Part shown: positions 1 to 64,000 of the stretch, piece by piece
How the letters are laid out: every line of letters starts with the position of its first letter
How positions within the stretch are numbered: the first letter of the stretch is position 1
Assembly (NCBI GenBank): GCA_000004985.1
Contig: GG738894.1
Direction: 5' to 3' (one strand)
Length of the DNA stretch: 64,000 nucleotides
From: Naegleria gruberi
Lineage: Eukaryota
Made by a program: the position numbers and the translations under genes
Notes under the pieces: generated by a model
What the model saw: only the letters and a program-made list of their open reading frames with translations
Databases searched by the model: none
What the model was told of the DNA's origin: nothing

Positions 1-1369
1 TACATCACCATTTCCAATATAAAATACAGTAGTAATAGGAAGGTAAATACGTTGTGGAATGCCTGCACTGTACTTGATGGGATAGTCTCTATGACAGCCC
101 AATACCGTTTTCATCTTTCCATTCGAAACCTTTCTAAGGAACCACAATTTTTCAACAAAGTACAACTCATTCTTATGGTAGAATGGAAAATTAATATCAC
201 CTCCTGAATACATTTGGAGAGGCGAAATGTCTTCACCGTTTGGATGATTAACTATTCCACCTGATAATGTGGAAACCATTTTGGTTTGTAAATCAATCTT
301 TCGAATGCATCTATTCGATTTATCTGCCACTATTAATGTATTTTGAGTGACAATCAAAGAGGAAGGTTCATAAAAACTGATATTAGGAGAATTATATAAT
401 TGATTATCTCCACCATATCCCTCTGAACCTCCAACAAAAATTTGAGTTTCGGCTGAATTCACTAATTTCATTTGTACAAAATTATTACTTTGAGATGAAG
501 CGTAAATTTCACCTCCATTAGAAACATAGACGCCATATCTTAGAATTGGTTATCAATTGAATCATTCAATTATTCACTTACAAATTAGATTGAGCCACTC
601 CTCCATCCACAATTCTATACTTTCCATTTTCATCAATTGACTTGAGTCTTTCTGCATCTGTGAAATAGACAATATCCTTATTTCCATTAGAAACAACGAA
701 TATATTCTTTGGAGATTGTAATTTCAAAAGCTTGGCATCTACACCATCATAATCACCATTTAAATAACCACCTCCTCCAATAACGGAAATTTGTGATGTT
801 GAAATTTCGTATTTTTTGATTAAATTATTATCTGTATCCGAAATGTATACAAAGCCATTCACAGAAACATAAACACCTCTTGGATTATTAAACATGTGTG
901 CAATAGATGTTGTTCTGGTTCTATTAGAAACTATTCTAATCCTATTATTGAGTGAATCAGCAATATACAAATCGCCATTCACTGGATTCACAGATATAGC
1001 TGTTGGTGTATTCAATAATGTACCCACAGCCTTCAATCCATCTCCATTGTATCCATTCGTTACATAACCAGCATAAACCTCCACCAATGACATGGTGTTA
1101 AAAATCCTAAAAACTACATGTCTCTCTGCATCCGAAACAAAAACATCTCCATTCAAGCCAAGACACAATCCAGTGGGAGACAACATGTAGGCATTCTTTG
1201 CCTCCACTACTTTATCCAAAGTATTGTAGAAACCATCAAGTGTTTGTATATAATAATTGACAGGTGTAGATAAAGAAGATATCACTGAAAGATTCGTCAA
1301 GAATCCAACAAGAAGAAGAAGAAATAAACAAGTGTGTGTCAAAGGACTGGACACAAAACAACCACTCAT
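1..1369 (-). CDS. NHL-repeat secreted protein, 3' part runs off the window start; exons about 582..1369 and 1..537, intron about 538..581
   Basis: ORF 578..1369 begins with a signal-peptide-like segment (CLFLLLLVGFLTNLSVISS). It carries repeated 'V(Y/F)(V/I)SDxxNNxIxK/RI' NHL-type blades. The ORF ends exactly at a GTAAGT donor (…AATTT|GTAAGTG). After a …TTCTAAG acceptor the same protein continues in frame (LYGVYVSNGGEIYASSQSNNF…) with more NHL blades to position 1. Confidence 0.55.
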
Positions 1370-1746
1370 GTTATAACAATTACGTTTTGTTACTTTTTTT
1401 TCTTTTTACAATTCCACTTTTGTTTGGTCAGGACTGAGGGGAATTGCGGGGAATCATGTTGAACAATGTCATCCTTTGTTGGTAACACAACAACAATTTA
1501 TAGATATTAAAATCGTTGCACTGTCAGATTTTTGTCCATGTCCTTGCAAGTTCCTGAATGGGGACAAAACACCAATAGCTTTCAAGCACCTGAAATGAAC
1601 AATTTTTGCTCTAGGTAGTTCTCTTGGTTTCTGAAGGTTTACAAAATCAGTACTCACTACAATATTTTAATATTTAGTGAGAGCTGAATTGCGCAATTTG
1701 TTGTAAAATTTTTTAAGGTAACTTTTTTAAAAAACCTTAGAAAAAA

Positions 1747-2730
1747 ATGGCAAGAAAGCAAAACAAGAAGAAGCACAACTCTTCTTTCATAGATAAGGGT
1801 TGTAACAACCCAATAAATCCACCCCAGGAATTTAACATCTATTCAATTTGTCCAGAATACATGGAAAAACTAAATCAAAGAATTTGCAATAATCTTCTCG
1901 ATAAGTTTTTGGTAGAGTTTGAACAGGAGAGCCTTAAAGATAGTAAGGAAGAAAAATTCAGAAAGTGGAACGAGATGATTGCAAAGTTGAACAAGGTTGT
2001 TGTTCCTAAGAAAACGAAACTATCGAAAAAGAAAACAAGAGTTTCAGTTCTTCCGACTGTTGATTCGCCTTTGAAAACAACACTTATGGAAATAAGGAAA
2101 GAGTGGATTCAAAAACTGCGAATCAAAGAAAGTAAAAAGAAAGAAACCACAAGAACATCAGGAAGAGTTATTATTCTCCTTGATAGAAGCATTTCTGATC
2201 AAAGAATTACGAAAATCTATTCCGATATCTCCAGAGAGATTGTTGCCAATAATAATTACAAGTACTTTCTGCTTAATGTGTTAGAACACGGCTACCGTGG
2301 CTACCACGATTGGTCAAAGGTTCCAAGAGAATATTTAGCTGATGAATACTTTATTAGAAAGTTAATTTCATTTGGCTCAAGCTTCTATGACATTTTACAA
2401 TACATTTCATATTCAATTTGGAATAATCAAAGACTTATCATTTCATTCTTAAAGAAAACAAGGGGAGATTGCTTTAGTAGTTTTCCAAATGATATGAAAA
2501 ACCACCAAACATTTGCAGAGGTTGCTGTTAACATGGATCCAAAAAATATGAGATATACTAACCTTAATTCAAAACCAGTTTTTGTCAGGATGATGGCTAA
2601 GGAAAATGTGAAATGCTTGCCTTACATTGATCATCAATTGTTATTTGATCAGAAGTTTATGGTTTCTCTCATGTTAGAATTGAATATTAAGAATACGGAT
2701 TTATTTGGAAAGAAATATCGTTACAATTAA
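1747..2730 (+). CDS. hypothetical Lys-rich protein with C-terminal DUF4116-like repeats
   Basis: 327-aa ORF with ATG. The C-terminal third has motifs like 'FAEVAVNMDPKNMRY…KPVFVRMMAKEN', resembling the A(V/I)xxNGxALxYAS…LKNDxEIV repeats seen in other genes of this window. Confidence 0.45.
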   Translation: MARKQNKKKHNSSFIDKGCNNPINPPQEFNIYSICPEYMEKLNQRICNNLLDKFLVEFEQESLKDSKEEKFRKWNEMIAKLNKVVVPKKTKLSKKKTRVSVLPTVDSPLKTTLMEIRKEWIQKLRIKESKKKETTRTSGRVIILLDRSISDQRITKIYSDISREIVANNNYKYFLLNVLEHGYRGYHDWSKVPREYLADEYFIRKLISFGSSFYDILQYISYSIWNNQRLIISFLKKTRGDCFSSFPNDMKNHQTFAEVAVNMDPKNMRYTNLNSKPVFVRMMAKENVKCLPYIDHQLLFDQKFMVSLMLELNIKNTDLFGKKYRYN

Positions 2731-2754
2731 AGAGTGTAATGAATTTATAAACTT

Positions 2755-4326
2755 CTACTGTTTAACTCTTTTAGAAATATCAGTTTCTTCAGTCGATTCT
2801 CTCTTTCTCTTCTCAGTTTCTTCACTATTGTAGTTTCTCACAATGTTTTCAATCACATTGTATGCTTCTAATATTTTCTTATTTTCAAAGCCCTGCTTAT
2901 CGAATATGTAATCAAATCTATGGGCTAATGATCTTGGCTCAAAGAATCCTCTCTCAGCCAGTTTACCAATGAGGGATGGATGGTTATTGAGAAGAAAATT
3001 GAAAAATTCTGTAAAATCCTTCTTGAAATTCTTCTCATAAACATCCACAAAGAATAATTCAATATTAGCACATGCTCTTTCTTCATCTTCTACCCTGACT
3101 CGGAGAGTATCTATAATAAGATCACTAATTAGTCTGGAATAGGAATAGGTAACGTGTGTCATTGTACTGCTTGTAAATTTAGGTAATTTGTAGAAATAAT
3201 GCTTTTCCAAGAGATTCCATAATTGAGTATTTGAGTAGTGATTAACAATTGCTATGCAGAAAAATGAATACACTCTGTAAGATACATCAAAGAGATGACC
3301 TCCATTCTCAAGAATCATTTCAACATTTTCAATCAAATCATCCTCATCCTTTGAAAATGCTCTTTGCAGTAAAGTATCAACAAGAGTATTAGAGAGGATT
3401 CCATACATTTTCAAAGAATTATCAATGAGTGTTCTTGTGGGTACACTCTCATCATAATAAGACGGAGTACTAAGTGGTACTAGAGTTACATGTTTTGGAA
3501 TTTCGATTCCATACTGCAGAGGCCCAAAGTGAGAAAGACCTTTTGTGTAATTTAATCCCATCTTTTCCATTAAAACCAAATCTTGTTCAGTCAACTTATC
3601 CTCATTCTTATATTCGCCAAAACGAACCAAATCATGAAATACTAATTTGATAGATTTTGATTTTGCTCTTCCACAAAACATTCCTTCAATATCAGATAAT
3701 GTCATTCTACAGGATTGAAATAAAACACTCCTCAAATTGGTGCATTTAGAAAAATTCAAAGATTTAGCTTCGAATGAACATCCAACAAATGAAATATGTT
3801 CCACAGTCTCAAAAACAGTACAATCACTCATCCTAAATGTTATTCTATCGTTTGTGTTTTCTCTAATCGTCCTCTTATCATACATTAAATTATCCAGTAA
3901 ATCCTTTGTAATATGCAAATCAGAAAAGTGAATTCTTTTTGCATTTACAAATACAGTACTCAATAAATTTCTAAATTGTTTTAAAATTAAACTTTTTGAT
4001 GCCTTGTCACGAGAGGGAATTTCCTTCTCATCAGATAAAGCTGTTAGTTTAATTCTGGTTGGGAAGGAATTAGAGGTTATAGCAGACGAATCAAGTGCAA
4101 AGGCCGAAAGTGCAGAGAGTCTATTTTTTCCAGCAGTTTCTATTCGAAACTTTAACCATCTGGTCATCCGAAACTCATCATAAATTGCCAAGTGTTGTAA
4201 TGCTCCTTGATAAAAGTATGAATTGACCATTTGCATCCGAATACATTGTTCTACATTCAAATAGGAACAAATTTCTTGTACAACATTTGCTGTTATAGTA
4301 TCATGTGAAAACAAGAGAGATTGCAA
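2755..4326 (-). CDS. hypothetical F-box-like / Cys-containing LRR-like protein (start uncertain)
   Basis: 523-aa ORF. N-terminal 'TANVVQEICSYLNVEQCIRMQMVNSYF' is an F-box-like hydrophobic pattern. Middle has LRR-like 'CTNLRSVLFQSCRMT'. The ORF-track first codon at 4326 is TTG, so the true Met may be internal (MQMV…) or in an upstream exon (candidate MPKSKVVHLDG + GTAGGT donor about 4380-4412). Confidence 0.45.
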   Translation of the reverse strand: MQSLLFSHDTITANVVQEICSYLNVEQCIRMQMVNSYFYQGALQHLAIYDEFRMTRWLKFRIETAGKNRLSALSAFALDSSAITSNSFPTRIKLTALSDEKEIPSRDKASKSLILKQFRNLLSTVFVNAKRIHFSDLHITKDLLDNLMYDKRTIRENTNDRITFRMSDCTVFETVEHISFVGCSFEAKSLNFSKCTNLRSVLFQSCRMTLSDIEGMFCGRAKSKSIKLVFHDLVRFGEYKNEDKLTEQDLVLMEKMGLNYTKGLSHFGPLQYGIEIPKHVTLVPLSTPSYYDESVPTRTLIDNSLKMYGILSNTLVDTLLQRAFSKDEDDLIENVEMILENGGHLFDVSYRVYSFFCIAIVNHYSNTQLWNLLEKHYFYKLPKFTSSTMTHVTYSYSRLISDLIIDTLRVRVEDEERACANIELFFVDVYEKNFKKDFTEFFNFLLNNHPSLIGKLAERGFFEPRSLAHRFDYIFDKQGFENKKILEAYNVIENIVRNYNSEETEKRKRESTEETDISKRVKQ

Positions 4327-4436
4327 AAAATATTACAAACTAAATCTTTCCACTACTTCATGAATTACCTACCATCTAAATGTACCACTTTTGATTTTGG
4401 CATTTTTTATTGAGTTTGTGAATTGTTACGTTTTTT

Positions 4437-6704
4437 TTACAATATGAGATAGTTCATTGAATTGGTCATCCAATCAATACAATAAAAATCAGAAATTACA
4501 AATATTTGATTGATAATTTCCAATCTGTTGGTGCATTTCATTAAATTGGAAGGAGGTTGCAAGTAAAGAAGGTCAACCAGGTCATTGAGATCTGATTCAT
4601 TGAGGGTAATGTCATTGTTAAGGATTATTTTGGAGGATAATCTCTCATTGAATTGTCCACTGATGAGTTTGGAGAAGAATTGGGAAGTGATTATGCAAAT
4701 TTCAGAGTCAATGGAGAGTTTCAAGTTTCGGTTCGTTTCTAATGTCAGAGTTAAATCACCCTTTCGTTTTCCACTTTTAATTTCCTCTCTCAAATAGGAA
4801 AAATAGTCCAATAAATCTTGCAATGGAAACTTAAAGTCAACTAAGGAAGCATGTTGAGAATCATTAGTTGAGTTTCTGACTTCTTCACAAATTGGCCTCA
4901 ATCTCGGAATGGATTCGCATAACATCAATTCCTCCTCAACATTATCCTTATTCGAAATTAGTGATTTTCTAATCCTATTAATGAGATAGGGATGAAGAGT
5001 TTGTTCTAATTTTTTGAATTGTAAAGTTGCCCTGAAAAGTTCAATCAAATCCAATAATTCAGCATTCAATTCTTTTCCTACGAGCCAATCTTTCAATAAT
5101 TCAACACAATTAACACTTGTTTCCATCTCAATTCCATTCTTTAATTGATCTTCCTTCATTAGTTCACTTTCGTCCAATCTTTTCATCAAAATTAAAGGTA
5201 TCAAGGATACGAATCCTTCTCTCGACTTTACAGGAATCTTTTTCATTGGTAAATTCGAATCTAGAAACCTTTCCATACCACCAATCAACTCTTGTTCACC
5301 ACAAATCTGTAAATCCAACTCAACCAAGGTGTCCAGATGAGGTTTCTCAACGCATGGATTATATCCACCAATTGAATAGCATTTCTTTTCAGAAAATATC
5401 AGAAACGAATCATAGTACATGTTCAATAAATTTGAATTGCTAATCTTGTACCATTGATTGGTGTGAATGTCAATAATCATCACTTCATTAATGTAATGTC
5501 TTCTGTCGTAGTGATCATTAATTAAACCATTCGAAACTATTAAATATCGATCCATGAATAAATTACCTCCCTTATTGTAAGATTTGATAAATTGTCGATT
5601 ATCATCATAAGAAATGAATCCTGATTTAACTAAATTTGGAGCACTAAATGCAGACCATTCCTTTTTTTGGAAGGAATAAATGTGGAGGGAGTTGGTGAGA
5701 GGACCGAAAGGTTTCTCTCTAGTCTTACCTGCATAGATTATCAATTCATCCTTTGATTCACAATACACAGAGGTGTGATAGGCAAGTTTAGTAAATTGTG
5801 GAGCAGTGGACGAAACTCTTTCGTTTGATGTAGACGAAAGAAGAGAAGAAGCAGAAGAGAAGAGCACACTTGGTACTTGAAGCATGGGATTCGCTGGTTT
5901 GATATTCATATCTTCTGATAGAAATTTCCATGTTTGACTGTCAAGATTAATCTCAATAATCTCATTCGAATATTGATCAGTGTTATATTCGTAACCTGCA
6001 ATAATGTACAGACAATCCTTTCGAATAAAACTTGAATGACCCTCTCTTCTTGGAAGTCTTTCCCTCGAATAGATATTTTTCTTTGAGATTCGAACAGGGT
6101 TTAGAATCGTCCATTCTTCAGTCTTTACGTCAAATTCGTATAGATTATTTGAGGAAATAACCGAACTTGTTCTTCCACCGAATACGTAAATCTTGTTTCG
6201 TTTAGGACAAGCACTCACCGAGTGATAGAAACAAGGATTCAGATAAATTCTACTATTAGTTGGAAGTTGATTCGTCTGATTGTTGGTAGACGAAAGTAAA
6301 GAAGGACCAACAAGTTGATTCTCAAATTCTCTACACTCTATGAATGATGGAAGTACTTTCCACTTTTTACTTTCTATATTATACTCCAAGAAACTATTCG
6401 AATTCAATTCTTTCCTCGTACTCCCGCCAAAAACATATATCTTTGAGTTTAGAATAACTGCCTTGTGTAGATGAATCCCAAATGGAAGGGAAGAAGGTAA
6501 ATCATTGGCGAGATTAGGATTATTTGTTGATTTTCTAATGGAAACTCGAGCCAAATCTTGTTTTTCCTCATAATTCGAATGTGGTTGAAAGAGAATTAAA
6601 TCAGCACCACTACTTGATGAAGAATCTTTTTGTAATTCTAACCAGTTTCCAACAGGCTTTGAGTTTCTTCCAAGTTTCGACTCTACACTTTGCAATACTC
6701 CCAT
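4437..6704 (-). CDS. Kelch-repeat protein with C-terminal BTB/POZ domain
   Basis: 755-aa ORF. Kelch blade signatures (KIYVFGGS, NKIYVFGGR, LYIIAGYE, CYSIGGYN). C-terminal approx. 150 aa have a BTB-like pattern (DLTLTLETNRNLKLSIDSEICIITSQFFSKLISGQFNE…LNESDLNDLVDLLY). Confidence 0.6.
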   Translation of the reverse strand: MGVLQSVESKLGRNSKPVGNWLELQKDSSSSSGADLILFQPHSNYEEKQDLARVSIRKSTNNPNLANDLPSSLPFGIHLHKAVILNSKIYVFGGSTRKELNSNSFLEYNIESKKWKVLPSFIECREFENQLVGPSLLSSTNNQTNQLPTNSRIYLNPCFYHSVSACPKRNKIYVFGGRTSSVISSNNLYEFDVKTEEWTILNPVRISKKNIYSRERLPRREGHSSFIRKDCLYIIAGYEYNTDQYSNEIIEINLDSQTWKFLSEDMNIKPANPMLQVPSVLFSSASSLLSSTSNERVSSTAPQFTKLAYHTSVYCESKDELIIYAGKTREKPFGPLTNSLHIYSFQKKEWSAFSAPNLVKSGFISYDDNRQFIKSYNKGGNLFMDRYLIVSNGLINDHYDRRHYINEVMIIDIHTNQWYKISNSNLLNMYYDSFLIFSEKKCYSIGGYNPCVEKPHLDTLVELDLQICGEQELIGGMERFLDSNLPMKKIPVKSREGFVSLIPLILMKRLDESELMKEDQLKNGIEMETSVNCVELLKDWLVGKELNAELLDLIELFRATLQFKKLEQTLHPYLINRIRKSLISNKDNVEEELMLCESIPRLRPICEEVRNSTNDSQHASLVDFKFPLQDLLDYFSYLREEIKSGKRKGDLTLTLETNRNLKLSIDSEICIITSQFFSKLISGQFNERLSSKIILNNDITLNESDLNDLVDLLYLQPPSNLMKCTNRLEIINQIFVISDFYCIDWMTNSMNYLIL

Positions 6705-6961
6705 TTTTTAATTTGACTAATTTACAAAAAAGGAATTTGTAAAAACGTCGTTATGTGTATTGAAAATGTTAATATTCTTCAATATTCCAATTAAATACTC
6801 GGTCATTCTTATTTTCGAATGTAATTATCTGAAACTTTTCTATCTACTCTGTTTACAACAATATGAACTTTGCTTTTCTTCATTTTCCATCTGGAACTTT
6901 GAAAAAAACATTTTTAAAATTAAATTGCTTTGAGGATCCTCAATTTGAACTTTGAAAAAAA

Positions 6962-7743
6962 ATGAGCAAAAACAAAGCTAACAATAATTCTAACAAATCT
7001 ACTGCACAAATTGTGGATAACAAATTGGACATGTCGAGTGTGAAACGTTATGTACCAAAGCAAAGATCTGCAATGGCAGGACTTAAGGAGACAGTTCAGA
7101 ATAATTCGGAGAATGGAGTGGTGACATTGGCAGGTAATAAGTTTAAAACACCCAAGTCAGTATTGTGTTTTATTCCACCAGTTGAAGTTTGGGAACCAAT
7201 TCAAGAAATTAGAAATAAGTATGCAAATGTTGCAAGATGGGTAAGTTGCTAATTTGACATGTTTTGATGATTATTGACATTCAATAGCCACAACCACACA
7301 TTTGTTTATTGTACCCTTTCGTTCCGAGTGAATTATTTGATGAAGCTGAAACTCTTTTGAAACCATCTCTTTCAAAAATCAAACCATTTGAAGTGACTCT
7401 TTCAAAATTTTCATATTTTAATACAATTGACCATTTGACAACTAAAGGACAAGGAACAATTCACTTTGAACCAGATAAGGACAGTTATGAGAAGATGAAA
7501 ATTGTACAAAAAACATGCTTTGATTTATTCCCATATTGTAATGCCTTAACAAAGAGAGGATCTTTCAGACCTCATTTAAGTGTTGGAGTTTTTGACATTG
7601 ACACTCTGGATGAAACAATGAAACAATTCAAGAGTGAATGGAAGGATTTGACATTTACATTGGATCATGTTTGTTTGATGAGTAGAGTGGATAATGAATC
7701 ACCATTTGTTATTTCACATAGAATTCCATTCGAAGGAAAATAA
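6962..7743 (+). CDS. 2H-phosphoesterase superfamily (LigT/CPDase-like) protein; exons 6962..7240 and 7288..7743
   Basis: ORF 6962..7252 ends at TGG|GTAAGT (7241). Acceptor …TTCAATAG at 7287. Exon 2 continues in frame (PQPHICLLYPFVPSE…). Two H-x-(S/T/C)-x motifs about 90 aa apart (PHICLL and PHLSVG), as in 2H phosphoesterases. Confidence 0.45.
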
Positions 7744-7897
7744 CTTGGTGGAATTTCATCAACTTTCGTTTGATAAATAGATTGCCAATTCGTTTTTGAA
7801 AAGGGTGGAATAACATTGTTGCTTGGCATTTAACATGCTACTAGTTCATCAATAAACTCTACTCTTTTTTTGATAAACCATAGCTTTCACCACTTAC

Positions 7898-9043
7898 TTA
7901 ATCATCCAATATTCCTATTGGTTTCATGGATGCTTGATAGTAATCCCAATCTTCATGATTATTTCTATCATGATGATTCTTTTGACAACAATTCTTCCAA
8001 CATTGAACACAAGAGAGGGCAATATTCTTTCCCTCTATTGGATTTGAAAAGTAAATTAAAACATTAAAGAAACCAACCAGTGGTGAAATAATTGTGTGAA
8101 TTAAACTCATGTAATTGGAATAATCTGTATCAGTAATGAAAAAGTTTGAAATTCTGTGAAAGGTTGGGATTATATAAATGAGAACCATCATGATTGGATA
8201 TCCCATCAATTTAGAATAGGCCTTAATTCTCTTTCCTTTTCTGTGATCATCATCTCCGATAGTACTCATACCAACTTTGAGTATAAACAATGATAAATTA
8301 ACTTCAATTATTGAAATACTACTTACCCTTTCCGAAATTCCTGCACACCTTCGCCAACACAATCATATACAACACCAAAACAAGTATAATTGAAATCCAG
8401 AGAGGTCCATAAAAAGCACCATAAGTCCAAGTAACTCCCATTGGTTTGTTCTGATCTATCCAACACCACTTTCCAGAATTTCCATAAGTACTTCCAATGA
8501 AAGGTAATCCAGTTAATAAACCAGAAACAAGAAAGACAATTGTGATGGAACAACCTTCAAATAAAAGTACTGATTTCTTCCTTGTTAATTTCCTTAGCAC
8601 AATGGATGAGAAGAGAAAGATGGCAATTACAACACTCCAAATGAAGAACCCTACAGAGAAGAATCTGTATCAATATTCAGCCATGATTATTTCATCACCA
8701 TCATCACATGGTAAATTAATTATGATCAAATCATCCAAGATATTCCTTAGTAAATAATAAGAAGAAATAACAACACTTACTGATTACAAACAGCCTGAAA
8801 TATACACACCCAATCTTGATCCGTCTTGTAGGCTGTATAGAGTGTTAGCAAGTGATTCAATGAAGCAAATAAGAGAAAGGTTTGCAAATAGGACAAGAAC
8901 CTCACTGATGGAAGCTTAAAAAACCTCCTCCGAAACACCACAATCACATAAATCAAGAATGAAAAACATGCAAGAGCACTCAGAAAGCCAGAGCATGCTC
9001 TCGCAAGTGCAATTGCTGTTTTCCACATATCTGGCGTCATCAT
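7898..9043 (-). CDS. seven-transmembrane receptor-like (GPCR-like) protein; exons 8781..9043, 8327..8664, 7898..8274
   Basis: ATGATG start at 9043. Exon 1 ends AAT CA|GTAAGT (phase 2). Acceptor …ATACAG at 8665 gives …AVCNQFFSVGFFIW…. Exon 2 ends GGA AAG G|GTAAGT (phase 1). Acceptor …CTCAAAG at 8275 gives …FGKGVGMSTIGDDD…. The joined protein has 7 hydrophobic helices and an extracellular 'GKWCWI' Cys-Trp motif. Confidence 0.5.
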
Positions 9044-9499
9044 ATTTTCTTTTTTTCTTCCAATAACAAGATTTACTCTGTTGCTCTCCGAACTGTAATG
9101 ATGAAGATATTATATCAGATTGAATGATAATCTCGCTGGACTAGTACGATAATTATAGACGAGAGCAAACAAAGGGATACTTACTCCTCTCTTTAATATA
9201 ATCTTGTTATTTATTGTTGGTTGTTCTTCACTTTAAATAACATAAAGTCTTCAGGGTTGGTATCAGTCAACATTTAACAACATCAAAACCAATAAATGAT
9301 GAAGATTATTACTTCTGTCAATTACCGATTAATGATGAAGAAGTGGTAAAACCCCCATGATGAGTATTCCGTGTTTTAATTGTTTAATGTAAATTACATG
9401 TTGGTGATGCTGTTGACTGGAGAGGTGTGAATTAGCCAAACATTTTATTTTTTTTAAATTTTAAAATCATTATTCTTATTTGTAACGACTTGTTTAATA

Positions 9500-10708
9500 T
9501 TATTGTAAATGGCATGACTTTTTTTGTTTTTTCTTAAAAGCAGGATCATTCCACATATTGATACCTCTGACCATCACTTGGTGAAGGTCAGCCATTCCAC
9601 TATTGTTAATAGCACCTACTTCAACATAGGTGAAACATCCCATTCTTCTGGCCAGCAGTATTCCTTGCTCAGTACTTGATGGTTTTCTATGTCTCTTAAC
9701 CAGTAGCTCCCTTCTCTTGATTGGATCATCCCTTAAATCAGTTTTGGTACAAATCAGAATAATTAGACTATTTGGATGGAGGCGATTGATTTCAACAATC
9801 CATTTCGAATAAACGTTACGAAGGGAGGTCTCTAATGAACAGCTAAAGCAAATACAGAACATGTCAGTCCCAGGGTAAATATATCTGCGCAATCTTCAAT
9901 GTTTTGTTATAATAATTTAAAATCAATTGACTATTTGATAATTACCTATCGAATTCTGTAAATCATTCAATGAAGAGAATATTCTTAATTGACTTACCAT
10001 AATGTCCTTCAGAATCATGTAATTCCAAATGACAAACTCTTTCATCGACCAAACAATTCTTTGAGTAATTGTCAGATGAAGTTGTTGGTAAATGTTCATA
10101 TTGTGGAAACGAATCTGTACTAAACGTGTACAATAAACTGGTCTTACCAACAGTGTCATCTCCTTAATTCCCAATAATTTAATGAAAATAATTGAAAATA
10201 TTTCACACATACCCACTAGAACTATTTTGTAATGACTTGAAGTTACATTACTATTCAATTTGTAGTTTAGTATATCTTCCTTAGGTACATAAATATCATT
10301 CCACGCATAATAACCTTCAATTTCTCTCGTCAGCTCTTGCTGTTCTCTTTCTGCATTAATCATCCACTCTCCAACTAATTCAATCAAATGTTGCTTGTAA
10401 TTTTCAGTATATTCCACATGTTTAGTATAAAGTTCAGATTGTAAAATCACAACATCATATGTTCCTGTTGTCTTATTCCATCGGTTGGTCTTACTGGCCT
10501 CCGAAAACCAATGAATCCTCTCCATGTAATAATCTTTCCAATATTGATCTTCTGTTGTCAGTTGACATATTCTCAATTGTTTAGAAGCTAATTGTAATTT
10601 ACACAAATCTGTAATTTGCAGGAAGGAAAGAACCAATCGGAAAATGTCATCATTCAGCACAGAATTATTAATGTTGAATTCCGACTGTTTCTGTTTTTTA
10701 TGTATCAT
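9500..10708 (-). CDS. F-box-like N-terminal domain fused to a Rho-family small GTPase with polybasic-CAAX tail; exons about 10213..10708, 9999..10162, 9500..~9888
   Basis: ATG at 10708 (MIHKKQKQ…). F-box-like segment DIFRLVLSFLQITDLCKLQLASKQL. Exon 1 ends …HYKIVLVG at GTG G|GTATGT. A 50-nt intron (10163..10212) ends …ATTAAG. Exon 2 gives GDDTVGKTSLLYTFSTDSFPQYEHLPTTSSDNYSKNCLVDERVCHLELHDSEGHYG (P-loop GxxxxGKT, switch regions) and ends at G|GTAAGT (9998). Exon 3 gives LRRYIYPGTDMFCICFS…LICTKTDLRDD… (Rho 'LVGTKxDLRDD' box), ending KKKQKKSCHLQ* (CAAX). Confidence 0.55.
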
Positions 10709-11027
10709 ACTTTTAATCAAAAAAAACACGTGAAATTTGTTCTGTTGATTGTGATGATATTTTTTTGAGAATATTGTAAAGGTGTTTGTAGTTGTTCTTA
10801 GTTCATCATATTAGCACAAGTTAACCACTACTGGGTAGGGAAGGAAACTTAGTTTTGATTTTTGTAAACAGTTGGCAACTGGCCTATATTCATTGAGTTT
10901 GTTTTGATGGATAAATTTTGTTATGAGAGTGATGAATTAATCTTTAATTTTAAAATTCGAAAAGTGGAATTCTTCATATTATTTAGAACTGTGAACTTGG
11001 TGTGAACCACCTGCTTTAAAAAGAAGA

Positions 11028-11711
11028 ATGCAAACTTCATCTCTTACAACAACATATCAAAAAGAATACCTCCACAACAACAAGATGCAACAACAACCAA
11101 AAGTCAACATTATCGAGCAAGGAAACATTTGGACCATTGAAAATCTTTACTCACCAGAAGAATGTCAACAACTCATCAAGATTTGTGAATCGAATGGATT
11201 TGTGGAAGCTCCATTCAATGCCAATATGGCCAAAGATACAAGAAATAACGATAGAGTGATTCTTGATTTACCACAACATGCTCAATTGTTTTGGGAAAGA
11301 GTTTCACCTTATTTACCTCAACATGCTTCTCAATTGGGAAATCAAGTATTGGAAAGTAATGCAAAATCTGGATTTCAATTGTTAAATCCAGGATTTTCGA
11401 ATAGATTGAGATTCTACAGATATAAGAAGGGTCAATATTTTGCTCCCCACACAGATGGTTGTTATTTTGATAATAGAGATAAATATGTGGACCAGTCATT
11501 CTTGACAATCTTGCTCTATTTGAATGATGTCAATAATGCTGGAGGAGAAACTAATTTTATTCAAAATGGAATCAAACATAGTGTTCAACCAAAGAGTGGA
11601 TCTGTGTTGATATTTGTGCATTGGAATTGTCACGAAGGTGCTGAGGTGACATCTTCTAATGCTTTGAAGTATGTTATGAGAACAGATGCAGTTTTTAGAA
11701 GAATTAAATAA
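11028..11711 (+). CDS. 2OG-Fe(II) oxygenase, prolyl 4-hydroxylase-like
   Basis: 227-aa ORF with ATG. HxD…H iron-binding pattern (FAPHTDGCYFDN … VHWNCHEG) and the P4H-like 'RFYRYKKGQYFAPHTD' core. A basic R/K follows (RTDAVFRRIK). Confidence 0.6.
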   Translation: MQTSSLTTTYQKEYLHNNKMQQQPKVNIIEQGNIWTIENLYSPEECQQLIKICESNGFVEAPFNANMAKDTRNNDRVILDLPQHAQLFWERVSPYLPQHASQLGNQVLESNAKSGFQLLNPGFSNRLRFYRYKKGQYFAPHTDGCYFDNRDKYVDQSFLTILLYLNDVNNAGGETNFIQNGIKHSVQPKSGSVLIFVHWNCHEGAEVTSSNALKYVMRTDAVFRRIK

Positions 11712-11771
11712 AAATCAATCTGATCTGATAGACAGATGTAAAATTGTTCTGAGCCTCAAAGCAAAATCAAT

Positions 11772-11842
11772 TGCATTAGCCGGGAGTCGAACCCGGGTCA
11801 CCAGCTTGGAAGGCTGGTATGATACCGTTACACTACTAATGC
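11772..11842 (-). tRNA. tRNA-Gly(UCC)
   Basis: The reverse complement GCATTAGTAGTGTAACGGTATCATACCAGCCTTCCAAGCTGGTGACCCGGGTTCGACTCCCGGCTAATGCA folds as a cloverleaf. It has a 7-bp acceptor stem (GCATTAG/CTAATGC), anticodon stem CCAGC/GCTGG with loop CUUCCAA (U33, anticodon UCC, A37), and T-arm CCGGG-TTCGACT-CCCGG. It is nearly identical in its 3' half to vertebrate tRNA-Gly-TCC. Confidence 0.8.
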
Positions 11843-11930
11843 TCTTGTCCCTTAATAATAATTCCCAACATTATTAAAATCTATTAAGGAACAGAATTGC
11901 CACCAAAATAATGCAAAGCAAAATTTCAGA

Positions 11931-12011
11931 CGCAGACTGCAGGATTCGAACCTACGAAGGTTTCCCCAACAGATTTCAAGTCTGTCGCCTTAACCACTCG
12001 GCCAAGTCTGC
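11931..12011 (-). tRNA. tRNA-Ser(UGA), type II with long variable arm
   Basis: The reverse complement GCAGACTTGGCCGAGTGGTTAAGGCGACAGACTTGAAATCTGTTGGGGAAACCTTCGTAGGTTCGAATCCTGCAGTCTGCG has a 7-bp acceptor stem (GCAGACT/AGTCTGC), anticodon stem ACAGA/TCTGT with loop CUUGAAA (anticodon UGA), a 13-nt variable arm, and T-loop TTCGAAT. The GGCCGAGTGGTTAAGGC D-arm is typical of Ser tRNAs. Confidence 0.8.
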
Positions 12012-12080
12012 TACATTTGGGTAAGAAATATTACAAATTTGTGCAATCTAACAATGACTGTTTTAGATGTCATTCAAAAT

Positions 12081-13754
12081 TTATTGATTGGATTCCTTGT
12101 AGGATTGAGCTACTAACTTCATTAGTTCTTTTCGATCGAGATGTGGATTCTTATCTTTTAGTTTCTTGTAATTTTCCTTCATAAATAAATTATACTTGGT
12201 TGGTTGCTTGGTTTTTCCAATTGGTTCCAATATTCCAGTGCAAACTCCACACCTTTGTTTTGTGGTATCAACAGATTTGGAATGTCTCTTTACAATTGAT
12301 CCACAATCCGTGCATTGCCACTGATATTTATATTCAATATCGTATGAGTGGCAAGTCGTGATTGGAATGTCAGGATAGTATTTCTGAATAATTCCACCAT
12401 ATAAATAAAATGTTTTACCATGGCCTGTAATGCCGTCGAACATAAATGAAGCAGCATGACACATTTCGTGAGCTAGTGTATGAACAAGTCTCTCTTCACA
12501 ATCACAAACCTTTGTGGACATTTCAATGGCACATACCTTGATTTGTGATTTAGTGATTGTAAAGAGTTTACACAACCCAGCAGTTTTCCTCAAATGTTGA
12601 TTCCATAATAAATATGCTTTCCCTTTCAGATCTTTAGCCTTACCCTTTGTAACTTTCATAGCTGGAAGTTTGTTTTGGAAGCATACCTTGTTGAATTCGT
12701 CATAATATTTCTGTAATAAATCATCTCTGACCTTTTTGAATTTTTTGGCATCCATCTTTTCAAAAGTTAATGTCTTTGAATTTTTGGAACTTTTTGCTGG
12801 CTTTTTGTTAGTTAATATGGATTTTTCATGGAAATCATCATCATCGTCATCAATTTCAATAACATTGGTATCAATCTTGTTTTTTGGGTTGGATTTTGTT
12901 TTCGTTTTGGATTTCTTAATTTGTGGACTTTCTGCTTCCATTTCGTCATAGTCCTCATCATCGTCATCATCCTCTCCACTACTTTCAGCATATTCCTCAT
13001 CACTCTCCTCGTCAAAGTTGAAATCCTCTTCATCAGATGATATTGCTTCCTCCTCCTCCTCCTCAGAAGAATCACTCAGCTCAAAAGCATTCTTTTTCTT
13101 TTCCTCCTCCTCAAATTCCTCAATAATATCCTGCCCCACAATATCAGATTCTTTCACCCAAGTATTTTCACTACTTGGATATCCCTCCCATTTCACATAG
13201 TATTCAACAAGCTTATTTTTCACTCGTTTTTTAATGATCCTTTCAATGGAATAAACATCATCTTTCTCCTTATCCTTCTCAAAATCATATTCTTCCTCAG
13301 AATCTGAATGATCCTCAATCACTCGCTTTCCAAATGATTTTCTCGATTTTCTTCTCACTGGCGAAGTGTTTGCCATCTCTTCATCACTTTCATCATCATC
13401 ATCGGAAATAGCAATCACAACTCTTTCATTAAATTCATTTCCAGATTTTCCGTGATGGTGATGATCAGCAGCTTCTTGAGTGGCTAATAGTGGTGGTAAT
13501 GTTGCTTGCTCCTCCTGGAAATGTACAGTACTTCTTCTTGGTAATTCCTGCTCTTCTTCCTTCTTTAATAGTGCAATTGGTTGCTCAGGAAGAGTGTTAT
13601 CACTTTCGGAAAGGAGACCTTTTGGAAGAATCGTCTCTGGATTCGAAAAGAAATCATGCCAAGTAATTGAACGCCATCCAAATTCGTTACACATGTTCAA
13701 GTATCGATTACGAGTTACTTCATATGAAAATTCTTGTTCTTGATAAATATTCAT
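12081..13754 (-). CDS. GCNA/SPRTN-like SprT zinc metalloprotease with acidic disordered region, chromodomain, Zn-finger and HMG-like C-terminal tail
   Basis: 557-aa ORF with ATG. Chromodomain-like VYSIERIIKKRVKNKLVEYYVKWEGYPSSENTWVKESDI. Very acidic D/E/S-rich stretches. SprT core 'HTLAHEMCHAASFMFDGITGHGKTF' (HExxH…GHG, as in SPRTN HEMIH…GHGPEF). Cys-rich 'CTDCGS…CGVC' region. C-terminal basic helix-like 'TKYNLFMKENYKKLKDKNP'. The domain order matches the GCNA (acidic repeat/SprT) family. Confidence 0.65.
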   Translation of the reverse strand: MNIYQEQEFSYEVTRNRYLNMCNEFGWRSITWHDFFSNPETILPKGLLSESDNTLPEQPIALLKKEEEQELPRRSTVHFQEEQATLPPLLATQEAADHHHHGKSGNEFNERVVIAISDDDDESDEEMANTSPVRRKSRKSFGKRVIEDHSDSEEEYDFEKDKEKDDVYSIERIIKKRVKNKLVEYYVKWEGYPSSENTWVKESDIVGQDIIEEFEEEEKKKNAFELSDSSEEEEEEAISSDEEDFNFDEESDEEYAESSGEDDDDDEDYDEMEAESPQIKKSKTKTKSNPKNKIDTNVIEIDDDDDDFHEKSILTNKKPAKSSKNSKTLTFEKMDAKKFKKVRDDLLQKYYDEFNKVCFQNKLPAMKVTKGKAKDLKGKAYLLWNQHLRKTAGLCKLFTITKSQIKVCAIEMSTKVCDCEERLVHTLAHEMCHAASFMFDGITGHGKTFYLYGGIIQKYYPDIPITTCHSYDIEYKYQWQCTDCGSIVKRHSKSVDTTKQRCGVCTGILEPIGKTKQPTKYNLFMKENYKKLKDKNPHLDRKELMKLVAQSYKESNQ

Positions 13755-13782
13755 TTTTTTTAAATGTTAATTTTCCAAATAT

Positions 13783-13794
13783 TTTGGCGCCAAA
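13783..13794. promoter_or_regulatory. palindromic TTTGGCGCCAAA, E2F-type site about 30 nt upstream of the GCNA-like gene ATG (divergent spacer with the cathepsin-like gene)
   Basis: Perfect 12-bp palindrome matching the E2F/DP consensus TTTSGCGC on both strands. Same core recurs at 26097, 36818 and 42126. Confidence 0.35.
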
Positions 13795-14136
13795 GTGATG
13801 TGCAATATTGATGAATTTATTGGAAATTAGCCATTTCATAGACCTCCTCAATGAGTGTAACAAAACAACTTCCTTAACTCACGGGAAATATATTAATTAG
13901 GAGTTTGGATTGGTTTGAGTAGTCCTTGGAGAGTTGGTGCAGACCAACAATTCATCTTTGATTTCAACATGATAATAGTCTTACAAATACTTTACAACAT
14001 TATGTGGAGATGATCTCATCCGAATCATGGAGAGCTATTCGAGTCATACACTTCAATCCGGAGTTGCTCCTCTCTATAAAAGATAGTGAAACTTGTAAGC
14101 AACTCCATAACAATTGAAAAAAAAACTGTGATCGTA

Positions 14137-15119
14137 ATGAAAACTTTCCAATCTACAACTATTGCAATCATTGCAGCAACATGCATGCTCATTGCCATGA
14201 TGCTCTCATGCACCAATGCTCAACGTTTGTCTACTCAATTCGGTCACTTGATGAGCTCACAAGCTCTGATCAAGCAAATTAATTTGGATCCACAATCAAC
14301 ATTTAAAGCTCAATTGTATCCAAGATTTGAGTGGGGTCATGTGTTGGTGAAATTAAAATGAAGGTCAATGTGGTGCTGTTTGGGCAATGGTAAGTTTTTT
14401 AATTCCGATCTAAATGATCAATAATTATTATTTTGCAATTTCGAATATTAATTTTTATTGGAAACCATTTAGGTTCCAAGTGCTACAGTTTCTGATAGAA
14501 TGTGCGTTCAATCGAGTGCTAAATTCCAAGAAAGATTATCCACCCAATATATTTTGGAATGTGATACTAGAGATTTTGGATGTAATGGTGGTTATTTGAA
14601 TACTGAATTCGAATTTGAATTAAAGAGAGGTATTCCAACTGAAAAATGTGTTCCATACTCTGCTGTTAATGGTACTTTGGCTAATTGTCCATCCAAATGT
14701 GTCAATGGTGAACCATTAGTTTTATACAAGACTAAGGCAGTTCAAAACCTTACTGGAGAGCATGATATGCAACAAGCCATCTTACAAGGAGGAAGTATTA
14801 TGACAGAACTTGACATGTATCAAGATTTCCTCTATTATTCCAGTGGTGTCTATCAACATTCTGCAAATTTGAGACAACCAATTGCTAAGTTTGTTGTCAG
14901 AATTATTGGATGGGGAGTTGAAAATGGTGTTAAATATTGGATTGTTCCAAATATTTGGGGTAAAACATGGGGAATGCAAGGTTATATCTGGATTCGTGTA
15001 AGTATTGAAGGAAATTATTTTTAAATTTAATTTATAATATTTATTACAATTATTGTAAAATAGAGAGGTAATAATGAAAGTAATATTGAAAAGGATGCAT
15101 TCGCTTTCCAAGTTTACTA
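14137..15119 (+). CDS. cathepsin B-like C1-peptidase homologue, catalytically inactive, copy 1; exon 1 frame-disrupted (possible pseudogene); exons 14137..~14398, 14473..14997, 15063..15119
   Basis: Signal peptide MKTFQSTTIAIIAATCMLIAMMLSC. Exon 2 (174 aa, intact) and exon 3 align colinearly with cathepsin B (SDRMCVQSS…FGCNGGY…GWGVENGVKYWIVPNIWG…RGNNESNIEKD). Introns GTAAGT…TAG at 14399..14472 and 14998..15062. Relative to copy 2, exon 1 lacks about 135 nt of the propeptide/mature junction. It also has two 1-nt deletions just upstream of NEGQCGAVWAM that put in-frame stops (TGA 14359) before the donor. Confidence 0.45.
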
Positions 15120-15240
15120 AACAACTTCATCCATACACAAACTATTCAATAAAATAATTGAGTTTTAAAATAATTATACCAAATCAATATATAATATATA
15201 TACTCGTTTATTAATTCCATTTAATGGACATCCAATCATA

Positions 15241-15291
15241 TNNNNNNNNNNNNNNNNNNNNNNNNNNNNNNNNNNNNNNNNNNNNNNNNNN
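15241..15291. other. scaffold gap (51 N) truncating the 3' end of the phospholipase B-like gene
   Basis: Run of N. ORFs spanning it (15236..15640) are artefacts. Confidence 0.95.
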
Positions 15292-15293
15292 GT

Positions 15294-16936
15294 TTATTCC
15301 ACATGGCTGAACTTGGCAGGGCATTGACCATTCCAAACAAAGACTGGTTGATCAACACTGGTTGGTCCATTGATAATGTGAACAGTGTTAATGTCGAGAA
15401 TTGAAGAAACCTTAGTATCATAACCTCCACTGCAGCTTCTTGTAGCATCAGTAGCAGTTGGAGACAAATCATTTCTGCTCGAAATGGAATAGCCAGGTTG
15501 ACCAAGAGAAAGTGGATCATACTTCCAATTGTTATATCTAAGAAGATTCTTAATAGTATCAATTGAGTTGACCTTATTTTGATCTCTTCTAAAAATGTTA
15601 GCTCTAACACATGTTTCATAGGACAACATGTCTGAGGCATTTGGTCTCTTTAAGATTTCAGGATATCCAGAAATTGTGAAAACTTCCTTATAGAATGGAA
15701 CATTGTAACTAGGCCAGTATCCATAGCTGAGAATTTGAGTTTGATCAGCACCAATAACCTTTCCTGGAATTTGCTCAACAACCCAAAACAAGTCATTGGC
15801 AAGTGGTTGGCCAGGAACGAACTTTTTAGTATCCAAAACCATGAATTGATTATTGTAAGTACCAGAGTTATATTCAGAAAAGATTTTACTCCATGAAGGA
15901 GCATCATCAGCAAGTCTGTTGGCTAAAATAACTCTTTGCCAACACAACAATGATTCTGGTTTGAGTAAATCATATAAGGAAGTGTTGAAAATATTGTTGG
16001 AAGTCTCAATAACAACTAATCCATTTTGAGTAATGTAAAAATCATCATTTGAAGCAAGTGTAGCTGGGTAACCAGAGAATGTGACCTTTGGTGAAGCAAC
16101 CAATTTGTTATTGAAATTGAAAGTGTAAGTCTTATAGATACGACTGAAATTTTCAATGATATAATGATAATGGTTAGAAAACAAACTTACGTCATAGCTG
16201 CAAACACGAACCACGAATTATGTCCAAAGTAGATATTACTGAAATCTGGTGCGACCTTGAAGATGGCAGAGCAGTGACCATTGTCTCTGGCGAATTGTAA
16301 AATTTGAGCTGAGGTCATCTTGTTAAAATTTGGTCTGAAATCCTTCTTAACATTGACAATATCAAACAAGTCACCAGAAGCACTCATTACTTGCAATTCA
16401 GCATAACTAATTTTTTCTGAACTATTTGTAGTGGCATAATTGTAACCATCAAGCAAACCCTCCATTTGCAAATAAACAGTTCTGACCTGTTGCCAGAACG
16501 GATCGTTGGCATACTTGGCAGATGAATCTCTAACCCAAGCACGTTGAGACTCCAAGAAATCTCTCACATATTGTGGCATCTTCTTATCAGGATTCTCAGC
16601 CCACACATACGTATTCAAATTAACAAAGTGATTGTAAATTCTCTTCCTTGTCAAGACTCCTTCCAAATAACCGGCAGCATAACTTTGCAATTCATCCTTT
16701 ATCAATCCATTGGTTTCAATAGAGAGAACATCCCATCCTTTTGCCTCATAACTATCATCATAATGTGCTGCAGCAATACCCGATCGCAGATTATAAACTC
16801 CATTCCTAACTATGTAATTCCCATTTTCATAGTAAAAGGTGGCATCGAGAGCCAAAACCTTGTTGGAGGCTTCATTTAAAACACCACAAACAATCAAGAG
16901 TCCGAGGATAAGTAAAAGAAGTGGTGATTTGTTCAT
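15294..16936 (-). CDS. phospholipase B-like (PLBD/LAMA family) Ntn-hydrolase; exons 16191..16936 and 15294..16143; C-terminus lost in N gap
   Basis: ATG at 16936 (MNKSPLLLLILGLLIVCGV signal peptide). Family-typical 'DNGHCSAIFK' (Cys nucleophile context) and 'YFGHNSWF'. ORF ends …AAMT at ATG AC|GTAAGT (16190). The 47-nt intron ends …AATTTCAG (16144). Exon 2 continues in frame (TRIYKTYTFNFNNKL…) for about 290 aa to the gap. Confidence 0.65.
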
Positions 16937-17089
16937 TTTTTTTTTATCAAGACTATTAATGTGAACCTTACGGAGATGTAAGCTATAGAATGGAATTTTC
17001 ATGTTTTAAATATAATAGATTTTTAACAAATATTTACATTATATTTAGCACAAATAATTAAATTTTCAATACTACCAAACAAATAAAAA

Positions 17090-18121
17090 ATGGACAAAAT
17101 CACACCACAAGCCATTCTTCATGCCGAAAAAATAATTCGTTCCGTAGGCGTGAAGAAAACCTCCCTCGACACTTGTCTTTCTCTGTCCAACCAGAAAAGA
17201 GCCATTTTGTTTAAATGTGAAAATGAACAAATTACAGGATCTTTCAAGATGAGAGGAGCCACTCATAAATTAATGCAATACATGATGAAAGAGGATGATA
17301 ATTTGAAAAAGAGAATTTGTACTGCATCGTCTGGAAATAATGGATTTGCTGTGGCGTATGTAGCTAAAGCATTTGGATATAATGCAACTGTGTTTGTGCC
17401 TGAAAATGCAGACACGGCAAAGATTGCAAATATTAGAGATGTGATGGGAGCAGATATTAGATTGTATGGTGAAAATTGTTTGGATACTGAATTGTTTGCA
17501 AAGAAATATGCACAAGAGAATGGAATTCCATATTTCTCACCATACAATGATTCAGATATTGTTATGGGACAAGGAACAATTGGTGTGGAAATTGAGGAAC
17601 AATTGAATGAAATTATGAAAAATAGAGGAGGTTCAATTAATGGAATTAAATTGGAAGATGATGGATCAAATCTTAATGTTTATGTATCAGTCGGAGGCGG
17701 TGGATTAATTGGTGGAATAGCTCGCTACCTTAAACATGCCTTCCCTAAATGTAATATAATTGGATGTCAACCACAAAATAGTGCTGTCATGTACCATTCA
17801 GTTAATGCAGGTAAAATTCTGGAAGTTGTTGAAGAATTTGATACAATCAGTGATGGAACTGCTGGCTTAATTGAAGTAGATACAGTCACATTCGAGATTT
17901 GTCAACAATTTGTGGATCGATATGTCCTCTCAACTGAAGAGGAAATTCTCTCATCACTCAAATTCCTCCTCCTGAAAGAACATACTCTAGTAGAAGGTGC
18001 AGCTGCTTGTGCTTTGGCCTGCCACTTGAAAGATGATCAATGTAAAGATAATTCGATCAACGTGATTGTTTTATGTGGAAAGAATATTTCCTCTGAAAAG
18101 ATTAAAAAGATTTTACAGTAA
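17090..18121 (+). CDS. PLP-dependent serine/threonine dehydratase / serine racemase family enzyme
   Basis: 343-aa ORF with ATG. PLP-lysine motif 'ITGSFKMRGA'. Gly-rich 'ASSGNNGFAVAYVA' and 'VSVGGGGLIGGIA' loops typical of fold-type II PLP enzymes. Confidence 0.7.
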   Translation: MDKITPQAILHAEKIIRSVGVKKTSLDTCLSLSNQKRAILFKCENEQITGSFKMRGATHKLMQYMMKEDDNLKKRICTASSGNNGFAVAYVAKAFGYNATVFVPENADTAKIANIRDVMGADIRLYGENCLDTELFAKKYAQENGIPYFSPYNDSDIVMGQGTIGVEIEEQLNEIMKNRGGSINGIKLEDDGSNLNVYVSVGGGGLIGGIARYLKHAFPKCNIIGCQPQNSAVMYHSVNAGKILEVVEEFDTISDGTAGLIEVDTVTFEICQQFVDRYVLSTEEEILSSLKFLLLKEHTLVEGAAACALACHLKDDQCKDNSINVIVLCGKNISSEKIKKILQ

Positions 18122-18215
18122 TACTTTTAATTAAATTATTAATAATTTTATTTTCAATTAAATTTTTACTAATTTTTTTCAAAAAAAATGAGTACTGTTC
18201 TGATTGCTTGCTATT

Positions 18216-18350
18216 CGGAATCGATGATGAACACGAGAAGCTGATTATCTAAATTGTTTTTGAATTGATGATCATCATTATGATGATTTTCGATAAAAAA
18301 GCATTGAAATGAAGACAAATAAACCTATACTCGATGAACTGAAGATTCCG
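18216..18350 (+). ncRNA. candidate box C/D snoRNA
   Basis: 5' CGGAATC|GAUGAUGA (box C, 18223..18230) … CUGA (D', 18241..18244) … UGAUGA (C', about 18267..18272) … CUGA (box D, 18339..18342)|GATTCCG 3'. The 7-nt terminal inverted repeat CGGAATC/GATTCCG brackets boxes C and D as in canonical C/D snoRNPs. Intergenic, not part of any ORF. Confidence 0.4.
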
Positions 18351-18647
18351 AAATGTAATGATCACGAACTGGAAGTAATTTTAATAAAATCAAATATTCA
18401 TCACCAAGTTAACTAATCTTTTCCGATCCAAAGCTTGGGGTTATTGGCTTTAAATAGAAACCACTTCAATAATTAGAAGAAAGAAACCATTCAACAGTAA
18501 TTTTCGATCGTCATAAGGACGATTTGAAATCCAGTGCACTACTTCCTTCTTAATTATTAAAAAATTTTGTTTAAAAAATACCTCAAATCTAATAGAATCA
18601 ATAAGTATATTAAATTTTATTGCTCATACATTAATAAGGATACAATC

Positions 18648-19184
18648 ATGTTAGAATCAAACATTAAGGTACATCTTGAGAATATTAGTATCACTGGAGT
18701 AGATAAAAACGAACTTTCGTATATGATAGCGAATGGAGGTGCGTTCACCACTTTAATTGTTAAAGCCATGCTAAGGGGAAATGAGGAGCAAATTAAAAAG
18801 GAGGTTAATGATTTTTTGAACACCACAGACAAGGCAATAATAGAGATTTTCCTTTCCTTATCCTGTAGGTATCAAATTGAGGATGATGAGCATGATTGTA
18901 AATTCTTGGACAGGATTAATCCTCAAGAGTTTAGCAGAAACATACAATCAATTCCTAAACCTCAATTCTTAAAAGATATATTCAGCTTTAAAAAGGCTCC
19001 ATTCCTGGATGGAATGAGAAAATTAATAACATCACATCGAATTGCATTTGAGAAGGAAGAATTAGAAGCAATTGAAGCAAGAAAGTTGCTATTCGGTGAA
19101 GATGTTCAACAAAAAAAATCGACTAAGAAAAAAGCTGCCACTAAAACAATTAAAAAAAGCTACCAAGAGAAGAAGAAAGAATAA
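18648..19184 (+). CDS. hypothetical protein with Lys-rich C-terminus
   Basis: ORF 18567..19184; first ATG at 18648 (MLESNIKV…). No recognisable domain. Basic KKSTKKKAATKTIKK tail. Confidence 0.3.
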   Translation: MLESNIKVHLENISITGVDKNELSYMIANGGAFTTLIVKAMLRGNEEQIKKEVNDFLNTTDKAIIEIFLSLSCRYQIEDDEHDCKFLDRINPQEFSRNIQSIPKPQFLKDIFSFKKAPFLDGMRKLITSHRIAFEKEELEAIEARKLLFGEDVQQKKSTKKKAATKTIKKSYQEKKKE

Positions 19185-19466
19185 AGTTTGTTGATTGTTT
19201 AGGAGCTATTCTCTACCATGTCGCAAGACCTGATATTACAAACTATGCTCAGTACAACTCTATAGTTAATAAAGCTAAATCTCAATAATGCCAAACAAAA
19301 GTATCTCATTAAATAACCTCTTCTTATTTCAGATCATTGATCAAAGTAATTGTTATATTCATCGAATCGGTATTGAAAGAATGTAATTGGACAACAAGGT
19401 ATGAATTGAATAGTTGGAGGTATTGGTATGTGTTCCACTTGTATAGTGTTGTGTTTGGTTTTGTAC

Positions 19467-20716
19467 TCAAAGAGTCTCAAGCCCTCTGATTGATAATGGT
19501 AAACCTCTGGCATCAAGGTATTGCAACGAGTCCAAGTTGACTAGAAATTCAACTCCCTGATCATTAATAGAAGTTGCAGGAACAGAGAGTCTTTGGAGGT
19601 TTTTCATTTGGGAAAGATAAAGAGCTCCCAACTTGGTAATCATGTGATTTGTGCCAATTTGGAGATCTCGTAAACTGGCCATTTTAGAAATATATTCAAC
19701 TCCCTTATCGTTCATACAAGTGTTTGTTAAATTCAATTCTCGTAAATTAGTCAATTTAGAAATCAAGACTGCTCCTAGTTGACCAATCGGGTTATCGTTC
19801 AAAATGAGTGTCTTTAAAGTTTTCATTTTCACAAGATATTCAACACCTTCTGCATCAATTTCATTAAATCCCAAATAAAGAACTTCCAAACTGAGTATTG
19901 CTAAAGAATTTGGTTATTTTCTAAATGTAAACATTTCAAAGATGTTATTCTATATATGTGTTCCAACCCAATTCCACTAATATTAGTATTATTCAATCCA
20001 AGAAATGTCAAAGTTCTCATATTAGAAATGCATTCAGCATGTAAATTACCAATCTTGTTGAGCTCCAAATTAAGATGACTTAGTGATCCAAATTCTAATA
20101 ACAGATTGATGTCTTTCAGTTCTAATTCACAATTCACTAGCTCCAATAATTTCAAATGCTTCAATCTAGTCAAGTTCTTCAACTCTCCATTGTAATAATT
20201 CTTATCTAACTGTAATTCTTTTAAACTCTGAATTTGTGAAATATAGGAAAATACTTTTGGCTCCAAAACACAATGATCAATTTCCAATCTCTTTAAACCC
20301 TTCAATTTGGATACATAATATGAATTATCATCCGAAAGTAAACTCTTTTTCAATTTTAAAACTTGTAAATTTTCAAAATAGGGAAAACATTCCATCACCC
20401 CCAAACCAATCTCACAGAATTCTGCTCTTTCCATTCCAAAAAACAATCCATCGTCACAAAAATTCCAAAAATCTTCATTGGTTTGTAATTCCAATCCAAG
20501 TTTTCGTCCTACATTGAAAGAGAAGGGACATTCCCTTATAATTTGCTGCCACTTCTTACAAACTAGTCGGAAATAGGAAATCAATTCAATTCCTTCTATG
20601 AAAGGAAAGATGTTATCTCGTAATATGTCATCAGGCAGTCCGTAAAATTGTGATTGTATGGAAGAATGGAAGCACAAACACGAGTAGCTGGTAGTATCCT
20701 GATGTGTTGTTGACAT
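19467..20716 (-). CDS. F-box / RNI-like leucine-rich-repeat protein, reading frame broken by a +1 shift near 19895
   Basis: ATG at 20716. F-box-like 'LPDDILRDNIFPFIEGIELISYFRLVCKKWQQII'. Then repeated 'LxxLxLxxNxI' LRRs. ORF 19901..20716 stops at TAG (…LENNQIL*). LRRs continue immediately in the +1 frame (…SLEVLYLGFNEIDAEGVEYL…) to 19467. Confidence 0.45.
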
Positions 20717-20943
20717 TTTTTTGTAAAGTTCATCCTATAATGACGTACCAGACACATGGTTTTAAACGTTGAACTAATTTACAATTTTACATGACTTGGC
20801 TCAAGTAATGGACTTTAATTGCTTGAAGAGATGCAATATATCTCTGACAAGATTTAAACAATTTGTTCACATAGTCTTAATTATTAGGATTCAGAATCGA
20901 ATAGATGATAAGTAATATCACAACGTTTCTCAACATTTTAGTG

Positions 20944-22098
20944 TTATATACTTGATATGTCAGGGAATTTCTCACGTATTTCCAACATGAATTTGTTATC
21001 CCTTCTTAGCTTTTCTCCAATAAATGTATCAAGGTTTACATGGTGATTGTGTGAAGGATCTTTGTATGATAATCCTATTCCCAACATTACAATTTCCTTA
21101 TCATTTTTGTACATGTTTGGAAGGCTGTATACAACTCCATTCTTTAAGCATCGAATGACCAGATCTCTATCTTCCAATAAATTATGTGGTAAATAATTCA
21201 GAATATTATTATTGATATCGAGAGAAAGATATTGTTCTGTGATTTCTCTTGTTTTAAACATATTGTTCATAAAGCAATAAGATATTCCATTTCTTTGAAA
21301 TACTGCCTTGGCAATATCCGTATCTGTAATCAAATGATCTGGGATGAAGCTAAAGATGTCATATGATACATAGTTTGTCTTTTGAATCAATAAGAGGAGA
21401 AATTCTTTGGTTAGAATTGATTTGTGTACGCAACCTAAATCTGAACATCTTTTGCCTATACAAATTTGAACTATCTCTGTGTCCATTCTAAAATTATTGG
21501 GAAATATAAAAAGTGGAGCATTATTGTGTACCAATTTCAGAACATTTTCTCTCTTTTCTCTAATTGGTTCTGGAAACTCACGATAGGAGAATATATTTGC
21601 CTTCACAGATTCCAGGAAGAAGTTTTCATCGTTTTGCAATCTATCACTAATTAGCTCAACATTCTTGGGGTTCTTTTTGATAGCTGCCATAGCAATTTCC
21701 TTGTCATCCAAAAACTGTTGAGGTATTTCTCTAGCAATAAATCTCAAAGAAAATGATTGAGTCATGACCATTAGCTTGACAATTTCTCTGTCATTATAAA
21801 ATTGTTTCGGTACTGAAATATCATACTTGCAACAAAGTGTCCTCAACACAAATGCTCTATCCTGTTGAAACTCCTCAGGTAAATGAGAATAGAGTGGATA
21901 TGATTTCAGAGCAGCAAGACAAATATTCCTATTCCTCTTCAACACTTCATTGCAATGAAAGTAAAACAGACCATATTGGGAAACTAATTTCAAAGCAACT
22001 CGATAACAATCTCTCAATTGTTGAGGAATTTGATTAAAAACTTTTACAGTCCTAATTAAATGTGCAATCTTTCCAATCACGTATTCATTTCCTACCAA
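20944..22098 (-). CDS. DUF4116-type repeat protein (N-terminus uncertain)
   Basis: 384-aa ORF. Repeated 'xxDREIVxxAVxxNxxALxYxSxxLKND' units (e.g. FYNDREIVKLMVMTQSFSLRFIAREI, LDDKEIAMAAIKKNPKNVELISDRLQNDENFFLESVKAN). ORF-track start is TTG. The frame stays open about 150 nt further upstream without an in-frame ATG (a nearby ATG is in +1). Confidence 0.5.
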   Translation of the reverse strand: MVGNEYVIGKIAHLIRTVKVFNQIPQQLRDCYRVALKLVSQYGLFYFHCNEVLKRNRNICLAALKSYPLYSHLPEEFQQDRAFVLRTLCCKYDISVPKQFYNDREIVKLMVMTQSFSLRFIAREIPQQFLDDKEIAMAAIKKNPKNVELISDRLQNDENFFLESVKANIFSYREFPEPIREKRENVLKLVHNNAPLFIFPNNFRMDTEIVQICIGKRCSDLGCVHKSILTKEFLLLLIQKTNYVSYDIFSFIPDHLITDTDIAKAVFQRNGISYCFMNNMFKTREITEQYLSLDINNNILNYLPHNLLEDRDLVIRCLKNGVVYSLPNMYKNDKEIVMLGIGLSYKDPSHNHHVNLDTFIGEKLRRDNKFMLEIREKFPDISSI

Positions 22099-22527
22099 AT
22101 CATCGGGAATTTTCTCATAATCCCTAAACTTTCTTCTCCCTTTTGATTCTTTTAAATATTGATCAATACGATTCCAAAGTTTGATGATCCGATCCGATTC
22201 TGTTTTAAAATTATTTTTTAATAAATTGAAATAATTAATATTGCAATCTTCTCCATGATGATGAAATCATGCAGAATAATCATTTGTACCATTTTTTTAA
22301 ATTGTAAATAATTTCTCAATAATGTCAATAAGAAAGTGTTGAACATTATTCCGAATCTTCCTTTTCACTTACAAATAAAGAATTTTACAGGAGTTTAATA
22401 TGAGGTAGGACTTGGATATTAAGGTTTGTTCCTTCAAGGTTGAATTTTTGAAAAAAATAAAACAAAGAGAGGAATTTTTCACTCCAGAATTTTGCACAAA
22501 ATTCAGCATCATCGGGAATATAATAGG

Positions 22528-23639
22528 ATGGAAAGGAGAGTTGGAATATTGATGATATTCATCATCGGAATGGTTATTTGTATAATGATGAATGTTTCGG
22601 TGAATGGTCAACGTTTGTCGAGTGATTTTGGACATTTGGTAAACTCTCGGACACTGGTTAGACGAATTAATGAAAATCCAAAATCACCATTCAAGGCAAA
22701 ACTGTATGAAAGATTTGATTCTATTGCCAAGTTGATTAATTTATCGAGGAGAAATGGTGGCAGAAAATTTTCTATGAAAACTGTTCAATCAAGAAAGTTT
22801 AAACTTTCGAAAGGATTGGCAATTCCACCTGAATATGATTTGAGAAAGAATTGGTATCAATGTGTTGGTGATATTCAAAATGAAGGTCAATGTGGTGCTG
22901 TTTGGGCAATGGTAAGTTTTTTCCAATTATTTCAATTCTAATGTGAAATATTTCAATAATAATCTGCTCTATTTTCTAATTTAAACCATTAGGCTCCAAG
23001 TGCTACTGTTTCTGATAGAATGTGCATTCAATCTAATGCTAAATTCCAAGAAAGATTGTCCTCTCAATATATTTTGGAATGTGATACTAGAGATTTTGGA
23101 TGTAATGGTGGATATATGAATACTGAATTTGAATTTGAATTGAATAGGGGTGTTCCAACTGAGAAATGTGTGCCTTACATTGCCTTCAATATGACATTAC
23201 AACCTTGCCCAACTAGCTGTTTCAATTCTACTCAACCAATGGTTTTATACAAGACAAAATCAGTGCAAAATGTGACTGGAGAGTTGGACATGCAGCAAGC
23301 CATTTTGCAAGGAGGAAGTATCATGACTGAAATGGACGTTTATCAAGATTTTATATATTATTCCAGTGGAGTGTATGAACATGATCCATCTTTCACTCAA
23401 CCAATAGCGAAAACAGTTGCAAGAATTGTTGGTTGGGGAAGTTTGAATGGAGTTAATTATTGGATTGTAGCCAATGTTTGGGGGAAAACTTGGGGTTTGG
23501 ATGGCTACGTTTTGGTTCGTGTAAGTTATTTAGTGGCTTAATATTTCAATATAATCACTTGAATATTTATGTATTACTATAGAGAGGTACTAATGAGAGT
23601 AACATAGAAAAGGACGCATATGCTTTCCAAGTTTACTAA
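22528..23639 (+). CDS. cathepsin B-like C1-peptidase homologue, catalytically inactive (pseudo-protease), copy 2; exons 22528..22909, 22993..23519, 23583..23639
   Basis: Signal peptide MERRVGILMIFIIGMVICIMM. Propeptide/mature junction LAIPPEYDLRKNWYQCVGDIQNEGQCGAVWAM aligns with cathepsin B [32 protein letters not shown]. Exon junctions GCA ATG|GTAAGT…CCATTAG| and CGT|GTAAGT…TACTATAG|. Downstream 'FGCNGGY', 'GWGSLNGVNYWIVANVWGKTWG', 'RGTNESNIEKDAYAF' are colinear with cathepsin B. Confidence 0.7.
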
Positions 23640-23890
23640 TCATTAAGTAAATAAAAAATCTATTTTGTAATATTCTTCTAGTTGAACTGTGACACTCATT
23701 ATAATAAATGATGAACATACCTAAATAGATGTTGTTTGCCAAGAACATTAATTTCTCACCAATCAACACTAAAGCAGAATAGAACTAAATTTGTCATGTT
23801 TTATTCTCAATAAAACAATTAAAAACATTACATTCCTATTCAAAAATTATGTAATTGACTTTCCAATTCTACGAGAATCCCTTGGTTAAA

Positions 23891-25483
23891 TCACTCAAAC
23901 ACATTAGAAGGGTTAGTTTTCAACTCGTGCCAAAGCTTGTACTCGTCAGTGTAAATGAATCTGGAGAACGAATCAACTAGGTTCGTATATAAATCTCTCT
24001 TAATTTCATGTAATAAATGCTTGCTGGTATCAAGATTAATGGTACCACTCTTTCTTTCAGTATCTACCAATTTCTTTGTTTTTCCTCTAATGTTAATTTC
24101 TTCTGAGCAACCATCATCAAGGAATTTATCATAGACCATGTTAATCACCTTGCTTCTTCTTTTTCCTGACATGTCAATAAAATTCTTTTCCATATCCAAA
24201 AGCTCTTGCCAACAATTCAAATTCTCGACTGAAAACTCTGCAACACAAAAGTCTTTGAATAATTGAAATCCCATAGCATCTCGTAAAAGTAGCTCCAACT
24301 CGTTTGTCATTATTGAAGGAGCAGAGGCTGAACGTTCCAAATTCTTTCTATCAGATGGTGTTTTACCATGATCTGAAGAGGGAATTTCCACATGACTATG
24401 AGATTGAGTCTTAATGACTGTTCTAGTCTTTGAAAATGATTTGTTGAGAATGTTGGCAATCTTTTTCTTTTCATCCAATTCAGCAGCAATAGTTGTATCA
24501 GTATCTGTATCAGCTCCTGCTCTTGTTGCTGAAGATGAAGAGTCTGAAGTTGCTGCACTCGTAATTGAATGAACTCTAGGTCTGTGTTGTGGAAGTTGTG
24601 TTGATGATGAAGGAGAAAGATCCACAATTGGTGTATTCACATTTTGCATTGAAATAAACTCCTCACTATCGGTAACTCTTCTTCCAAATTCCTCTTCCCC
24701 TTTCATTTCTGCCTCATCGATAGTATTTCTTCTGTGAAGCATAAAGAAGGCCTTGAGCACATTCTTCTTCTTTAAGAGAGAAAGCTTGGGCGTTGAAAGT
24801 GATCGTCTGTAGCCTGAATTTTCTTGTAACCTAGCAATTTGTTGTTGAGTGGAAGGAGGAAGGGATTGTCTGGACTTGAGATTGGATGATTCGTTAGTAG
24901 TTGAGATTGTGGTAGTATTATTTATAGTGGTGGTATGAATGGTAGTGTTGTTGTTGGTAGTGGAGGCTCTAGATTGTGTTGGGTTTGAAATTTGCATGAC
25001 TGTGTTAATGTTGGTTGGAATATCTGAAATATGAATACTAGTACTGAGCGCAGTCCTAGAGTTTCTAACACTCGTCGTTGTGCTGGTCAGTGAGGTCATG
25101 TCACTATCAACATGGTGCAATGGAAAAACGTTGAAAGATGTATTCATGGATGAGGAGAGGAGTACGGGAGAAGATGGTGTTTGTTGTTGATTGTTATTTG
25201 AACAATGTGATGAAGAGGCAGCTCCAATTCCAACAAGAGCATGCGATGCAGCAAACACTACATCACTTGGAGGTTGTTGCTCTTGATTATTAGGTGTAGA
25301 GATGGCATTATTCGAAACTTGATGATGAACATTAAAACTGGATACAGTGGTCAGAGGTGATTGATTTCTCGTTGTTGCTGTTATTGTTGGTATTGATGAT
25401 GAATTCTTAGAGGAGGATGAAATGTGCCTCTCACTCCTCCTAAATGAGAAGCGTTGTTTAGAATGAGAATTTGTATTGCCCAT
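23891..25483 (-). CDS. RGS-domain protein with N-myristoylation motif and long S/T/N-rich low-complexity N-terminal region
   Basis: 530-aa ORF with ATG. MGNTNSH (G2, S6). C-terminal RGS signature 'FQLFKDFCVAEFSVENLNCWQELLDMEK…YDKFL'. Confidence 0.65.
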   Translation of the reverse strand: MGNTNSHSKQRFSFRRSERHISSSSKNSSSIPTITATTRNQSPLTTVSSFNVHHQVSNNAISTPNNQEQQPPSDVVFAASHALVGIGAASSSHCSNNNQQQTPSSPVLLSSSMNTSFNVFPLHHVDSDMTSLTSTTTSVRNSRTALSTSIHISDIPTNINTVMQISNPTQSRASTTNNNTTIHTTTINNTTTISTTNESSNLKSRQSLPPSTQQQIARLQENSGYRRSLSTPKLSLLKKKNVLKAFFMLHRRNTIDEAEMKGEEEFGRRVTDSEEFISMQNVNTPIVDLSPSSSTQLPQHRPRVHSITSAATSDSSSSATRAGADTDTDTTIAAELDEKKKIANILNKSFSKTRTVIKTQSHSHVEIPSSDHGKTPSDRKNLERSASAPSIMTNELELLLRDAMGFQLFKDFCVAEFSVENLNCWQELLDMEKNFIDMSGKRRSKVINMVYDKFLDDGCSEEINIRGKTKKLVDTERKSGTINLDTSKHLLHEIKRDLYTNLVDSFSRFIYTDEYKLWHELKTNPSNVFE

Positions 25484-26096
25484 TGATTCAACTTCTTATA
25501 TTGTTGATGATGATGTTACAATTACTGTAGTTACACTTTAACTTGCCCAACAATCAGACAAGAAGCCTTTTTATCTAATGATGATGCTATATTGCTCAAT
25601 AATGATGATGAAACACACAACACCCTTGATGGTGGATGTATAATATTCTCGAATCTAAAAGGCAACAACACAATGGAGTGTGTTGCGATTCTCAAGAGAT
25701 GAGGAAAAAACAACGTGAAAAACCGTTGGATTTGTGTTCGTGCTGCGAAATGGCCTACAACACTCAAAAAATGAAGGCCGATGAAGTGTTGAGTTTTTTT
25801 TCTCTTTCTGCTCTCTTCATTGCTTCGGCTACTGAAGATGAGTTTGGTGAGTGAATTTGAACAGGCAGGAACAATGACAAGGAAGATTGAGGGCTTAAGG
25901 TATTGGTACCATACTCCAAAATTGTTAAGCGTACAGAAAAGAAATTGTATACGAAAGCTTCCTGAATGAGAATATTGGGTAGGTGTTAAAGCTGTAAGCA
26001 CGATTATTATTCGAATTTTAAACTGTTATTTGCAGTTTGTCTGAAATGTGGAAAGTAAATAATTGGTCAGTGTATTGAGAGATGTGAAAAACAATA

Positions 26097-26106
26097 TTGG
26101 CGCCAA
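26097..26106. promoter_or_regulatory. palindromic TTGGCGCCAA (E2F-type core; TTTGGCGCC on the minus strand) in GC-richer spacer upstream of the RGS gene
   Basis: Same GGCGCC-centred palindrome as at 13783. Confidence 0.3.
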
Positions 26107-26260
26107 ATCTGTACAACTATTGATTAGTGACGGGTAATTTTGGTTTTAGATGTGCTTTGTATTTTTTAGGATCTACTGAAGGAGGCGGATTATCCTTTTT
26201 GTGGGTTGTATTTGAAAAAGTCCATTGATTTTTCCATTACCTCAACCACCTTCAAAAATC

Positions 26261-29200
26261 TCAAAAACTTGGAAATTCTCTTTCCTTTGAAAGAGGAAAA
26301 CAATAAGACAAGTCCAGAAAATAATTATTCAATGGACACTCTAATAAAATAGTTTTTGAGACTTTTTCATTTCGAGATTGCTTGATACGGATAGTAAATC
26401 TTGGGCTTACAATATGTGGCATTTTCTCTTCTTGATTATTGAATAATTTGAAGCAATTCAAATTGAAAAGGCAACATGTATACACAAATGGACTTCTAAT
26501 GAGTGACTTAAATCTTTCTTCAAGATTAAACTCATTGTCGTCCTCTTCTATGTATTGATTGTAGGTATGGAAGAGCCAGTATGCTGCCTTGTGGTTGAGC
26601 TTATCCAAACTGTCTCCATCATGTTTGATAAAGACTTTCTCCCAGTTTATCTTATCTTCTTCAAGGCAATCTTTAATGCTTTCGAATAATTTCTGTTTGT
26701 GTGCTGAGAATTTATCAGAAAGGACAATCTCATCATTTTTTCTGGTTGACCAATAGAGTCTCCATTGTGAATACGCTTCCTTAAATTCATCTTTCCATCT
26801 TTGCCACTCTGAGGAGTATATTTCAGATGGGTTTTCAAAAACAGTGTCAAGTTGCTTTGTATCTGAAAAAACCATCCTATTGAATATATTTCTAATTAGG
26901 TCAAACATTCTTGCTTCGAATGTATCAAGTTCTATATGAGATTGGTCAGTAATCTTCAATTTGCAAAGTTCCATCCACTTTGGAGAATCCTTTTTTGGAA
27001 TTTCATACAACTGTTTAGCATTAAAAGCTGATCCCTTAATAGTATCAATGCTGTCGTGATACATTTTGGACAATTTAAGTTTGATATCTATTCCAACCTT
27101 GGAAGAATCTTCTCTCCAACACATTGTTTTAAGATAAACTTCTGAAATTTTTGATGATTGTTCCATCATTTCCAATACAGTTTTTCTTACATCTTCCATG
27201 CTTAGTGAATTTTTAACAGTTTTGGTCACCTTATTGGTGGCAGCTCCATCGTTATAATTCAATTTTGGTTTGAGATTTTGATCAAATAACTTGACAATTT
27301 CTGGATCGAAAATAATCTCATACAAGTCGCCATCCAAATCACCTCCTGCCATGTAGCATAATGGTTCTGGGACTTTCTTATAATTTGGATTGTGTCCAAA
27401 GACAATGACATCTCTTCTTGATTGGAGGAATTCTGTTGGGGGATGCTTGACCAACTTTAAGCATTGGATATCACCTTCATAGGCAAGAGGATTTCTATAG
27501 ACAAGAACCTTGTCAATTTTAGCATAATCTAAACTTCGAATCAACTTGGAGCATGGGATGTGAACTTCATCATGTTTCAAAGTCGAACTTTCATCATAAA
27601 CACCCATACCACTTAAAAACCCAGGATGTTTACATTTCATACTGAGCTTGTCACTAACCATGGATTCAAACTTGCTTTCAATATTGTCTTTTACAACGGA
27701 GGAAATAAAATAATTATCCAATGAATGTTCAGCCATTATTAAATCTCTAGCAATAGATTCTTGCGAAGTTTCTCCTGATTGAGAGAGGAGCACGTTGCAT
27801 AAATATTCTGGATTATCCTTATTCTCAACAATTTCCATTAATTGAGTTTCGTAAAAATTTTTGAACAATTTTTCCATTTCTTCTTCATTCGTAGTCATTT
27901 GCAGTAAGCAAGACATGATATTTCTATTAATATTGCCACCATGAACACGAGCAACATTCAATATATCAATCTTATTGTAAATTGAATAATTTCCTTCAAA
28001 TTTCACCATTGAATTTCTCAAAATGACTTTGGTATTGGATGGCAATTTGTGCTTTTTAAGTAATTCTGCCCACATTGATTTGTTAACCTTTTGAATGACT
28101 CCTTTGGCTCCCAAAATTCTTACCTGCATGGCACTGATGTTCTTGAAATTCTTTTCGAATAGTCTACCTTGTTTCGTATCTGATTCAAATAACTTGTCCA
28201 TAAAGAAATATGGAACAGAGTAGGTATTTTCCAGGACTTGTTCGAAGAAATCTTCAACAGCCATACCAGCACCATCAGTCACTGCAATATCATCTGAAAT
28301 AATTTGGATATCATCTTGTTTCCATTCCACAATACTTGGAGTACTAGTTCCCATACTCAATCCAACTCTACTAGCAACCTTTCTAGGTCCATGCTCCTCA
28401 GCTTTTTCAAAGGTACCCAACATTTGCTTCAATATTTCCAAATTCAACAATGTTGAGTTGTAAAAGATACAGGAATCACCTTTCAAACCAGAATTTGAAG
28501 TACCTAACAAACAATACTTATGACCTTCATGAACAATACCATAGGAGAGACAATATTCCTTCTTGCATTCTGAGAGTGCTTTCAGATCCTCTTTGGATGT
28601 AAAATCAAATTTTACAACCATTAAACATTTTCCCAAATTCAAACTCATTAAAATTCTTGCTAATCTTGAGAATGAATTCAAGATTGAGTAACGATTGGTT
28701 CCATCACCAATAATCGCATACTTTCCATTGTTTCCCTCCATTTTCTTCCATCTGTTTTTCACATGACAAACTAGTGGATAGAATTCACCAAAGAATTGTT
28801 CGTATCCACCAGCAACATTTGAATTGAAAAGTGATTGAAAAAGAGTTTGATTAGCTTGTGATTCAAACAGTTCCAATTCTCTGGCAAAGTATCTGTATCT
28901 CTTCATCAAGTATTCCAATGGATTCTTTGCTAAATCCATGGTGCTATCACACATATAGGAAATCTTTGCACTCAACTCTGAATATTGAACATTATCTATC
29001 TTGACAACAATCTTCCAAACATTCTTTCCAAAACCAAGAACATTCCAATCTTCCCAGCCGGTGATTGTTTGCAAATCTTCATCTCTCATTGGCAATACAA
29101 TAATCAATTTACCATTAACCNNNNNNNNNNNNNNNNNNNNNNNNNNNNNNNNNNNNNNNNNNNNNNNNNNGTTGATTGCATTAACCAATGTCTTTTGATC

Positions 29201-29374
29201 TCTCATTCCTCTCTCATGGACCAATAAAACTTGTTGAACAGTTGATGAATCACAGTTTTCCAATTTCAAATAAGTACGAATCTTTCGGAACAGAATATCC
29301 TTGATCTTCTCTGTAGCTCCAATCTTGATAGATGGAGGACCAGAAATTGTTGTGGATGGGGAAGTGTCCATCAT
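26261..29374 (-). CDS. eukaryotic RNA-dependent RNA polymerase (RDR family), interrupted by a 50-N gap at 29121..29170
   Basis: ATGATG at 29374 (MMDTSPSTT…). Catalytic 'CYMAGGDLDGDLYEIIFDPEIV' (DxDGD signature of cellular RdRPs) in a protein of over 1000 aa. The ORF-track N-terminal 60 aa (alt start) are probably 5' UTR. The 3' end may include an unspliced intron (GTAAGC at about 26418). Confidence 0.7.
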   Translation of the reverse strand: MMDTSPSTTISGPPSIKIGATEKIKDILFRKIRTYLKLENCDSSTVQQVLLVHERGMRDQKTLVNAINXXXXXXXXXXXXXXXXXVNGKLIIVLPMRDEDLQTITGWEDWNVLGFGKNVWKIVVKIDNVQYSELSAKISYMCDSTMDLAKNPLEYLMKRYRYFARELELFESQANQTLFQSLFNSNVAGGYEQFFGEFYPLVCHVKNRWKKMEGNNGKYAIIGDGTNRYSILNSFSRLARILMSLNLGKCLMVVKFDFTSKEDLKALSECKKEYCLSYGIVHEGHKYCLLGTSNSGLKGDSCIFYNSTLLNLEILKQMLGTFEKAEEHGPRKVASRVGLSMGTSTPSIVEWKQDDIQIISDDIAVTDGAGMAVEDFFEQVLENTYSVPYFFMDKLFESDTKQGRLFEKNFKNISAMQVRILGAKGVIQKVNKSMWAELLKKHKLPSNTKVILRNSMVKFEGNYSIYNKIDILNVARVHGGNINRNIMSCLLQMTTNEEEMEKLFKNFYETQLMEIVENKDNPEYLCNVLLSQSGETSQESIARDLIMAEHSLDNYFISSVVKDNIESKFESMVSDKLSMKCKHPGFLSGMGVYDESSTLKHDEVHIPCSKLIRSLDYAKIDKVLVYRNPLAYEGDIQCLKLVKHPPTEFLQSRRDVIVFGHNPNYKKVPEPLCYMAGGDLDGDLYEIIFDPEIVKLFDQNLKPKLNYNDGAATNKVTKTVKNSLSMEDVRKTVLEMMEQSSKISEVYLKTMCWREDSSKVGIDIKLKLSKMYHDSIDTIKGSAFNAKQLYEIPKKDSPKWMELCKLKITDQSHIELDTFEARMFDLIRNIFNRMVFSDTKQLDTVFENPSEIYSSEWQRWKDEFKEAYSQWRLYWSTRKNDEIVLSDKFSAHKQKLFESIKDCLEEDKINWEKVFIKHDGDSLDKLNHKAAYWLFHTYNQYIEEDDNEFNLEERFKSLIRSPFVYTCCLFNLNCFKLFNNQEEKMPHIVSPRFTIRIKQSRNEKVSKTILLECPLNNYFLDLSYCFPLSKEREFPSF
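29121..29170. other. scaffold gap (50 N) inside the RdRP gene
   Basis: Run of N. Confidence 0.95.
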
Positions 29375-29955
29375 GGAAAGGGTGAGTGGGTGGTTATTGT
29401 TGATCATCACAAATATTATAATTTGTCTGGTTGAGTAGTTGTTGTTGATTTGTTTTTTTTGATTTTGAAAATTGTGTGATGTGGAGAATTCCCAATTAAA
29501 AACCCAAATTTTTGTTTTCCAGATCAAAAGAACGAGAATATTTGTTTCTCTCAACAAATCTCAAAAGAGGCAATGAGAACAAAACCATTTTACAGTACCA
29601 ATTACATTCAGTAGAATATTTGGATAATCACAATTGATCTCAACAAGGGATATTCATCTAATAATCGGTAGTGTTAGCCCAATTTGTTCCCCATTGATTG
29701 GCGAGTGTTTTCTTCTCCACATACTTTTTATCATCAATTGATTAACCCCCTCTTTGTATTGTTCCTCCTCTTCGGAAGAATGATATCAACATGTATTACT
29801 CTAGAGAATCATATTAAGTGTTATTGTGATTTCTTAAGGGATTTTTTTTTCTTCTAAACAACATACCTCATCCTTTTGGATGAAGAATATGAGTAGGCTT
29901 TTGTCTATTAGGTGACAATTATCAACGGTGTTTTATAGTTCCATATCCAAACACC

Positions 29956-30960
29956 TTATTTTCTTAGTGATGTTAATTGTTTCATTTCACTTATATATTT
30001 GGCTCCTTCATCACCAATTCGATTGTTATATATTTGAAGTGATGTCAATCGTTTCATTTCACTTATGAATTTGGCTCCTTCATCACCAATTTCATTGCCA
30101 CCAATATTAAGCGATGTTAATTGTTTCATTTCACTTATATATTTGGCTCCTTCTCCACTAATTAAATTGTTAGATATACAGAGTGATGTCAATTGTTTCA
30201 GTTCACTAATAGACCTAGCTCCTTCATCACCAATTAGATTGTTATATGTATGAAGTGATGTCAATCGTTTCATTTCACTTATGAATTTGGCTCCTTCTAC
30301 ACCAATTCGATTGCTATAGTATTAAGTGATGTTAATTGTTTCATTTCACTTATCAATTTAGCTCCTTCATCACCAATTCATTGCCACCAATATTAAGCGA
30401 TGTTAATTGTTTCATTTCACTTATATATTTGGCTCCTTCATCACCAATTCGATTGTTATATATTTGAAGTGATGTCAATCGTTTCATTCCACTAATTAAT
30501 TTAGCTCCTTCATCACCAATTTCATTGACACCAATATTAAGTGATGTTAATTGTTTCATTCCACTAATTAATTTGGCTCCTTCATCACCAATTCGATTGT
30601 TATATATATGAAGTGATGTCAATCGTTTCATTCCACTAATTAATTTAGCTCCTTCATCACCAATTTGATTGCCACCAATATCAAGTGATGTTAATTGTTT
30701 CATTTCACTTATATATTTGGCTCCTTCATCACCAATTCGATTGTTATATGTATGAAGTGATGTTAATTGTTTCATTTCACTTATCAATTTAGCTCCTTTT
30801 ATACCAATTCGATTGCCACCAATATTAAGCGATGTTAATTGTTTCATTTCATTTATATATTTGGCTCCTACATCACCAATTCGATTGTTATATATATTAA
30901 GTGATGTTAATTGTTTCATTTCACTTATGAATTCTGCTCTTTCAAAAGAGTCAAGCAACC
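29956..30960 (-). repeat. 72-bp coding tandem repeat array (about 14 units, roughly 85-95 percent identical)
   Basis: Unit TTTCATTTCACTTATATATTTGGCTCCTTCATCACCAATTCGATTGTTATATATTTGAAGTGATGTCAATCG and variants recur head-to-tail. Confidence 0.7.
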
Positions 30961-31300
30961 AACTAGAAAATTTAACATTAACAATACTATTCATAAATTG
31001 ACTTTTCATGAATAATTCAACTCGTTTCTCTGTAAATTTCTTTTTAAATTTAATAACAAGTTTTGAACGTTCCCTGATCACATTAAAGAATTGTTTTGAA
31101 ATTAAAGTACAATTATTTAAAATAAACCACGAATCATCAAGCATTGAAATTATTTCAAAACAAACATCATATGAAAATATTTCTTTTTCGAGTTTCACAA
31201 ACTTTGCTTTCTCTTCCATATTATTATTATTGTTAGTGAATATTTCCTCCGAATTAATGAATTGATGATTTTCAAAATCTTGTCTGTTTCGTTTGCTCAT
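29956..31300 (-). CDS. F-box-like / RNI-like LRR protein built from about 14 tandem 24-aa repeats; frame disrupted at about 30274..30352
   Basis: ATG at 31300. N-terminal 'YDVCFEIISMLDDSWFILNNCTLISKQFFNVI' F-box-like. Then repeats 'ISEMKQLTSLNIGGNRIGDEGAKY' (ribonuclease-inhibitor-type LRR). Two ORFs (30353..31300 and 29956..30273) carry the same repeat but are separated by two repeat units with 1-nt indels. Confidence 0.45.
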
Positions 31301-31501
31301 TTTTTTTTAATTAAAACTAATTTGGTGTCAATCCAAAATCAATAATCTTAATAATTCCTCTAATTTTCATGCGAATTTAAATTCACACTCCAAAAATTTG
31401 AACCTTATAACTTGGCACAGTTTTCATTTTTTTTAATTCATCAAACCTCTTCATCATTTCATGTTTTTAACGTGCTTTTACGGAAAAAAGTATTAATAAA
31501 A

Positions 31502-32839
31502 ATGACAAAACGATCCATTGAAGAAAATTGCTCATCTTCAAAGAAGATAAAGATTCAAGATCATGTAAATCACATTTCGGAAGATGTTTGGAGTCAAACC
31601 ATTTTCCCATTTCTTGATGGCAATGAATTATTTAAATCAATAAGATTAGTTTCGTTTCTGTGGAATAATCTTGTTTTGGCCACTCGATGTAATATTCAAG
31701 TTTATTTTCCAGGTTTCACAATGGAGGAAGTAGAACGAACTGTTGTCCAATTAAAAGAATGGGAATTTTCTGATAGAGAAACCTATGAGGTAACAAGTTT
31801 TAAATATTCGAATGATAAAGAGCATTGTAAACGAGTGAGAGAATTTATTCAAAGTGGAGAGGAAGGTAAATTCAAAAATGTTACTGGAATTACTTTCAAG
31901 AGTAAAATTCATCCATGCTTCTTTGAAAAGATTTTCAGTTTGGATTGGCAACATTTGAAAACTCTCAATTTGAGTAATAATACTCTCAATGCTGAGGGAG
32001 CAAAGTTTTTAGCAAATGGAAATATGAATCTAACACAATTGAATTTGTCAAATAATTCCATTGGTAATGAAGGTATTGGCTATTTATCAAAGAGTTCAAT
32101 TGTTAAAGGGCTAACTTTATTGAATGTATTGTGTAATAATATTGATAATGAAGGAGCACAATATTTACAAGGTGATAATTTTAAAAATCTAACCCAATTG
32201 AATTTTCAAACTTTATCATCTAGAGGAAATCGTTATCTTGCCATGACTGCTCACTTTTGTGGAGTTACACCATTCACTATTCATCCTTTTGATAATACTG
32301 ATGATTTGAAGGAGTATCTCTTTAACTATTACATTAAGTATTGGAATCAATATGCAGGTGAAGTATTGGGTCTCTCTAAAAATGATGACAAACAGGTACT
32401 GAAAGAAAAGATTTATCCATTACCTTTTGAAAGAATTGCTGGGTTGGCAGTTGGTGAAGTTGGTGGAATGGTTTATAATGAATGTGAAACAGAGGCTGTT
32501 GTTGGAATAGTTTATGGTCAGGAGATTAATGAAGAGAATTTGGCCAAAACTAACGAATCAACACCATTTGTTATTGTTGAAAAGCTTGATGGTTATTCCC
32601 ATGAATGTACTTATTGTATTGGAAAGTCTAAGCTTGAAGAAAGATTGGCAAAAGAAGAATACGAAGAAGATGAACTTGAAGAACTTGAAGGAGATTCCAA
32701 AACATTCAAACAAATAGCAAGTTTGCTTCAATCAGGTATTGATAATGATGATGGAAGAGACATTTTTCTGGCTTTTTTCATTGGTGAAATTGTTGATGGT
32801 ACATTTGTAGAGCTAAAGAAAAAACAATTAAATTATTGA
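31502..32839 (+). CDS. F-box-like + RNI-like LRR protein with acidic C-terminal domain
   Basis: ATG at 31502 (MTKRSIEEN…). 'SEDVWSQTIFPFLDGNELFKSIRLVSFLWNNLV' F-box-like. LRRs 'LNLSNNTLNAEGAKFLANGNMNLTQLNLSNNSIGNEGIGYL'. Confidence 0.5.
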   Translation: MTKRSIEENCSSSKKIKIQDHVNHISEDVWSQTIFPFLDGNELFKSIRLVSFLWNNLVLATRCNIQVYFPGFTMEEVERTVVQLKEWEFSDRETYEVTSFKYSNDKEHCKRVREFIQSGEEGKFKNVTGITFKSKIHPCFFEKIFSLDWQHLKTLNLSNNTLNAEGAKFLANGNMNLTQLNLSNNSIGNEGIGYLSKSSIVKGLTLLNVLCNNIDNEGAQYLQGDNFKNLTQLNFQTLSSRGNRYLAMTAHFCGVTPFTIHPFDNTDDLKEYLFNYYIKYWNQYAGEVLGLSKNDDKQVLKEKIYPLPFERIAGLAVGEVGGMVYNECETEAVVGIVYGQEINEENLAKTNESTPFVIVEKLDGYSHECTYCIGKSKLEERLAKEEYEEDELEELEGDSKTFKQIASLLQSGIDNDDGRDIFLAFFIGEIVDGTFVELKKKQLNY

Positions 32840-32959
32840 TACGAATATAATCCTGATAAATATCACTCTACTTAGTGGTGATGGTAAACTCCTGATTAAG
32901 GCTCAATTCCTTAAAGAAACCTTGCCGCCAAAATTTTAATAAATTTTAAATTCAAAAAA

Positions 32960-34009
32960 ATGAAACAATCAAAAAATGAAGAAGAACACACCGAGAAGAT
33001 TCATATCGGAATGTTGGAAGAACAATTTAATAAATGTAATTTAAAGGTTTTTAAAGAAAGTCCCATGGTTGATGATACTATTGAAGGATGGCTTGATATT
33101 GTAAGAAAACAAAATAAGTGGTTGTATAATATAGAGTCAGGTGAGAGTGAATATCATACAGTTTCACATCTTTTAGAACGATTTTATCCAAAGAAATTTC
33201 AAAAGGAATTTGAAGCAATTTGTAAATTTGTGGCAGATGAAAATAATTTAATATGTATAACTGAATTGTTTGAACTTGATATTTGGCTCCAAAACTCTGC
33301 TCCATATTTCTTTAAATGTATAACAATGAAATATAGTGATTATCGTAAAATAGCCAATTTAGTTGAATTTAAGGACTGGGTAAGAGCTGCAGATGAATTG
33401 AGGGAATATGTCAATTATTTTCAAGAAAATTCCAATAACATTAATAATAGAGAGGATTTCTTCAAGTACAGATTAAATTGGTTAATATCATTAACAGATA
33501 CAGGTAATAACGTATATTTTGATTATTGTGTTGAACTTGGCGATAATATCAAAATTAATACTGATATTTGTATAGACAATGGTGATTCAAGGATTTATAT
33601 CGTGTTTGCAAATTCCAATATGGATGATGCATTTAATTGTGAAGAATTTCACAAAACAATAATGTTGACAATACTAACACCAATATTATTAAGACAACAA
33701 GTGCTTTCATTTATTTGCTGCAAAACGTTTGCATATTATTTTAATTTTTATTCGGATGGTTCTTTTATAATGGGTAAAATAGATTTGACAAATGTGAATG
33801 GAATGTTTGAAATATTTAGTGAAATATCATGTTCTTGTAATCGTGGTCAGTGTATGATATCATTTAATCTTGTCAAGAAACGATTGGAACAAAAAGAGAC
33901 TAACAACATTAAAGGAATTGAAAAATCACACAAAACTAGTAAACTAAACAATATTAATAATCAATCAAAAAGAAAAATATTAGGAGATATGTCTAATTGC
34001 ATTAAATAA
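32960..34009 (+). CDS. hypothetical protein
   Basis: 349-aa ORF with ATG; no recognisable motifs. Confidence 0.35.
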   Translation: MKQSKNEEEHTEKIHIGMLEEQFNKCNLKVFKESPMVDDTIEGWLDIVRKQNKWLYNIESGESEYHTVSHLLERFYPKKFQKEFEAICKFVADENNLICITELFELDIWLQNSAPYFFKCITMKYSDYRKIANLVEFKDWVRAADELREYVNYFQENSNNINNREDFFKYRLNWLISLTDTGNNVYFDYCVELGDNIKINTDICIDNGDSRIYIVFANSNMDDAFNCEEFHKTIMLTILTPILLRQQVLSFICCKTFAYYFNFYSDGSFIMGKIDLTNVNGMFEIFSEISCSCNRGQCMISFNLVKKRLEQKETNNIKGIEKSHKTSKLNNINNQSKRKILGDMSNCIK

Positions 34010-34162
34010 GAATTAATTCAATCTTAAAAGATCTTTCATATGAGAGGAGTTTCGATTGGAATCGATTGATTTGATGGAATGGTGTTGGAACATGCCAAAT
34101 TGTGTGGAGGATCATCAATAAAAATCCATTTTCAATGAATTCCAGTTATTTAAATTTGAGGT

Positions 34163-36477
34163 TTATTGGGTTTCTTCTTCTTCGCCTGAACTGGCATCCT
34201 CTTCTCCTTGAGCATCTCCTGAGGCATTTTCTTCAGTACCCTTTTTCTTTTTTCGTTTTCTGACTCTCTTCTTCTTTTTCTTTTCAATAACCATGTCATA
34301 ATTTGGAGGTGGTGGAGCATTCTTATTAGGTAAAGGATCAGTCTTACCAGAAAAGATATTCACAACAACTGTCTTAACATTGGCATTTGAGGCTGGTTGT
34401 GGAGAGAAATTACTTCCTGAAGTTGGTCCATGTGGAACATCAGATGTTTTTCCTCTCAAATGAGGAGGAACATAGGCAGAAACCTTTTGAGCGGATGCAG
34501 GTTGAGATTGGAATTGAGAAGGCTTAGTATTTGAGGTAGATGAAGCTCCATTAACAACACCTTGATTAAGAGCTCTTGGGGAAGGTGGACGATTCTTGTA
34601 TCTATTTGAAGAAACAGGTCTAATAATTGCATGATATAAAAAGTCATCTTGCAAAGTAAGGTTGTACATTAATTGGCCATTATACTTGTAAATTTGGAAT
34701 TTGTTAGCAACACGCAACTTTGGGAAGTGAGTTCCAACAATAAATAATCTAGAGTCTGGAGACCAATGAGCAAAGGTTGGTTCAGAAGCTTGATTAATAC
34801 CCATTAAACGTTTTCTTTCTCTATCAAAGAAGAGGAGGGTACCAGTGAAACCACCAAAACCAGCCAAAACTAAAAATCTACCATGAGGGGAGTAGAAAAT
34901 CTTGTTAACTTTCCAATTGGATGTATTTTCTTGTTGTTGTAAAAATTCAAAGATTGGTTGAGATTGTGCGTCAAACAAAGTTGCTCTCATGTTTGGTCCA
35001 GAATAACCATAAATGGCAACAAACTCATTACCTCTTGGAGACCATTGTAAATCGTGAACAGGTCCTTCTTCTGTTAATTGAATATCCTTAGAAAGATTTC
35101 CATTTGATCTAACATAATAAAGCTTATTTTCACCATAGTAACTCTTGTCGCTTTGATCAGTATTTGTTGTGGTATAGACAAGTAACGCAGTACCAACCTT
35201 ATTCCAACGCATTTCAACAGAATCTACATCATGTGAAAAATGTTTGGTGGCAGTTGGACGCTTAACATTTGGTAATTTGTACAATCTAACACTGTTTTGT
35301 TCAGTTGACTTGTTGGTGTTATAAGTATAAATAGCAAAAGTACTCTTTGGAGAAAGGGCAAATGCGTGAACCTTTCTTTGGATAACAATATCACTTCTTG
35401 GTTGGAAACTAATTTTCTTTTCAGGTGTTTCTTCAACATTATAGAAAATGACACTTTCTTCAGATGGATCAAAATAAGCCATTAAAGTTTCATCTTCATT
35501 CCATTGAATAACAGGCCATAATCCATTTTCTGTTGGTTTGTGAGAAAACTTCATAAGTAAATGATCCTTTTCATTAAGTTCAATAAGAGTAGAGTTTGGT
35601 AAATTCAAAGATGGAACACCACTTTCTGTTATAGTAGTATCTTGCTTTAACTTCCAAATTCTCAAGTTAAACTTTAAAAGATTTTCATCTTGCTCGCTGC
35701 TTGGTTCTCCATTCCACTTTCCCAATGTAATTAAATAACTATTACAAGGTGAAAAGTGCACTTTTGTGATGGCAACTTCTCTTGGTTGAGTAAGAATATA
35801 TTTCATTTCTCCAGTAAATGTGTCCGAAATAAAGAGTCTTGAAATTTTCTTATCATTTGGAGAGAAAGGATCAATCTTATCAAGATAGGCCAAGTATGCT
35901 CCATCATCTGAGTAAATTAAAAAGTCAGATGATTGTGTGCTAATTGGCTTTTCAGAAGGAATAAGTTCAATCTTATCAGCTGTTGATGTTGATTGTTGTT
36001 GGTCTTGATAACGCACAGAATAGCTACAAATACCCTTGGATTTTGTATTTACTATAAAATTATAATAATAATATTAATAAAACTATTGTATCATACAAAA
36101 TACTTACCAACTAATTGAATTTCTGGTTCGTCAACAATAACACCCAGGTTTTCCATTTGCTTATATCCTTCAGCATCTTCGTCAAAAGCTGCTTGTTGAG
36201 AAGTTGTATTTTGAGATACAGCTTCTTTTGGTGGAGTTTGTTGAATTGGCTTTTTAGGTTGATTAGTGTTATTATTATTATTGGAGGAGACAGGTGTTGT
36301 ATTACTATTCTTCTTTGGCTGTTGTTGTCCTTGTTGAGGAGGTTTGGTATTTTGTGAAGGAGGAGCACGACCACTATTATTACTGCTGGCCGATTGTTGT
36401 TGATTTCGGCTCTGATTCCTATTATTATTGTTGTTACCCCCAGAAGCTGGCATGGAGCGGAATTGGTTTTGACTCAT
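34163..36477 (-). CDS. EIF2A: translation initiation factor eIF2A (beta-propeller) with N/Q-rich N-terminal exon; exons 36107..36477 and 34163..36051
   Basis: Colinear with eIF2A: 'LQWSPRGNEFVAIYGYSGPNMRATLFD', 'YSPHGRFLVLAGFGGFTGTLLFFD', 'FAHWSPDSRLFIVGTHFPKLRVANKFQIYKYNG', then basic KKKKKRVRKRKKKK and acidic tail. ORF 36091..36477 (MSQNQF…N/Q-rich…EPEIQLV) ends at G|GTAAGT (36106). A 55-nt intron ends TTTTATAG (36052) and is in frame with the eIF2A ORF. Confidence 0.65.
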
Positions 36478-36817
36478 TTTTTCACAACAATATTTTGTTC
36501 ATCATCTATGTGCTGCTTGTTTTCTGCTTACGCTGCCATTACCTTCTCTCTCTTCATCAGCACAAAGAATCCAACTCGACAAACATTACAAAAGAAAGTT
36601 TTTTGAATATTCGTAAGGCAAAGAGAGAATCTTTTCAAGATAACATTATTTTACATTGTTGGGCAATTTTGAATTGGTTCATTTAAATGTTGTTTGTTAA
36701 TTATTAGTATTTTTCTCATGTATTAGCTGCATGATAAGAAGATTATCATATATTCGGGTAGTTTTCATAAAAAGATTAAAATTAATTTGGTCTCTGAAGT
36801 TTGCTGCAAGCTACAAT

Positions 36818-36826
36818 TTTGGCGCC
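36818..36826. promoter_or_regulatory. TTTGGCGCC E2F-type motif 29 nt upstream of the TPR gene ATG
   Basis: Sequence AATTTTGGCGCCTTTTTC. Confidence 0.3.
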
Positions 36827-36854
36827 TTTTTCATAACAGTCAAATTAAAAAGAA

Positions 36855-38390
36855 ATGAAAAACAACGGACGGCAGCCTCTATCACTCTCAAATACGAGTG
36901 GTGGTGGAGGTGGGTTGAGATCCGCCTCATCCTCAATAGTGATGAATAATAGTGGTCGTCCTTCATCAGCACCTTATGGTAGAACACCAACATCAGCCAC
37001 TAGTAGAAATTCCTTCCTCAATTCTTTTGACAGAAACTCAACTTTGAATAGTAGCAGTCATCAACAACAGGCAACGAGGAATGGAACACCTAATTCCATC
37101 GTTACAAATCCCAATTCAAATATAAATCTTAATAATTTGGAGAGTATGAGCGAGAGTGATGCCATTATTACATTATTGACAAGTTTTCTTGCCGAAGGAG
37201 AACGTTACATGAAAACAAGAGAATGGGATAAAGCAATTGTTTCTTTTACAAAAGCTTTGGAGGATGAACCAATGAACAAGTATGCTTATATTTGCAGATC
37301 GAAATGTTTTACTAATATTGGAGAATTTGATAAAGCAATTGAGGATGCGGAAAAGGCTTTGGAAATTGATCCAAAATATCATCGAGCATTTCTAGCAAAG
37401 GCAGAGTGTTTATATTCATCAGGAAAATTTGAGTATGCTCTTGTATATTATTATAAGGGATATGACCTTCGAAAGGATATTGAGGATTTTAAGAAGGGTA
37501 TTAGAAAAGCCAAAATTGCAATTAATGAATCTATTGAACAGGATGAAATTGACAGAGCATACAAGAAGGGATCGGATTCATTGAATTCATCTCGGTTGGG
37601 AAGTTTGAGCTCATCAAGACCAGGTTCAGCATCTAGTACTTTTTCTTCAAGACCAGGTTCTGCCACGTCAAGGCTCTATCAGACTCAGACGAGAAAAGTT
37701 GTCACTCCTAGGGATGTTCATTCGGGTTATACATTACCTGCCAAAAATCAGCTCAATAAGAATAGACCTTCATCAGCTGGCAGTACTCTTTCAAGGACAG
37801 TTCAACGTCCCGCTTCTGCAGGATCTTCAAGGCAACAATATAATCCATCATTCACACCCAAACCCCCCATTCCTAGACCAATGTCAGCCTCAACAACTAG
37901 ACCATCAAGTGCAAGAACCACCTATTCTGGCACCAGTAGACCAATGTCAGCAACAAGGCCAAAGAGTGCCAATGTAAATAGAAAAGAAAGATTTCTCCTT
38001 GGAGAATTTACCAAAGATGAGGATTATCTCAATAATCTTTTGAACGATCAATGTAAGTAATTGGTTTAAGCAGTATTCCTAATCATTGTTAAAGCATTGA
38101 GGAAATCAATAACTGGTGACGCTACAAAAGGTCACACTGAAATTGTTAATATTGTACAAGATACTTTGGATTATTTGGATAAACGAAAAGAATTTTGGCG
38201 ACATTCAATTACAACAGGTTCGACCACTTCTGCTATTCACGTAACACCAACACCACAAATAGTCAACGTTTTTAATCCCTTTAGAAGAGATATGTTTCAG
38301 TCGACAGTCACTAGGCCTAAATCTGCTTCGCTTTCAAATATGTCAATCTCCTCAATGTCACCTTCTAAGAAATATGAATTATTCATATAA
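36855..38390 (+). CDS. TPR-repeat protein with S/P/R-rich tail; exons 36855..38052 and 38095..38390
   Basis: ATG at 36855. TPR helices 'AIVSFTKALEDEPMNKYAYICRSKCFTNIGEFDKAIEDAEKALEIDPKYHRAFLAKAECLYSSGKFEYALVYYYKG'. ORF ends CAA T|GTAAGT (38053). The 42-nt intron ends …GTTAAAG (38094). Exon 2 is in frame (SLRKSITGDATKGH…). Confidence 0.5.
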
Positions 38391-38500
38391 ATTTGAATCT
38401 AAATTATTTATTAAGTTATTGATTTGTAATCTTAATAACAAGGTAATCAGCTAACAGGCTTTTAACCTCACTAAAATTAATAATTCGAAAAAGCAAATTT

Positions 38501-40065
38501 TTATTCATGGAATAATAGAGTAACATCACACAATTCGTGTCGTTTGATTGAGGGAATTTGCAAACTCAAATATTTTTCCTCTTCATTTCGATCTTCCAAC
38601 ATTTGTATGGTTTTCAAATCCTCGTGTACTGTTTCGTCATTGCTAAAATTCTTCTTCAATAATTCCAAACAGAAACGTTTATATAACAGCAGATTAGCTT
38701 TATCCAAAATCTCAGCACTGTTTTTAATATTACTAGATAATTGATCATAGCTTTCTACAGGGAAGTTCTGCTCAATTTCTTCATAAATAACAAGAGTAAG
38801 ATGGTTGATATAGATAAAAGGTTCCTTTGCTATTAAAATTGATGGCAGTGGACCGAATTTGAAGGCCTCTAATAGAGACAATAAATAATAATACAAAGCA
38901 AAGAGAAGAGTTTTTCCATTTGAACCATCCATTCCACAATTTTGATAATCAATAATTCTATTCATCAGAGTTCTTAGAAAAAAGTTTTTACGTATCAATA
39001 GTGAGTGATTGTAGTTTGAGGATGCTGTTGATTTACCAAGGTTTGTTAAAATAGCTCCAAGTCGAGAATAGAACTCGTCCACTCCAAAATGAAATTCCAA
39101 TTCTGCAACTGATAATGCATGATTTGTTTGCAATTTAACAAACTCTATTCCATTACTAATACTAGATACTAGAGCATCATCATTTAGAATAGATTTAAAA
39201 TATTTGATTTTTGAAAATTGTAGAAATTGCTTGATGGATTGCATGTCACAATTGGTTTGTTGTGAGATAGTTTTTACAAAATCTCTATCCGACATATTTA
39301 CATAATCTTTAGTTGCTCTATCACCAAATGTCTCTACATAATTATCAATCATGGTAATCAAAGACTCTGATTTTTGAGAGGAGGAATTCAATTCTTGAAT
39401 AATTTTAGATAACAAGCATTCAAAAATCCACTCCTGATAATTTGGATTTATAAATCCATTATTTCTCTCAATTATTTCATCCAACAGTGTCTTACAATAC
39501 TGAAATGAAATATTTGATTGTTCATCCTCCCACAAGTAATAATAAATTTTCCCCAACATTCCATAAACATCGATCATATTCCTCTTTACAACATCTATTA
39601 ATTTATCATCCTGAATTAAATCAATGCATTTCAAGATATTTTCATAGTATTCAATACATCCTTCCAACATTCTGGCATCTTCCAAAGTAAACGCAAAATA
39701 ATTATTGGTTCTTCCTCGTACTCTCTTTTCGAGAGCAACATCCATACGCAATTTAACTAAATGATTAAATCTAATGATATTATAGGCTTGATTTTCCAAT
39801 ACTTCAGGTTCAGTTAGACCCTGTTCCCGTTCTATATATATAATTCCAATCACAACATCATTTTATTATATTATTAAATATTAATTTAAATATTAAATAA
39901 AAATTACAAACCTTCGTAAGATATGAAGGATTCATGTTGATTAAATAGAAATTTGATTGTTTTGGATGCATCACCATTGGCAAAAGATACCCGATCGACT
40001 AAATCTGGCCAATCATAATTATTCAAATCTTGTTCAAAATTCATATCAAACTCTGAGGGATCCAT
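38501..40065 (-). CDS. hypothetical protein; exons 39912..40065 and 38501..39831
   Basis: ATG at 40065 (MDPSEFDMNFEQDLNNYDWPDLVDRV…ISYE). Exon 1 ends GAA G|GTTTGT (39911). An 80-nt AT-rich intron ends …ATATATAG (39832). In frame with ORF 38501..39853 (…EREQGLTEPEVL…). Confidence 0.45.
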
Positions 40066-40136
40066 GATGAGGCGAGTTGTGGTATTTTTTTTGTAATGTT
40101 AAAGATGGTCAACTGATAATGATTATAATAATTGTT

Positions 40137-42017
40137 TTATTGCAATTCACAATCTTCGAACACTTCACAATACTGTTTAGCAATTTCCATAGTATTTTCA
40201 ATTGGAACAAAGTGAACATTAGGATAGGATGGAGCTACGAATTGCTCAATTAGACTTGTACATTCTGTAGCGTATTCAAAGACTTCCAAGCTTGGTGGGA
40301 GAACAAGTTCTGTAAGAATATTTGAGGAAGACTGATCTGTGGAAAAGTCAAAGTGCCAAGCTAATTTTTTGAGATTTGTAAAATTTGCAATGGATCGAAG
40401 AATAGAAATGTCATTGTAAACATATGATCCAGTTCTAATTGTGAGCTCCTTCAAGTTTGGACTCTCGCTTGTGAGAACTTGAATCACTTCATCTCTCAAA
40501 GCGTTTTGTGCAATATTTAAACAGTCTACTTGTTTAAAGAAGGAAAGACCATTCGAATTAAATGTCATGTACTCATAAATGCTACCAGCCGGTGTTGCCA
40601 TGTAACAATCAATTTTCTTGGCTGGTTTCTCAAGGAAATATTGGTAAGCTGAGGCACCAAGTGCTTTCTCAACAAGGTCCATAACATGTACCCTGTATTG
40701 GGTTGGCATAAAGAGTTTTCCCTTAAGAGTAGTGGTGTTTACCTTCTTTAAATGCATATCTACATTATTGAATATACTATACAGTGATATTTTGAAAACT
40801 TCCTCATTGGCAATACTTCTCATTGCAATTTCTCTCCAATACTTTCCAGTCCTTGATAGTAAAACTCTGTTATGAACTGGTAAGAATGAGAATATTAATT
40901 CTGTACAATTATCATCCAATAGACGATAAATAAAACATGATACAATATTTGTGTTAGGATTCATTCGTTGGGCCTTTTTGAGATTTTCTGATTTTTCCTT
41001 TTCCATTCCTTTTCTCCCATAAGCATAGGCCAACATCTTGTAGACTTCATCGGTTTCGTTCAATGTTTGAGCATGTAAAAAGTCTTGCAGTGCCAAATCA
41101 ACTTCATGACTGTAGAAATAGGAAAGACCTCTATTGAAAATGTAATGGTAAATGTTTGAGTTGCTTTCACCCATTTCAATAGCCTTTGAGTAATATTTGA
41201 TAGAGTCATGGTAATACGTGGAGAAATAATAAGAAATACCAGCTCTATAATACAATTCTTCAAGAGAAATCATCGAAGAGTGTTGTTGGTTTGAAGTTGG
41301 TTCAATATTTTCCTCTTGTTGATGAGAATTCATTCCCAATTTACCCAAGAGTTTTTTGTGAGCTGACTTGAAATAGGTCTTTGTTTGTTCGTGAATTTCA
41401 GTCAAATTCTCAATAACCTTCTCTGATCGATGTTTCATTTCATGTTGAATTTCGAATATTTTCTTTTCCAATAAAATTGATTTTTCATCTTGATCTTCTT
41501 TGAATTCAATAGCACTTTTGAATGCATGAGCTGATTCCAAATAATCACCAAGCATGTACAGAATGAAACCTTCGAAATATTGAACTACATAAGTTTCCTT
41601 CAAAGTATAGTCCAAATAAATAGCAAGTTTGATGTCTTGCAATGCCTTTTCAAACTTATTCGAAGAAATTCTTACTACTGATCTCTGCAAATACAAGATG
41701 GCATCTTCGGTTGAAATGATGCTCTGATTTGATTGATCTTCTTTTTCCTGCACCATTCCTTCACTAATCTTCATCTTTCCCATCAATGATTTCTCAGCCT
41801 TGTATTGCTTTCTGTACAAAATTCTTTCCTTCAATTCTTCTTTAAATTGTTTTCTTTTGGTTCTGATACCTTCATCGAGGTTTTTATTATGTTGTCGGAT
41901 TCGACGCTTCATATCTATGGCTTTGTAGTGCATTCTATCCAACGAACTTGCTGCCATCAAAATTGGAAAGAAGAGAATTGCAAAAGGACCAGTCGGAATT
42001 GGAACTGAGCCACACAT
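40137..42017 (-). CDS. hypothetical protein with N-terminal TM helix, TPR-like middle, F-box-like motif and C-terminal LRR-like region
   Basis: 626-aa ORF with ATG. 'FAILFFPILMAASSL' hydrophobic. TPR-like 'YYRAGISYYFSTYYHDSIKYYSKAIEMG'. 'CTELIFSFLPVHNRVLLSRTGKYWREI' F-box-like. Confidence 0.45.
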   Translation of the reverse strand: MCGSVPIPTGPFAILFFPILMAASSLDRMHYKAIDMKRRIRQHNKNLDEGIRTKRKQFKEELKERILYRKQYKAEKSLMGKMKISEGMVQEKEDQSNQSIISTEDAILYLQRSVVRISSNKFEKALQDIKLAIYLDYTLKETYVVQYFEGFILYMLGDYLESAHAFKSAIEFKEDQDEKSILLEKKIFEIQHEMKHRSEKVIENLTEIHEQTKTYFKSAHKKLLGKLGMNSHQQEENIEPTSNQQHSSMISLEELYYRAGISYYFSTYYHDSIKYYSKAIEMGESNSNIYHYIFNRGLSYFYSHEVDLALQDFLHAQTLNETDEVYKMLAYAYGRKGMEKEKSENLKKAQRMNPNTNIVSCFIYRLLDDNCTELIFSFLPVHNRVLLSRTGKYWREIAMRSIANEEVFKISLYSIFNNVDMHLKKVNTTTLKGKLFMPTQYRVHVMDLVEKALGASAYQYFLEKPAKKIDCYMATPAGSIYEYMTFNSNGLSFFKQVDCLNIAQNALRDEVIQVLTSESPNLKELTIRTGSYVYNDISILRSIANFTNLKKLAWHFDFSTDQSSSNILTELVLPPSLEVFEYATECTSLIEQFVAPSYPNVHFVPIENTMEIAKQYCEVFEDCELQ

Positions 42018-42125
42018 TTTTTTTCAGTTGTTGATGAACTTTAAACTTCAAGTATTATTATTAATAATTGTTGTAGATTTCATCATCATGATTTGGATAA
42101 CGTTGATGAGAGTGTCCTTTATTTT

Positions 42126-42133
42126 TTTGGCGC
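42126..42133. promoter_or_regulatory. TTTGGCGC E2F-type motif in a divergent promoter (genes at 42017- and 42265+)
   Basis: Sequence TTTTTTTGGCGCTCAAAG. Confidence 0.3.
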
Positions 42134-42264
42134 TCAAAGAAATCGTTACACATTCGTGAAAAAATTAATAAAAAAAATAAGAACAAAACCTCTTCTGGTT
42201 CGAGCCTCTGAGTGTTTGGAACAAGTTTTGTCTTCACATATTTTTGTTCCGTAATAATCATCAT

Positions 42265-44167
42265 CATGATGTCCAATAACAATAGTATTTGCAATGGATG
42301 TTCCTCCACAACCACTACCACGATCAATAATAATTCACGTTTCCTCTCTCCAACAGCCTCCTCTGCAGCCAGAAGAAGAGAAACCCTGCTGAGTACTCCA
42401 AAGAAAGCTCCACTCAATTCAGCACCATCATCATCATCAGTTACTCATCCATCATGTAATGTAGCCATGGATGAGAAACAATCTTCATCAAAGAAGAATC
42501 ATCTCATTCATACCCCACCTCCAAATCATCACCATCATCAACATTCAATTATCAAACATACAAATTCTGTACCATCGAAGAGAGGAACACTATTGTACGA
42601 TCCAAAGAATGCTCCATCAACAGTCTCTAAATCAAGTTCTAAAACTACACATCAATTAAAACCACAACCATTGCCTCCTACATTTGCCTCACCTCCAAAG
42701 AGGAATACAACAGTTAATTTCCACTCACCTCGATCAAAAGCTCCAATTCTCAGAACACCTAAATCTCCACCAAATAATTATATTCCTGAAAATCAGAGAG
42801 AGGCTTGGTCTAATTTACAAACTTTGGGTGTGATGAGTCCATATTCTAAGAGCTTATTTAGTCCATCATGTCCAGAAACTCCATTCTACAAGAAACAAGG
42901 TAGATTTGGTAATATTATTCTTCAAACATCACTTTCTAAAATGACAAAGGGAATTATGCTTGATAATGAGGAATATTTGACAGTTGGCTGTTATACACAA
43001 TGTAATATTAGAGTTAATCACAAATGTCTTCTCAAGTTTGATCCTGATTATGATGAAGAAGGTTATCCATGTATATTTTTATGTGTTTATGAAGGAGCAA
43101 GTTTAATCAAGCTTAATGGAGAAATTCTGGAAGGATTAATTGAGGATGATATGGATGGAATTTTGTTAAAACACGACGATGAGGTTAGAATTATAGACAA
43201 GTTGTTTTACTATGAGAATTTGAATCAATACGAAAGAGAAAAGATGAAACTGGTTAGAGAAGTTGTTTCACAATTGCCATTATTTGATGCTGAGAAGGAA
43301 AATCAACCAAATCGTATCAATTCTACACCAAAAAAGGAGAATGTTGATGCTAAAACTGAATTATTCAGCCCTCCTCCAACAGGTTTTCCAACCTATGTTG
43401 ATACCCCTAAGAGAAAACAGTCAATCACCACTAAGAGAACTTCAAACGTTTCTGCTTATGGATTCCAAATGAATGCTACTTCTTTGGGATCATTTTCAGT
43501 TGCCACTGATTCATCCCTTATCTATGATTGCAATAATGAGAATATGACCTCCACAGGTAGAAAGTCTGTATCATTTGGAGAGTCTGAAGTTGTTGTTTAC
43601 AAACCTTCACACGAGCCAAGAAGAGTTTCAGCCAGATTACAAATTGATGACGATCTTTCCACATCTATGAATGATGATTCTACTATTTCTTTTGGATGTG
43701 ATAATTCAATGCACGTTGATGATGTAACCATTACACAAAGTAATTTGACAAGTTTAAGTAACCTTTGCCAAATTATTTGCCTCCAAGAAGACCAACAATG
43801 TACAGTGCAACCTGTAATTGATACTGGAAAGCCACCAGTTCTTGATTGTGATGATATAGATTTATTAATCGATGATACTTTTAGCCAACCAAATGTTGAA
43901 ACTAACAATGTTGAGCCAGTTTCCTCAATGGCTATGGATGAGTCACCGGAGCTTTCCCCAAATAAGGAACCAATTATAGATGAAGATTCTGTTGATGCTA
44001 TTCCAACACCATCAAGCTCTCATTCATCAAAAGCATCCAATTCAAGTTGTAAGAAGAGGACACCACATGTTTATACCTCTTCTGATTCCGAGTCTGATAT
44101 GTCTAGTTGTAAGAAGTCTGTTCTTTCTGAGGAAGATGAACGTTTTCTCAACGAAAGATTTGATTAG
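42265..44167 (+). CDS. hypothetical S/T/P-rich protein (possible frameshifted basic C-terminal extension to 44348)
   Basis: ATGATG at 42265. Low-complexity N-terminal third. Conserved-looking middle 'GRFGNIILQTSLSKMTKGIMLDNEEYLTVGCYTQCNIRVNHKCLLKFDPDYDEEGYPCIFLCVYEGASLIKLNGE'. The +1 frame after the stop encodes KRLREDELEEMNAPKKRKESVRR…RTRVPRRRPKPTQK (NLS-like). Confidence 0.4.
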
Positions 44168-44359
44168 CAGCAATCCAAAGAGATTAAGAGAGGATGAATT
44201 AGAAGAAATGAATGCACCAAAAAAACGAAAGGAAAGCGTGAGGAGAATTCTTGATTTTAGCAACAATAATGAAACGGTTGAGGAAATTGAGGTTGTTGAG
44301 AAACGAACTCGTGTTCCAAGAAGAAGACCAAAGCCAACTCAAAAATAAAACCTTTCGTT

Positions 44360-44629
44360 TTGGGTTGTCTGTTTCTGGCCGACTTACTTTCTAATATTCC
44401 TCCACACCAACCTACTCAAACTAACCCACAACAACCCACCATTCAGCCCACCATGTTTGAAATGCATTTCACACAACAAATTCCAACCACACTTCCATGG
44501 AAAGTGCAATTAACACATGATCCAACTTACAAAGAGGCAACCTTCGGTTATCCCATAACAAACTGTGGGAAGATCTTTCTAATATTATCAGTGATGAATA
44601 CAAGATGGTATTTACTAATAGTGTACTAA
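44360..44629 (+). pseudogene. truncated duplicate of the 5' exon of the gene at 46237 (no ATG, diverges after GYPITN)
   Basis: PHQPTQTNPQQPTIQPTMFEMH…TTLPWKVQ…HDPT…FGYPITNCG parallels PHETNQTNSQQSTTIQPTMIEMH…TTLPCQVQ…HDPT…FGYPITNYG at 46261..46500. Clear nucleotide-level similarity with indels. Confidence 0.35.
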
Positions 44630-44791
44630 TATTGTAATCTATGACAAATTTTAAGCCACTTTTAGTCTATCCTATCTTGTTTACAATAGATTTAACACTT
44701 GTGATCCGTTGTAATCCTTCTTATCACTGACTGTTTTGCAATATTTAAACGAATCAAAAAGACTGATTTTCTTATTCACACAAAAACAAAA

Positions 44792-45766
44792 ATGTCATTG
44801 GAAGGTCTTCTCTATCCTGATAACGGTCATCGTACAGATCGTCTTAACACACTCATTAACGATACATCCTTGTTTTACAATGAGTCCTCTAGATATTTTG
44901 AAGAAATCCAACAAAAGGTAACTAAAGCCAGTACCCTTATTCAAGGTTTGTATGCAAAATTGAGTCTTCCACCACCACCAATGTCATCAATTCAACTTAC
45001 TGTTCAGACAGGTGGTGTAGGAGAAGATACCAAATTTGCAATGAAAGGTGTTGCCAGTTTGATCACAGCCATTGGAGTAGGTAAATTTGTAAGTGCCCAA
45101 CTCGAGAGAGCAGCTATCAGCTACTTGGTAGCCACAGGCAGAATTGGTATTGCAGCATTCGCTCAAGTTGTTGGTTTACCAACTTGGATGAGGGTTGTAT
45201 GTTTCACAGGTGCTGGTGGTGCCTCTATTGTTCTTTCTCTCGTATTGACTGCTGTCATTGATAGTATTGATGGTGCTGTTTGTAGAAGCAACTTGAGAAA
45301 CTCAATTAACATTCAAGTACCTGCTCGTGCCTCAATTTACAAGGCCAACAGATTGAATGCTAAATTGTTCGAGGATCTATCCAACTATGTTGCTGTACTC
45401 AAATCAATGAAACAAAATGGTTGTACAGAGGAACAATTAGAGAATGCACAAAATAACTTTGCACAACGTGTCAAAAAACATGCCAAACAGCTTGACAATG
45501 ATGATCAAGGCACAATCAATAACTTGAAAATCCTCGATCAAGATCGTGCTAGTTGGACAAACGAAGACCCAACTGTTGCAGTACCAATTGTCGTTTATCA
45601 GGACACTTCAAACACCAACATGCAAGCTGTTCAAAATGTTGGTGATGATGTTGTTCCAATAGTTGTTGCTGATAATGCTGCTGAAAAGAAGGATCATGCC
45701 AAGATTAAGAAAATATTGCTCTCACTTGGTTATACTGCTGACCAATTAGAAAAAAAAGAAAAGTAA
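44792..45766 (+). CDS. hypothetical protein with Gly/Ala-rich hydrophobic segments; atypical C/T-ending codon usage
   Basis: 324-aa ORF with ATG. Segments 'GVASLITAIGVGKFV', 'GRIGIAAFAQVVGLPTWMRVVCFTGAGGASIVLSLVLTAVI'. Codons are strongly biased to CTT/GGT/GCT/CGT/AAC/ATC/TTC, unlike neighbouring genes. Confidence 0.45.
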   Translation: MSLEGLLYPDNGHRTDRLNTLINDTSLFYNESSRYFEEIQQKVTKASTLIQGLYAKLSLPPPPMSSIQLTVQTGGVGEDTKFAMKGVASLITAIGVGKFVSAQLERAAISYLVATGRIGIAAFAQVVGLPTWMRVVCFTGAGGASIVLSLVLTAVIDSIDGAVCRSNLRNSINIQVPARASIYKANRLNAKLFEDLSNYVAVLKSMKQNGCTEEQLENAQNNFAQRVKKHAKQLDNDDQGTINNLKILDQDRASWTNEDPTVAVPIVVYQDTSNTNMQAVQNVGDDVVPIVVADNAAEKKDHAKIKKILLSLGYTADQLEKKEK

Positions 45767-46236
45767 CAAGGAAGTGAGACTGATTTATATGAAATTTTCC
45801 AGTTTCGTGTTGAATATACTTTTTGTTCACATTAATATCACAATAAATATTTATATTATATTATATATTGCATAAGTTGCATTGTTCCTTCTTTTGAGAA
45901 ATTAAATAATGCAAATACTTTATCATAAAAGTAACATTGTTCAATGTCTGTATAGTATTGAACGATGCTATTCAACACCGTCAAGCTCGTTCCTCTTATT
46001 CTAACTTTCTAATAGAACTTTATTAGATGAATATCCTTCCTGAAAACTAAATATGAAATTCTCCATTTATACATATTTGGAAATATATTGGTATTCGAAC
46101 TGCATTCCAAATTCATGAATGGAAGGCAAAAAGTTTTTTCTGACATTTCTAGAAAGTGAGTTTGCAAGGCTGTAACACTAAAACCAAGCTTTAAAGTTTT
46201 TGCTATTTGACAGGATAATTTTCAACGACAAACAAA

Positions 46237-47208
46237 ATGAATCCACAACAACCATTATCTTTGTTTCCTCCACACGAAACTAATCAAACTAACTCACAAC
46301 AATCAACCACTATTCAGCCCACTATGATTGAAATGCATGCATCCACATACGAAACTCAAATCATTTCACAACCAATTCATCCAACTACACTTCCATGTCA
46401 AGTACAATCCAAACCAATCAATCCTAAAACACATGATCCAACTCAATTACAAAGTGGCAACCAATTTGGTTATCCCATAACAAACTATGGAGTACCTTTA
46501 GAATATTATCAACAAAATCCACCTCCATTGGCTGGCCAATTTGAAAGATTATTCCAACCAATTCCAGATCAGAAAGGCATTCAAATAACTCAATCTGATG
46601 AAGGTCAAACATTTCTCATTACTGCAATGGTTTGCTGTTGTCCATGTGCAACAGGTTACGTTTTTTGTTCTTCATGTTGTTGTAAAGGAGGAACTCATTC
46701 CATTGGACATACATCATCACCAAGTTGTGATACCTGTGATCGTTGCTGTGATTGCAGTGGTGCTTGTGATACTGCAGCATCATTTATAGTTCTGATCATT
46801 ATGGCAATTATTGCAATTTTAATCTTGACAGCATTAGTGTCAATTCCAATAATTTTACTTGCTTTACCATTTTATTTGTTGTGGAAACTTTACACATTGA
46901 AATCTGTCAAAATTCTTCTCAATGAAGAACGAAGAGAAATTATTGTAACGACAAGAGGAAAATATTTCAAAAAGGATGAAATTCTATCTGAAACAATCAT
47001 TCCATTTCATAATATTTTGGAAATTTCTGTTGTGGAATTGGATAAAAAGCATTTCATTGTTGCCAAATGTAAAGGAGATACCAAGATTAACTTTACTCAA
47101 TTTATTACTGACATTTCAGAAAAGGAACTTCAAAAGGGAGTTCAATTCTTAAAGAACTATTTCTCATTGCACGGTGTTGCTGCATTTCAAACAGCAGAGC
47201 TTCCATAA
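46237..47208 (+). CDS. Cys-rich membrane protein (P/Q/T-rich N-terminus, CCC/CxxC cluster, two TM helices)
   Basis: 323-aa ORF with ATG. 'MVCCCPCATGYVFCSSCCCKGG…CDTCDRCCDCSGACD' followed by 'FIVLIIMAIIAILILTALVSIPIILLALPFYLLW'. Confidence 0.45.
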   Translation: MNPQQPLSLFPPHETNQTNSQQSTTIQPTMIEMHASTYETQIISQPIHPTTLPCQVQSKPINPKTHDPTQLQSGNQFGYPITNYGVPLEYYQQNPPPLAGQFERLFQPIPDQKGIQITQSDEGQTFLITAMVCCCPCATGYVFCSSCCCKGGTHSIGHTSSPSCDTCDRCCDCSGACDTAASFIVLIIMAIIAILILTALVSIPIILLALPFYLLWKLYTLKSVKILLNEERREIIVTTRGKYFKKDEILSETIIPFHNILEISVVELDKKHFIVAKCKGDTKINFTQFITDISEKELQKGVQFLKNYFSLHGVAAFQTAELP

Positions 47209-47404
47209 TAAAATTGTTATTTATGAAAAACAAAGTCACAACTCTGGTCAACCACGAGCAAGGATTATTGTGGATGTTTGGCAACTGAACTAAAGTTCAC
47301 TTTGAATTGCATTCTCACTGTTATCGAAATATATCTAGTCCAAATAATACTTTAAACATTATTAACTAATTTTTGCCTTTGATTATTGATATCTCAGAGA
47401 TTCA

Positions 47405-49276
47405 CTAAACGTGGCATCCAAAGTATTGACACTCCATTCTATAATCAAATAAATCTTGGGAAAAAACAAGATAAAATCCATTCGATTTGATTGCTTCCTT
47501 TTGAATTTCCTTGTCGTTTTGGAATTCTTCATCTACTTTTTTCAAAACTGTACCATTTAATCCAACAGCAAGCTTTACGCACTCTATTGAATCCATCATA
47601 CTTTGTGGTAAAAGTGAATATTTGAATCCTTTTTTAAGGAGCTTCATTAGAAACTCCTCGTCATCATAATAGTCAGATTCTATAATGAAGGATATATCAC
47701 TATAATTGTTGGGATTGAAAAATTCGAGGACAAAATCTCTATCATCCGTAAACATTTCAGGTAGCAAGCCAATATCTAGCTCTGCATTTTTCTTTGCTTG
47801 TATTATAAAGTCTCTATCCGTTTTAAGAAGATCATCTGCATAACGTATCATACTTCCATCAGATTTCAGTGCTGCCATTACAACTTCCTTATCAGATTTG
47901 AAAGTGTCTGCCAATTTGATAATTTTGCCAGTGATTGCCAAGCATTTGAATAGGAATTCTCTATCATCCATCAATAATCTAATAGGGATATATCGGTAGA
48001 TAGATGTATTAAATTTCAATGCTTCTAAAATAAAGTCTTTATCGTTTCTCAACCGACTTGTCACAAATTGGAAAGCATTATCTGTTATTGTTATGCATTT
48101 TAACATGTAATCAGAATTGTCTCTGAGCTCCTCACAATCATAAAACTTGTCATGGAGATAGTTTCTTCCTGATACATGCTCATTTTGTAGAATTTGTTGT
48201 ACGGCTTCAATCATGAACTCTCTATCATTCAACAATTTAGGAGAAATATATTGTATTAAATCAATGTCAAAAAGTAGAGACTTGATAGCTAACTCCTTAT
48301 CATCGTTAATATTATTCAATTGATTCTTCATTTTTTCTTTCATTTCATTAAGGATTTCATGTCTTGTTAATGTACCATTCCTGTAAAGCTTAATAGATGT
48401 CGGATTAAATGCAACAATATCCATAATGAAATTCTTGTCAGTACGTAACTCCTCAGGTACCAAGACCATAGCAAACGGTGTTAGCTTGGCCAATTCGAGG
48501 ATAAACTGTCGATCTGATTTCAATTTGCTTCCCACACAAACACATGCCTCAATAGTAAACTTGAATTTCTTGAATAGATTAATCATAAATTTGTAATCAT
48601 TCCTTAAACGTTCAGAAACCCTCATAAAGTCCACCACTCTCACTGTGCCATCACTTGTAATATTCTGAAGAACATGCTCTTCATCATCCAATAATTCTTC
48701 CTCAGAGAAACAAATCCTATTCATAAAATCTGGTAATTCAAATCCATCCACTTCACACGAGCAGTCCTCATCCTGGTTACGGGTACATGTTAACATATTC
48801 GATACAGTTTCCATACTTTTGGCTAGAATGAGCAAACTAGGTTGTTTCGATTCATCTGATAATTTAATAATCCTGTCCATTATTTCAAATAAGAACATTG
48901 GCTTTCTAAGAATTGGATGCAAATTATTGAATAAATCCTCACTCAATTTCAACTTTCCCGAATTCAATGTATGAATAATAAATTCAGCATCCTTACAAAA
49001 TTCAATCGGAATGTACTTTAAAGGATTTTTCATACATTCATATCGATATTCAAACCACTTAATTTTCCCCTTTGTTTGCATTTGAAATTTGTTATAAAGT
49101 AATTGTTGATAATCAACAACATGACAATGATCAGCATCATCACATCTTGTATAAAAATCATTCAATAATAATATTACATTCTCGGAACGATCATCATGAT
49201 TTACGTGTTCGGAATTAAAATTGGCAATTTTACTTGCTGGAAAATCAAAGGATTTGTGATCGGCTTTTCTTTTCAT
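47405..49276 (-). CDS. DUF4116-type repeat protein
   Basis: 623-aa ORF with ATG. C-terminal repeats 'DKDFILEALKFNTSIYRYIPIRLLMDDREFLFKCLAITGKIIKLADTFKSDKEVVMAALKSDGSMIRYADDLLKTDRDFIIQA'. Confidence 0.5.
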   Translation of the reverse strand: MKRKADHKSFDFPASKIANFNSEHVNHDDRSENVILLLNDFYTRCDDADHCHVVDYQQLLYNKFQMQTKGKIKWFEYRYECMKNPLKYIPIEFCKDAEFIIHTLNSGKLKLSEDLFNNLHPILRKPMFLFEIMDRIIKLSDESKQPSLLILAKSMETVSNMLTCTRNQDEDCSCEVDGFELPDFMNRICFSEEELLDDEEHVLQNITSDGTVRVVDFMRVSERLRNDYKFMINLFKKFKFTIEACVCVGSKLKSDRQFILELAKLTPFAMVLVPEELRTDKNFIMDIVAFNPTSIKLYRNGTLTRHEILNEMKEKMKNQLNNINDDKELAIKSLLFDIDLIQYISPKLLNDREFMIEAVQQILQNEHVSGRNYLHDKFYDCEELRDNSDYMLKCITITDNAFQFVTSRLRNDKDFILEALKFNTSIYRYIPIRLLMDDREFLFKCLAITGKIIKLADTFKSDKEVVMAALKSDGSMIRYADDLLKTDRDFIIQAKKNAELDIGLLPEMFTDDRDFVLEFFNPNNYSDISFIIESDYYDDEEFLMKLLKKGFKYSLLPQSMMDSIECVKLAVGLNGTVLKKVDEEFQNDKEIQKEAIKSNGFYLVFSQDLFDYRMECQYFGCHV

Positions 49277-49456
49277 TTTTTTTAATATTAAATGACAGTG
49301 TCAATCCATTTTCGATAATTGAAATTAATCTGTAATCATTCAAAGACTTGAATATTTGAGAAGATGAATGGTGAAATTGTGAATTTGTGAAACGCTTTTG
49401 ATGATTTGGAACAAAGAGTGGATGCATCCATAGTTTAATTTCCACTAACTTAAAAA

Positions 49457-51776
49457 ATGGAACAACTTCAACTAACAATACAAAAGAAGGTAAAATATTA
49501 TTTAACCATTGCAGACAAGAACCTCCACAAACAAATATCGCAAATGGTAGAAAACGGAGGAGGGATTATTGTTGATGATATAGATGCTAACACGATTATA
49601 GTTACTGACGAAAAGGAAAAAAATTTATTTGATCCGACTCAGCATATGCTAATACAAATGTAAGTTTTAATTGCCAAATTGTTCATCTTTAAGTAATAAG
49701 CGTAAGAGAGAAGAGGATGATTTTGTCTCCAACCAATCTGAGAGGNNNNNNNNNNNNNNNNNNNNNNNNNNNNNNNNNNNNNNNNNNNNNNNNNNAAAGT
49801 ATTCGAATTATGTTTCCACCACCATGGCTAAAGAGGATAGTAAAAACTTAAGTACAGCAACGGTTATGTTTATTGGAGATTGTCCAGGTGTAGGGAAGTC
49901 TAGATTTGCATATGAATTACCTGGTTTTTTGAAACATAAATTCAATTCACCACTGAGATATCATTTTGTTAATTTGGCAATTTGGTTCAATTCAGGTTAT
50001 AATCCAACTATTGAAGAAGCAAAAGACAACCTAATTATATCAACTGCAGCAAGAATGATTTTTAGTTACATTACACATGTCAGATCACATAGTTACAATG
50101 GAAAAATTATGGACGAGTTAACAAGTTTGGCTTTTTATAGGGAAATTTATAATGATTTGCAAAGAAGTGTTTATCCTAATGATCAAACACTTGTAAATGT
50201 AATTTCATGGATCATTAGAAGGGAATCTAATTTTACTGATTTGCCTGTTTGGATACATTTAACCATTGATGAATATAACCAAGCATTTCAGTACATAACT
50301 GATATTTCTATAATTGACAATTGGTGTATTGCTATTTCAAACATTCATCAAACTGTTAAATTTAGCCGTGATCTGTTTACTAATTTACTCACAGGTACCC
50401 ATGTTCACACCATGATGAATCTCAAATCTGTAGAGTCTGGAGGAGAAGCATTTCTCTCCAGAATTACAATTTCTAAATTCAACAAGGAAGAAAATTACCT
50501 TCTTTACAAACAAATGAAAATGCCCTACGAAATTAAGTTGTTAAATGCATATCTAACAATGGGAGGACATGCAAGATTATGTGTAGAATTTATCAAAGAA
50601 TATAGAAACACTAAAAGTATTTCAGCTACCCTAAAGGAGCTTCAAAATGTTGTTGGTAATAGGAAACAAGATAGATTTCAACTGAATTTAAATAGAGATG
50701 AAATTGAATTTTTCTTATCTCTCTGTTTCACAGGTATTACCATTTCAAAGGACTATGTTTTTAACTCCACACCAATTTTACAATATCAGAAGAGTAATAT
50801 TGTACTTATGAAACAAATTTCAACTGACCAAATTTTAATAGAGATACCTCTTTTAATAATATCGGTAATGTTAGAGAAATTATCATCATCATCATTTCTA
50901 AACAAACTGGGTAACTCTTTTGAACATTGGGAAACATTCAATGATAATTTTGATAATTTTGAGACATTTAATCAACAACTATTAGAGACAAAGCTAAATT
51001 GTTTCCAAAAGCTAAAAGCATTGAATGTTATTAATGAACCTATTACAATCAAAGATTTATTTACAATAGATGTTGATTTTCATGATTATATAATTCAATT
51101 AGATAACTCCACTTATTCTTCTGTAACACTAGACAAACAGTATCCAATTACCAATGGTATAACTTTAAGTCCTAATATTATTTACAAAAATGGCAAGTCA
51201 GCTCCTTTCGCTGATTTATTTTCATATTTGAAAGTATGTAAACCAGACAAGAGCCAAACCGAATTATTTTGCTATCTACAAGTCAAACATACAAAAAAAC
51301 AAGCTCACATAGGTTTTAAAGATGATATAGAACCTGAATTAAAAAAACTAGAAAATCAAAAAGAAAAGTTATCCAGTGCTCCTATTTTCATGCTTTTTAT
51401 TAGTAACAGACCTCATCTACAAAAACAACCATTGACAAATAATTATACTCAAAAATATAGTGTAATATACTTAGATAATGGAAAGCGTTACTTTAGCCCT
51501 TTTTCTGATTTATTGAACTGCAATATAGGTATTGAGTTACCAATTAAGGAGTTATCTGTTGATAATTTGAAATATATTTTGGGCAGAAGTTGTACAAAAA
51601 GAAAAAGTTTTCATTTCCGAACATTAGTAAGCGCTATTGGGACAGCTAATGAGAATGAAATAGCTACTATACTTGTACAATTCTGTGATGAAGAAATGCT
51701 CAGTAGTATGCTGAGTTTCGTGAAAGAAAAAGAAATAATCAAGGAAGCATTGGCTCTACTGGTACAATCGAATTGA
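49457..51776 (+). CDS. BRCT-like N-terminal exon + novel P-loop NTPase; exons 49457..49663 and 49707..51776; 50-N gap at 49746..49795
   Basis: Exon 1 (MEQLQL…KKVKYYLTIADKNLHKQISQMVENGGGIIVDDIDANTIIVTDEKEK…) has a BRCT-like pattern and ends ATG|GTAAGT. The 43-nt intron ends …AATAAG. Exon 2 is in frame (RKREEDDFVSNQSER…). Walker A 'VMFIGDCPGVGKSRFAY' and Walker-B-like 'VWIHLTIDEYNQAF'. Long C-terminal region without recognisable repeats. Confidence 0.5.
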
Positions 51777-52428
51777 GATGCCGAATTCATCTCCATGTGA
51801 TATTGATTAGTTCCTTGTACATATTCAGATCTCACAATGAATATAATTTTGTAAGGTTGGCAAAAGGTGATTGAGATCTTTGGGATATTACAAAAAAAGG
51901 TGAATTAATGGCTACTTCTTGTAATGGTTGTTTTTCAATTGGAAAAATTCTGAATGTCGTAGAATTGATTCATTCAACAGTAAGCTCTTGGAACAATATC
52001 AAGTGATGATTTCACACTAGCCGTCATTCAATCACTCCTAGGACAGACCTATGAAAAATTGGAAAAAAAAACAATTCACTTGGCAACCTTAATCAATCAT
52101 TGATTTCCACAAAATCCAATTTGACCTGGAATGTTCAATGTGTTTGTAATATATTGTTATCCATTTACTCAATATTCTAATTTTCTCCAATTTAGAATCT
52201 GAAAAGATATAAAAGTACCAACTAAACCTTCATTCTGTTTTATGATAAAATTACAACAAATTGACTGACGGACTAATGCTGAATTATCTTGAAAAATACC
52301 ACCATTTGAGAATCATCCATCTATGCGTGCTAAATGTCCCTAAAAATACAATGAGGATCATCTGCCAATTTAAAGCGGACTAAACTATTTGTCTCAACAC
52401 TCAACCAAATACAAAAAAAATATTAGAA

Positions 52429-53313
52429 ATGCTATCACAACAAACTAAACACTTTGCTAAGAGATCCTCTAGTGCCATCTTAGCCTATCAACAATTACTC
52501 AACAATTCCTTTAAACTTTCCCATACAGCTCAAACAGTTTCCAATAAATGGGATCATCAACCTTCGGATAAACCAATGTTTACAAAGGACATGGTTCTAG
52601 ATCATTACAAGGCACACATTCCTCTTGCCCAAACTAAATTCCGTGGCTATGGAACAGATGGAATCCACACAAATGTTGAAGAATTAGAAAAATTCGAAGT
52701 CAAACGATCATACAAACCAGTTGACTTGACTGATAAGACAGCTCTTGCAATTATGAAGTTTTTGAGAGTTTTCGTCCATGGATTCTTTGGAAATCGTTAC
52801 ATTCACCATGCAGTTGTCTTGGAAACAGTCGCAGCAGTTCCTGGTATCGTTGCAGGTGGCTGGAGACATTTCAGTTCATTGAGATTGATGAGAAGAGATC
52901 ATGGACATATTGGAGAATTAATGGAAGAAGCTGAGAATGAAAGAATGCACTTGTTAACATGGATGGAAATGACAAAACCAACCTTCCTGGAAAGATTACT
53001 GGTTGTGGGAGCTCAAGTTGCCTTTACTTCATTTTACACTGGTGCCTATTTTGTAAATCCAAGATTTTGTCATCGTTTGGTTGGATATTTGGAAGAGGAA
53101 GCAGTGGGTGCCTATACTGAATTTTTGAATGCTATTGATAATGGAGACATTCCAAATTGTAAAGCTCCAGAAATTGCATTGAAATATTGGAATTTGAAAC
53201 CAGATGCAACAATGAGAGATGTTGTATTGGTAATTAGAGGTGATGAATGTATGCACAGAGATTACAATCATGACATGTCTGATAAACATAGAGCAGGAGT
53301 TGAAGGTCAATAA
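52429..53313 (+). CDS. AOX: alternative oxidase (mitochondrial, di-iron)
   Basis: 294-aa ORF with ATG. Basic/hydroxylated presequence-like N-terminus. Di-iron ligand motifs 'LETVAAVPG', 'ENERMHLLT', 'YLEEEAVGAY', 'RGDECMHRDYNH'. Confidence 0.8.
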   Translation: MLSQQTKHFAKRSSSAILAYQQLLNNSFKLSHTAQTVSNKWDHQPSDKPMFTKDMVLDHYKAHIPLAQTKFRGYGTDGIHTNVEELEKFEVKRSYKPVDLTDKTALAIMKFLRVFVHGFFGNRYIHHAVVLETVAAVPGIVAGGWRHFSSLRLMRRDHGHIGELMEEAENERMHLLTWMEMTKPTFLERLLVVGAQVAFTSFYTGAYFVNPRFCHRLVGYLEEEAVGAYTEFLNAIDNGDIPNCKAPEIALKYWNLKPDATMRDVVLVIRGDECMHRDYNHDMSDKHRAGVEGQ

Positions 53314-53338
53314 ATAAACTCAACCATTCCATTATTCC

Positions 53339-55216
53339 TCATTTCCAAAATCTTTTAATAATAAACTCCATAATTTCTCTATCAAAATAAAACTTCTCTG
53401 GTAAACGTGATAAATCTAATGAATTCTTAATTGCTACCATTACTATTTCTCTACAATATTTTAATTGTTTTGCGTACTGAAGTGCATTACCATTTTGTTG
53501 AACTGCCTCCATTACAATAGAGAAAGTATTAAGCAATTTCTTGTTAGCATGGACGAGTGCCATACCATTTTCTTTTACTGCTTCTTGAACTATTTCTCTA
53601 TCTTTTCTTAAACTGTGTGAAACAAACGCCAAAGTACTACCATTCAATTTGACAGCTAATAGTGCTATTTCTCTATCATTTTTTAGCAAATTCTTCGACG
53701 CATATCTAAGAGATTCCGGAGAATTTTTGATTGCAGCACTTACCACTTCTCTATTATTTTTCACCTCTTCGGATGCATATTGAAGGGCAAGTCCATTTTG
53801 GTTGACTGCTTTCATTACAATATCAAAATCGTTTCTCAATTCTTCACTGGCGAATCTAAGTGCACATCCGTCTTTACTGATAGCAGGTATAATTACTTCT
53901 CTATCATTTTGCAATATTTTTGATATGATTTTCAGTGCATTGCTATTTTGTTGAACAGCAATCATTGCAATTTCCTTATCATTTTTGAAGAACTCATTAA
54001 GTGCAATACCACAATTTTTCACAGCTAAAATTGCAAATTCTCGATCTTTCTGTAATTCATTTGATACATAGATAAAAGCTGCTCCATTCTTCGTTACAGT
54101 TTCTCTTACAATATCTCTATTGTTTTTCAATTCATCAGATGCATATTGAATGGCATAACTATTTTGTCTGACAGCTGCCATTACAACGTTGTAATCATTT
54201 TTCAATTTATCTGAAGCATACTGGAGTGCATATCCATCTTGCATGACAGCTGTTAGAACTATTTCTTTGTCATTTTTTAATTGCTCTGAACAGTGAGTTA
54301 GCATAGATCCACTCCTCTTAACTGCTTCTAAAATTATTTCTCTATCGTTTTTCAATGCTATATAACCTAACATATTTGGATTATTCTGAATGGATTTCAT
54401 AACTATTTCTCTATCATTTTTAAATTCATGGGAAAACGGAATGTTTTTACAATACGGAATTGAGAAAAGAATTAGTTCTCTATCATTTTGTAATTCTTTA
54501 GATGCAAACCGCAATGTAATAGGAAAGGTCATCATTGCTTGTTTAACAATTTCTCTGTCGTTTTTAAAATCAGAATTAAGGGATATGATTTCTGAGCCAT
54601 TATTCATAACTACTTGCATGGCCATTTCTCTATCATTTTCAAATTGTGGAAAGTCATGTAATTTCATTCCATATGTTTTTATAATATTCAGAACAATGGC
54701 TCTATTTTGTTTCATTCTTATAGGTATTGAATGAATATCAAGTAGACGTTTATCAATGCTCTTCATGACAAATAATTCATTACTCCATAACTTTAATGCT
54801 TTCAATATTAGACGAATAGGACGATATTCAATTTTTAATAAATTCAAAACAGTTTCAAATACATAAAATCCATCACGTTTTAGATCAATTCCAGAATGGA
54901 GAAAATCAATATCATCCTCATCATCCGAATGTTCATATTCCTCTTCCTCCTCCTCCTCATTATCATCACTATCATCCTCATTATCATCCATTCTACTAAT
55001 ATTCCGAATCTTGTACCATCTTTTCATAAACTCTAAAAGATATGGTGCAAATATCGTTTCGAATTTATCTTTAACGTCTGCAATTTTCTTCATTAATAAT
55101 TTGGATTCAAATGACAAATCCAAGTAAACTTGCACCTGTTCTGATGATTGGAGGAATTTACCTTTCTTAATGTGATTGGACATGAGGAAGTGATCATTTA
55201 GATGATTTCTCTTCAT
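53339..55216 (-). CDS. DUF4116-type repeat protein (about 12 tandem repeats) with acidic stretch
   Basis: ATG at 55216 (MKRNHLNDHF…). The earlier ORF-track start overlaps the neighbouring gene antisense. Repeats 'LKNDKEIVLTAVMQDGYALQYASDKLKNDYNVVMAAVRQNSYAIQYASDELKNNRDIV…'. Acidic 'DDNEDDSDDNEEEEEEEYEHSDDEDD'. Confidence 0.55.
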   Translation of the reverse strand: MKRNHLNDHFLMSNHIKKGKFLQSSEQVQVYLDLSFESKLLMKKIADVKDKFETIFAPYLLEFMKRWYKIRNISRMDDNEDDSDDNEEEEEEEYEHSDDEDDIDFLHSGIDLKRDGFYVFETVLNLLKIEYRPIRLILKALKLWSNELFVMKSIDKRLLDIHSIPIRMKQNRAIVLNIIKTYGMKLHDFPQFENDREMAMQVVMNNGSEIISLNSDFKNDREIVKQAMMTFPITLRFASKELQNDRELILFSIPYCKNIPFSHEFKNDREIVMKSIQNNPNMLGYIALKNDREIILEAVKRSGSMLTHCSEQLKNDKEIVLTAVMQDGYALQYASDKLKNDYNVVMAAVRQNSYAIQYASDELKNNRDIVRETVTKNGAAFIYVSNELQKDREFAILAVKNCGIALNEFFKNDKEIAMIAVQQNSNALKIISKILQNDREVIIPAISKDGCALRFASEELRNDFDIVMKAVNQNGLALQYASEEVKNNREVVSAAIKNSPESLRYASKNLLKNDREIALLAVKLNGSTLAFVSHSLRKDREIVQEAVKENGMALVHANKKLLNTFSIVMEAVQQNGNALQYAKQLKYCREIVMVAIKNSLDLSRLPEKFYFDREIMEFIIKRFWK

Positions 55217-55265
55217 TTTTTTTAATATTGTAAAGATGTTTAATAAACATTTCATATTATAAAAA

Positions 55266-55739
55266 ATGCCTCCACGTAAAAGCACCCGATCTTCAGCATC
55301 ATCGTCTTCATCTTCTACGGGGAACACTACCAAGAAACAAACCAAACTTATTCCGCCACCACAACCTCCATCATCAATGTTTTTACCACCTCCACAACCG
55401 AGACTCATTCATCATCAAAATAATTCATCTCTTGGACCAACTCCATCACCTGTTCCGACACGTGGAGATCCATTATTAGCTTTGGCTGGTATTGCTGATA
55501 ATGAACTGAGTGATTTAATGTATGAAGAAGTCACTGAAATGATTCTACAAAAAACAAAAGGAAAATCAAATGTGGAACAAGCAGCCTTTATGAGACAATT
55601 ATTGGAAGGAACAGATTTTAAAAAAGATTTTGAGAGAAGGATGGAACGCAAATTTCCAGTGTTGGATAATATTTTGAATGGAAAAATTAAATTAGAAAAG
55701 AAGCAAGACTTGGTGGAAATGGAAATTATTGATGATTAA
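55266..55739 (+). CDS. hypothetical small protein, S/P-rich N-terminus and helical C-terminus
   Basis: 157-aa ORF with ATG; no recognised motif. Confidence 0.35.
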   Translation: MPPRKSTRSSASSSSSSTGNTTKKQTKLIPPPQPPSSMFLPPPQPRLIHHQNNSSLGPTPSPVPTRGDPLLALAGIADNELSDLMYEEVTEMILQKTKGKSNVEQAAFMRQLLEGTDFKKDFERRMERKFPVLDNILNGKIKLEKKQDLVEMEIIDD

Positions 55740-55755
55740 TTATTTTCAAATTTGT

Positions 55756-57249
55756 TTAACTAATTCTACCGAAATATTTATGTTGTAAAAATTTGATAAG
55801 CTTTTTTGTTTCCATTCTCAGGAAGGAAAGCTTAACAACAAGAGAATCTCTATGTGTTGGACTATATTCTATAGCAAGTAGAACTTCAGTAGCTATACCT
55901 GGCTCTTTTGCATAGGGGTGATACTGAGAGAATAATTCATGCCTCACTGGGGATAGTAGAAAATAGGCTGATGCGTCCCTGTTAATTTCTTTGGTTTGTT
56001 CATAGATTTGGAGTGCTCTCTTCCAATTTTCAATCACATAATAAATTTCAGCACATTCACACATTATTTCAACTTTGGCAGAGGTACAGGCAATTAATTG
56101 AATACACTTTTCAAAATCTTTCAGGGCACTTTCGTGTCGGAGGAGATGGGTATAAACATCACCTCTATTTCTATGAATGAGAACATAGTTTGGAAATAAA
56201 TTAGCTCCAGAAGTAAGAGTTTTCAGTGCACCACTTGGATCATTGAATGATTGAACTCTTCCCAAATTATTGTACAGAATAGCCATTTCACTATCAAAAA
56301 AGAGTCCTTCATATTTGTGATTCAATCCACACGAGTAGAAACTAATAGATTTCTGAACTCTTTCCTCTCCTCTCTCCAAGTATAAATTTCCACACCAAAC
56401 CAGAGGTACGAAAATACTTTCCCTACAAACTCTATAACACTTTAAGCATTGTTTGAAATGATGAATTGCACTCTGTGAATCATAATTTGAATACAATTCC
56501 AATCCTTTCAAAGCATGAAACCAAAACTCGTTCATGGTTGTATTTGAACAATGATGGAAAGCAAATCGTATTGTTCTTGCTATGGAAATTCTATCATTCT
56601 TTGACCAAAAGAATACACATTTCCTAAAGTAAGCATAACAATAGGTTGGCATTAATCTAATTGCTCTATCAATATTCGATATTGCTTCCTTATCATTTCT
56701 TGTATTGATAGAATTATCAAACAATTGAATATAATACAAATATTCGGGATTTTTGATTATTGCATAAACTGTTTGATATTTAAATTCGGAATTTCTCTCA
56801 ATCATTGTTTGTGTTGGTTGCAAATATTCCTTCTCCTCACAATCATTTATACTTTGAATCAGGTCTTCAATATCCTTTTCCAATGTATTATTATTATTAC
56901 TTCTTCCCAAATATTGTTCTTGCTGATGATTATCATAAGTTATTGTACAAACATCATCTCCTAATATTTCCTGTAATTCATCGGGTGACTCTCTCAACAA
57001 TTCTCTAACAATCACATTGGATCTTGGCTGTATTGATAACTTGTATCGATAATTATTATTATCATCAACTGCATCGTGGTGATCAAGTTTTTCACGACAA
57101 GCTAAAAAACATGAAACTGAAAATTCCTTCAATTTTGAATGAATACCAGGTATTGTGTCGACATCATCTTGTTCTGTTTGTTGAAGTGATGCACTAGGCA
57201 GTTGTTTTACTTGAGAATCTTTTTTTCTGAGTTGTTCCATTTTTTGCAT
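55756..57249 (-). CDS. hypothetical TPR-like protein
   Basis: 497-aa ORF with ATG. TPR-like helices (e.g. 'YCYAYFRKCVFFWSKNDRISIARTIRF', 'ALKDFEKCIQLIACTSAKVEIMCECAEIYYVIENWKRALQIYEQ'). Confidence 0.4.
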   Translation of the reverse strand: MQKMEQLRKKDSQVKQLPSASLQQTEQDDVDTIPGIHSKLKEFSVSCFLACREKLDHHDAVDDNNNYRYKLSIQPRSNVIVRELLRESPDELQEILGDDVCTITYDNHQQEQYLGRSNNNNTLEKDIEDLIQSINDCEEKEYLQPTQTMIERNSEFKYQTVYAIIKNPEYLYYIQLFDNSINTRNDKEAISNIDRAIRLMPTYCYAYFRKCVFFWSKNDRISIARTIRFAFHHCSNTTMNEFWFHALKGLELYSNYDSQSAIHHFKQCLKCYRVCRESIFVPLVWCGNLYLERGEERVQKSISFYSCGLNHKYEGLFFDSEMAILYNNLGRVQSFNDPSGALKTLTSGANLFPNYVLIHRNRGDVYTHLLRHESALKDFEKCIQLIACTSAKVEIMCECAEIYYVIENWKRALQIYEQTKEINRDASAYFLLSPVRHELFSQYHPYAKEPGIATEVLLAIEYSPTHRDSLVVKLSFLRMETKKLIKFLQHKYFGRIS

Positions 57250-57385
57250 TTTAAATATAATATTATTAAACTTTTGTTAAAAATCTTAATGCAACAATTT
57301 CAAAATTTTAAAGGCAATTATCCTATTACTGATTGCCAAAAAATCTTGTGGATTCAACCAATATCAGTACAAGTTTATTGGAATG

Positions 57386-60031
57386 TTACAAAAAGTATGA
57401 AATAAGGCAGAAAAGGAGGTAGAGAACAAAGCCAATGAATATAAGAGAGACTCCCCAGAAAGCTTCGGTCACTGGAAGGAGAGTTCTCTTGTTGAGAACA
57501 GATTCTATTTGTTTCTTGTACTCAACACTTAATTTAAGATGATCTTCATTTTCTGAGATGAGCATCTTTTGGAAAAGGAATGGTCTACCTGTTGAAATAG
57601 CTTGCAGCTTAACAGGCATAACACCAGTAACCATTCCAGATGGTCCATTACTGGTGATGTTTGAAGATGAAGCACCACCAAATCCATCCTCTGATCCAGA
57701 GTCTGATGCAGAATCATCCTCATCCTCATCACTATATGCTAATTCATCGTCACTGTATGCCCTTTCATCTTCCTCAAAAAATCCTGGGGAAGAAGATCTA
57801 TTTCGAGAAATATTTCTTGCTTGTTGTTGGTATTGCATTTGTGGTGGAGGTGAGTATACATTTGATTGTGGCATGTAGACATTTGACATCATTTGCATCA
57901 TTGGTTGTTGTTGTTGAAGTTGCTGCTTAGCTTGAGGTCTAATAGAATTAGAAATATTGTATCCTCCTAGGGAATGTGCAGATGATGCTTCAGTGGAAAT
58001 CAATGATTTGACTGTTGGTGTAGTGTCAAATGAGTTGACTTCCTTCATGGATCCTTCAAATTCACCATAATTATAATTATCTGGTAAGTTGACGACATAG
58101 TATGATTTGTTTGTTGGAATGTTGAATTTTGGAAGGACAACTTCAAGTCTTCCAGAATCCTTCATCAACTCTGATACTGGAACAGTATAGAAGAGTTCAA
58201 CTGAGAAAATCATATCACTTGTTCCGCGTTTGAGTGGCACAAGAATATTGCCTTCCTTATCAATTGCAGGTCTAACAATTTCTGATTTGACACTGGTACT
58301 GAAGAGACTATACTTCACTCCTGGTGGTACGAGTTGAACTCTAGCATAGTTTTGACTTGAATTCTTTACCTTCATAGCAACATAGTAGAATAAGAAACCA
58401 CTGTCACTATATGTAACAGTGAATACAGCCTCTTGAATAACAGCAACCAAAACAGCCACTTCGTCGTGTTTCTTAATCTCTAAGAATAAATCATTTCCAA
58501 CAGATTGTAAAAACTTGTAACCAAAAAGTAAGGAATCGCATGCCTTGGAAGTAATTTTTTGTGGTAATTCTGTTGGGGCAAGTTTGGTGAAACCAACATA
58601 TTTCAATTCATTGATTTCAACATTTTGAACTGCCTCAATTCCAACGAAACCCTTATCTCTATTTACATTCATACAACTAAATGTTGGAAGGTGAGTCTTA
58701 CAACTTTCACTTGTATCTCTTTCTGCCAATAATCTCAATTGATAACTTCCTTCAACACCTGTATCCAAAGTAACCTTCAAGAAGAAATCACCATAATTTG
58801 CAGCTGTTTGCAAGAAGGAAGAATTGGTGTTATCAGAGTGGACAGAGTTGAGTAATTGAATTGAATAGTTACTTTCACTTTGGTTATCATTTACAGCTTG
58901 TCTTGGGGCATTACTTTGAGCGGTGTTAGATTTCAATTTTTTAACTTCCCAATTCTTAATGTTTCTTCCTTCAACTTTAAGAATTCTGATTGGACAAGCA
59001 TCCTTATCGTTAAACTTGTCTTGTGGGGAAGTCTTGAATTGGAATAATACAAATAGGGTATTTACAGATCCATTTACAATAGTATAATCCATATCGACTG
59101 AAGATGAGATTAAACCATTTCCAATACTATGAAGAACATGTTGATCAACACTGACATTTAGTTGCTTTTCTTCTTTCTTTTCTTCCTTCTTCTCGACTTT
59201 TTCATTTACCTTTTGAGCTTTCAAGATTTCTTGAATAACCTTCTCCGATCTTGTCCAATACAGAGAAAGTTTATGAGTAGGAGGGAACAAGCAATCTGTC
59301 AAGATGGTTCTCTTCTTTCTGTTTGATTCTTCAAATTTAGTCTTGAAACCTGAGGATGGCTCAACGTGAATGTCATAATAATCACCATCAATTTCAAAAC
59401 GTCTCAAATGATTTCTTGGAGTTGTGAATGGGAAATTAATTTCCAAGGATTTCTTTTGATCAGTTTGATATGGTACACACAAATTCAAAGTAACATGATA
59501 ACGGCCCTTTTCATTGGTGTGTAAACAGTATGAGTTATCAAATACACCAATAAAACCAACATTATTTTCAAGAGCAACTTCTTCCTCTTGATCTCTCTCG
59601 AAATAAGTAGAAATATTTCCATTGGTTGTGTCAACTGGTTTGACATTCTTTTCCTTTTGAACTGAATAATCTAAAACAGTAAACTTTTCATTTACATTAA
59701 ATAACTTGAACTTGGCATATTTGTCAACTAAAACCATAACACATAATTTACATTTCAAAGTGACTTTATCCTTCTCAGTCTTTCCTTCAATATCCATTTC
59801 TTGGAGCATATGTTTAAAAGGAGGTTCCTTTGCTTGACTAGTACTAATATCATCAAGTACATTAGAATAAGTATCATAGGCAGACAATAAAGTCAAGAAT
59901 TGATTCAATGGCACCTCGACTTGATCTTTCTCATCAAATTTTGGTGGTTCTTGTTTCATGGATTTTTCATCCTGATCAGCCACGATCATGGACGGAATTT
60001 CATCATTAGATGACGATGATGATGATGACAT
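57386..60031 (-). CDS. large hypothetical tail-anchored membrane protein (Q-rich and acidic stretches, single C-terminal TM helix)
   Basis: 881-aa ORF with ATG (MSSSSSSSNDEIP…). Ends …VTEAFWGVSLIFIGFVLYLLFCLISYFL*. Q-rich 'AKQQLQQQQPMMQMM'. Confidence 0.45.
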   Translation of the reverse strand: MSSSSSSSNDEIPSMIVADQDEKSMKQEPPKFDEKDQVEVPLNQFLTLLSAYDTYSNVLDDISTSQAKEPPFKHMLQEMDIEGKTEKDKVTLKCKLCVMVLVDKYAKFKLFNVNEKFTVLDYSVQKEKNVKPVDTTNGNISTYFERDQEEEVALENNVGFIGVFDNSYCLHTNEKGRYHVTLNLCVPYQTDQKKSLEINFPFTTPRNHLRRFEIDGDYYDIHVEPSSGFKTKFEESNRKKRTILTDCLFPPTHKLSLYWTRSEKVIQEILKAQKVNEKVEKKEEKKEEKQLNVSVDQHVLHSIGNGLISSSVDMDYTIVNGSVNTLFVLFQFKTSPQDKFNDKDACPIRILKVEGRNIKNWEVKKLKSNTAQSNAPRQAVNDNQSESNYSIQLLNSVHSDNTNSSFLQTAANYGDFFLKVTLDTGVEGSYQLRLLAERDTSESCKTHLPTFSCMNVNRDKGFVGIEAVQNVEINELKYVGFTKLAPTELPQKITSKACDSLLFGYKFLQSVGNDLFLEIKKHDEVAVLVAVIQEAVFTVTYSDSGFLFYYVAMKVKNSSQNYARVQLVPPGVKYSLFSTSVKSEIVRPAIDKEGNILVPLKRGTSDMIFSVELFYTVPVSELMKDSGRLEVVLPKFNIPTNKSYYVVNLPDNYNYGEFEGSMKEVNSFDTTPTVKSLISTEASSAHSLGGYNISNSIRPQAKQQLQQQQPMMQMMSNVYMPQSNVYSPPPQMQYQQQARNISRNRSSSPGFFEEDERAYSDDELAYSDEDEDDSASDSGSEDGFGGASSSNITSNGPSGMVTGVMPVKLQAISTGRPFLFQKMLISENEDHLKLSVEYKKQIESVLNKRTLLPVTEAFWGVSLIFIGFVLYLLFCLISYFL

Positions 60032-60380
60032 TTACAAAGAGTGTTATTATTATTGTGTGATGCTGGTTGATCAATAAGTTATCTTCGTCTCCTAACACCT
60101 GTGTGATGGTACAAGATTAGACGATTTTTTTTTGTGTTGTTTTCAAAAAGAGTTCATCCCATGTGCCGAGTTCACCTGCTTCTTATTTTTGCTGCACACA
60201 AATTTGTTATCTCAAGGTTCACCACATTAAATTATATTGAATTAATATTTTGTAATATATTAAACAAAATAATAATGATAGGGTTTACAACTTGTTTGGG
60301 AAATCTATTCTTGCAATATTCCTATCAATTTATTGAATTAATTGATGATTTTGTATTGTTAATGCAAGTATTGCGAATGA

Positions 60381-61918
60381 GTGATTGATCATTTACGATT
60401 ATTTCCGAATAATGATAGCAAGATTCCAAAAAGATGGAAAGGACACCGAGTGTTGATCATGTTTTTAGCAAAATATAAATCATTGGGATGTTATTATTCG
60501 AAATTGGAGGATTATGGAAGTTTGGTGAATGATCCAGAAATAATGATGTGTATTATTGCAAGTTCTGGATTTGAAATGTGTCCAGAATTTGAAAAATATG
60601 TCAATGATAGGGATTTCATGTTAGGTGTTTGTAAAGTGAATGGATATGCCATTAGATATGCAAGTAAGGAGTTGATCAAAAGATAAGGAACTTGCATTGG
60701 TTTCTATTCGTTACAGTAATCGAGCATTCTCTTGTTGTGATGAATTATTGAGGAGAGCGATGCTTCTGTGTTGATTGCAGCTGCAGAACATGAATCATTT
60801 TCAGTGAGTGGTGAGCTATCAATAGAGAAGGAATATGTTTTAAAATTAATGGAAAATCATCCAAGTATTTTCTATAAACTCTCCAAACCTTTACAACAGG
60901 ATCCTCAAATATTGGAATTGGCAGTTTCTAAAAAGTGTCGAGTATTGCAATATGCACCAGATTCGTTTAGGAAGGATAGAGAGTTTGTTTTGAAATGTGT
61001 TCGAAACTTTAGAATTGAAAATTTGCTGATAGGAAATTCTTTAACTATGTCGAAATTGTTTATGAATCACTAAAGAACAGAACAATGGAAGATGTAGAGC
61101 AGTCTAATCTCAAAGGTATCAAAAGGACAAACGAATTCTGTTAGAATACCTAAAATATTTGTTCTTATTGAATGGGGACGATATGCCTGACCTTAGTGAT
61201 GTTTTAGAAATTATTAAGAAAGATAGGGAATTATCAGGGTGGGCTATTTTGATTTATCCTCAATATTTTCTCAAATCGATGCCATCCTGGTTGACGAAGA
61301 GTTCGTGTTGGAGGCGTTGAAGAGGAACCACAGATTAAGATCTATTAGAAAACTTCCTCGAGAGTTCATACAGAATGAAAAGGTCATGATCGAAGCAGTC
61401 AGGAATGGATTTATCTATTCTACAGTTGAGGAACCTCTTCGATCCAAGAGAAGTTTCGTTCTAGAATGTGCCAAAAATTCTAATATTTTCTATAATGAAT
61501 TGAATCCATCTCTCACAATTGATAAGGAAAATTATAGTGGAATTAGTGAAGAAGAATAGAGCTCGTCTTGAAGACCTTCAAGTTTCATTCCATTCAGACA
61601 GAGATGTCTTATTTGGAGCTATATTGAATATTAGCCAAGAGAATGCAATTCATTATAATTCAGATATTAGAGTTTATTGAGGAATGTGTAAAGACCTATC
61701 CAGAATTTGAGATTTCTGGCTATTTAATACTTGTTCAACAGCAAATACTGAAAGATCATTCTAGATTTTTGAGATTATTCGTGATTAATCCGAAAATTAT
61801 TACTGTATTATCTCCTGATAGAGAATTACTACAACTAGCCCTCCATAGCTATCCAGATTATAAGGCCAGAGTATTTGATCAACCTAAAACAGCATGCCTA
61901 TCCTACTATGTCTTTTAA
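60381..61918 (+). pseudogene. decayed DUF4116-repeat gene (repeat motifs scattered over at least 4 frames)
   Basis: DUF4116-like units (VNDRDFMLGVCKVNGYAIRYASKELIKR; DKELALVSIRYSNRAFSCCDELL; FRKDREFVLKCVRN; IQNEKVMIEAVRNGFIYS…KRSFVLECAKNSN) lie in different frames, separated by stops. Confidence 0.35.
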
Positions 61919-61989
61919 AATTTTTGGAGGAAAATTCCATTAGGGCAAGTTCACTCCTCTTGAGGAATTTATTGAAAATATATATCAAA

Positions 61990-62319
61990 TCACAAAACTA
62001 AAACAGTACAAATTGTAGTGAGAGTAACCAAAAAGAGTACACCAACATTATTAAGAGATGTATCATTGGATAGTTCCTTCTTTGCCTTACATGCACCATT
62101 CAAACAATAAGCGTCAGAAGCACATGTAACCACATTACAGCTTGCTCCACATGTGAAATTAGTTCTACAAATACATGAACCATTAGAACAATACATTTCA
62201 GGTAGGCACATAATATCTGCACACTTTGGATCATCAGTTACTAATTGGGAACCATGTGCAAATGTGAGAGTGAGGGCCAGGCAGTAGAAGGCCATAAGGA
62301 CAGTAAGGAAGGATTTCAT
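61990..62319 (-). CDS. small Cys-rich secreted/GPI-anchor-like protein
   Basis: ATG at 62319 (MKSFLTVLMAFYCLALTLTFAHG signal peptide). 12 Cys in 'CADIMCLPEMYCSNGSCICRTNFTCGASCNVVTCASDAYCLNGAC'. Hydrophobic C-terminus 'VGVLFLVTLTTICTVLVL'. Confidence 0.4.
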   Translation of the reverse strand: MKSFLTVLMAFYCLALTLTFAHGSQLVTDDPKCADIMCLPEMYCSNGSCICRTNFTCGASCNVVTCASDAYCLNGACKAKKELSNDTSLNNVGVLFLVTLTTICTVLVL

Positions 62320-62521
62320 TTTGTTTTTTTGGAAGTTGGTTCCAAGTAGTGCACAGCGAGTCAAACCACAAGAAATACGACGGGGGAACTCAATGAGTTT
62401 CGCAGCTGTTTCCTTAATAAAAAATCAAATAAATCCAACAACATCCTTATTTGTTCTACTTGCGAAGTGGGAATTTTTCCAACATGTGACATTTCTAATC
62501 ATACATATTCAAGACATTTGA

Positions 62522-63519
62522 TTATCTATAAGAAACAGCTTTATTATTATCATAGATATCACACAAGAAAGAGTCATCACCCAATCTACAGAAGAATTTC
62601 TTCAAATCCATAACAAGCAAATCCTCTGTTTCATCATGAAAGCATCCACCATTTAAAGTTGTTGCATTTTCAGTAGCCTTCTGATGCGAATGTAAAGCTT
62701 CTGAATCAATATTATGATATTCCCATGGGGCAAGCCCGAATTTCTCAAATAATTCAATTAGATGGAAACAAATGATATGAACATAATCGGCAATACCATT
62801 AGCAGACTCGCCTACATTCTTGTACATTGATTTGTGGAAAATCTCTAGAATAATTTTGGAAGAATATAATCATTAGCCTTATAAGTGTTCCAAACGTCTC
62901 TATCATCATAGCACAACTTCCATACATCTTGAAAATTCCTCCATAATCGCTTTATATTATCATCTAATTTCGGCCTTTCAGCAATTTGTTGTTCTTGTTG
63001 CATTTGAGCAATACATTGAGATATTCTGGATAATGAACTTATTCTATTCCTCTCCTCAAAATATTTCTGCATAATTGGGAACCATACATCAAATGTGACA
63101 ACGATTTTGTCTGTCATTTTGAATAGTAGTTGATTAAATTCAACTATTGTTGATCCAACTCCATTATTCCGTGCTTGATTTTGTGGGTTGGTTTCTTTAA
63201 CCTTAATACCATTATTTGTCCAAACAATGTTATCATAATACAGTAACAAATCTGATCTGATATATGGTTTCATCAATTGCTTATTGAGGAATCTGTCGTC
63301 AATAGATCCTGTGTTGAATAATGCTGCAAAATATCTCATATCATCTTCGTTCGAACCTATAGTTAATGCTAACATTGTATACATGATTCTATTCAATCCG
63401 TGAGCAATACAAATACCAGTATTTTTCAAACTATACCCAATACAGTTCTTCCAATGATCATCCGTTCTTTTCCACTGCCAAATCTTCAAATCTTGGAATT
63501 TAAAATAAAACTTTCTCAT
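62522..63519 (-). CDS. hypothetical protein split into two adjacent ORFs in different frames (62845..63519 and 62522..62827)
   Basis: ORF A ends …DYILPKLF* at 62845. ORF B (KSMYKNVGESANGIADYVH…) is open in the -1 frame from just upstream of that stop. No canonical intron between them. Confidence 0.3.
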
Positions 63520-63551
63520 TTTCCATGAATAAAAACAAAATGGGCAAGTCG

Positions 63552-64000
63552 NNNNNNNNNNNNNNNNNNNNNNNNNNNNNNNNNNNNNNNNNNNNNNNNN
63601 NNNNNNNNNNNNNNNNNNNNNNNNNNNNNNNNNNNNNNNNNNNNNNNNNNNNNNNNNNNNNNNNNNNNNNNNNNNNNNNNNNNNNNNNNNNNNNNNNNNN
63701 NNNNNNNNNNNNNNNNNNNNNNNNNNNNNNNNNNNNNNNNNNNNNNNNNNNNNNNNNNNNNNNNNNNNNNNNNNNNNNNNNNNNNNNNNNNNNNNNNNNN
63801 NNNNNNNNNNNNNNNNNNNNNNNNNNNNNNNNNNNNNNNNNNNNNNNNNNNNNNNNNNNNNNNNNNNNNNNNNNNNNNNNNNNNNNNNNNNNNNNNNNNN
63901 NNNNNNNNNNNNNNNNNNNNNNNNNNNNNNNNNNNNNNNNNNNNNNNNNNNNNNNNNNNNNNNNNNNNNNNNNNNNNNNNNNNNNNNNNNNNNNNNNNNN
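63552..64000. other. scaffold gap (449 N)
   Basis: Run of N to window end. Confidence 0.95.

Follow-up and report, generated by a model that had tools for sequence, protein, structure and literature searches.

The minus-strand gene at positions 9500-10708 of the window (the whole analysed stretch of 64,000 nucleotides) is, with near certainty, the Naegleria gruberi gene for XP_002672981.1, which consists of four exons and encodes 354 amino acids. Its product comprises an F-box-like motif, a helical linker, a Rho GTPase domain and a prenylation tail (Table 1), and it is a member of a group of Rho/Rac GTPases with an N-terminal F-box that has expanded in Heterolobosea. Both the gene and this architecture are already present in the public record. 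The splicing anomaly described in an earlier reading of the letters alone (the sequence-only reading) is an overlooked micro-exon of 10 bases. The only new detail is the putative F-box of XP_002672981.1 itself, a protein which has been tabulated as a plain Rac.

The 354-residue product of the gene model with the micro-exon was found by exact look-up in the protein collection and is identical at every residue to XP_002672981.1 (EFC40237.1; UniProt D2VSQ9), publicly named 'rho GTPase [Naegleria gruberi]'. The 90%-identity cluster of this protein is represented by a fragment of 130 amino acids. The minus-strand ORF starting with the ATG at 10708 carries DIFRLVLSFLQITDLCKLQLASKQL, encodes ...LNDDIFRLVLSFLQITDLCKLQLASKQLRICQL... 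and shows no stop up to HYKIVLVG, which forms the beta-1 strand and the P-loop glycine of the GTPase. The frame is open for 165 codons as far as HYKIVLVG. From the base composition (33% GC, ~0.074 stops per codon) the chance of such an open frame was estimated as ~3e-6, and it is not a product of chance. The later exons encode DDTVGKT, DSEGH, TKTD and the tail KKKQKKSCHLQ, directly followed by the TAA stop, so that the C-terminal prenylation box is found as it had been read from the letters.

Two separate genes, one for the F-box motif and one for the GTPase, were considered and rejected, because the beta-1 strand and part of the P-loop, including bases of its glycine codon, are encoded in one ORF with the F-box motif. 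Furthermore, the closest paralog XP_002672610.1, a Kelch-F-box-Rho protein, is collinear with amino acids 18-352 across all splice junctions (39% identity, E = 1e-75). The continuous ORF and this alignment bear out the fusion of F-box, Rho domain and polybasic CAAX tail in a single gene. Of the earlier gene model, the joined minus-strand fusion was retained, whereas its two introns were replaced by three introns enclosing a 10-nt micro-exon.

Table 1. Features of the XP_002672981.1 gene in the window; slashes mark exon-intron boundaries.
Feature	Position	Strand	Description	Basis
Exon 1	10213..10708	(-)	start ATG 10706-10708; aa 1-165 and first base of Gly166; F-box, helical linker, GTPase strand beta-1 (HYKIVLV-G)	ORF list, model, product identity
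F-box-like motif	10526..10657	(-)	aa 18-61: LNDDIFRLVLSFLQITDLCKLQLASKQLRICQLTTEDQYWKDYY; LN replaces canonical LP	Pfam (below threshold), family profile, AlphaFold2
Linker domain	10238..10525	(-)	aa 62-157: long helix, beta-hairpin, NYK/NFK..LIE motif, second long helix	family alignment, AlphaFold2
Intron 1	10163..10212	(-)	50 nt, G/GTATGT...TTAAG/, phase 1, within P-loop Gly codon	model building
Exon 2	9998..10162	(-)	P-loop DDTVGKT, switch I (HLPTTSSDNYS), switch II start (LELHDSEGHY)	model, alignments
Intron 2	9956..9997	(-)	42 nt, G/GTAAGT...TTTACAG/, phase 1	enumeration of GT-AG models
Micro-exon 3	9946..9955	(-)	10 nt (AATTCGATAG); gives ..E-F-D-R.. of switch II	HMM scores, product identity
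Intron 3	9894..9945	(-)	52 nt, AG/GTAATT...TTGAAG/, phase 2	model enumeration
Exon 4	9500..9893	(-)	LRRYIYPGTD..., G4 TKTD, Rho insert (~9677-9733), G5 EVGAI, polybasic-CAAX tail; TAA 9500-9502	
Polybasic stretch and CAAX box	9503..9535	(-)	KKKQKKSCHLQ, aa 344-354; Cys351 predicted prenylation site	sequence

It had been stated correctly that no single intron can connect the G/GTAAGT donor at 9997 in frame with the exon encoding LRRYIYP. All GT-AG models with one or two introns between 9870 and 10060 were enumerated and scored against a family HMM which was built without the query. Only four of these models leave the ORF intact, among them the one favored before, with a single second intron of 100 nt that starts at a weak GTCAAT donor. 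However, this model scores 333.2 bits against the family HMM, compared to 344.3 bits for the model with the micro-exon, and its 352-residue product reaches 93.8 bits against Pfam Ras, compared to 102.1 bits. It passes over a perfect GTAAGT donor and leaves a gap of two residues in switch II, whereas the micro-exon join reads ...GHYEFDRLRRYIYP... without a gap against the Rho consensus; the resulting switch II, ...DSEGHYEFDRLRRYIYPGTD..., aligns gap-free to DTAGQEDYDRLRPLSYPxTD. The three introns are also similar in size to those of the closest paralog (42 and 51 nt). In addition, the 352-residue product was absent from the protein collection in the exact look-up. With the micro-exon, whose splice sites follow the consensus, the reading frame is recovered and the product equals the annotated XP_002672981.1, so that neither a non-canonical splice nor an assembly error is needed. 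The GTCAAT intron, or the 1-nt assembly error suggested in its place, is hardly credible.

The N-terminal motif of XP_002672981.1 appears to be an F-box, with a signal that is convincing only at the family level. When searched alone, the protein scores 16.3-17.5 bits against PF00646 (E = 0.004-0.009), under the cut-off of 20.5 bits, and matches the Pfam F-box-like model with E = 0.01-0.03, whereas Ras is clearly matched. An exhaustive HMMER search found 39 relatives of amino acids 1-160. Pfam F-box models match 22-24 of them, with a best E-value of 5e-22, and the Ras superfamily and Kelch are represented in 23 and 10, respectively. One paralog (P0078) exceeds the Pfam gathering score with 22.7 vs. 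20.5 bits. The family alignment gives the F-box consensus LNDDxxRxILSFLxIxDLxxLxLVSKxLRxCQLxxEDxxWKxxY, and the F-box core is the best-conserved part of the N-terminal region in 31 divergent sequences. Against the PDB, the family profile retrieved FBXO3 (E = 3.5e-7), followed by FBXL5, FBXW7, FBXO4 and beta-TrCP, with alignments that cover their F-boxes. The F-box-like segment proposed from the letters thus holds at the level of the family, but not by the Pfam score of the protein itself. In canonical F-boxes a Leu-Pro pair at the start of helix 1 makes contact with Skp1. In the alignment this pair is missing, with Leu-Asn in its place in XP_002672981.1 and nearly all family members.

The AlphaFold2 model, which was made from the 352-residue version and is therefore two residues off in switch II, shows one compact fold (24-sequence alignment; pLDDT 87.4, pTM 0.82). 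Three short helices come first, then two long helices separated by a hairpin, and last the G domain. The F-box helices lie at 20-27, 32-41 and 46-52 with a pLDDT of ~94, and the linker is modeled as H54-71, E73-78/E83-88, H91-98 and H104-131 (pLDDT 83-95). The high pTM suggests that the N-terminal domain may pack onto the GTPase, with which an intramolecular regulatory role would fit equally well.

Two layouts recur among the relatives. The shorter one of ~350 amino acids consists of F-box, linker, Rho domain and CxxQ tail, and the longer one of ~630-730 amino acids has the same order preceded by Kelch. N. gruberi, N. fowleri, N. lovaniensis and Willaertia magna are the sources of those relatives that carry a source name. 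Homology with the listed Naegleria members runs collinearly through F-box, linker, Rho domain and CxxQ tail. The profile form of the homolog search returned three proteins, and a scan of JGI metagenome contigs gave no relative of exon 1. A near-identical environmental copy of the XP_002672610.1 gene (L006) carries its first intron in the same P-loop glycine codon and in the same phase as the gene described here, and its second intron is shifted upstream by one codon relative to intron 2.

The GTPase core is complete, as the sequence-only reading had it: Pfam Ras matches with E = 1e-26 to 3e-29, the better value (102.1 bits) belonging to the micro-exon model, and all motifs G1-G5 are present (GDDTVGKT, LPT, DSEG, TKTD and EVGAI). 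The best sequence match of the 352-residue model in the homolog search was Rac-like with 43% identity, and the best 50 PDB matches in Foldseek were all RhoA, Rac or Cdc42, with a target TM-score of ~0.9 and 35-40% identity. The Rho insert helix was modeled by AlphaFold2 at 279-289, after TKTD. In Ras/Rac numbering, the P-loop GDDTVGKT and the switch II motif DSEGH represent the changes G12D and Q61H; motif comparison thus finds Asp and His in place of the catalytic Gly12 and Gln61. These substitutions mark the protein as an atypical Rho and affect its regulation, not its membership in the fold. In Ras and Rho proteins, changes of these types abolish both intrinsic and GAP-stimulated hydrolysis. 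Because of its G12D- and Q61H-type substitutions, the GTPase of XP_002672981.1 is probably hydrolysis-deficient and constitutively GTP-bound. Loss of Gly12 or Gln61 is seen in many family members, and some keep both residues.

The protein ends 15 amino acids beyond the G domain with the CAAX box, and a CxxQ ending is kept in 11 complete family members. A terminal Gln in a CAAX box predicts farnesylation, and the tail of XP_002672981.1 is predicted to be farnesylated.

The divergently transcribed neighbor (11028-11708) matches a predicted protein of N. gruberi with 100% identity, and this protein and XP_002672981.1 come from the same contig of 499,907 bp. The window is gene-dense and intron-poor and includes DUF4116-repeat proteins, an RdRP and an alternative oxidase. 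No paralog of XP_002672981.1 was found elsewhere in the 64-kb window by tblastn. In N. lovaniensis and N. fowleri the P4H ortholog has no F-box-Rho gene beside it, and its upstream neighbor is a BTB_2 gene. The XP_002672981.1 gene is therefore not syntenically conserved at these loci, which fits a family with fast turnover.

The gene was also found on an ENA metagenome contig (L007) with an overall identity of 96.5%, representing a second strain. Compared to the window, its exons show 7 substitutions (2 synonymous; Y84F, A135V, R261H and H352Y) and an in-frame insertion of 6 nt, and its tail ends with CYLQ instead of CHLQ. All three introns are identical, the micro-exon is 100% conserved, and the 244-nt 3′ flank differs by ~18%. 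The gene is intact in both strains, with too few differences for a selection test or to show purifying selection.

Among the novel GTPase architectures of Naegleria, the commonest are F-box fusions whose partner is a Rho, Rab, Ran or G-alpha GTPase (Herman et al., 2021, BMC Biol; PMC8296547, Supplementary Material 4/Additional file 4, Table S8), and 'GTPase-dependent ubiquitination' was proposed for them in the same work (Herman et al., 2021; PMC8296547). Table S8, which gives unmodified gene models by accession only, flags at least 14 N. gruberi 'Rac' entries with an F-box, some of them also with Kelch or BTB (PMC8296547). XP_002672981.1 has one entry there, labeled simply 'Rac', with its gene model left unmodified and no F-box flag, and it is flanked on both sides by F-box-flagged relatives (PMC8296547). 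The flag is missing because the F-box of this protein lies under the Pfam threshold. Paralogs are named 'F-box domain-containing protein' or 'Rho family small GTPase' in UniProt and NCBI. The assumption that a fusion of F-box and Rho had not been described before was thus mistaken: the architecture is common, and it is annotated in related genomes, both in the published survey (Herman et al., 2021; PMC8296547) and in the paralog names in UniProt and NCBI.

The protein shares the order of F-box, helical linker of ~100 amino acids with NYK..LIE, Rho domain and CxxQ tail with the Naegleria F-box-Rho and Kelch-F-box-Rac proteins (XP_002672610.1, XP_002678060.1 and N. fowleri A0A6A5CFS0; Herman et al., 2021). 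With XP_002672610.1 it also has in common the 39% identity over the full length and the phase-1 intron in the same P-loop glycine codon, but it is without the N-terminal Kelch propeller of this closest paralog. It differs from the other Naegleria F-box-Rho proteins in its sub-threshold F-box, which is unflagged in Table S8, in an extra intron together with the switch II micro-exon, and in G12D and Q61H.

RhoBTB proteins, known from metazoa, Dictyostelium (RacA) and also Naegleria, fuse an atypical Rho to a cullin-RING adaptor, a part which the putative F-box would play in XP_002672981.1, and GTP hydrolysis is probably impaired in both cases. A Rho switch would thus be coupled to ubiquitination by the same logic. 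The comparison with these Cul3 adaptors made in the sequence-only reading is reasonable, as the same link to ubiquitin ligases is drawn by Herman et al. (2021). However, the RhoBTB adaptor is a C-terminal tandem BTB acting through Cul3, whereas XP_002672981.1 has a putative N-terminal F-box of the Skp1-Cul1 type, and thus the reversed order, and a CAAX tail. A BTB domain was not found in XP_002672981.1 by Pfam search with E-values up to 10; membership in RhoBTB was therefore rejected, and the likeness is an analogy only.

Like XP_002672981.1 with its putative F-box, FBXL2 and FBXL20 combine an F-box with a C-terminal CaaX motif, by which an SCF receptor is placed on membranes. Their recognition domain consists of leucine-rich repeats and they are geranylgeranylated (CVIL), whereas the corresponding domain of XP_002672981.1 is a GTPase and its final Q predicts farnesylation. 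Like XP_002672981.1, Rnd1-3 and RhoH are substituted at the equivalents of Ras G12 and Q61, and Rnd proteins are farnesylated, but neither an F-box nor another cullin-adaptor domain is present in them.

For XP_002672981.1 we infer a role as SCF receptor. The farnesylated tail and its lysines would keep the protein on the membrane, while the GTPase would bind GTP, hydrolyze it poorly and stay in the 'on' conformation like Rnd, RhoH and RhoBTB. The F-box would dock on Skp1-Cul1-Rbx1, and in the resulting membrane-bound SCF ubiquitin ligase the Rho domain would recognize the substrates, offering its effector-like partners for ubiquitination. This would be the 'GTPase-dependent ubiquitination' of Herman et al. 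(2021). Taken together, the identity of the gene and the membrane-bound SCF mechanism are evenly balanced between right and wrong. Substrate recognition in such a ligase by a farnesylated, hydrolysis-deficient Rho domain is possible, though somewhat on the improbable side. More tentative again is the wider proposal, an idea raised by Herman et al. (2021), that this GTP-locked, farnesyl-anchored Rho domain would be the SCF(Cul1) counterpart of RhoBTB-Cul3 and, with the Rab, Ran and G-alpha F-box fusions, part of a lineage-specific system which reuses the effector interfaces of small GTPases to choose ubiquitination targets. Contrary to the SCF mechanism are the F-box score of the protein under the Pfam cut-off and the family-wide Leu-Asn in place of Leu-Pro.

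These two observations would suit a motif of F-box origin that has lost its binding to Skp1 and that forms, together with the linker, an intramolecular regulatory or oligomerization module of a membrane-bound atypical Rho which has no ligase role. The compact single-body AlphaFold2 model, which suggests that the N-terminal domain is packed on the GTPase, points in the same direction. However, no part of the N-terminal region is better conserved among the 31 divergent sequences than the F-box core, true F-box proteins are still retrieved from the PDB, several paralogs score above the Pfam thresholds, and the Kelch-F-box-Rho paralogs look like classical Kelch F-box receptors. This loss of Skp1 binding is unlikely, yet it carries real weight. 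Auto-ubiquitination within SCF is common among F-box proteins, and the substrates of Cul3 include RhoBTB2 itself. In a similar way, the F-box of XP_002672981.1 might mainly serve the destruction of its own carrier, with SCF auto-ubiquitination setting the level of a non-switchable Rho and turnover taking the place of GAP control. The G12D- and Q61H-type substitutions and the frequent loss of these residues in the family would agree with such self-turnover, but Gly12 and Gln61 are kept in some members, so that the loss of hydrolysis is not universal, and it is a distinctly improbable explanation.

Finally, the locus might be a non-functional or unexpressed recent duplicate, as birth-and-death evolution and pseudogenes are described among Naegleria GTPases (Herman et al., 2021; PMC8296547). 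The lack of a syntenic ortholog in N. lovaniensis or N. fowleri, the degenerate GTPase motifs and the strain differences, four of six of which alter an amino acid, would be in line with this. Nevertheless, none of the four exons is interrupted by a stop, the six splice sites all follow the consensus and are identical in the second strain, and the only indel of that strain is in frame, while the 3′ flank differs by about 18%. A silent duplicate is very improbable.

The value of the analysis is mainly corrective: the gene is annotated, its architecture is known, the apparent splice defect is explained by a micro-exon of 10 nt, and the sole addition to the record is that family-level evidence points to the family F-box also in XP_002672981.1. 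If the assembly with Skp1 and Cul1 proposed for the SCF-receptor role is true, Naegleria would possess dozens of ubiquitin ligases whose targets are picked by GTPase switch domains. This would be an unusual coupling of membrane signaling to protein degradation, and it would also have a bearing on the biology of N. fowleri, a pathogen in which this family is likewise found.

A strain variant of the F-box-Rho gene is carried by the metagenome contig L007 (ENA ERZ929261), of which positions 1-1445 were compared with positions 9256-10675 of the window. The introns and the micro-exon, the 10-nt exon 3 lying in switch II, show 100% identity, and seven differences as well as a 6-nt insertion, which is in frame, were found in the exons. 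The 3′ flank differs by approximately 18%. The CAAX box of the encoded protein reads CYLQ in L007 versus CHLQ in the window. The unchanged intron sequence amounts to 144 nt.

A homolog of the F-box-Rho gene was identified on contig L005 (Logan SRR15442816). It seems to contain several mini-exons near switch II, among them a candidate 10-nt exon (AACGGTTAAG), which is flanked by consensus splice sites.

The word-indexed protein search gave no match to the annotated F-box-Rho protein XP_002672981.1, which is 100% identical, the reason being that a 130-aa fragment serves as the representative of the 90%-identity cluster to which this protein belongs. XP_002672981.1 was recovered by an exact look-up using the corrected model, i.e., the 354-aa product that includes the micro-exon. 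A missing hit in the word-indexed search is not to be read as a missing annotation.

Further genes of the window are listed in the table together with the L005 homolog. The three DUF4116-repeat proteins gave the earliest indication that the window belongs to Naegleria. Kelch repeats are present in the closest paralogs of the F-box-Rho protein (e.g., XP_002672610.1 of N. gruberi), yet the Kelch-repeat protein of the window showed no relationship to the F-box-Rho protein by tblastn, and approximately 490 of its C-terminal residues are without a Pfam match. The joining of a chromodomain to a Spartan/Wss1-type protease is an unusual combination. The two overlapping phospholipase B ORFs cover profile positions 1-192 and 188-473 between them, and this split could be due to a short intron or a frameshift.

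Features in the window and on contig L005
Feature	Location	Strand	Remark
Kelch-repeat protein	window 4440-6704	-	755 aa
Prolyl-4-hydroxylase (P4H)-like 2OG-Fe(II) oxygenase	window 11028-11711	+	divergent to F-box-Rho gene
tRNA-Gly(TCC)	window 11772-11842	-	shortly past P4H-like gene
tRNA-Ser(TGA)	window 11931-12011	-	shortly past P4H-like gene
Chromodomain + SprT-like metalloprotease	window 12084-13754	-	557 aa, zinc ribbon
Phospholipase B	window 15297-16214 and 16190-17002	-	two overlapping ORFs
DUF4116-repeat protein	window 20947-22098	-	4 matched stretches
RGS-domain protein	window 23894-25483	-	
RNA-dependent RNA polymerase	window 26264-29557	-	
eIF2A	window 34166-36016	-	
DUF4116-repeat protein	window 47408-49276	-	5 matched stretches
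Alternative oxidase	window 52429-53310	+	
DUF4116-repeat protein	window 53342-55408	-	12 matched stretches
F-box-Rho homolog	L005 2252-3520		

The start codons of the P4H-like oxygenase and the F-box-Rho gene are approximately 320 nt apart. The oxygenase has a length of 208 amino acids in the N. gruberi annotation, whereas 227 are possible if the upstream ATG of the ORF is used. The adjacency of the two genes was looked for in N. lovaniensis and N. fowleri and is kept in neither. In N. gruberi this neighborhood is curious, since in other protists a cytoplasmic P4H modifies Skp1.

What the first reader, a model, noticed from the sequence alone, without database searches (positions are those of the whole stretch)
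13783..13794. Recurring palindromic TTTGGCGCCAAA / TTTGGCGC(C) motif in four promoter regions
The GGCGCC-centred motif is embedded in otherwise very AT-rich spacers. It occurs at four sites:
- 13783..13794 (perfect 12-bp palindrome, between the GCNA-like gene and cathepsin copy 1);
- 26097..26106 (ATTGGCGCCAAAT, upstream of the RGS gene);
- 36818..36826 (TTTTGGCGCC, 29 nt before the TPR gene ATG and 340 nt before eIF2A);
- 42126..42133 (TTTGGCGC, in the divergent spacer 42018..42264).

It matches the animal/plant E2F-DP consensus TTTSGCGC, including the overlapping inverted arrangement known from DHFR-type promoters. In a roughly 33 percent GC background, a GC 8-12-mer appearing four times in 64 kb, always within 30-600 nt of a gene start, is unlikely by chance. 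The motif itself is read from the sequence. Its assignment as an E2F-type site follows from the known consensus. A promoter role is an inference from position only.
Basis: partly seen in the sequence, partly recalled or inferred. Interest (0 to 1): 0.5.

Follow-up and report, generated by a model that had tools for sequence, protein, structure and literature searches.

The report
E2F-type promoter sites in Naegleria
The recurring TTTGGCGC(C)AAA motif is real, far too frequent for chance, sits about 30 bases upstream of gene starts in this Naegleria gruberi segment, is kept in the same promoters of related amoebae, and is best read as ordinary binding sites for the ancient cell-cycle transcription factor E2F/DP.

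Summary
The window is Naegleria gruberi. TTTGGCGC occurs 5 times at 4 loci, against 0.22 expected. All 4 loci lie in the ~23% of the window without long ORFs, where TTGGCGCC and TTTGGCGC are the two most over-represented 8-mers.

I found a fifth, variant site, CTTGCCGCCAAAA at 32921-32933. Three sites end 26-28 nt before an ATG:
- the SprT/GCNA-like gene
- an ODAD4/TTC25-like TPR gene
- an unknown 349-aa gene

The flanks are unrelated, so this is not a dispersed repeat.

Orthologous promoters in N. lovaniensis, two unnamed Naegleria-like assemblies and Willaertia magna keep an E2F-type site at the same place. The sequence changes only within the E2F consensus (GGCGCC, CCCGCC, CGCGCC, each followed by an A run).

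N. gruberi encodes E2F, DP, an E2F7/8-like protein and RB, as published sequences. Its E2F recognition helix is identical to that of human E2F4.

Site 1 equals the human E2F1 SELEX consensus TTTGGCGCCAAA, and site 2 equals ATTGGCGCCAAA.

Site 2, 613 nt from the RGS start codon, remains unassigned. Binding and cell-cycle regulation are inferred, not shown.

Verdict: an expected new instance of a known element in a little-studied lineage. Interest is modest.

The parts
13783..13794 (.). Site 1: TTTGGCGCCAAA, two overlapping inverted E2F half-sites, 28 nt upstream of the ATG (13754) of the SprT/GCNA-like gene.
   Evidence: for the sequence. It equals the E2F1 motif string in PMC5449588. The Willaertia magna orthologue carries TTTTTGGCGCCAAAAC 44 nt upstream of its ATG.
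26096..26107 (.). Site 2: ATTGGCGCCAAA, in the 780-nt spacer between the RdRP stop (26261) and the RGS ATG (25483). Its target gene is uncertain.
   Evidence: No ncRNA or tRNA lies nearby. A Willaertia RGS-domain gene also has TTTGGGCGCCAAAG 341 nt upstream of its ATG, but orthology was not shown.
32921..32933 (-). Site 5 (new): CTTGCCGCCAAAA, which reads TTTTGGCGGCAAG on the minus strand. It is a variant E2F-type site 26 nt upstream of the ATG at 32960 of NAEGRDRAFT_72042 (349 aa, function unknown).
   Evidence: No Pfam or PDB match for the protein. Its conservation in other species was not tested.
36817..36826 (+). Site 3: TTTTGGCGCC, 28 nt upstream of the ATG at 36855 of the ODAD4/TTC25-like TPR gene, in the divergent spacer shared with eIF2A.
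   Evidence: The N. lovaniensis and Naegleria sp. (L006) orthologues both carry ATGGCGCCAAAAT ending about 28 nt before their ATG. TGGCGCC is an invariant island in an otherwise diverged alignment.
42123..42138 (+). Site 4: TTTTTTGGCGCTCAAA, in the divergent spacer, 132 nt upstream of the ATG at 42266 (Ki-67-like FHA gene) and 108 nt from the ATG at 42017 (TPR gene, minus strand).
   Evidence: Orthologues of the 42266 gene carry the following:
- N. lovaniensis: TTTCCCGCCAAAAA
- L006: ATCGCGCCAAAAA
- Willaertia: ATTTGGCGCC plus CCGCCAAAT
- L008: ACGGCGCCATTT
The N. lovaniensis homologue of the 626-aa TPR gene has no such site.
42143..42151 (+). Flanking conserved element TCGTTACAC (CCGTTAC/CCGTTAA in orthologues). 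It resembles a Myb/MSA-type site (AACGG) and lies about 10 nt 3' of site 4.
   Evidence: Alignment A3 and the sequences. The Myb assignment is from my own knowledge of the YAACKG consensus and was not tested.
12081..13754 (-). SprT/GCNA-like gene (chromodomain + SprT protease + Zn ribbon + HMG box), presumed target of site 1.
   Evidence: Pfam. 100% identical to N. gruberi XP_002672982.1. More distant homologues are named germ cell nuclear acidic peptidase / acidic repeat-containing protein. HP1-type chromodomain matches in PDB.
36855..38060 (+). TPR gene NAEGRDRAFT_51971, ODAD4/TTC25-like, presumed target of site 3.
   Evidence: UniRef names it outer dynein arm-docking complex subunit 4. Its best natural PDB match is TTC25/ODAD4, 7rro_I1, E = 3e-31, against 9e-17 for the next natural TPR protein.
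42266..44167 (+). NAEGRDRAFT_51974, a protein with a Ki-67-like FHA domain, an RKSVSFGE (RVxF-type) motif and KEN motifs. It is the presumed target of site 4. The gene model is probably truncated, since orthologues are about 1000 aa.
   Evidence: Profile search against PDB hits only the Ki-67 FHA domain among FHA domains, at E = 0.2. The AF2 model was too poor to use, pLDDT 37.

Best explanation
These are cis-regulatory binding sites for E2F-family winged-helix factors of Naegleria gruberi: the E2F-DP heterodimer and/or the E2F7/8-like DEL protein.

Each site is a GC core (SSCGCS) flanked by a T or A run. It sits in an AT-rich proximal promoter, typically 26-45 nt upstream of the start codon. 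If 5' UTRs are as short as this compact genome suggests, that places it at or just upstream of the transcription start.

By analogy with animals, plants and Dictyostelium, E2F-DP bound there would be held repressed by the RB orthologue and released or activated in proliferating cells. That would tie a subset of genes to the cell cycle. Here the subset includes a SprT/GCNA-type DNA-protein-crosslink protease and a Ki-67-like FHA protein.

Shown:
- the motif, its enrichment and its promoter-proximal position
- its conservation across species, with E2F-consistent degeneracy
- the presence of E2F, DP, DEL and RB, with an intact DNA-reading helix

Inferred: actual binding, the sign of regulation and its cell-cycle timing.
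For: - Enrichment: 5 matches against 0.22 expected. TTGGCGCC and TTTGGCGC are the top two 8-mers in the sequence without long ORFs.
- Position: 13 of 16 strict sites in the window plus related loci lie within 150 nt upstream of an ATG, a zone that is 6% of the sequence (binomial p = 7e-14, with an ascertainment caveat). Three further sites appear in the wider flanks: two lie 61 and 35 nt upstream of ATGs (the latter is the same Willaertia site already counted) and one lies 341 nt upstream of an RGS gene.
- Footprinting, SprT gene: Willaertia has TTTGGCGCCAAA. The metagenomic Naegleria-like contig has CTTCCCGCC.
- Footprinting, ODAD4-like gene: ATGGCGCCAAAAT in two species.
- Footprinting, Ki-67-like gene: TTTCCCGCCAAAAA, ATCGCGCCAAAAA, TTTGGCGCC and ACGGCGCCATTT in four species. 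The changes are S-to-S swaps, as the consensus TTTSSCGC / GCGSSAAA allows (consensus cited in PMC4862756).
- Trans factors: NgruE2F, NgruDP, NgruDEL and NgruRB are in the PMC4862756 source data. Pfam finds E2F_TDP, CC-MB and DP domains. The stretch [24 protein letters not shown].IQW is identical to human E2F4 in 1cf7.
- Sites 1 and 2 equal the E2F1 motif strings TTTGGCGCCAAA and ATTGGCGCCAAA.
- DNA-repair, chromatin and mitotic genes are classic Rb/E2F target classes (PMC3386910). The SprT/chromo/HMG gene and the Ki-67-like gene fit them.
Against: - There is no binding or expression evidence. The Naegleria mitosis and differentiation RNA-seq tables are not held.
- No canonical E2F target (MCM, PCNA, RNR, cyclins) lies in the sequence I could reach, so the regulon could not be checked on textbook genes.
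- Some motif-bearing genes are not obvious cell-cycle genes: the ODAD4-like ciliary TPR gene, the RGS gene, and the 349-aa, F-box/SPRY-like and 536-aa unknowns.
- The N. lovaniensis SprT promoter has no strict site.
- Site 2 is 613 nt from the nearest start codon.
- One strict match lies inside a Kelch coding region, at 6424-6431.
- Transcription start sites are unknown.
Confidence: 0.8

Rival explanations
1. The motif is read by a different, possibly lineage-specific, DNA-binding protein that recognises GGCGCC or CGCCAAA. The match to E2F is coincidental.
For: No binding data exist. Several target genes (ODAD4-like, RGS, unknowns) are not typical E2F targets. In the window the GGCGCC form dominates over the CCCGC and CGCGC forms.
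Against: Orthologous promoters swap GGCGCC for CCCGCC or CGCGCC and keep the A/T run. That is the E2F degeneracy, not that of a strict GGCGCC reader. The organism has E2F with a recognition helix identical to human E2F4. Sites 1 and 2 are literal E2F1 SELEX consensus strings.
Confidence: 0.1
2. The sites are E2F-family sites whose main job in Naegleria is to control differentiation (flagellum and basal-body genes) rather than S-phase or mitotic genes.
For: One well-conserved site sits on the ODAD4/TTC25-like outer-dynein-arm docking gene in three species. NgruE2F resembles E2F4/5. A review notes that Naegleria lacks RFX, FOXJ1 and XAP5, so its cilia-gene regulators are unknown, and that E2F4/5 with MCIDAS drives centriole amplification in animals (PMC12183034).
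Against: Only one ciliary gene is involved, and its identification rests on a TPR-domain match. The other conserved targets are a chromatin/DNA-repair protease and a Ki-67-like protein. No expression data are available.
Confidence: 0.08
3. Chance clustering of a GC-rich word, or remnants of a dispersed repeat or mobile element.
For: Only five sites in 64 kb. GC-rich words are rare, so small counts swing the statistics.
Against: None of 100 shuffles reached the observed count. The word ranks first in the unbiased 8-mer scan. Flanks are at random-level identity, 22-34%, and no local repeats were found. The site is conserved in orthologous promoters of other genera.
Confidence: 0.02

Closest known systems
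Animal and plant E2F/DP binding site, TTTSSCGC (GCGSSAAA)
   Same: Same core and same flanking T/A run. The same degeneracy at the two S positions is seen across orthologous promoters. The position is promoter-proximal. The organism has E2F, DP and RB with conserved DNA-contact residues.
   Different: The lineage is Heterolobosea (Discoba). I found no report of E2F sites there in the held literature. Binding and regulation are untested. The gene set seen here contains no textbook S-phase gene.
Overlapping inverted E2F sites of DHFR-type promoters, and the palindromic E2F1 HT-SELEX motif TTTGGCGCCAAA
   Same: Sites 1 and 2 are 12-mers of two overlapping inverted half-sites. They are literally the E2F1 strings TTTGGCGCCAAA and ATTGGCGCCAAA in PMC5449588. 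They lie close to the presumed transcription start. That the DHFR element sits at the start site is from my own knowledge.
   Different: DHFR carries TTTCGCGCCAAA. The transcription start is not mapped in Naegleria, so the position relative to it is inferred only from the 26-28 nt distance to the ATG.
E2F7/E2F8 (DEL) sites, TTTCCCGCCAAAA
   Same: The N. lovaniensis promoter of the Ki-67-like gene reads TTTCCCGCCAAAAA. N. gruberi encodes a two-domain DEL protein. The E2F7/8 preference is from my own knowledge.
   Different: The sequence alone cannot tell which family member binds.
Rb/E2F regulon of Dictyostelium (RblA-repressed S-phase, DNA-repair, chromatin and mitotic genes; PMC3386910)
   Same: A non-animal, non-plant amoeba with E2F, DP and RB, in which DNA-repair, chromatin and mitotic genes are the regulated classes.
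   Different: In Dictyostelium the regulon is defined by expression in an rblA mutant. Here there is only the cis element and its conservation.
E2F plus Myb (MSA / DREAM-type) paired promoter elements of G2/M genes in plants and animals
   Same: In the Ki-67-like gene promoter, a CCGTTA(C/A) element is conserved about 10 nt from the E2F site in four species.
   Different: The Myb assignment rests only on resemblance to YAACKG. N. gruberi itself has TCGTTA. Nothing was tested.

Membership tests
E2F/DP cis-regulatory site | Sequence matches the TTTSSCGC (GCGSSAAA) consensus. | tested here: met
   There are 5 exact matches at 4 loci. The fifth locus matches TTTGGCGG with a single mismatch to the consensus.
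E2F/DP cis-regulatory site | Occurs more often than base composition predicts, and preferentially in promoters. | tested here: met
   0.22 matches expected against 5 observed. The word is the top-ranked 8-mer in sequence without long ORFs. 13 of 16 sites fall within 150 nt upstream of ATGs, which is 6% of the sequence. A true genome-wide test was not possible.
E2F/DP cis-regulatory site | The organism encodes E2F and DP with intact DNA-contact residues (the RRxYD helix). | tested here: met
   NgruE2F, NgruDP, NgruDEL and NgruRB come from the PMC4862756 source data. Pfam finds E2F_TDP, DP and CC-MB domains. The recognition helix is identical to E2F4 in 1cf7_A. These genes are not in this window.
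E2F/DP cis-regulatory site | Conserved in orthologous promoters, varying only where the consensus is degenerate. | tested here: met
   A site is present in 6 of 6 orthologues of the ODAD4-like and Ki-67-like genes; the L008 site (ACGGCGCCATTT) matches only a relaxed pattern. For the SprT gene it is present in 1 of 3 strictly, plus one 7-of-8 variant, and is absent from N. lovaniensis.
E2F/DP cis-regulatory site | Physically bound by E2F-DP (EMSA, ChIP or DAP-seq). | not testable with these tools
   No binding data for Naegleria turned up in the held literature.
E2F/DP cis-regulatory site | Adjacent genes are cell-cycle or proliferation regulated. | not testable with these tools
   Kennard et al. 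profiled synchronised mitosis and differentiation, but their tables are not held.
E2F/DP cis-regulatory site | Target genes belong to the usual E2F classes (replication, repair, chromatin, mitosis). | tested here: inconclusive
   The SprT/chromo/HMG protease and the Ki-67-like FHA protein fit. The ODAD4-like gene, the RGS gene and three unknowns do not obviously fit.
DHFR-type overlapping inverted E2F element | Two inverted half-sites overlap in a 12-bp unit, TTTSGCGCSAAA. | tested here: met
   Site 1 is TTTGGCGCCAAA and site 2 is ATTGGCGCCAAA. Sites 3 to 5 are single or imperfect.
DHFR-type overlapping inverted E2F element | Located at the transcription start site. | not testable with these tools
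   No transcription-start data were available. Only the 26-28 nt distance to the ATG is known.
Ki-67 / RepoMan-like protein (gene 42266-44167, a side question) | N-terminal FHA domain plus an RVxF-type PP1-binding motif. | tested here: inconclusive
   Profile against PDB: Ki-67 FHA is the only FHA hit, at E = 0.2. RKSVSFGE is invariant in 5 orthologues. The AF2 model is unusable.

The most novel reading that the evidence does not exclude
E2F-family sites are part of the missing regulatory code for flagellar and basal-body genes in Naegleria, which lacks RFX, FOXJ1 and XAP5. If so, the animal E2F4/5-MCIDAS link between E2F and ciliogenesis would reflect a far older connection. The conserved site on the ODAD4/TTC25-like gene in three Naegleria species would be its first trace.
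Probability: 0.08. Interest if true: 0.75.

Novelty: new member of a known kind. Interest (0 to 1): 0.35.

Why it matters
E2F, DP and RB are inferred to date back to the last eukaryotic common ancestor. E2F cis elements, however, have mainly been documented in animals and plants (my own knowledge).

This result shows the same 8-12-bp element in Heterolobosea (Discoba). It is kept at the same promoter position across Naegleria species and Willaertia. That supports the view that the DNA code these factors read, and not only the proteins, has been stable across very deep eukaryotic divergence.

It also gives Naegleria researchers a concrete, testable promoter element and a short list of candidate proliferation genes. 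This is an organism with almost no described cis-regulatory elements.

The result is confirmatory rather than surprising.

Tried and rejected
- Exact-sequence look-up of N. gruberi genes for local gene calls: not on record.
- Expression evidence: Fritz-Laylin & Cande 2010 and the Naegleria genome paper are not held. The Kennard et al. supplements are not held. The locus tags appear in no paper.
- AF2 model of the Ki-67-like protein from a 5-sequence alignment: mean pLDDT 37, so I ran no fold search.
- Metagenome scan with NgruE2F, to look for E2F autoregulation in a Naegleria-like contig: it returned 80 E2F loci from assorted eukaryotes. None was close to Naegleria (best 52-65% identity on contigs of about 1.3 kb), so I abandoned it.
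- Orthology of the Willaertia RGS gene with the window's RGS gene: no tblastn match, because the RGS domain lies outside the fetched locus.
- Function of the 349-aa, 328-aa and 536-aa motif-bearing genes: no significant Pfam or PDB match for the 349-aa protein. The other two were only translated; the locus tables list no Pfam family for them.
- Dispersed-repeat or mobile-element reading: rejected.
- An ncRNA gene next to site 2: none found.
- Assigning site 4 to the 626-aa TPR gene: disfavoured, because its N. lovaniensis homologue has no such site.

Full report
**Source and gene context**

The SprT-domain ORF at 12081-13754 (minus strand) is 100% identical to a Naegleria gruberi protein. Five other ORFs match N. 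gruberi strain NEG-M proteins exactly, which fixes their start codons:
- RGS gene NAEGRDRAFT_51966, ATG at 25483
- 349-aa gene NAEGRDRAFT_72042, ATG at 32960
- 626-aa TPR gene, ATG at 42017
- 633-aa gene NAEGRDRAFT_51974, ATG at 42266
- the alternative oxidase

The TPR gene at 36855 corresponds to NAEGRDRAFT_51971, although the deposited model is shorter (372 aa).

The window is about 33% GC. It is densely packed with mostly intron-poor genes. About 77% of it lies in open frames of at least 150 codons.

**The observation**

All four sites exist as described.
- TTTGGCGC occurs five times on the two strands at four loci, against 0.22 expected from dinucleotide-preserving shuffles. No shuffle reached five.
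- Widening the pattern to TTTSSCGC adds nothing and raises the expectation only to 0.98.
- I masked every open frame of 150 codons or more and counted all 8-mers in the remaining 14.6 kb. TTGGCGCC and TTTGGCGC came out first and second in over-representation. GGCGCC is third among 6-mers.
- All four loci lie in that 23% of the window.
- Flanks beyond the core are 22-34% identical in either orientation, which I take to be about random level for this composition. The sites are therefore not copies of a repeat or mobile element.

**A fifth site and the spacing**

Allowing one mismatch shows CTTGCCGCCAAAA at 32921-32933, which is TTTTGGCGG on the minus strand. It lies 26 nt upstream of the ATG of the 349-aa gene.

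Site 1 ends 28 nt before the ATG of the minus-strand SprT gene. Site 3 ends 28 nt before the ATG of the TPR gene. So three of the five sites share nearly the same distance to a start codon.

Site 4 lies 132 nt and 108 nt from the two divergent ATGs. Site 2 lies 613 nt from the RGS ATG and 155 nt past the RdRP stop. No other ORF, tRNA or Rfam family lies nearby.

**Conservation in related species**

I fetched orthologous loci from N. lovaniensis, Willaertia magna and three Naegleria-like assemblies (one Logan, two metagenomic).

*SprT gene:*
- Willaertia has TTTTTGGCGCCAAAAC 44 nt before the ATG.
- The metagenomic Naegleria-like contigs have CTTCCCGCC about 40 nt before the ATG.
- N. lovaniensis has no strict site.

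*TPR gene:*
- N. lovaniensis and the Logan Naegleria both have ATGGCGCCAAAAT ending about 28 nt before the ATG.
- In the three-way alignment, TGGCGCC is an invariant island in otherwise diverged sequence.

*633-aa gene:*
- N. lovaniensis has TTTCCCGCCAAAAA.
- The Logan Naegleria has ATCGCGCCAAAAA.
- Willaertia has ATTTGGCGCC plus CCGCCAAAT.
- A metagenomic contig has ACGGCGCCATTT.
- All of these lie 36-92 nt before the ATG.

The N. lovaniensis homologue of the divergent 626-aa TPR gene has no site. Site 4 is therefore best assigned to the 633-aa gene.

The differences between species are swaps among GG, CC and CG at the two degenerate positions, with the CGC core and the A/T run kept. That is the behaviour expected of TTTSSCGC / GCGSSAAA, the E2F family consensus as cited in PMC4862756.

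**Positional enrichment**

I pooled the window and seven non-redundant loci (about 117 kb). Of 16 strict sites (TTTSSCGC or TTTGGCGG), 13 fall within 150 nt upstream of a called ATG. That zone is 6% of the sequence (binomial p = 7e-14).

The loci were chosen because they hold orthologues, so this is not an independent genome sample. Even so, several sites were not selected for:
- a SprT paralogue and a 536-aa gene in Willaertia
- a 328-aa F-box/SPRY-like gene in N. lovaniensis

Two further strict sites lie in longer upstream spacers of RGS-domain genes, one in N. gruberi and one in Willaertia. I could not establish that these two genes are orthologues.

**The trans factors**

The source data of Medina et al. 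2016 (PMC4862756) contain NgruE2F, NgruDP, NgruDEL and NgruRB.
- Pfam finds E2F_TDP plus CC-MB in NgruE2F, E2F_TDP plus DP in NgruDP, and two E2F_TDP domains in NgruDEL.
- Against the PDB, NgruE2F residues 63-131 align with human E2F4 in entry 1cf7, E = 7e-25. The stretch [24 protein letters not shown].IQW is identical.
- From my own knowledge, the arginines of RRxYD read the CGCG core, and the C-terminal GEGVSDLF of NgruE2F resembles the pocket-protein binding motif.

Identical reading residues make an identical DNA preference the default expectation.

Independently, PMC5449588 lists ATTGGCGCCAAA and TTTGGCGCCAAA as the two motif strings for human E2F1. These are the literal sequences of sites 2 and 1.

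**The genes**
- *SprT gene.* The protein combines an HP1-type chromodomain, a SprT protease domain, a zinc ribbon and an HMG box. Its more distant homologues are named germ cell nuclear acidic peptidase.
- *633-aa gene.* The family has a conserved beta-rich domain. Its only FHA hit in a PDB profile search is the Ki-67 FHA domain, at E = 0.2. The family also has an invariant RKSVSFGE motif (RVxF type, as in Ki-67 and RepoMan by my own knowledge) and KEN motifs. The AF2 model was too poor to test the fold.
- *Fit to E2F target classes.* DNA-repair, chromatin and mitotic genes are standard Rb/E2F target classes (PMC3386910). Both genes above fit.
- *TPR gene.* It does not obviously fit. Its best natural PDB match is the outer-dynein-arm docking subunit ODAD4/TTC25, E = 3e-31, and UniRef names it so.
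- *Remaining genes.* The other motif-bearing genes are of unknown function.

**Mechanism**

The best-supported reading is that these are E2F-family binding sites in proximal promoters. They would be bound by E2F-DP and/or the DEL protein, with RB providing repression, and would link a gene subset to proliferation.

The fixed distance of 26-45 nt from the ATG, together with the A-rich run just before most start codons, suggests that the element sits at or just upstream of the transcription start. That resembles E2F sites in TATA-less animal promoters. No transcription-start data were available, so this step is inference.

In the Ki-67-like gene promoter, a second conserved block, CCGTTA(C/A), lies about 10 nt from the E2F site. 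It resembles a Myb/MSA element. This hints at the E2F-plus-Myb pairing known from G2/M genes elsewhere, but it is untested.

**Rivals**
- Chance and repeat origin are excluded.
- A non-E2F reader of GGCGCC cannot be excluded without binding assays. It fits poorly with the CCCGCC and CGCGCC variants in orthologues.
- A role in differentiation rather than in the cell cycle rests on a single ciliary gene. It is interesting because Naegleria lacks RFX, FOXJ1 and XAP5 (PMC12183034). I rate it at under 10%.

**Novelty and score**

A full-text search for Naegleria together with E2F found 16 papers, of which 15 were listed. Judged by title and abstract (I opened three), none describes E2F sites in this lineage.

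Presence of the proteins was already published, and the E2F pathway is held to be ancestral to eukaryotes. The finding is therefore a new member of a known kind: expected, and useful for a poorly annotated organism, but not surprising. Interest 0.35.

Noticed in passing
window 42143-42151; L005 about 4839-4847; L006 about 2961-2969; L008 about 1150: A second conserved promoter block, (C/T)CGTTA(C/A), lies about 10 nt 3' of the E2F site of the Ki-67-like gene in four species. It resembles a Myb/MSA (AACGG) element. The Willaertia site upstream of an RGS gene is likewise followed by CAGTTAC.
   Followed up: partly
window 42266-44167 (+): NAEGRDRAFT_51974 has an FHA-like domain closest to the Ki-67 FHA, an invariant RKSVSFGE (RVxF/PP1-type) motif and KEN motifs, so it may be a Ki-67/RepoMan-like protein in a heterolobosean. 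Orthologues are about 1000 aa, so the 633-aa N. gruberi model is probably truncated. The ORFs at 43980-44348 and 44792-45766 may belong to it.
   Followed up: partly
window 36855-38060 (+): The TPR gene is ODAD4/TTC25-like (outer dynein arm docking complex), a ciliary gene carrying a conserved E2F-type site. In N. lovaniensis and in L006 it lies directly upstream of the Ki-67-like gene. In N. gruberi two minus-strand genes (38501-39853 and 40137-42017) separate them.
   Followed up: partly
L010 1606-1613 (Willaertia magna) and window 26096-26107: In both genera an RGS-domain gene has an E2F-type site several hundred nt upstream of its annotated ATG (341 nt and 613 nt). This could mean a distal transcription start or a 5' exon. 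Orthology was not established.
   Followed up: partly
L007 2286-2301 (same as L011 9286-9301): A perfect 16-bp palindrome, AAAATGGCGCCATTTT, lies inside a called 125-aa ORF with no Pfam match. That gene call may be spurious and the palindrome may be another E2F-type site.
   Followed up: no
window 29966-30944: A tandem array of 72-bp / 144-bp units, 13.6 copies at 80-86% identity. It overlaps the LRR gene at 30353-31300, and 72 bp would fit 24-residue leucine-rich repeats. It explains the recurring near-match TTTGGCTC.
   Followed up: yes
window 11772-11842 (-) and 11931-12011 (-): tRNA-Gly(TCC) and tRNA-Ser(TGA) genes lie just downstream of the SprT gene.
   Followed up: yes
window 15242-15291, 29121-29170, 49746-49795, 63552-64000: Runs of N, read as assembly gaps. 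Two of them interrupt coding ORFs: the phospholipase-B-like ORF region at about 15.2 kb (my reading of the sequence, not tested) and the RdRP gene.
   Followed up: no
window 20944-22098, 47405-49276, 53339-55408 (all minus strand): Three paralogous DUF4116 repeat-protein genes. The window also holds several LRR genes and a eukaryotic-type RNA-dependent RNA polymerase gene (26261-29557).
   Followed up: no
window 13745-13753, 32950-32959 and 36845-36854, and the orthologous loci: The motif-bearing start codons I read are preceded directly by an A-rich run (TTAAAAAAA-ATG). This may mark the start-site or Kozak-like context in heteroloboseans.
   Followed up: no
window 6424-6431 (-): One strict E2F-type match, TTTGGCGG, lies inside the Kelch-repeat coding region, 273 nt downstream of its ATG. 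It is probably a chance occurrence.
   Followed up: no

Follow-up and report, generated by a model that had tools for sequence, protein, structure and literature searches.

Between two genes in nuclear DNA of Naegleria gruberi strain NEG-M, an element of about 135 to 139 nt (positions 18214-18352, plus strand) displays the complete box C/D snoRNA layout. The DNA analyzed is a 64,000-nucleotide stretch of contig GG738894.1, referred to here as the window. We tentatively interpret the element as a single-copy, unannotated orphan box C/D snoRNA gene, a prediction made from sequence in which our confidence is slightly less than even. The combination of boxes, stem, and fold is rare and specific to one strand, and no rRNA target was found for it in the rDNA of congeners.

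An initial annotation of this DNA had described a candidate C/D snoRNA at this place. The C/D architecture proved to be real, strand specific, and statistically unusual, and comprises a terminal stem, a K-turn-compatible C/D pair, a D'-like box, a C'-like box, and a hairpin between the latter two boxes. Several details required correction. The two parts of the proposed 7-nt terminal inverted repeat, CGGAATC (18216-18222) and GATTCCG (18344-18350), are exact reverse complements, as claimed; the true length of the repeat is 9 bp. Its 5' half (TTCGGAATC, 18214-18222) is the exact reverse complement of the 3' half (GATTCCGAA, 18344-18352). The 5' half is paired in both the MFE and the centroid folds, and the 3' half is likewise paired in the fold. 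Box C had been placed immediately inside the 5' stem half. A perfect RUGAUGA match, AUGAUGA, is indeed present, but GAUGAUGA occupies 18223-18230, and the consensus is therefore at 18224-18230, separated from the stem by one spacer nucleotide (G18223). Box D, a perfect CUGA at 18339-18342, had similarly been described as immediately inside the 3' half, from which it is separated by one unpaired A (A18343). Thus, the C and D boxes are each offset by 1 nt from the stem, and A18343 gives the junction a slightly non-canonical form.

The interior of the element was traced in the same manner. A perfect D'-like CUGA was confirmed at 18241-18244, 10 nt past box C. The spacer between the two (ACACGAGAAG, 18231-18240) is the putative D' guide; its 10 nt are the minimum guide length, and it has no rRNA match above chance. 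A 10-nt linker (18245-18254) connects D' to an internal hairpin of 49 nt (18255-18303), which has 20 bp, including 3 G·U pairs, and a UUA loop. The hairpin includes both internal UGAUGA motifs (18266-18271 and 18281-18286), which form its opposing arms. Because they are paired to each other, these motifs are poor C' candidates. The C' box originally assigned to the UGAUGA near 18267 thus corresponds to an existing motif at 18266-18271 that is base-paired within the hairpin, and AUGAAGA at 18309-18315 is better placed for this function. The latter C'-like box, which was chosen after inspection, has one mismatch, retains both GA dinucleotides, and is separated from the hairpin by UUGAA (18304-18308). 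The 23-nt spacer that follows (CAAAUAAACCUAUACUCGAUGAA, 18316-18338) is the putative D guide, which is mostly unpaired in the fold and, like its D' counterpart, has no rRNA match above chance.

We compared the predicted stability of the element with that of 200 dinucleotide shuffles. On the plus strand, the whole element folds into the terminal stem and the internal hairpin with an energy of -34.8 kcal/mol (z = -3.87), and none of the 200 shuffles was as stable. The internal hairpin is significant in its own right (-17.7 kcal/mol, z = -3.98, 0/200 shuffles as stable). The minus strand is less stable (-27.7 kcal/mol, z = -2.63), and the three G·U pairs of the hairpin become A·C mismatches on that strand. 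A strand-specific fold that depends on G·U pairs argues for an RNA rather than a DNA structure.

According to our model, the element would be transcribed, and the 9-bp terminal stem would join box C (AUGAUGA) and box D (CUGA) into a K-turn. From established K-turn geometry, G18223-A-U would form the 3-nt bulge, followed by the tandem sheared pairs G18226·A18342 and A18227·G18341, then by a U·U pair, and then by the Watson-Crick pair G18229-C18339. This K-turn may recruit Snu13, Nop58/Nop56, and fibrillarin, as expected for snoRNP assembly. The 20-bp hairpin would bring together the D' CUGA and the C'-like AUGAAGA, forming a putative second protein-binding module. The sole credible antisense element would be the 23-nt single-stranded stretch ahead of box D, which could direct 2'-O-methylation of the nucleotide opposite A18334. 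The target may be another RNA; alternatively, the snoRNA may have a non-methylating role.

The upstream gene (17090-18121, plus strand) encodes a PALP-family serine/threonine dehydratase homologue. Consistent with the initial annotation, the element lies outside this gene and outside any ORF: the conserved C terminus of the PALP protein ends at 18121 and was aligned up to the stop with the orthologues of N. lovaniensis, N. fowleri, an uncultured Naegleria, and Willaertia. A snoRNA encoded in an intron of the PALP gene was ruled out, as this alignment reaches the final residues ahead of the stop codon. The spacer is AT rich, as described (26% G+C), and extends for 445 to 526 nt to the next long ORF rather than for the 440 nt originally given. 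Both flanking ORFs share the strand of the element, which lies 93 nt past the PALP stop codon and 296 nt ahead of the following ATG. A 27-nt tandem duplication (18122-18175, 85% identical) directly follows the PALP stop, in the presumed 3' UTR.

The next long ORF (18648-19184, plus strand) has 178 aa, or 205 aa from an upstream TTG at 18567, and is long for DNA of 31% G+C. It has no Pfam domain and is absent from the annotated proteome, and a search of 5.8 billion proteins at E <= 1e-3 turned up no homologue. This ORF either represents an orphan gene missed by the annotation or does not code for protein. Four long ORFs of the window proved identical to annotated NEG-M proteins, all encoded on one scaffold of 499,907 bp. 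The neighboring genes in the window are eukaryotic and encode chromo/HMG/SprT, phospholipase B, RNA-dependent RNA polymerase (RdRP), DUF4116, and LRR proteins. In the phospholipase B gene (15294-17002, minus strand), consecutive parts of the Pfam model are covered by two separate but overlapping ORFs (15294-16214 and 16187-17002), which points to either a frameshift or a short intron around 16187-16214. Just 3' of this gene is a run of N (15242-15291). This run and those at 29121-29170 and 49746-49795 are 50-bp assembly gaps, and a further run of 449 bp (63552-64000) forms the window end. One of the N runs breaks the RdRP gene region.

Searches for known families and for homologues of the element were negative. 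At gathering thresholds, Rfam detected only two tRNAs in the whole window, the adjacent Gly(UCC) and Ser(UGA) genes at 11772-12011 on the minus strand, and nothing on the element. Permissive Rfam scans of 18100-18660 and 18350-19500 returned only generic, non-significant C/D matches. The best sub-threshold match was to snoR29, with 20.2 bits versus a threshold of 50 (E = 4.6), and all but one of the sub-threshold matches on the plus strand were C/D snoRNA families anchored on box C at 18224-18230. To compare the orthologous positions, four Naegleria loci were searched by blastn and nhmmer, and the Willaertia spacer was read directly and scanned for tRNAs. No homologue of the element was found 3' of the PALP orthologue of N. 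lovaniensis, N. fowleri, the uncultured Naegleria, or Willaertia magna, and Rfam gave no match on Naegleria loci L045-L047. Gene order downstream of PALP is not conserved in these organisms, and the missing syntenic homologue is therefore weak evidence. In N. lovaniensis and N. fowleri, a convergent kinase gene lies 27 to 86 nt from the PALP orthologue. The spacer at this place in the uncultured Naegleria is 567 nt long and unrelated. In Willaertia magna, the spacer past the PALP orthologue contains a tRNA-Lys(UUU) gene (7302-7374 of locus L050, minus strand). The equivalent slot in Willaertia is thus occupied by a small-RNA gene that is unrelated to the candidate.

To estimate how often such a layout would arise by chance, we performed 1000 first-order Markov simulations of the window and counted, on both strands, RUGAUGA and CUGA motifs 40 to 300 nt apart that were flanked by a perfect stem of at least 9 bp. 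The simulations yielded 0.007 such pairs per 64 kb. The real window contains about 2.2 times as many C boxes as the simulations, which raises the expectation to about 0.015 per 64 kb; inverted repeats overall are only about 1.15 times as frequent as simulated. On both strands, the window has 109 RUGAUGA and 427 CUGA sites, among which the candidate alone has a 9-bp flanking stem. CUGA occurs 9 to 25 nt past 8% of the window's C boxes, and a C'-like box occurs 10 to 26 nt ahead of 9% of the CUGA sites. If the features are independent, the five-feature layout (a stem of at least 9 bp, C, D, D', and C') is expected roughly 1e-4 times per window and less than 0.1 times per genome, an estimate that is partly post hoc and that concerns a region locally rich in GAUGA-type motifs, where C-like boxes have a higher chance of occurring. 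In 458 kb of real DNA (the window plus loci L001-L050), the candidate was the sole pair with a stem of at least 9 bp and the sole one with D' and C'. Together, these results make it unlikely that the architecture is random within the window.

The same numbers bear on the alternative that survives best, namely, that the element is a chance look-alike. In this case, an AT-rich spacer that contains degenerate repeats of GAT/ATC, along with two inverted repeats unrelated to each other, would happen to resemble a snoRNA and would give rise to no stable RNA or function. We regard this as less likely than a snoRNA, although it is a serious alternative. The raw material for coincidences is abundant: besides the C and D motifs counted above, the window alone contains 183 inverted repeats with arms of at least 9 nt and loops of 40 to 320 nt. 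The N. gruberi genome has roughly 41 Mb, and over this length a rate of 0.007 to 0.015 per 64 kb extrapolates to a handful of stem, C, and D coincidences expected by chance. Moreover, the candidate was picked by eye from the raw sequence, which introduces a selection effect, and the lack of an rRNA target for either guide, of an Rfam match, and of syntenic conservation is also what a coincidence would produce. Set against this reading are the rarity of the complete five-feature layout, the uniqueness of the candidate in the 458 kb of real DNA, and the independently significant hairpin, whose G·U pairs work only on the strand that bears the boxes.

One look-alike was in fact encountered in the window. 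At 5392-5608 on the minus strand, RUGAUGA and CUGA motifs spaced 216 nt apart are flanked by an 8-bp perfect stem (CATTTCTT/AAGAAATG). This second pair sits in a coding ORF of 755 aa (4437-6704) and has no D', C', or rRNA complementarity. This pair is probably a chance look-alike and serves as a reminder of the false-positive rate.

We consider it improbable that the element is instead a structured cis-element. It could act within the 3' UTR or a read-through transcript of the PALP mRNA, as the 5' leader of ORF 18648-19184, or as a palindromic protein site in the DNA (TGATGATCATCA, a perfect 12-nt palindrome inside the hairpin); a regulatory protein would bind the K-turn or the hairpin. The orientation of the element and its spacing relative to both flanking ORFs are compatible with such a role, as are the palindrome itself and the failure to find a target in trans. 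Conversely, the G·U-dependent, strand-specific fold favors RNA over a DNA site, nothing ties dehydratase mRNA to K-turn regulation, and the downstream ORF that would be served by a leader is the one without a homologue and outside the annotated proteome.

The initial annotation had also proposed that the regions upstream of D' and D guide methylation. Naegleria rRNA genes are carried only on an extrachromosomal plasmid (PMC5805870), and the nuclear window therefore cannot provide them. We scanned metagenomes with the genus-level ITS forward primer GAACCTGCGTAGGGATCATT and obtained 44 heterolobosean rDNA loci. Of these, 13 also have the exact Naegleria reverse-primer site and constitute the Naegleria-type set; the rDNA tested is that of congeners rather than NEG-M's own. 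One locus (L001, metagenome contig JACCDN010942333.1) is a complete circular Naegleria rDNA plasmid of 14,034 bp (14,161 bp minus a 127-bp terminal overlap). It encodes SSU, 5.8S, and LSU, and a group I intron of the GIR1 branching-ribozyme (twin-ribozyme) type is present in the SSU gene. In length it nearly equals the N. gruberi EGB rDNA plasmid, for which 14,007 bp has been published (PMC5805870). The plasmid recovered from metagenomes thus makes a target test feasible for Naegleria despite the absence of rDNA from the nuclear assembly.

Both guide regions were scored against these rRNAs. Nowhere in the element was there a Watson-Crick run of more than 9 nt to the rRNA of the complete plasmid L001, and the number of 9-mers was that expected by chance. 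For the guides named in the initial annotation, ACACGAGAAG and ACCTATACTCGATGAA, complementarity under the +5 rule was at chance level across the 13 Naegleria-type loci, which does not bear out their proposed role in rRNA methylation. The best score of the D guide was matched by 47% of shuffled guides and ranked 339 among the window's 427 CUGA sites. The best match of the D' guide, 9 bp including one G·U, was equaled by 17% of shuffles and ranked 221 of 427, so that both guides are at or below the median CUGA site. Their RNAduplex energies versus rDNA were no better than those of shuffled guides, no complement of at least 10 nt conserved across the 13 Naegleria-type loci was found, and +5-rule scoring against all 44 heterolobosean loci also remained at chance level.

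The closest approach to a target involved LSU. Pairing of the D guide with the conserved segment UGGGUAUAGG in Naegleria-type rRNA extends over 10 bp, of which two are G·U. This site was rejected as a target: all 13 Naegleria-type loci have GAGCUGGGUAUAGGAGCG, which places a C opposite A18334 and leaves the +5 nucleotide mismatched. With UUGAGUAUAGG, present in some non-Naegleria heterolobosean rDNAs, the D guide forms 11 bp (one G·U) that include the +5 position, with a score within the chance range. The LSU core segment of this 11-bp duplex type, GACUUGAGUAUAGGGGCGAAAGAC, was seen in L003, L008, L016-L018, L022, L027, L030, L034, L035, and L042; all 13 Naegleria-type loci have CUGGGUAUAGG instead. 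In addition, 18214-18232 has complements of 9 to 11 nt in the SSU of L001 (pre-rRNA positions 452-462 and 3152-3175; TCGATTCCGGA, GTTCATCAT, and CATTGATTTCG). These are unlikely to act as guides because they use K-turn and stem nucleotides, and their count is as chance predicts.

Other RNAs were considered as well. No target with 3 or fewer mismatches was found inside the window, including its two tRNAs, and viral contigs scanned with both guide-plus-box strings gave no match. Among the conserved human and yeast U1, U2, U4, U5, and U6 sequences, the only match apparent is one of 7 nt, to the U2 5' end (CUUCUCG).

These results weigh heavily on the reading of the element as a canonical 2'-O-methylation guide for rRNA or snRNA, acting through ACACGAGAAG (D') and/or ACCUAUACUCGAUGAA (D) by the +5 rule, which we now consider highly improbable. 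Its C/D architecture is what such a guide would have, and the 10-bp and 11-bp LSU duplexes, together with the origin of the tested rDNA in metagenomic congeners rather than NEG-M, leave it some room. The +5 mismatch in every Naegleria-type locus, the guide scores and duplex energies indistinguishable from those of shuffles, and the lack of a conserved complement speak against it. For rRNA, the canonical guide reading appears to be largely refuted, and methylation of rRNA is not supported by the congeners' rDNA.

As no rRNA target was found, the predicted RNA is an orphan with respect to rRNA. We assumed that most protist C/D snoRNAs have an rRNA target, as those of yeast do. Orphans make up 30 to 50% of mammalian C/D snoRNAs and a quarter of the C/D RNAs of the archaeon Pyrobaculum; in yeast, C/D snoRNAs for which rRNA offers no target are few (PMC8162545). 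Since orphans are documented, the missing target lowers the probability of a snoRNA and is still compatible with a real one. Other features were also counted against a snoRNA: the lack of an Rfam family, the 10-nt C-to-D' spacer, the extra A, the above-average length, the selection by eye, and the stem-8 look-alike in a coding ORF. With these points included, the orphan snoRNA gene is the reading that we prefer. It is conceivable, at rather less than even probability, that the element is both the first described heterolobosean box C/D snoRNA and a true orphan, whose 23-nt antisense element would have a non-rRNA target (snRNA, tRNA, or mRNA) in a C/D snoRNP, or which would serve, without methylation, as a chaperone or acetylation-type guide.

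In the literature searched, we found no snoRNA catalogue for Naegleria or Heterolobosea. If real, the element would be a gene of an ordinary type (a C/D snoRNA) from a lineage for which that literature has none catalogued. It would offer a starting point for snoRNA annotation in Naegleria and would add a modest case of an orphan C/D RNA from beyond animals and yeast; it opens no new question. As a lesson in method, box and stem motifs alone are insufficient to establish a methylation guide.

Several known systems were compared with the element. Miniature inverted-repeat transposable elements (MITEs) have short terminal inverted repeats around about 100 to 200 bp, and the element has 9-bp terminal inverted repeats around 121 bp of AT-rich sequence; its inverted repeat differs in abutting C and D boxes as in a snoRNA, and a MITE or other repeat element was rejected, as the element occurs only once in the 64-kb window, has no copy in the other Naegleria loci, and shows no obvious target-site duplication. 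Archaeal C/D sRNAs have the same boxes and K-turn logic; they are about 50 to 60 nt long, lack a long internal hairpin, and have symmetric spacers of 12 nt, and the element belongs to a eukaryotic host. By score, the Rfam models closest to the element are snoR29 (RF01603), SNORD50 (RF00278), and sR5 (RF01304), and the element reaches 13 to 20 bits with the C/D models, far under their gathering thresholds of 40 to 55.

Orphan or non-methylating C/D snoRNAs, among them the processing snoRNAs U14, U8, and U13, have the C/D core in RNAs that are often longer and bear extra internal hairpins. In Rfam, the element has no sequence similarity to U14, U8, or U13, to SNORD115/116, or to snR4/snR45. Moreover, snR4, snR45, U13, and U14 use bipartite or extended complementarity to SSU, which was not seen in the element, as its SSU matches of at least 9 nt involve only box C or the terminal stem. 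Eukaryotic rRNA-guide C/D snoRNAs share with the element a RUGAUGA and a CUGA joined by a terminal stem, D'-like and C'-like boxes, and single-stranded spacers before D and D' (PMC8162545); the element differs from them in that its spacers gave no +5-rule antisense match to rRNA. C/D snoRNAs average 60 to 90 nt (PMC8162545), compared to 135 to 139 nt for the element, whose C-to-D' spacer is only 10 nt. The orphan and non-methylating C/D snoRNAs, such as mammalian SNORD115/116 and the yeast acetylation guides snR4/snR45, share with the element a C/D core that lacks a canonical methylation target (PMC8162545).

Follow-up and report, generated by a model that had tools for sequence, protein, structure and literature searches.

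The window analysed here is a stretch of 64,000 nucleotides from contig GG738894.1 of Naegleria gruberi, and it contains two cathepsin-like loci and no others of this kind, both on the plus strand, which we term copy 1 and copy 2. Copy 2 extends over 22528..23639 and consists of three exons, which together encode an ORF of 322 amino acids and are separated by two phase 0 introns of the GTAAGT...AG type. Exon 1 (22528..22911; 128 codons) starts at ATG 22528, the earliest ATG in the open frame, and encodes a hydrophobic signal-like N-terminus, the propeptide and the mature domain's first part with the motif EGQCGAVWAM; intron 1 (22912..22992; 81 nt, GTAAGT...TTAG) follows it. Exon 2 (22993..23520; 176 codons) encodes most of the mature papain-like domain, which is devoid of an occluding loop, and is separated by intron 2 (23521..23582; 62 nt, GTAAGT...ATAG) from exon 3 (23583..23639), which encodes RGTNESNIEKDAYAFQVY and terminates in TAA. 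The window as a whole is AT-rich (GC about 33%), with short introns of the form GTAAGT...AG. The genes around both copies code for phospholipase B-like, PALP enzyme, LRR, DUF4116, RGS, RdRP and SprT/Chromo/HMG proteins; they are unrelated, and the genomic context therefore provides no functional hint.

The spliced product of copy 2 is 100% identical to the N. gruberi protein XP_002672910.1 (NAEGRDRAFT_72036; D2VSR7), whose annotation says "predicted protein" and nothing more. This public model is 302 amino acids long and begins at Met21, leaving out the hydrophobic signal-like N-terminus, an omission that calls for correction in the databases. The database entries that match the copy 2 family are genome or metagenome predictions in every case. 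The proteins of both copies each show a single strongly hydrophobic segment, which is N-terminal (Kyte-Doolittle 2.8-3.3), and they contain six (copy 2) and three (copy 1) N-X-S/T sequons. Residues 1-98 of copy 2, namely the signal-like segment and the propeptide, include one Cys in all. The hydrophobic N-terminus and the sequons would fit entry into the secretory/endolysosomal route used by cathepsins.

Copy 2 matches the Pfam family Peptidase_C1 (PF00112) with E=1.1e-49 and 169.9 bits (cut-off 20.7) over profile positions 1-218 of 220, and this is its sole Pfam domain; the Propeptide_C1 profile (PF08127) fell below reporting in copy 2 (E<=0.01) and gave a weak match in a related metagenome protein (P0065, see below). 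The best sequence matches of copy 2 in PDB are cathepsin B proteins from trypanosomes, Schistosoma and mammals, and its identity to the solved cathepsin B proteins is about 30%. An alignment of 41 sequences was used to build an AlphaFold2 model (pLDDT 89.1, pTM 0.88), which Foldseek matched to cathepsins B, C, H, K and S with a probability of 1.00. Over about 300 columns, which include the N-terminal helices, this model was aligned at TM 0.80-0.83 with the procathepsin B zymogens of rat, human, S. mansoni, T. brucei and T. congolense (5FPW). The best structural match is with a protist procathepsin B, namely the T. congolense protein S9 (PDB 5FPW; Foldseek E=1.6e-28, TM 0.81-0.86), although the sequence identity to copy 2 is only 27-28%. 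The 'S' members of the T. congolense cathepsin B family, to which S9 belongs, presumably carry Ser in place of Cys and perhaps keep some activity. By homology and fold copy 2 is a member of the papain superfamily (Peptidase_C1 PF00112; MEROPS C1A), and its predicted fold, with the pro-segment included, is procathepsin-B-like.

Active C1A peptidases combine a Cys25/His159 dyad with the oxyanion residue Gln19 and with Asn175 (papain numbering). A scripted read-out of these columns yielded E/V/T/N for copy 2 and E/V/F/N for the motif DNA of copy 1, against the canonical Q/C/H/N, such that the Asn alone is kept. In copy 2, Glu119 (22882-22884) occupies the oxyanion Gln column, Val125 (22900-22902) the nucleophile Cys column and Thr269 (23413-23415) the catalytic His column (AKTVARIVGWG over GGHAVRLVGWG), with Asn289 (23473-23475) retained; the equivalent residues of copy 1 at the Cys and His columns are Val (14378-14380) and Phe (14890-14892). 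The HMMER alignments are ungapped at both motifs, with "negqcgavwam" of copy 2 over "dqsacgscwav" and "piaktvarivgwg" over "ylgghavrlvgwg". The column assignment is based on these ungapped sequence motifs; Foldseek supplied no residue-level alignment, and nothing in the fold comparison is at odds with it. The original prediction, that the two genes code for cathepsin B homologues with replaced catalytic residues, is thus borne out, including its reading of EGQCGAVWAM as a Gln to Glu and a Cys to Val change in both copies, and of the general-base His as Phe in copy 1 and Thr in copy 2 next to a conserved Asn. It had further described the substitutions as identical in the two paralogues, which holds for Glu and Val and fails at the His column (Thr versus Phe). 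Neither copy shows the Q/C/H/N columns by which an active C1A cysteine peptidase is defined, and since the three chemical positions are occupied by Val, Thr or Phe, and Glu, papain-type catalysis by either protein is excluded as judged from its sequence. Because its Cys is Val, its His Thr and its Gln Glu, peptide hydrolysis should be impossible for the copy 2 protein.

The occluding loop of cathepsin B, a segment about 20 residues long that contains His110-His111 and the disulfide Cys108-Cys119, is the source of its exopeptidase activity. The cysteines of this region had been counted among the conserved features of both copies, mistakenly, for the whole loop (human IPPCEHHVNGSRPPC, with Cys108-Cys119 and His110-His111) is deleted in the two of them. 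This leaves 8 Cys in the mature domain, versus 14 in cathepsin B, which are enough for four disulfides and match the cathepsin B pairs 14-43, 26-71, 62-128 and 100-132. An occluding loop is likewise missing from the closest homologues in protists, even from active ones, and by this criterion both copies would fall outside a strictly defined cathepsin B subfamily. The scaffold of the cleft is otherwise kept: the helix still starts with CG..W, and the NGG strand, the Asn and two Trp residues of the cleft are present. The residues ahead of the former His are remodelled (GG to AK, plus one or two inserted residues), and this stretch could alter or close the cleft.

The three-exon structure originally attributed to both genes stands for copy 2 (22528-22911, 22993-23520, 23583-23639) and breaks down in the first exon of copy 1. 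Exon 1 of copy 1 as assembled (14137..14389; 253 nt, not a multiple of 3) is disrupted: the frame from ATG 14137 reads ...YPRFEWGHVLVKLK and ends at the TGA in 14359-14361 after 74 codons, while the codons for EGQCGAVWAM (14360-14389) are out of frame with this ATG and are immediately preceded by stops in their own frame. Exon 2 (14473..14997; 175 codons) is open and contains the Phe codon of the His column, and exon 3 (15064..15120) encodes RGNNESNIEKDAFAFQVY followed by TAA at 15118-15120, which places the end of the gene at 15120 and not at 15119 as predicted. The same locus is represented by a 3.8 kb ENA metagenome contig (L001), which is 96% identical to the window over 3.6 kb and is alone in carrying exon 1 of copy 1 intact (...YPRFESTAKLISYVRYQSSNKFSLKGATQQFVAKDLPIPPEYDLRKIWGQCVGEIQNEGQCGAVWAM). 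Relative to it, exon 1 in the window is missing about 127 nt and a further 1 nt, a total of 128 nt that is not a multiple of three, and exons 2-3 differ at 4 of 579 coding nucleotides, 3 of these differences being synonymous. As the reading frame of exons 2-3 is open and their sequence almost that of L001, the exon 1 lesion is to be seen as very recent or as a local assembly error, and copy 1 in this genome is accordingly either a very recent pseudogene or an artefact of local assembly. Rescue by splicing was considered and rejected: the only phase 0 GT sites ahead of the stop depart from the consensus (GTGTTG, GTGAAA), and their use would remove the start of the central helix along with two structural Cys. 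A scaffold gap is present at 15242-15291, 120 nt downstream of copy 1. A word-indexed protein search found neither an annotated N. gruberi protein nor an NCBI gene model for copy 1; that this copy is unannotated, and disrupted in the reference assembly, is a second practical correction. Copy 1 may thus be viewed as a paralogue of which a close strain or haplotype would have an intact version, and which shows a frame-destroying loss of 128 nt in exon 1 in the present assembly. That it is broken here would show that the family is at least partly dispensable.

The two copies share 77% DNA identity between 14339-15123 and 22860-23642 (from the 3' end of exon 1 through exon 3) and 70.7% between 14215-14330 and 22603-22718 (the common 5' part of exon 1), and their likeness stops at the gene limits. 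We rejected a segmental duplication as their source because the similarity is restricted to the genes themselves. For exons 2-3, the Nei-Gojobori method gave a dN of 0.147, a dS of 0.774 and a dN/dS of 0.19. The overall dN/dS, obtained over the full length with exon 1 of copy 1 completed from L001, is 0.27; it is 0.21 in the mature domain, at a dS of 0.64 (Fisher p=1.2e-13 against equal rates), and 0.39 in the propeptide, whereas the signal segment is saturated. With dS between the copies in the range 0.64-0.84, the duplication is an old one, and purifying constraint has acted on both copies for most of the time since. The mature-domain values thus answer the question of dN/dS raised by the original prediction in favour of purifying selection, and therefore point to a dead protein maintained by selection.

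An exhaustive search of 1.84 billion representatives with XP_002672910.1 recovered 22,422 matches, and the catalytic columns were read in the best 150 of these, among which 112 domains show the canonical Q/C/H/N and about 25 complete ones carry substitutions. The top two single-domain full-length matches both belong to the substituted set: a Willaertia magna protein (KAL9654558.1; P0063) reads E/N/D/T, and the metagenome protein P0065, whose contig also bears a PPR-DYW gene, reads E/T/H/N. In addition, a soil-metagenome fragment (P0002), which shares 69% identity with copy 2 and 77% with copy 1, shows Tyr at the His column. This column therefore varies between Thr, Phe, Tyr, Asp and His among the copies and their relatives, as would be expected once catalysis had been given up. 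Within the best 150 matches, Glu at the Gln column occurs almost only together with a changed Cys column and in none of the 112 canonical domains, the Glu-type states being E/V/T/N, E/N/D/T, E/T/H/N, E/S/H/N and E/S/R/N. In a neighbor-joining tree copy 2, copy 1, P0065 and P0063 form one clade, followed by more substituted sequences; the bootstrap value for this clade is low (22/60), and the grouping could reflect long-branch attraction. In Willaertia the gene is intact and has two introns. Synteny was considered as an indication of orthology and lends it no support, as the neighbours of the Willaertia gene are unrelated and its intron positions differ from those in Naegleria. In light of the weak bootstrap and of these differences in introns and neighbours, common descent of the inactive state in Naegleria, Willaertia and the environmental relatives is plausible, short of proven. 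A scan of metagenome DNA with the clade alignment recovered the contigs of P0065 and distant relatives only, and non-exhaustive word-indexed searches, which likewise failed to list active N. gruberi cathepsin B, found no orthologue in N. fowleri or N. lovaniensis.

These relatives bear on the more far-reaching part of the original prediction. The search it suggested, for orthologues with the same Cys to Val and His to Phe state, turned up substituted relatives whose states differ from this one (E/N/D/T in Willaertia, E/T/H/N in P0065, His to Tyr in P0002). Their occurrence in another genus and in environmental samples favours a retained non-enzymatic function over an artefact. The proposal of such a selected function is upheld by them and by the dN/dS of 0.21, and is qualified by the frameshift of copy 1 in this assembly. 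The loss of catalysis is old, and the protein is kept by purifying selection.

Catalytically dead paralogues in the papain family are already well documented, as in TrCB1.5 and TrCB1.6, the T. congolense cathepsin B proteins, the SMIPP-Cs and TINAG/TINAGL1. In Trichobilharzia regenti, TrCB1.6 has a Cys29 to Gly substitution, is expressed at a high level, undergoes processing in trans and complexes with chicken cystatin, and a role as a decoy or regulator has been proposed for it; it is 98-99% like its active sisters, and one back-mutation restores activity (PMC7054455). TrCB1.5 and TrCB1.6 resemble the Naegleria proteins in being cathepsin-B paralogues that occur beside active ones, with the nucleophile Cys changed to Gly there and to Val in Naegleria, and the removal in trans of a propeptide would be needed in both systems. 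However, TrCB1.6 keeps the His, the Gln and the occluding loop, whereas the deeply diverged Naegleria proteins have lost Cys, His, Gln and the loop; and Naegleria, unlike T. regenti, is free-living, so that there is no host inhibitor to decoy. The active cathepsin B proteins of Naegleria share organism, family, fold and presumably the secretory/lysosomal route with the two copies, but they alone keep the Cys/His/Asn triad, and they would be the likely partners or processing enzymes of the copy 2 protein. The published Naegleria comparative analyses that could be searched make no mention of inactive cathepsin members, and a literature search that included the gene identifiers found no paper on the copy 2 gene or on any inactive Naegleria cathepsin. 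The gene is hence an uncharacterised further case of a pseudo-protease, with the modest twist that it comes from a free-living amoeba and not from a parasite.

Based on these observations we propose that copy 2 is probably a functional pseudo-protease gene, whose procathepsin-B-like product would follow the secretory/endolysosomal route and offer its inert cleft as a putative peptide or inhibitor sink, or as a regulator; a non-catalytic binding protein, such as a sink for inhibitors or peptides, appears to be the most likely role. The product would enter the secretory or endolysosomal pathway as a glycoprotein, and is predicted to retain the papain fold, its four core disulfides and the greater part of the scaffold of the substrate cleft. 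Its propeptide would be cut off in trans by one of the approximately 35 active C1 proteases of the amoeba, and the cleft, being without an occluding loop, would then lie open. In this state it may bind peptides or cysteine-protease inhibitors of the stefin, cystatin or chagasin type, and the protein could thus work as a sink for, or a regulator of, the active cathepsins, on the model of TrCB1.6. A propeptide that was left uncleaved would block the cleft, which counts against a sink.

An alternative is a structural, adhesive or ligand-binding secreted protein, which acts through surfaces outside the old cleft in the manner of TINAG/TINAGL1 or the SMIPP-Cs and perhaps remains zymogen-like permanently. 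TINAG and TINAGL1 are binding and matricellular proteins with secreted cathepsin-B-like domains devoid of protease activity, and in TINAG proteins the inactive domain is preceded by N-terminal Cys-rich (somatomedin-B / vWC-like) modules. A likeness to them is suggested by a related substituted protein of the protist Anaeramoeba, which was automatically annotated as 'tubulointerstitial nephritis antigen-like 1'. However, copy 2 consists of a signal-like segment, a propeptide and PF00112 only, without extra domains such as the Cys-rich modules of TINAG, and nothing points to common descent of the inactive state. A lasting zymogen-like condition would agree with the constraint on the propeptide (dN/dS 0.39) and with auto-activation being impossible in the absence of a nucleophile. 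The scabies mite SMIPP-Cs are a precedent of a different type: they form a multicopy papain-fold family with mutated catalytic sites that has been retained and expressed for non-proteolytic roles, linked to parasitism via complement, coagulation and fibrinolysis (PMC5956821, PMC7815109), and these roles are unconnected with inhibitor binding (PMC7815109). Their type is that of cathepsin L / Der p 1 (group 1 allergen-like), whereas the Naegleria copies are cathepsin-B-like. As the scaffold of the cleft (NGG, the cleft Trp residues and the Asn) has been kept in copy 2, we regard a function exerted wholly outside it as unlikely, though deserving serious consideration.

We consider it highly improbable that both loci are functionless, decaying pseudogenes whose common substitutions are older than the duplication. 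The frameshift and premature stop of copy 1 in the window, its want of an NCBI gene model and a His column free to vary (Thr, Phe, Tyr, Asp) are what such decay would produce. Nevertheless, the ORF of copy 2 is unbroken over 322 codons with canonical splice sites, 8 of 8 structural Cys are kept, and the mature-domain dN/dS is 0.21 despite a dS of 0.64-0.84 (p=1e-13); copy 1 itself is intact on L001, with its 4 differences in 579 coding nucleotides mostly silent, and the substituted Willaertia homologue persists as an intact gene. An enzyme that has turned to another chemistry, for instance by means of the Glu that replaces the oxyanion Gln, would account for the near-confinement of this Glu to domains with a changed Cys column among the best 150 matches (0/112 canonical ones). 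Yet Gln to Glu is a single-base change of the kind expected under lifted constraint, and the sequences of the Glu type may constitute one clade and hence one event. Moreover, the Cys column is non-nucleophilic in both Naegleria (Val) and Willaertia (Asn) and the His column is unconserved, and we accordingly give this reading almost no credence.

Returning to the pseudo-protease with an inert cleft, the distribution of the substituted relatives raises a broader, tentative possibility, which we hold to be somewhat doubtful: that the genes of Naegleria and Willaertia and the environmental relatives belong to an ancient lineage of cathepsin-B-like proteins without the loop, heterolobosean or perhaps wider, which lost catalysis once, have the Gln to Glu change in common and were retained by bacterivorous amoebae of free-living habit for some non-proteolytic task, such as buffering endogenous or prey-derived cysteine-protease inhibitors on behalf of active cathepsins. 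If true, this would widen the idea of the inactive protease as an inhibitor sink from parasites to free-living protists. The existence of dead members in itself points to a possible regulatory layer upon the active Naegleria proteases, made up of inhibitor sinks or non-catalytic binding proteins. Cathepsin B proteases of Naegleria are under study for their part in the virulence of N. fowleri, and comparative genomics makes use of cathepsin B gene counts. Such counts include dead enzymes under selection, which changes how they are to be read. N. gruberi has 35 C01 genes with expansions of cathepsin B, and N. fowleri about 10 cathepsin B genes (PMC8296547).

Among the cathepsin-B-like homologues, glutamate occupies the column of the oxyanion glutamine almost only where the nucleophilic cysteine has been lost (the representative hits concerned are P0063 from Willaertia magna, the metagenomic P0065, P0085, P0195 and P0126), and it is found in none of the 112 fully canonical domains. 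For P0126, the catalytic columns (canonically Gln, Cys, His and Asn) are E-HN or ECHN, depending on which of the two alignments is read. The pairing of glutamate with a lost cysteine may reflect either a single clade or repeated relaxation. As called, P0065 runs at its C-terminus into a short intron and its true end is ...WGSNWGNEGYFWIKRGVNEVGIEEMVWVIEGGI. The metagenomic contig coding for this substituted homologue (L003) also carries, on its minus strand (1-2127), a gene for a PPR protein whose deaminase domain is of the DYW type. Such PPR proteins are known from plants and from a small number of protists, Naegleria among them, and the linkage is a hint that L003 may come from a heterolobosean or a comparable protist.

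The public model of copy 2, the intact paralogue, is XP_002672910.1 (302 aa), which starts at Met21 and leaves out the upstream in-frame ATG at 22528. Consequently it lacks the hydrophobic signal-like segment MERRVGILMIFIIGMVICIM (within 22528-22590), and its N-terminus is probably incomplete. Copy 2 is directly flanked by genes for a DUF4116-repeat protein (20944-22098) and an RGS-domain protein (23891-25483), both on the minus strand, and neither neighbor has any evident link to proteolysis. The disrupted paralogue, copy 1, is convergent with a phospholipase B-like (PF04916) gene on the minus strand (15294-17002), which is represented in the window by two overlapping ORFs. The same split is seen in L001 (1106-2790), an independent metagenomic contig carrying an intact copy 1; hence, a sequencing error is an unlikely cause, and the gene likely contains a short intron.

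Scaffold gaps, seen as runs of N, occur at 15242-15291, 29121-29170, 49746-49795 and 63552-64000. The first of these lies 120 nucleotides downstream of copy 1 and corresponds to a short, continuous stretch in L001, while the second falls inside a 1098-aa minus-strand ORF (26261-29557) that matches the domain of eukaryotic RNA-dependent RNA polymerases (PF05183, E=2e-59). In another minus-strand ORF (12081-13754; 557 aa), Chromo and HMG-box domains occur together with SprT-like metalloprotease and SprT zinc ribbon domains, an uncommon architecture.

The window also contains a tandem array at 29966-30944 (unit of 72 nucleotides, 13.6 copies, 80% matches), which translates on the minus strand to 24-residue leucine-rich repeats of the RNI type (NNRIGDEGAKYISEMKQLTSL). 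An LRR ORF on the same strand (30353-31300) overlaps this array and appears to be cut off inside it; a second LRR protein is encoded on the plus strand at 31412-32839. Elsewhere, diverged repeats with 66-69% identity form two more pairs within the window, 44397-44590 versus 46265-46511 and 53648-53910 versus 54017-54276.

Follow-up and report, generated by a model that had tools for sequence, protein, structure and literature searches.

The gene at positions 49457 to 51776 of the window (the whole stretch of Naegleria gruberi DNA analysed, 64,000 nucleotides) is, judged from its sequence, an unusual member of a known family and not a new kind of NTPase. Its body is likely a member of the NTPase-HTH-REase module of Crinkler effectors, and the N. 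gruberi gene would comprise ~900 codons as a single gene. The preliminary description envisaged an interaction module, a P-loop and a C-terminus of unassigned character; we instead have good confidence in the order BRCT-like exon, charged linker, one or two ~50-aa helical repeats (hidden in an assembly gap), P-loop ATPase, winged helix, nuclease core and helical tail. The features are as follows:

49277 to 49456, no strand: intergenic region from the ORF map, presumed to hold the promoter and 5′ UTR
49457 to 49659, plus strand: exon 1, with an ATG start, 67 codons plus 2 bases and a BRCT-like beta-alpha-beta-beta unit (MEQLQLTIQKKVKYYLTIADKNLHKQISQMVENGGGIIVDDIDANTIIVTDEKEKNLFDPTQHMLIQ)
49660 to 49708, plus strand: predicted intron, with donor GTAAGT at 49660; its AG acceptor would end at 49708 (49 nt) or 49693 (34 nt)
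49709 to 49745, plus strand: start of exon 2, an acidic/basic linker EEDDFVSNQSER that enters the gap and whose frame goes on as KKTIKQHEQNFILNPTKFEQWTKEQVTSLLSTEQEKGGAGLTVEKIKPLYDEGFDGTCIANIVSFI in metagenome contig L002
49746 to 49795, no strand: 50-N placeholder gap, hiding what remains of the N-terminal part (one or two ~50-aa heterolobosean repeats and the linker to the ATPase)
49796 to 50693, plus strand: P-loop ATPase domain, ORC/Cdc6/TnsC/STAND-like, with a helical lid
49875 to 49901, plus strand: Walker A, GDCPGVGKS, conserved in homologues
50250 to 50276, plus strand: Walker B, WIHLTIDEY, conserved in homologues
50694 to 50879, plus strand: winged-helix (HTH) domain, about residues 291-352 of the annotated protein P0001, from the AF2 model and Foldseek
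50919 to 51467, plus strand: predicted restriction-endonuclease-like (PD-(D/E)xK-type) core, from motifs, AF2 topology and homology to the Crinkler-family region
50961 to 50963, plus strand: candidate catalytic E380
51213 to 51215, plus strand: candidate catalytic D464
51279 to 51287, plus strand: candidate catalytic Q486-V-K488
51468 to 51776, plus strand: C-terminal helical tail and TGA stop, from columns 1100-1200 of the family alignment

Positions 49824 to 51773 are a 100 % match to an annotated 650-aa N. gruberi "predicted protein" (P0001), and the long ORF stops at 51774-51776 in the ORF map. Profile-profile comparison with hhalign, which relates the protein to the C-terminal module of fungal Crinkler-family proteins and Naegleria relatives, gave a probability of 99.7 % (E 3.7e-27) over 486 aligned columns, which begin at Walker A and take in the full nuclease core. 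The body is thus homologous to the Crinkler NTPase-HTH-REase module (PMC5289972), and the earlier view of a novel P-loop NTPase matching no family no longer holds. A full HMMER scan recovered 22 relatives, including P0015 from Haplosporangium, in which a Pfam Crinkler N-terminal domain (E 4.2e-15) is accompanied by a P-loop, the D..QxK motif and a helix-hairpin-helix (HhH), P0017 from Rozella, whose source record is named 'Crinkler (CRN) family protein', and P0021 from Rhizophagus; a word-indexed search with a 10-sequence alignment added only P0023. The nearest homologue, and the sole close one, is Willaertia magna P0002, with 37 % identity distributed along the entire length and a non-syntenic neighbourhood, and the search revealed no orthologue closer than this in either N. 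fowleri or N. lovaniensis. With P0001 and P0002 as queries, Pfam returned a best E of 0.013, far under threshold, and NCBIfam and the PDB gave no significant sequence match; the PADLOC defence-system models did not match either. Scanning JGI metagenomes for an ungapped copy with a degenerate P-loop pattern yielded GC-rich chance matches only (e.g. PEP carboxykinase).

The C-terminal module of Crinklers (CRN or CR) is that of Zhang, Burroughs, Vidal, Iyer and Aravind (2016) and, according to the summaries in PMC5289972 and PMC11064341, most Phytophthora CRN C-termini contain NTPase, HTH and REase parts, of which the REase is held responsible for toxicity and the NTPase for regulation. The N. 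gruberi protein has the same order of P-loop NTPase, winged helix/HTH and REase-like core, shows full-length profile homology to fungal members (one with the Pfam Crinkler header), and has in common with them the motifs PGxGKSRF, IDExN, GGxxR, ExFN, NGxxAPFxD, QxK and YYG. It differs in lacking both an obvious signal peptide and the Crinkler/Ubl header (Pfam PF20147, with an LxLFLAK-type motif): the same Pfam scan that detected the P0015 header found no match to it in exon 1, the spliced N-terminus or P0001. Its N-terminus is made up of the BRCT-like exon and the heterolobosean repeats, and the C-terminal HhH of many relatives has been lost. The host is moreover a free-living amoeba and the protein is probably intracellular and not delivered; with the Ubl header absent, the analogy with secreted effectors is limited.

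Both the Walker A and the Walker-B-like motif noted earlier are real, and GxGKS and IDE are common to all aligned family members that cover those regions; LLTGTH and GGHAR motifs lie downstream of Walker B in the same domain. The AF2 model of P0001 is of moderate overall confidence (pLDDT 70.4, with residues 194-235 disordered), and its winged helix consists of helices 291-303 and 318-324 and strands 306-308, 328-331 and 336-340, at pLDDT 83-90 over most of the domain. Foldseek alignments to ORC/Cdc6 span 365-400 columns and include the winged helix of those proteins. As modelled, the arrangement is the ATPase-lid-winged-helix of ORC/Cdc6, with weaker matches to STAND NTPases (Apaf-1, NLRC4, MalT, Avs3). 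Identity to the AAA+-type ATPases ORC/Cdc6, Tn7 TnsC, Mu MuB and BREX BrxC is only 6-16 %, none of them is matched at the sequence level via PDB or Pfam, and none is fused to an REase core. The STAND proteins share the NTPase-helical-winged-helix core, and the placing of an adaptor at the N-terminus ahead of a central NTPase recalls the layout suggested in the preliminary description; they end, however, in repeat sensors where the N. gruberi protein has a nuclease-like core and helical tail, and Pfam finds no C-terminal sensor repeats (TPR, WD40, LRR and similar) in P0001. The STAND resemblance holds for the core of the protein and not for its C-terminus.

The ~550 residues beyond the P-loop, in which the preliminary description recognised no repeats, include the winged helix and the nuclease-like core. 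The latter is modelled (pLDDT 84-91) as helix(E380)-strand-strand(D464)-strand(QxK)-helix-strand, an alpha-beta-beta-beta-alpha-beta topology in which D464 opens beta2 and beta3 contains Q486-x-K488, where Gln occupies the position of the canonical acidic residue. Of ten family members compared, nine have both NGxxAPFxD and hhhhQxK, the exception being P0023, which retains NGxxAPFxD without hhhhQxK; eight of the sequences cover the ExFN stretch, and seven of these have that motif. A profile of the REase region retrieved nothing significant from Pfam or the PDB. The modelled topology and the invariant residues agree with a PD-(D/E)xK fold, and with Gln in place of the canonical Asp/Glu the core is a putative nuclease. 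AF1548 (1y88), which we take to be an REase-fold protein, was not counted as evidence. The C-terminal tail aligns with the HhH position of the relatives and does not contain the hairpin motif; HHH_3/HHH_6 matches are present in P0015, P0016 and P0022 and absent from P0001.

At the other end of the gene, the ORF map confirms the ATG-initiated 68-codon ORF of the preliminary description at 49457-49663. Its peptide matches Pfam BRCT_2 (PF16589) over profile positions 7-57 of 86 with E 7.7e-5 and 23.4 bits, below the cut-off of 27.3. A counterpart, P0024 (93 % identical), is encoded on L002, an independent metagenome contig of 800 nt that is about 98 % identical to the N. gruberi sequence, and the matches of the N. 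gruberi and metagenome versions range from E 4.5e-5 to 1.2e-4 (22.7-24.1 bits), all under the gathering threshold. Exon 1 thus resembles a BRCT domain in its beta1-alpha1-GG-beta2-beta3 pattern and in a profile match of E about 1e-4, and departs from one in its sub-threshold score and in the absence of the alpha2-beta4-alpha3 half of the fold and of the conserved alpha3 Trp from both the AF2 model and the profile match. That model has the order strand-helix-strand-strand at low confidence (pLDDT 55), and the residues downstream of the splice form an acidic linker. The original designation of a BRCT-type exon, for which structural comparison with solved BRCT domains brought no clear confirmation, is consequently retained as a weak call. 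No homologue of exon 1 was found at the Willaertia locus or in any paralogue. That exon 1 might derive from the ~50-aa repeat by divergence, an idea raised by a local blastp match to P0012 (ENGGG versus ENGGAG), was rejected, as the profile built from 28 repeat instances scores it at ~0 bits.

Among all GT..AG pairs enumerated, GTAAGT at 49660 is the only strong donor, and this consensus sequence overlaps the stop codon of the exon-1 ORF. Only the acceptors at 49693 and 49708 reach the frame that remains open in L002, the former with retention of residues NKRKR; with the acceptor at 49706 the frame terminates in L002 (after MILSPTNLRGKRP). The junction originally proposed (49663/49707, a 43-nt intron) keeps the in-frame TAA at 49661-49663 within exon 1, so that no continuous protein could result. 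From 49671 onward the exon-2 frame stays open across the gap-hidden domain without a single ATG, and exon 1 is therefore needed. This frame, together with an exon-1 ORF that has stayed intact in L002, from a second genome, where it differs by 8 substitutions (3 synonymous, 5 conservative) and no indels, makes it very probable that exon 1 and the P-loop gene are joined by splicing, as had been supposed from the outset.

Every internal gap in the window is exactly 50 N, and these are accordingly placeholders that do not give true lengths. The gap within this gene lies where first noted, although the ~17 codons once ascribed to it are a considerable underestimate. L002 runs 198 nt into it, so that it conceals at least 66 codons, and the exon-2 frame carries on there into a ~50-aa heterolobosean repeat that is also found in the Willaertia orthologue. 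At the Willaertia locus, about 213 codons separate the start of the repeat from the site that corresponds to window position 49800, suggesting that the gap probably represents about 200 codons. Willaertia similarity starts directly after the gap and upstream of the annotated Met at 49824, and together with the second genome this points to a frame that is continuous across the gap. The N-terminal repeat of the Willaertia orthologue is itself interrupted by a +1 frameshift, across which the annotation places a false intron.

The ~50-aa repeat, as defined by the 28-instance profile, has no match in Pfam, and its only PDB match is to the liprin-beta SAM domain (E 0.4 over 16 residues). In Willaertia and Naegleria it is found on at least three types of body: the Crinkler-type NTPase-REase, an AAA_22-type and the P0010/P0014 type. 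Twin copies followed by a Crinkler-type NTPase-REase body are present in N. lovaniensis XP_044553883.1 (P0016), N. fowleri XP_044560805.1 (P0018) and W. magna KAL9658781.1 (P0011). These three form a separate subfamily with 16-19 % identity to P0001, and all are without the BRCT-like exon; P0016 has a weak sub-threshold HhH match, and none was detected in P0018 or P0011. It is conceivable, if doubtful, that the twin repeat is a heterolobosean 'header' analogous to the Crinkler Ubl header, carried on several ATPase or ATPase-nuclease bodies of a polymorphic intracellular conflict or immunity system, with a BRCT-derived and unusually fast-evolving exon gained in N. gruberi.

We considered it unlikely that two genes are involved, with the BRCT-like ORF being a small gene in its own right, an upstream ORF or a product of chance, and the ATPase-nuclease starting at a gap-hidden ATG or at Met 49824, where the public annotation begins. 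The gap does interrupt the reading between exon 1 and the ATPase ORF, no exon-1 homologue exists at the Willaertia locus, and chance ORFs of 50-77 codons occur in this AT-rich window; the Pfam profile match, however, speaks against a chance ORF, and an ORF intact after its 8 substitutions, with indels limited to intergenic DNA, and with a stop codon overlapped by a consensus donor, fits poorly with separate genes. So does the Willaertia similarity, which reaches the gap edge upstream of Met 49824, and an exon-2 frame that is open without an ATG into a domain common with the orthologue.

Two further readings concern what the product does. A degenerate or domesticated remnant, whether a pseudogene or a non-catalytic scaffold that has lost its nuclease and perhaps its ATPase activity, would account for the Gln in (D/E)xK, the lost HhH, the frameshifted repeat of the Willaertia orthologue and the small, patchily distributed family. 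The same Gln is nonetheless present in nine of ten members, Crinkler-header proteins included, which marks it as characteristic of the family rather than as a sign of decay; N. gruberi keeps Walker A, Walker B, D464 and K488 intact, the 37 % identity to Willaertia extends over the full length, and an uninterrupted 650-codon ORF at about 30 % GC cannot persist without selection, all of which makes this reading quite improbable. It is very unlikely that the gene encodes a DNA-damage-response or repair factor, i.e. a housekeeping nuclease in which a genuine BRCT recruits the ATPase-nuclease to phosphorylated chromatin proteins. Although BRCT_2 is matched by both the N. gruberi and metagenome versions, the basic KRKR patch is in keeping with import into the nucleus, and winged-helix and nuclease domains act on DNA, the BRCT match is sub-threshold and covers the first half of the fold without Trp or alpha3, the exon is missing from the Willaertia orthologue and all paralogues, and a housekeeping factor would not be absent from N. 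fowleri and N. lovaniensis.

For a Crinkler-type ATPase-nuclease encoded by one gene, the binding and hydrolysis of ATP (Walker A Lys25, Walker B Asp149-Glu150, Arg251) would govern, by way of the winged helix, oligomerisation or the engagement of DNA, a step that would permit the nuclease core (E380, D464, Q486-x-K488) to cleave DNA, with the N-terminal modules serving as adaptor or targeting domains. The N-terminus, MEQLQLTIQKKVKYY, has by eye neither a hydrophobic core nor a signal peptide, and the predicted protein includes a KRKR-type basic patch; its expected site of action is thus within the amoeba cell, probably the nucleus. Its function would likely be that of an ATP-regulated intracellular DNA nuclease in biological conflict, such as protection from invading DNA or viruses or else a selfish or toxin-like role, and is less likely to be a housekeeping one.

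The gap cuts the public N. gruberi model short by about 250-300 N-terminal residues, a complete domain among them. The correction concerns this model, and the annotation of the Willaertia orthologue has a false intron. A 'hypothetical protein' without a Pfam match becomes a member of the Crinkler-type NTPase-HTH-REase family, from a free-living heterolobosean and without an effector header, which bears on the persistence of toxin-derived modules in non-pathogens (compare PMC12957317). A twin-repeat N-terminus shared by several ATPase families of Naegleria and Willaertia could be the sign of a modular system particular to the lineage, and not of a new mechanism.

No transposon-like terminal repeats were found around the gene, the only repeats seen being internal to DUF4116. 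The DUF4116 gene is on the minus strand (47405-49276) and is divergent from the ATPase-nuclease gene, with which it shares the intergenic region; the sole indels between N. gruberi and L002 (1 nt and 4 nt) fall within this region.

The preliminary description placed this gene at 49457–51776, and both ends are accurate: the ATG at 49457 opens a 68-codon ORF (exon 1), and the downstream reading frame (exon 2) ends with the TGA at 51774–51776. Translation of 49824–51773 gives a 650-aa protein whose sequence is 100 % identical to that of P0001, annotated as "predicted protein [Naegleria gruberi]" (residue numbers refer to P0001). GC content across the window is about 30–35 %.

Features of the window, by coordinate
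15242–15291, 29121–29170 and 49746–49795: three internal gaps, each exactly 50 N
47405–49276, minus strand: neighbouring DUF4116-repeat gene
49457, plus strand: ATG of the exon-1 ORF, 68 codons (ORF map)
49875–49901, plus strand: Walker A, GDCPGVGKS (sequence)
50250–50276, plus strand: Walker B, WIHLTIDEY (sequence)
51774–51776, plus strand: TGA of the long ORF (ORF map)
52429–53313, plus strand: intact alternative oxidase gene (Pfam AOX, E 1.9e-78), directly downstream of this gene
53339–55408, minus strand: neighbouring DUF4116-repeat gene
63552–64000: 449-N run at the end of the window

The two flanking DUF4116-repeat genes have in common a 24-nt sequence, TTTCT(T/C)TTCATTTTTTTTAATATT, around their start codons (49266–49289 and 55206–55229), which suggests a pair of paralogues whose 5′ ends are conserved.

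The body of the protein has no significant match in Pfam, NCBIfam, PADLOC or PDB sequence searches, and its closest relative, the only close one, is a Willaertia magna protein (P0002, 830 aa, 37 % identity) in which both Walker motifs are invariant. HMMER, run exhaustively against 1.84 billion representatives, returned 22 relatives, including a Haplosporangium protein with a Pfam Crinkler N-terminal domain (KAF9197305.1, E 4.2e-15) and a C-terminal HhH, a Rozella protein with the UniRef name "Crinkler (CRN) family protein" (EPZ30828.1), P0021 of Rhizophagus irregularis, and XP_044553883.1 and XP_044560805.1 of N. lovaniensis and N. fowleri. Profile–profile comparison aligned the N. gruberi/Willaertia subfamily with these relatives over 486 columns (probability 99.7 %, E 3.7e-27), from before Walker A to past the last conserved C-terminal motif; the motifs common to the family are PGxGKSRF, GNG, IDExN, LxGT, GGxxR, ExFN, NGxxAPFxD, hhhhQxK and YYG. 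What had been proposed as a novel P-loop NTPase is thus homologous to the Crinkler-family module, a placement reached through HMMER and profile–profile searches with no direct Pfam match, and we regard the body as very probably a Crinkler-type NTPase-HTH-REase module. Its ATPase–winged helix–nuclease order matches the "NTPase + HTH + REase" arrangement that PMC5289972 and PMC11064341, citing Zhang et al. 2016, give for most Phytophthora CRN C-termini, where the REase is held responsible for toxicity and the NTPase for regulation. Strictly speaking, the N. gruberi protein is not a Crinkler effector, as Pfam scans find the defining header absent. Three metagenomic proteins, P0003 (ENA, 2448-nt contig), P0004 (JGI, 1499-nt contig) and P0019 (ENA), are ~31–35 % identical to P0001; the subfamily is present in further uncultured organisms, presumably heteroloboseans.

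In the AF2 model (pLDDT 70.4, pTM 0.57), Foldseek aligned 365–400 columns to Paby2304, ORC1/Cdc6, RdrA, Apaf-1 and NLRC4, covering the ATPase, lid and winged helix. Residues 379–548 are modelled as helix(E380)-strand-strand(D464)-strand(Q486-x-K488)-helix-strand (pLDDT 84–91), a predicted topology that is the canonical PD-(D/E)xK layout. The tail (aa 549–650) sits where relatives have HhH, and the hairpin motif is absent in N. gruberi. The analogy drawn earlier to STAND NTPases holds for the ATPase–winged helix core but breaks down at the C-terminus, where a nuclease-like core stands in place of a sensor repeat.

Similarity to the Willaertia protein starts at 49800, directly after the 49746–49795 gap (N. 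gruberi KYSNYVSTTMAKEDSK vs Willaertia DYCKYVDDTLAGRDLK), upstream of the Met at 49824 that starts the annotated model, which is therefore truncated at its N-terminus. Since the internal gaps are all exactly 50 N, they are placeholders that give neither true length nor frame; models of other genes across 15242–15291 and 29121–29170 may be similarly truncated. An 800-nt ENA metagenome contig (L002), ~98 % identical to window 49141–49745, extends 198 nt into the gap, where the frame ...EEDDFVSNQSER carries on as KKTIKQHEQNFILNPTKFEQWTKEQVTSLLSTEQEKGGAGLTVEKIKPLYDEGFDGTCIANIVSFI. This continuation is a ~50-aa repeat (consensus LxPxxYxxWxxEQVxSxLCxxxxxGGAGLxxExVKPLYDAGFxGxSLxxIV), so that the gap conceals at least 66 codons and, by comparison with the Willaertia locus, probably about 200, rather than the ~17 first estimated. 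Two or three N-terminal copies of this repeat are likewise found in the Willaertia orthologue, in several paralogue families of Willaertia, in N. gruberi XP_002678636.1, and in the N. lovaniensis and N. fowleri relatives. The body of one Willaertia paralogue (P0011, KAL9658781.1) matches the Crinkler-type profile at 99.1 %, and those of P0005, P0008, P0010 and P0014 do not. In Heterolobosea, one and the same twin-repeat N-terminus precedes ATPase bodies of several kinds.

From 49671 the exon-2 frame stays open, with no ATG through the repeat in L002, and the other frame stops there (MILSPTNLRGKRP*), so an upstream coding exon is required. Exon 1 ends ...CAA AT/GTAAGT, with a consensus donor at 49660 overlapping the ORF stop codon. 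Only two candidate acceptors restore the correct frame, 49693 (34-nt intron; ...LIQ-I-NKRKREEDD...) and 49708 (49-nt intron; ...LIQ-I-EEDD...). Joining of the two exons, as originally described, is supported, but the proposed 49663/49707 junction is wrong, as TAA would stay in the mRNA. Exon 1 likely belongs to the same mRNA as the ATPase-nuclease part.

The exon-1 peptide has a single database relative, a 68-aa ORF on L002 (P0024, 93 % identical). Between these near-identical Naegleria genomes, exon 1 (49457–49659 vs L002 314–516) carries eight substitutions in 203 nt (three synonymous, five conservative replacements) and no indels, compared with one in 397 nt of flanks (Fisher p = 0.001), where both indels (1 nt and 4 nt) lie in intergenic spacer. 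Exon 1 therefore behaves as fast-evolving coding sequence, and rapid or diversifying evolution of the N-terminal module may lie behind the hot spot. Exon 1, previously assigned to BRCT, does match Pfam BRCT_2 (E 7.7e-5), but its 23.4 bits fall short of the gathering score of 27.3 and the match spans only profile positions 7–57 of 86; Pfam gave the same outcome for the metagenome counterpart and for either spliced model. "BRCT-like" is a reasonable label, with BRCT membership not established. A profile test rejected the possibility that exon 1 is a divergent member of the ~50-aa repeat family, and nothing resembling it was found at the Willaertia locus.

The preliminary observation is thus partly confirmed and its interpretation partly supported. 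The body belongs to a known module; its N-terminal variant is lineage-specific. New here are the corrected gene model, the recognition of a whole domain inside the gap and the occurrence of one twin-repeat N-terminus on several ATPase bodies. The analysis shows that the module belongs to the family, that its nucleotide-binding motifs are intact and that candidate nuclease residues are conserved, and it shows the N-terminal architecture. The ATPase cycle could control assembly or DNA binding via the winged helix and gate DNA cleavage by the nuclease core, with the BRCT-like unit and repeats as putative interaction or targeting modules. The protein would act intracellularly, since by eye its N-terminus is not hydrophobic and a KRKR patch occurs in Willaertia and in one of the two splice models. 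Its patchy presence (in N. gruberi and Willaertia, while N. fowleri and N. lovaniensis yielded no closer orthologue), non-syntenic contexts and effector-type relatives tentatively suggest that this nuclease serves in conflict, whether for defence or in a toxin-like or selfish way, and not in housekeeping, a role we consider possible for it. No terminal repeats pointing to current mobility are present at the locus.

Most twin-repeat paralogues of Willaertia and Naegleria (P0005–P0011, P0020, P0025) have basic, Ser/Thr-rich, acid-free N-termini (e.g. MSSRLSRFNFKAVGKTLKSPTKK, MVRISKVVKTTRGLAKF) that by eye resemble mitochondrial presequences; the N. gruberi and Willaertia proteins described here have no such N-terminus. 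In the Willaertia orthologue (JBEGDK010000129.1, 6226–6560) there is a +1 frame shift inside the first N-terminal repeat (...SPKEVKPLYDAGFRGSFTL, then SLCVIVTDIQKAGEKHAYTELCSINDIKHIPQITLKIVVSWVDNLLK... in frame +1), caused by a sequencing error or else by a mutation that inactivates the gene. The NCBI model P0002 spans the shift with an 'intron' of 145 nt, at the cost of genuine domain sequence.
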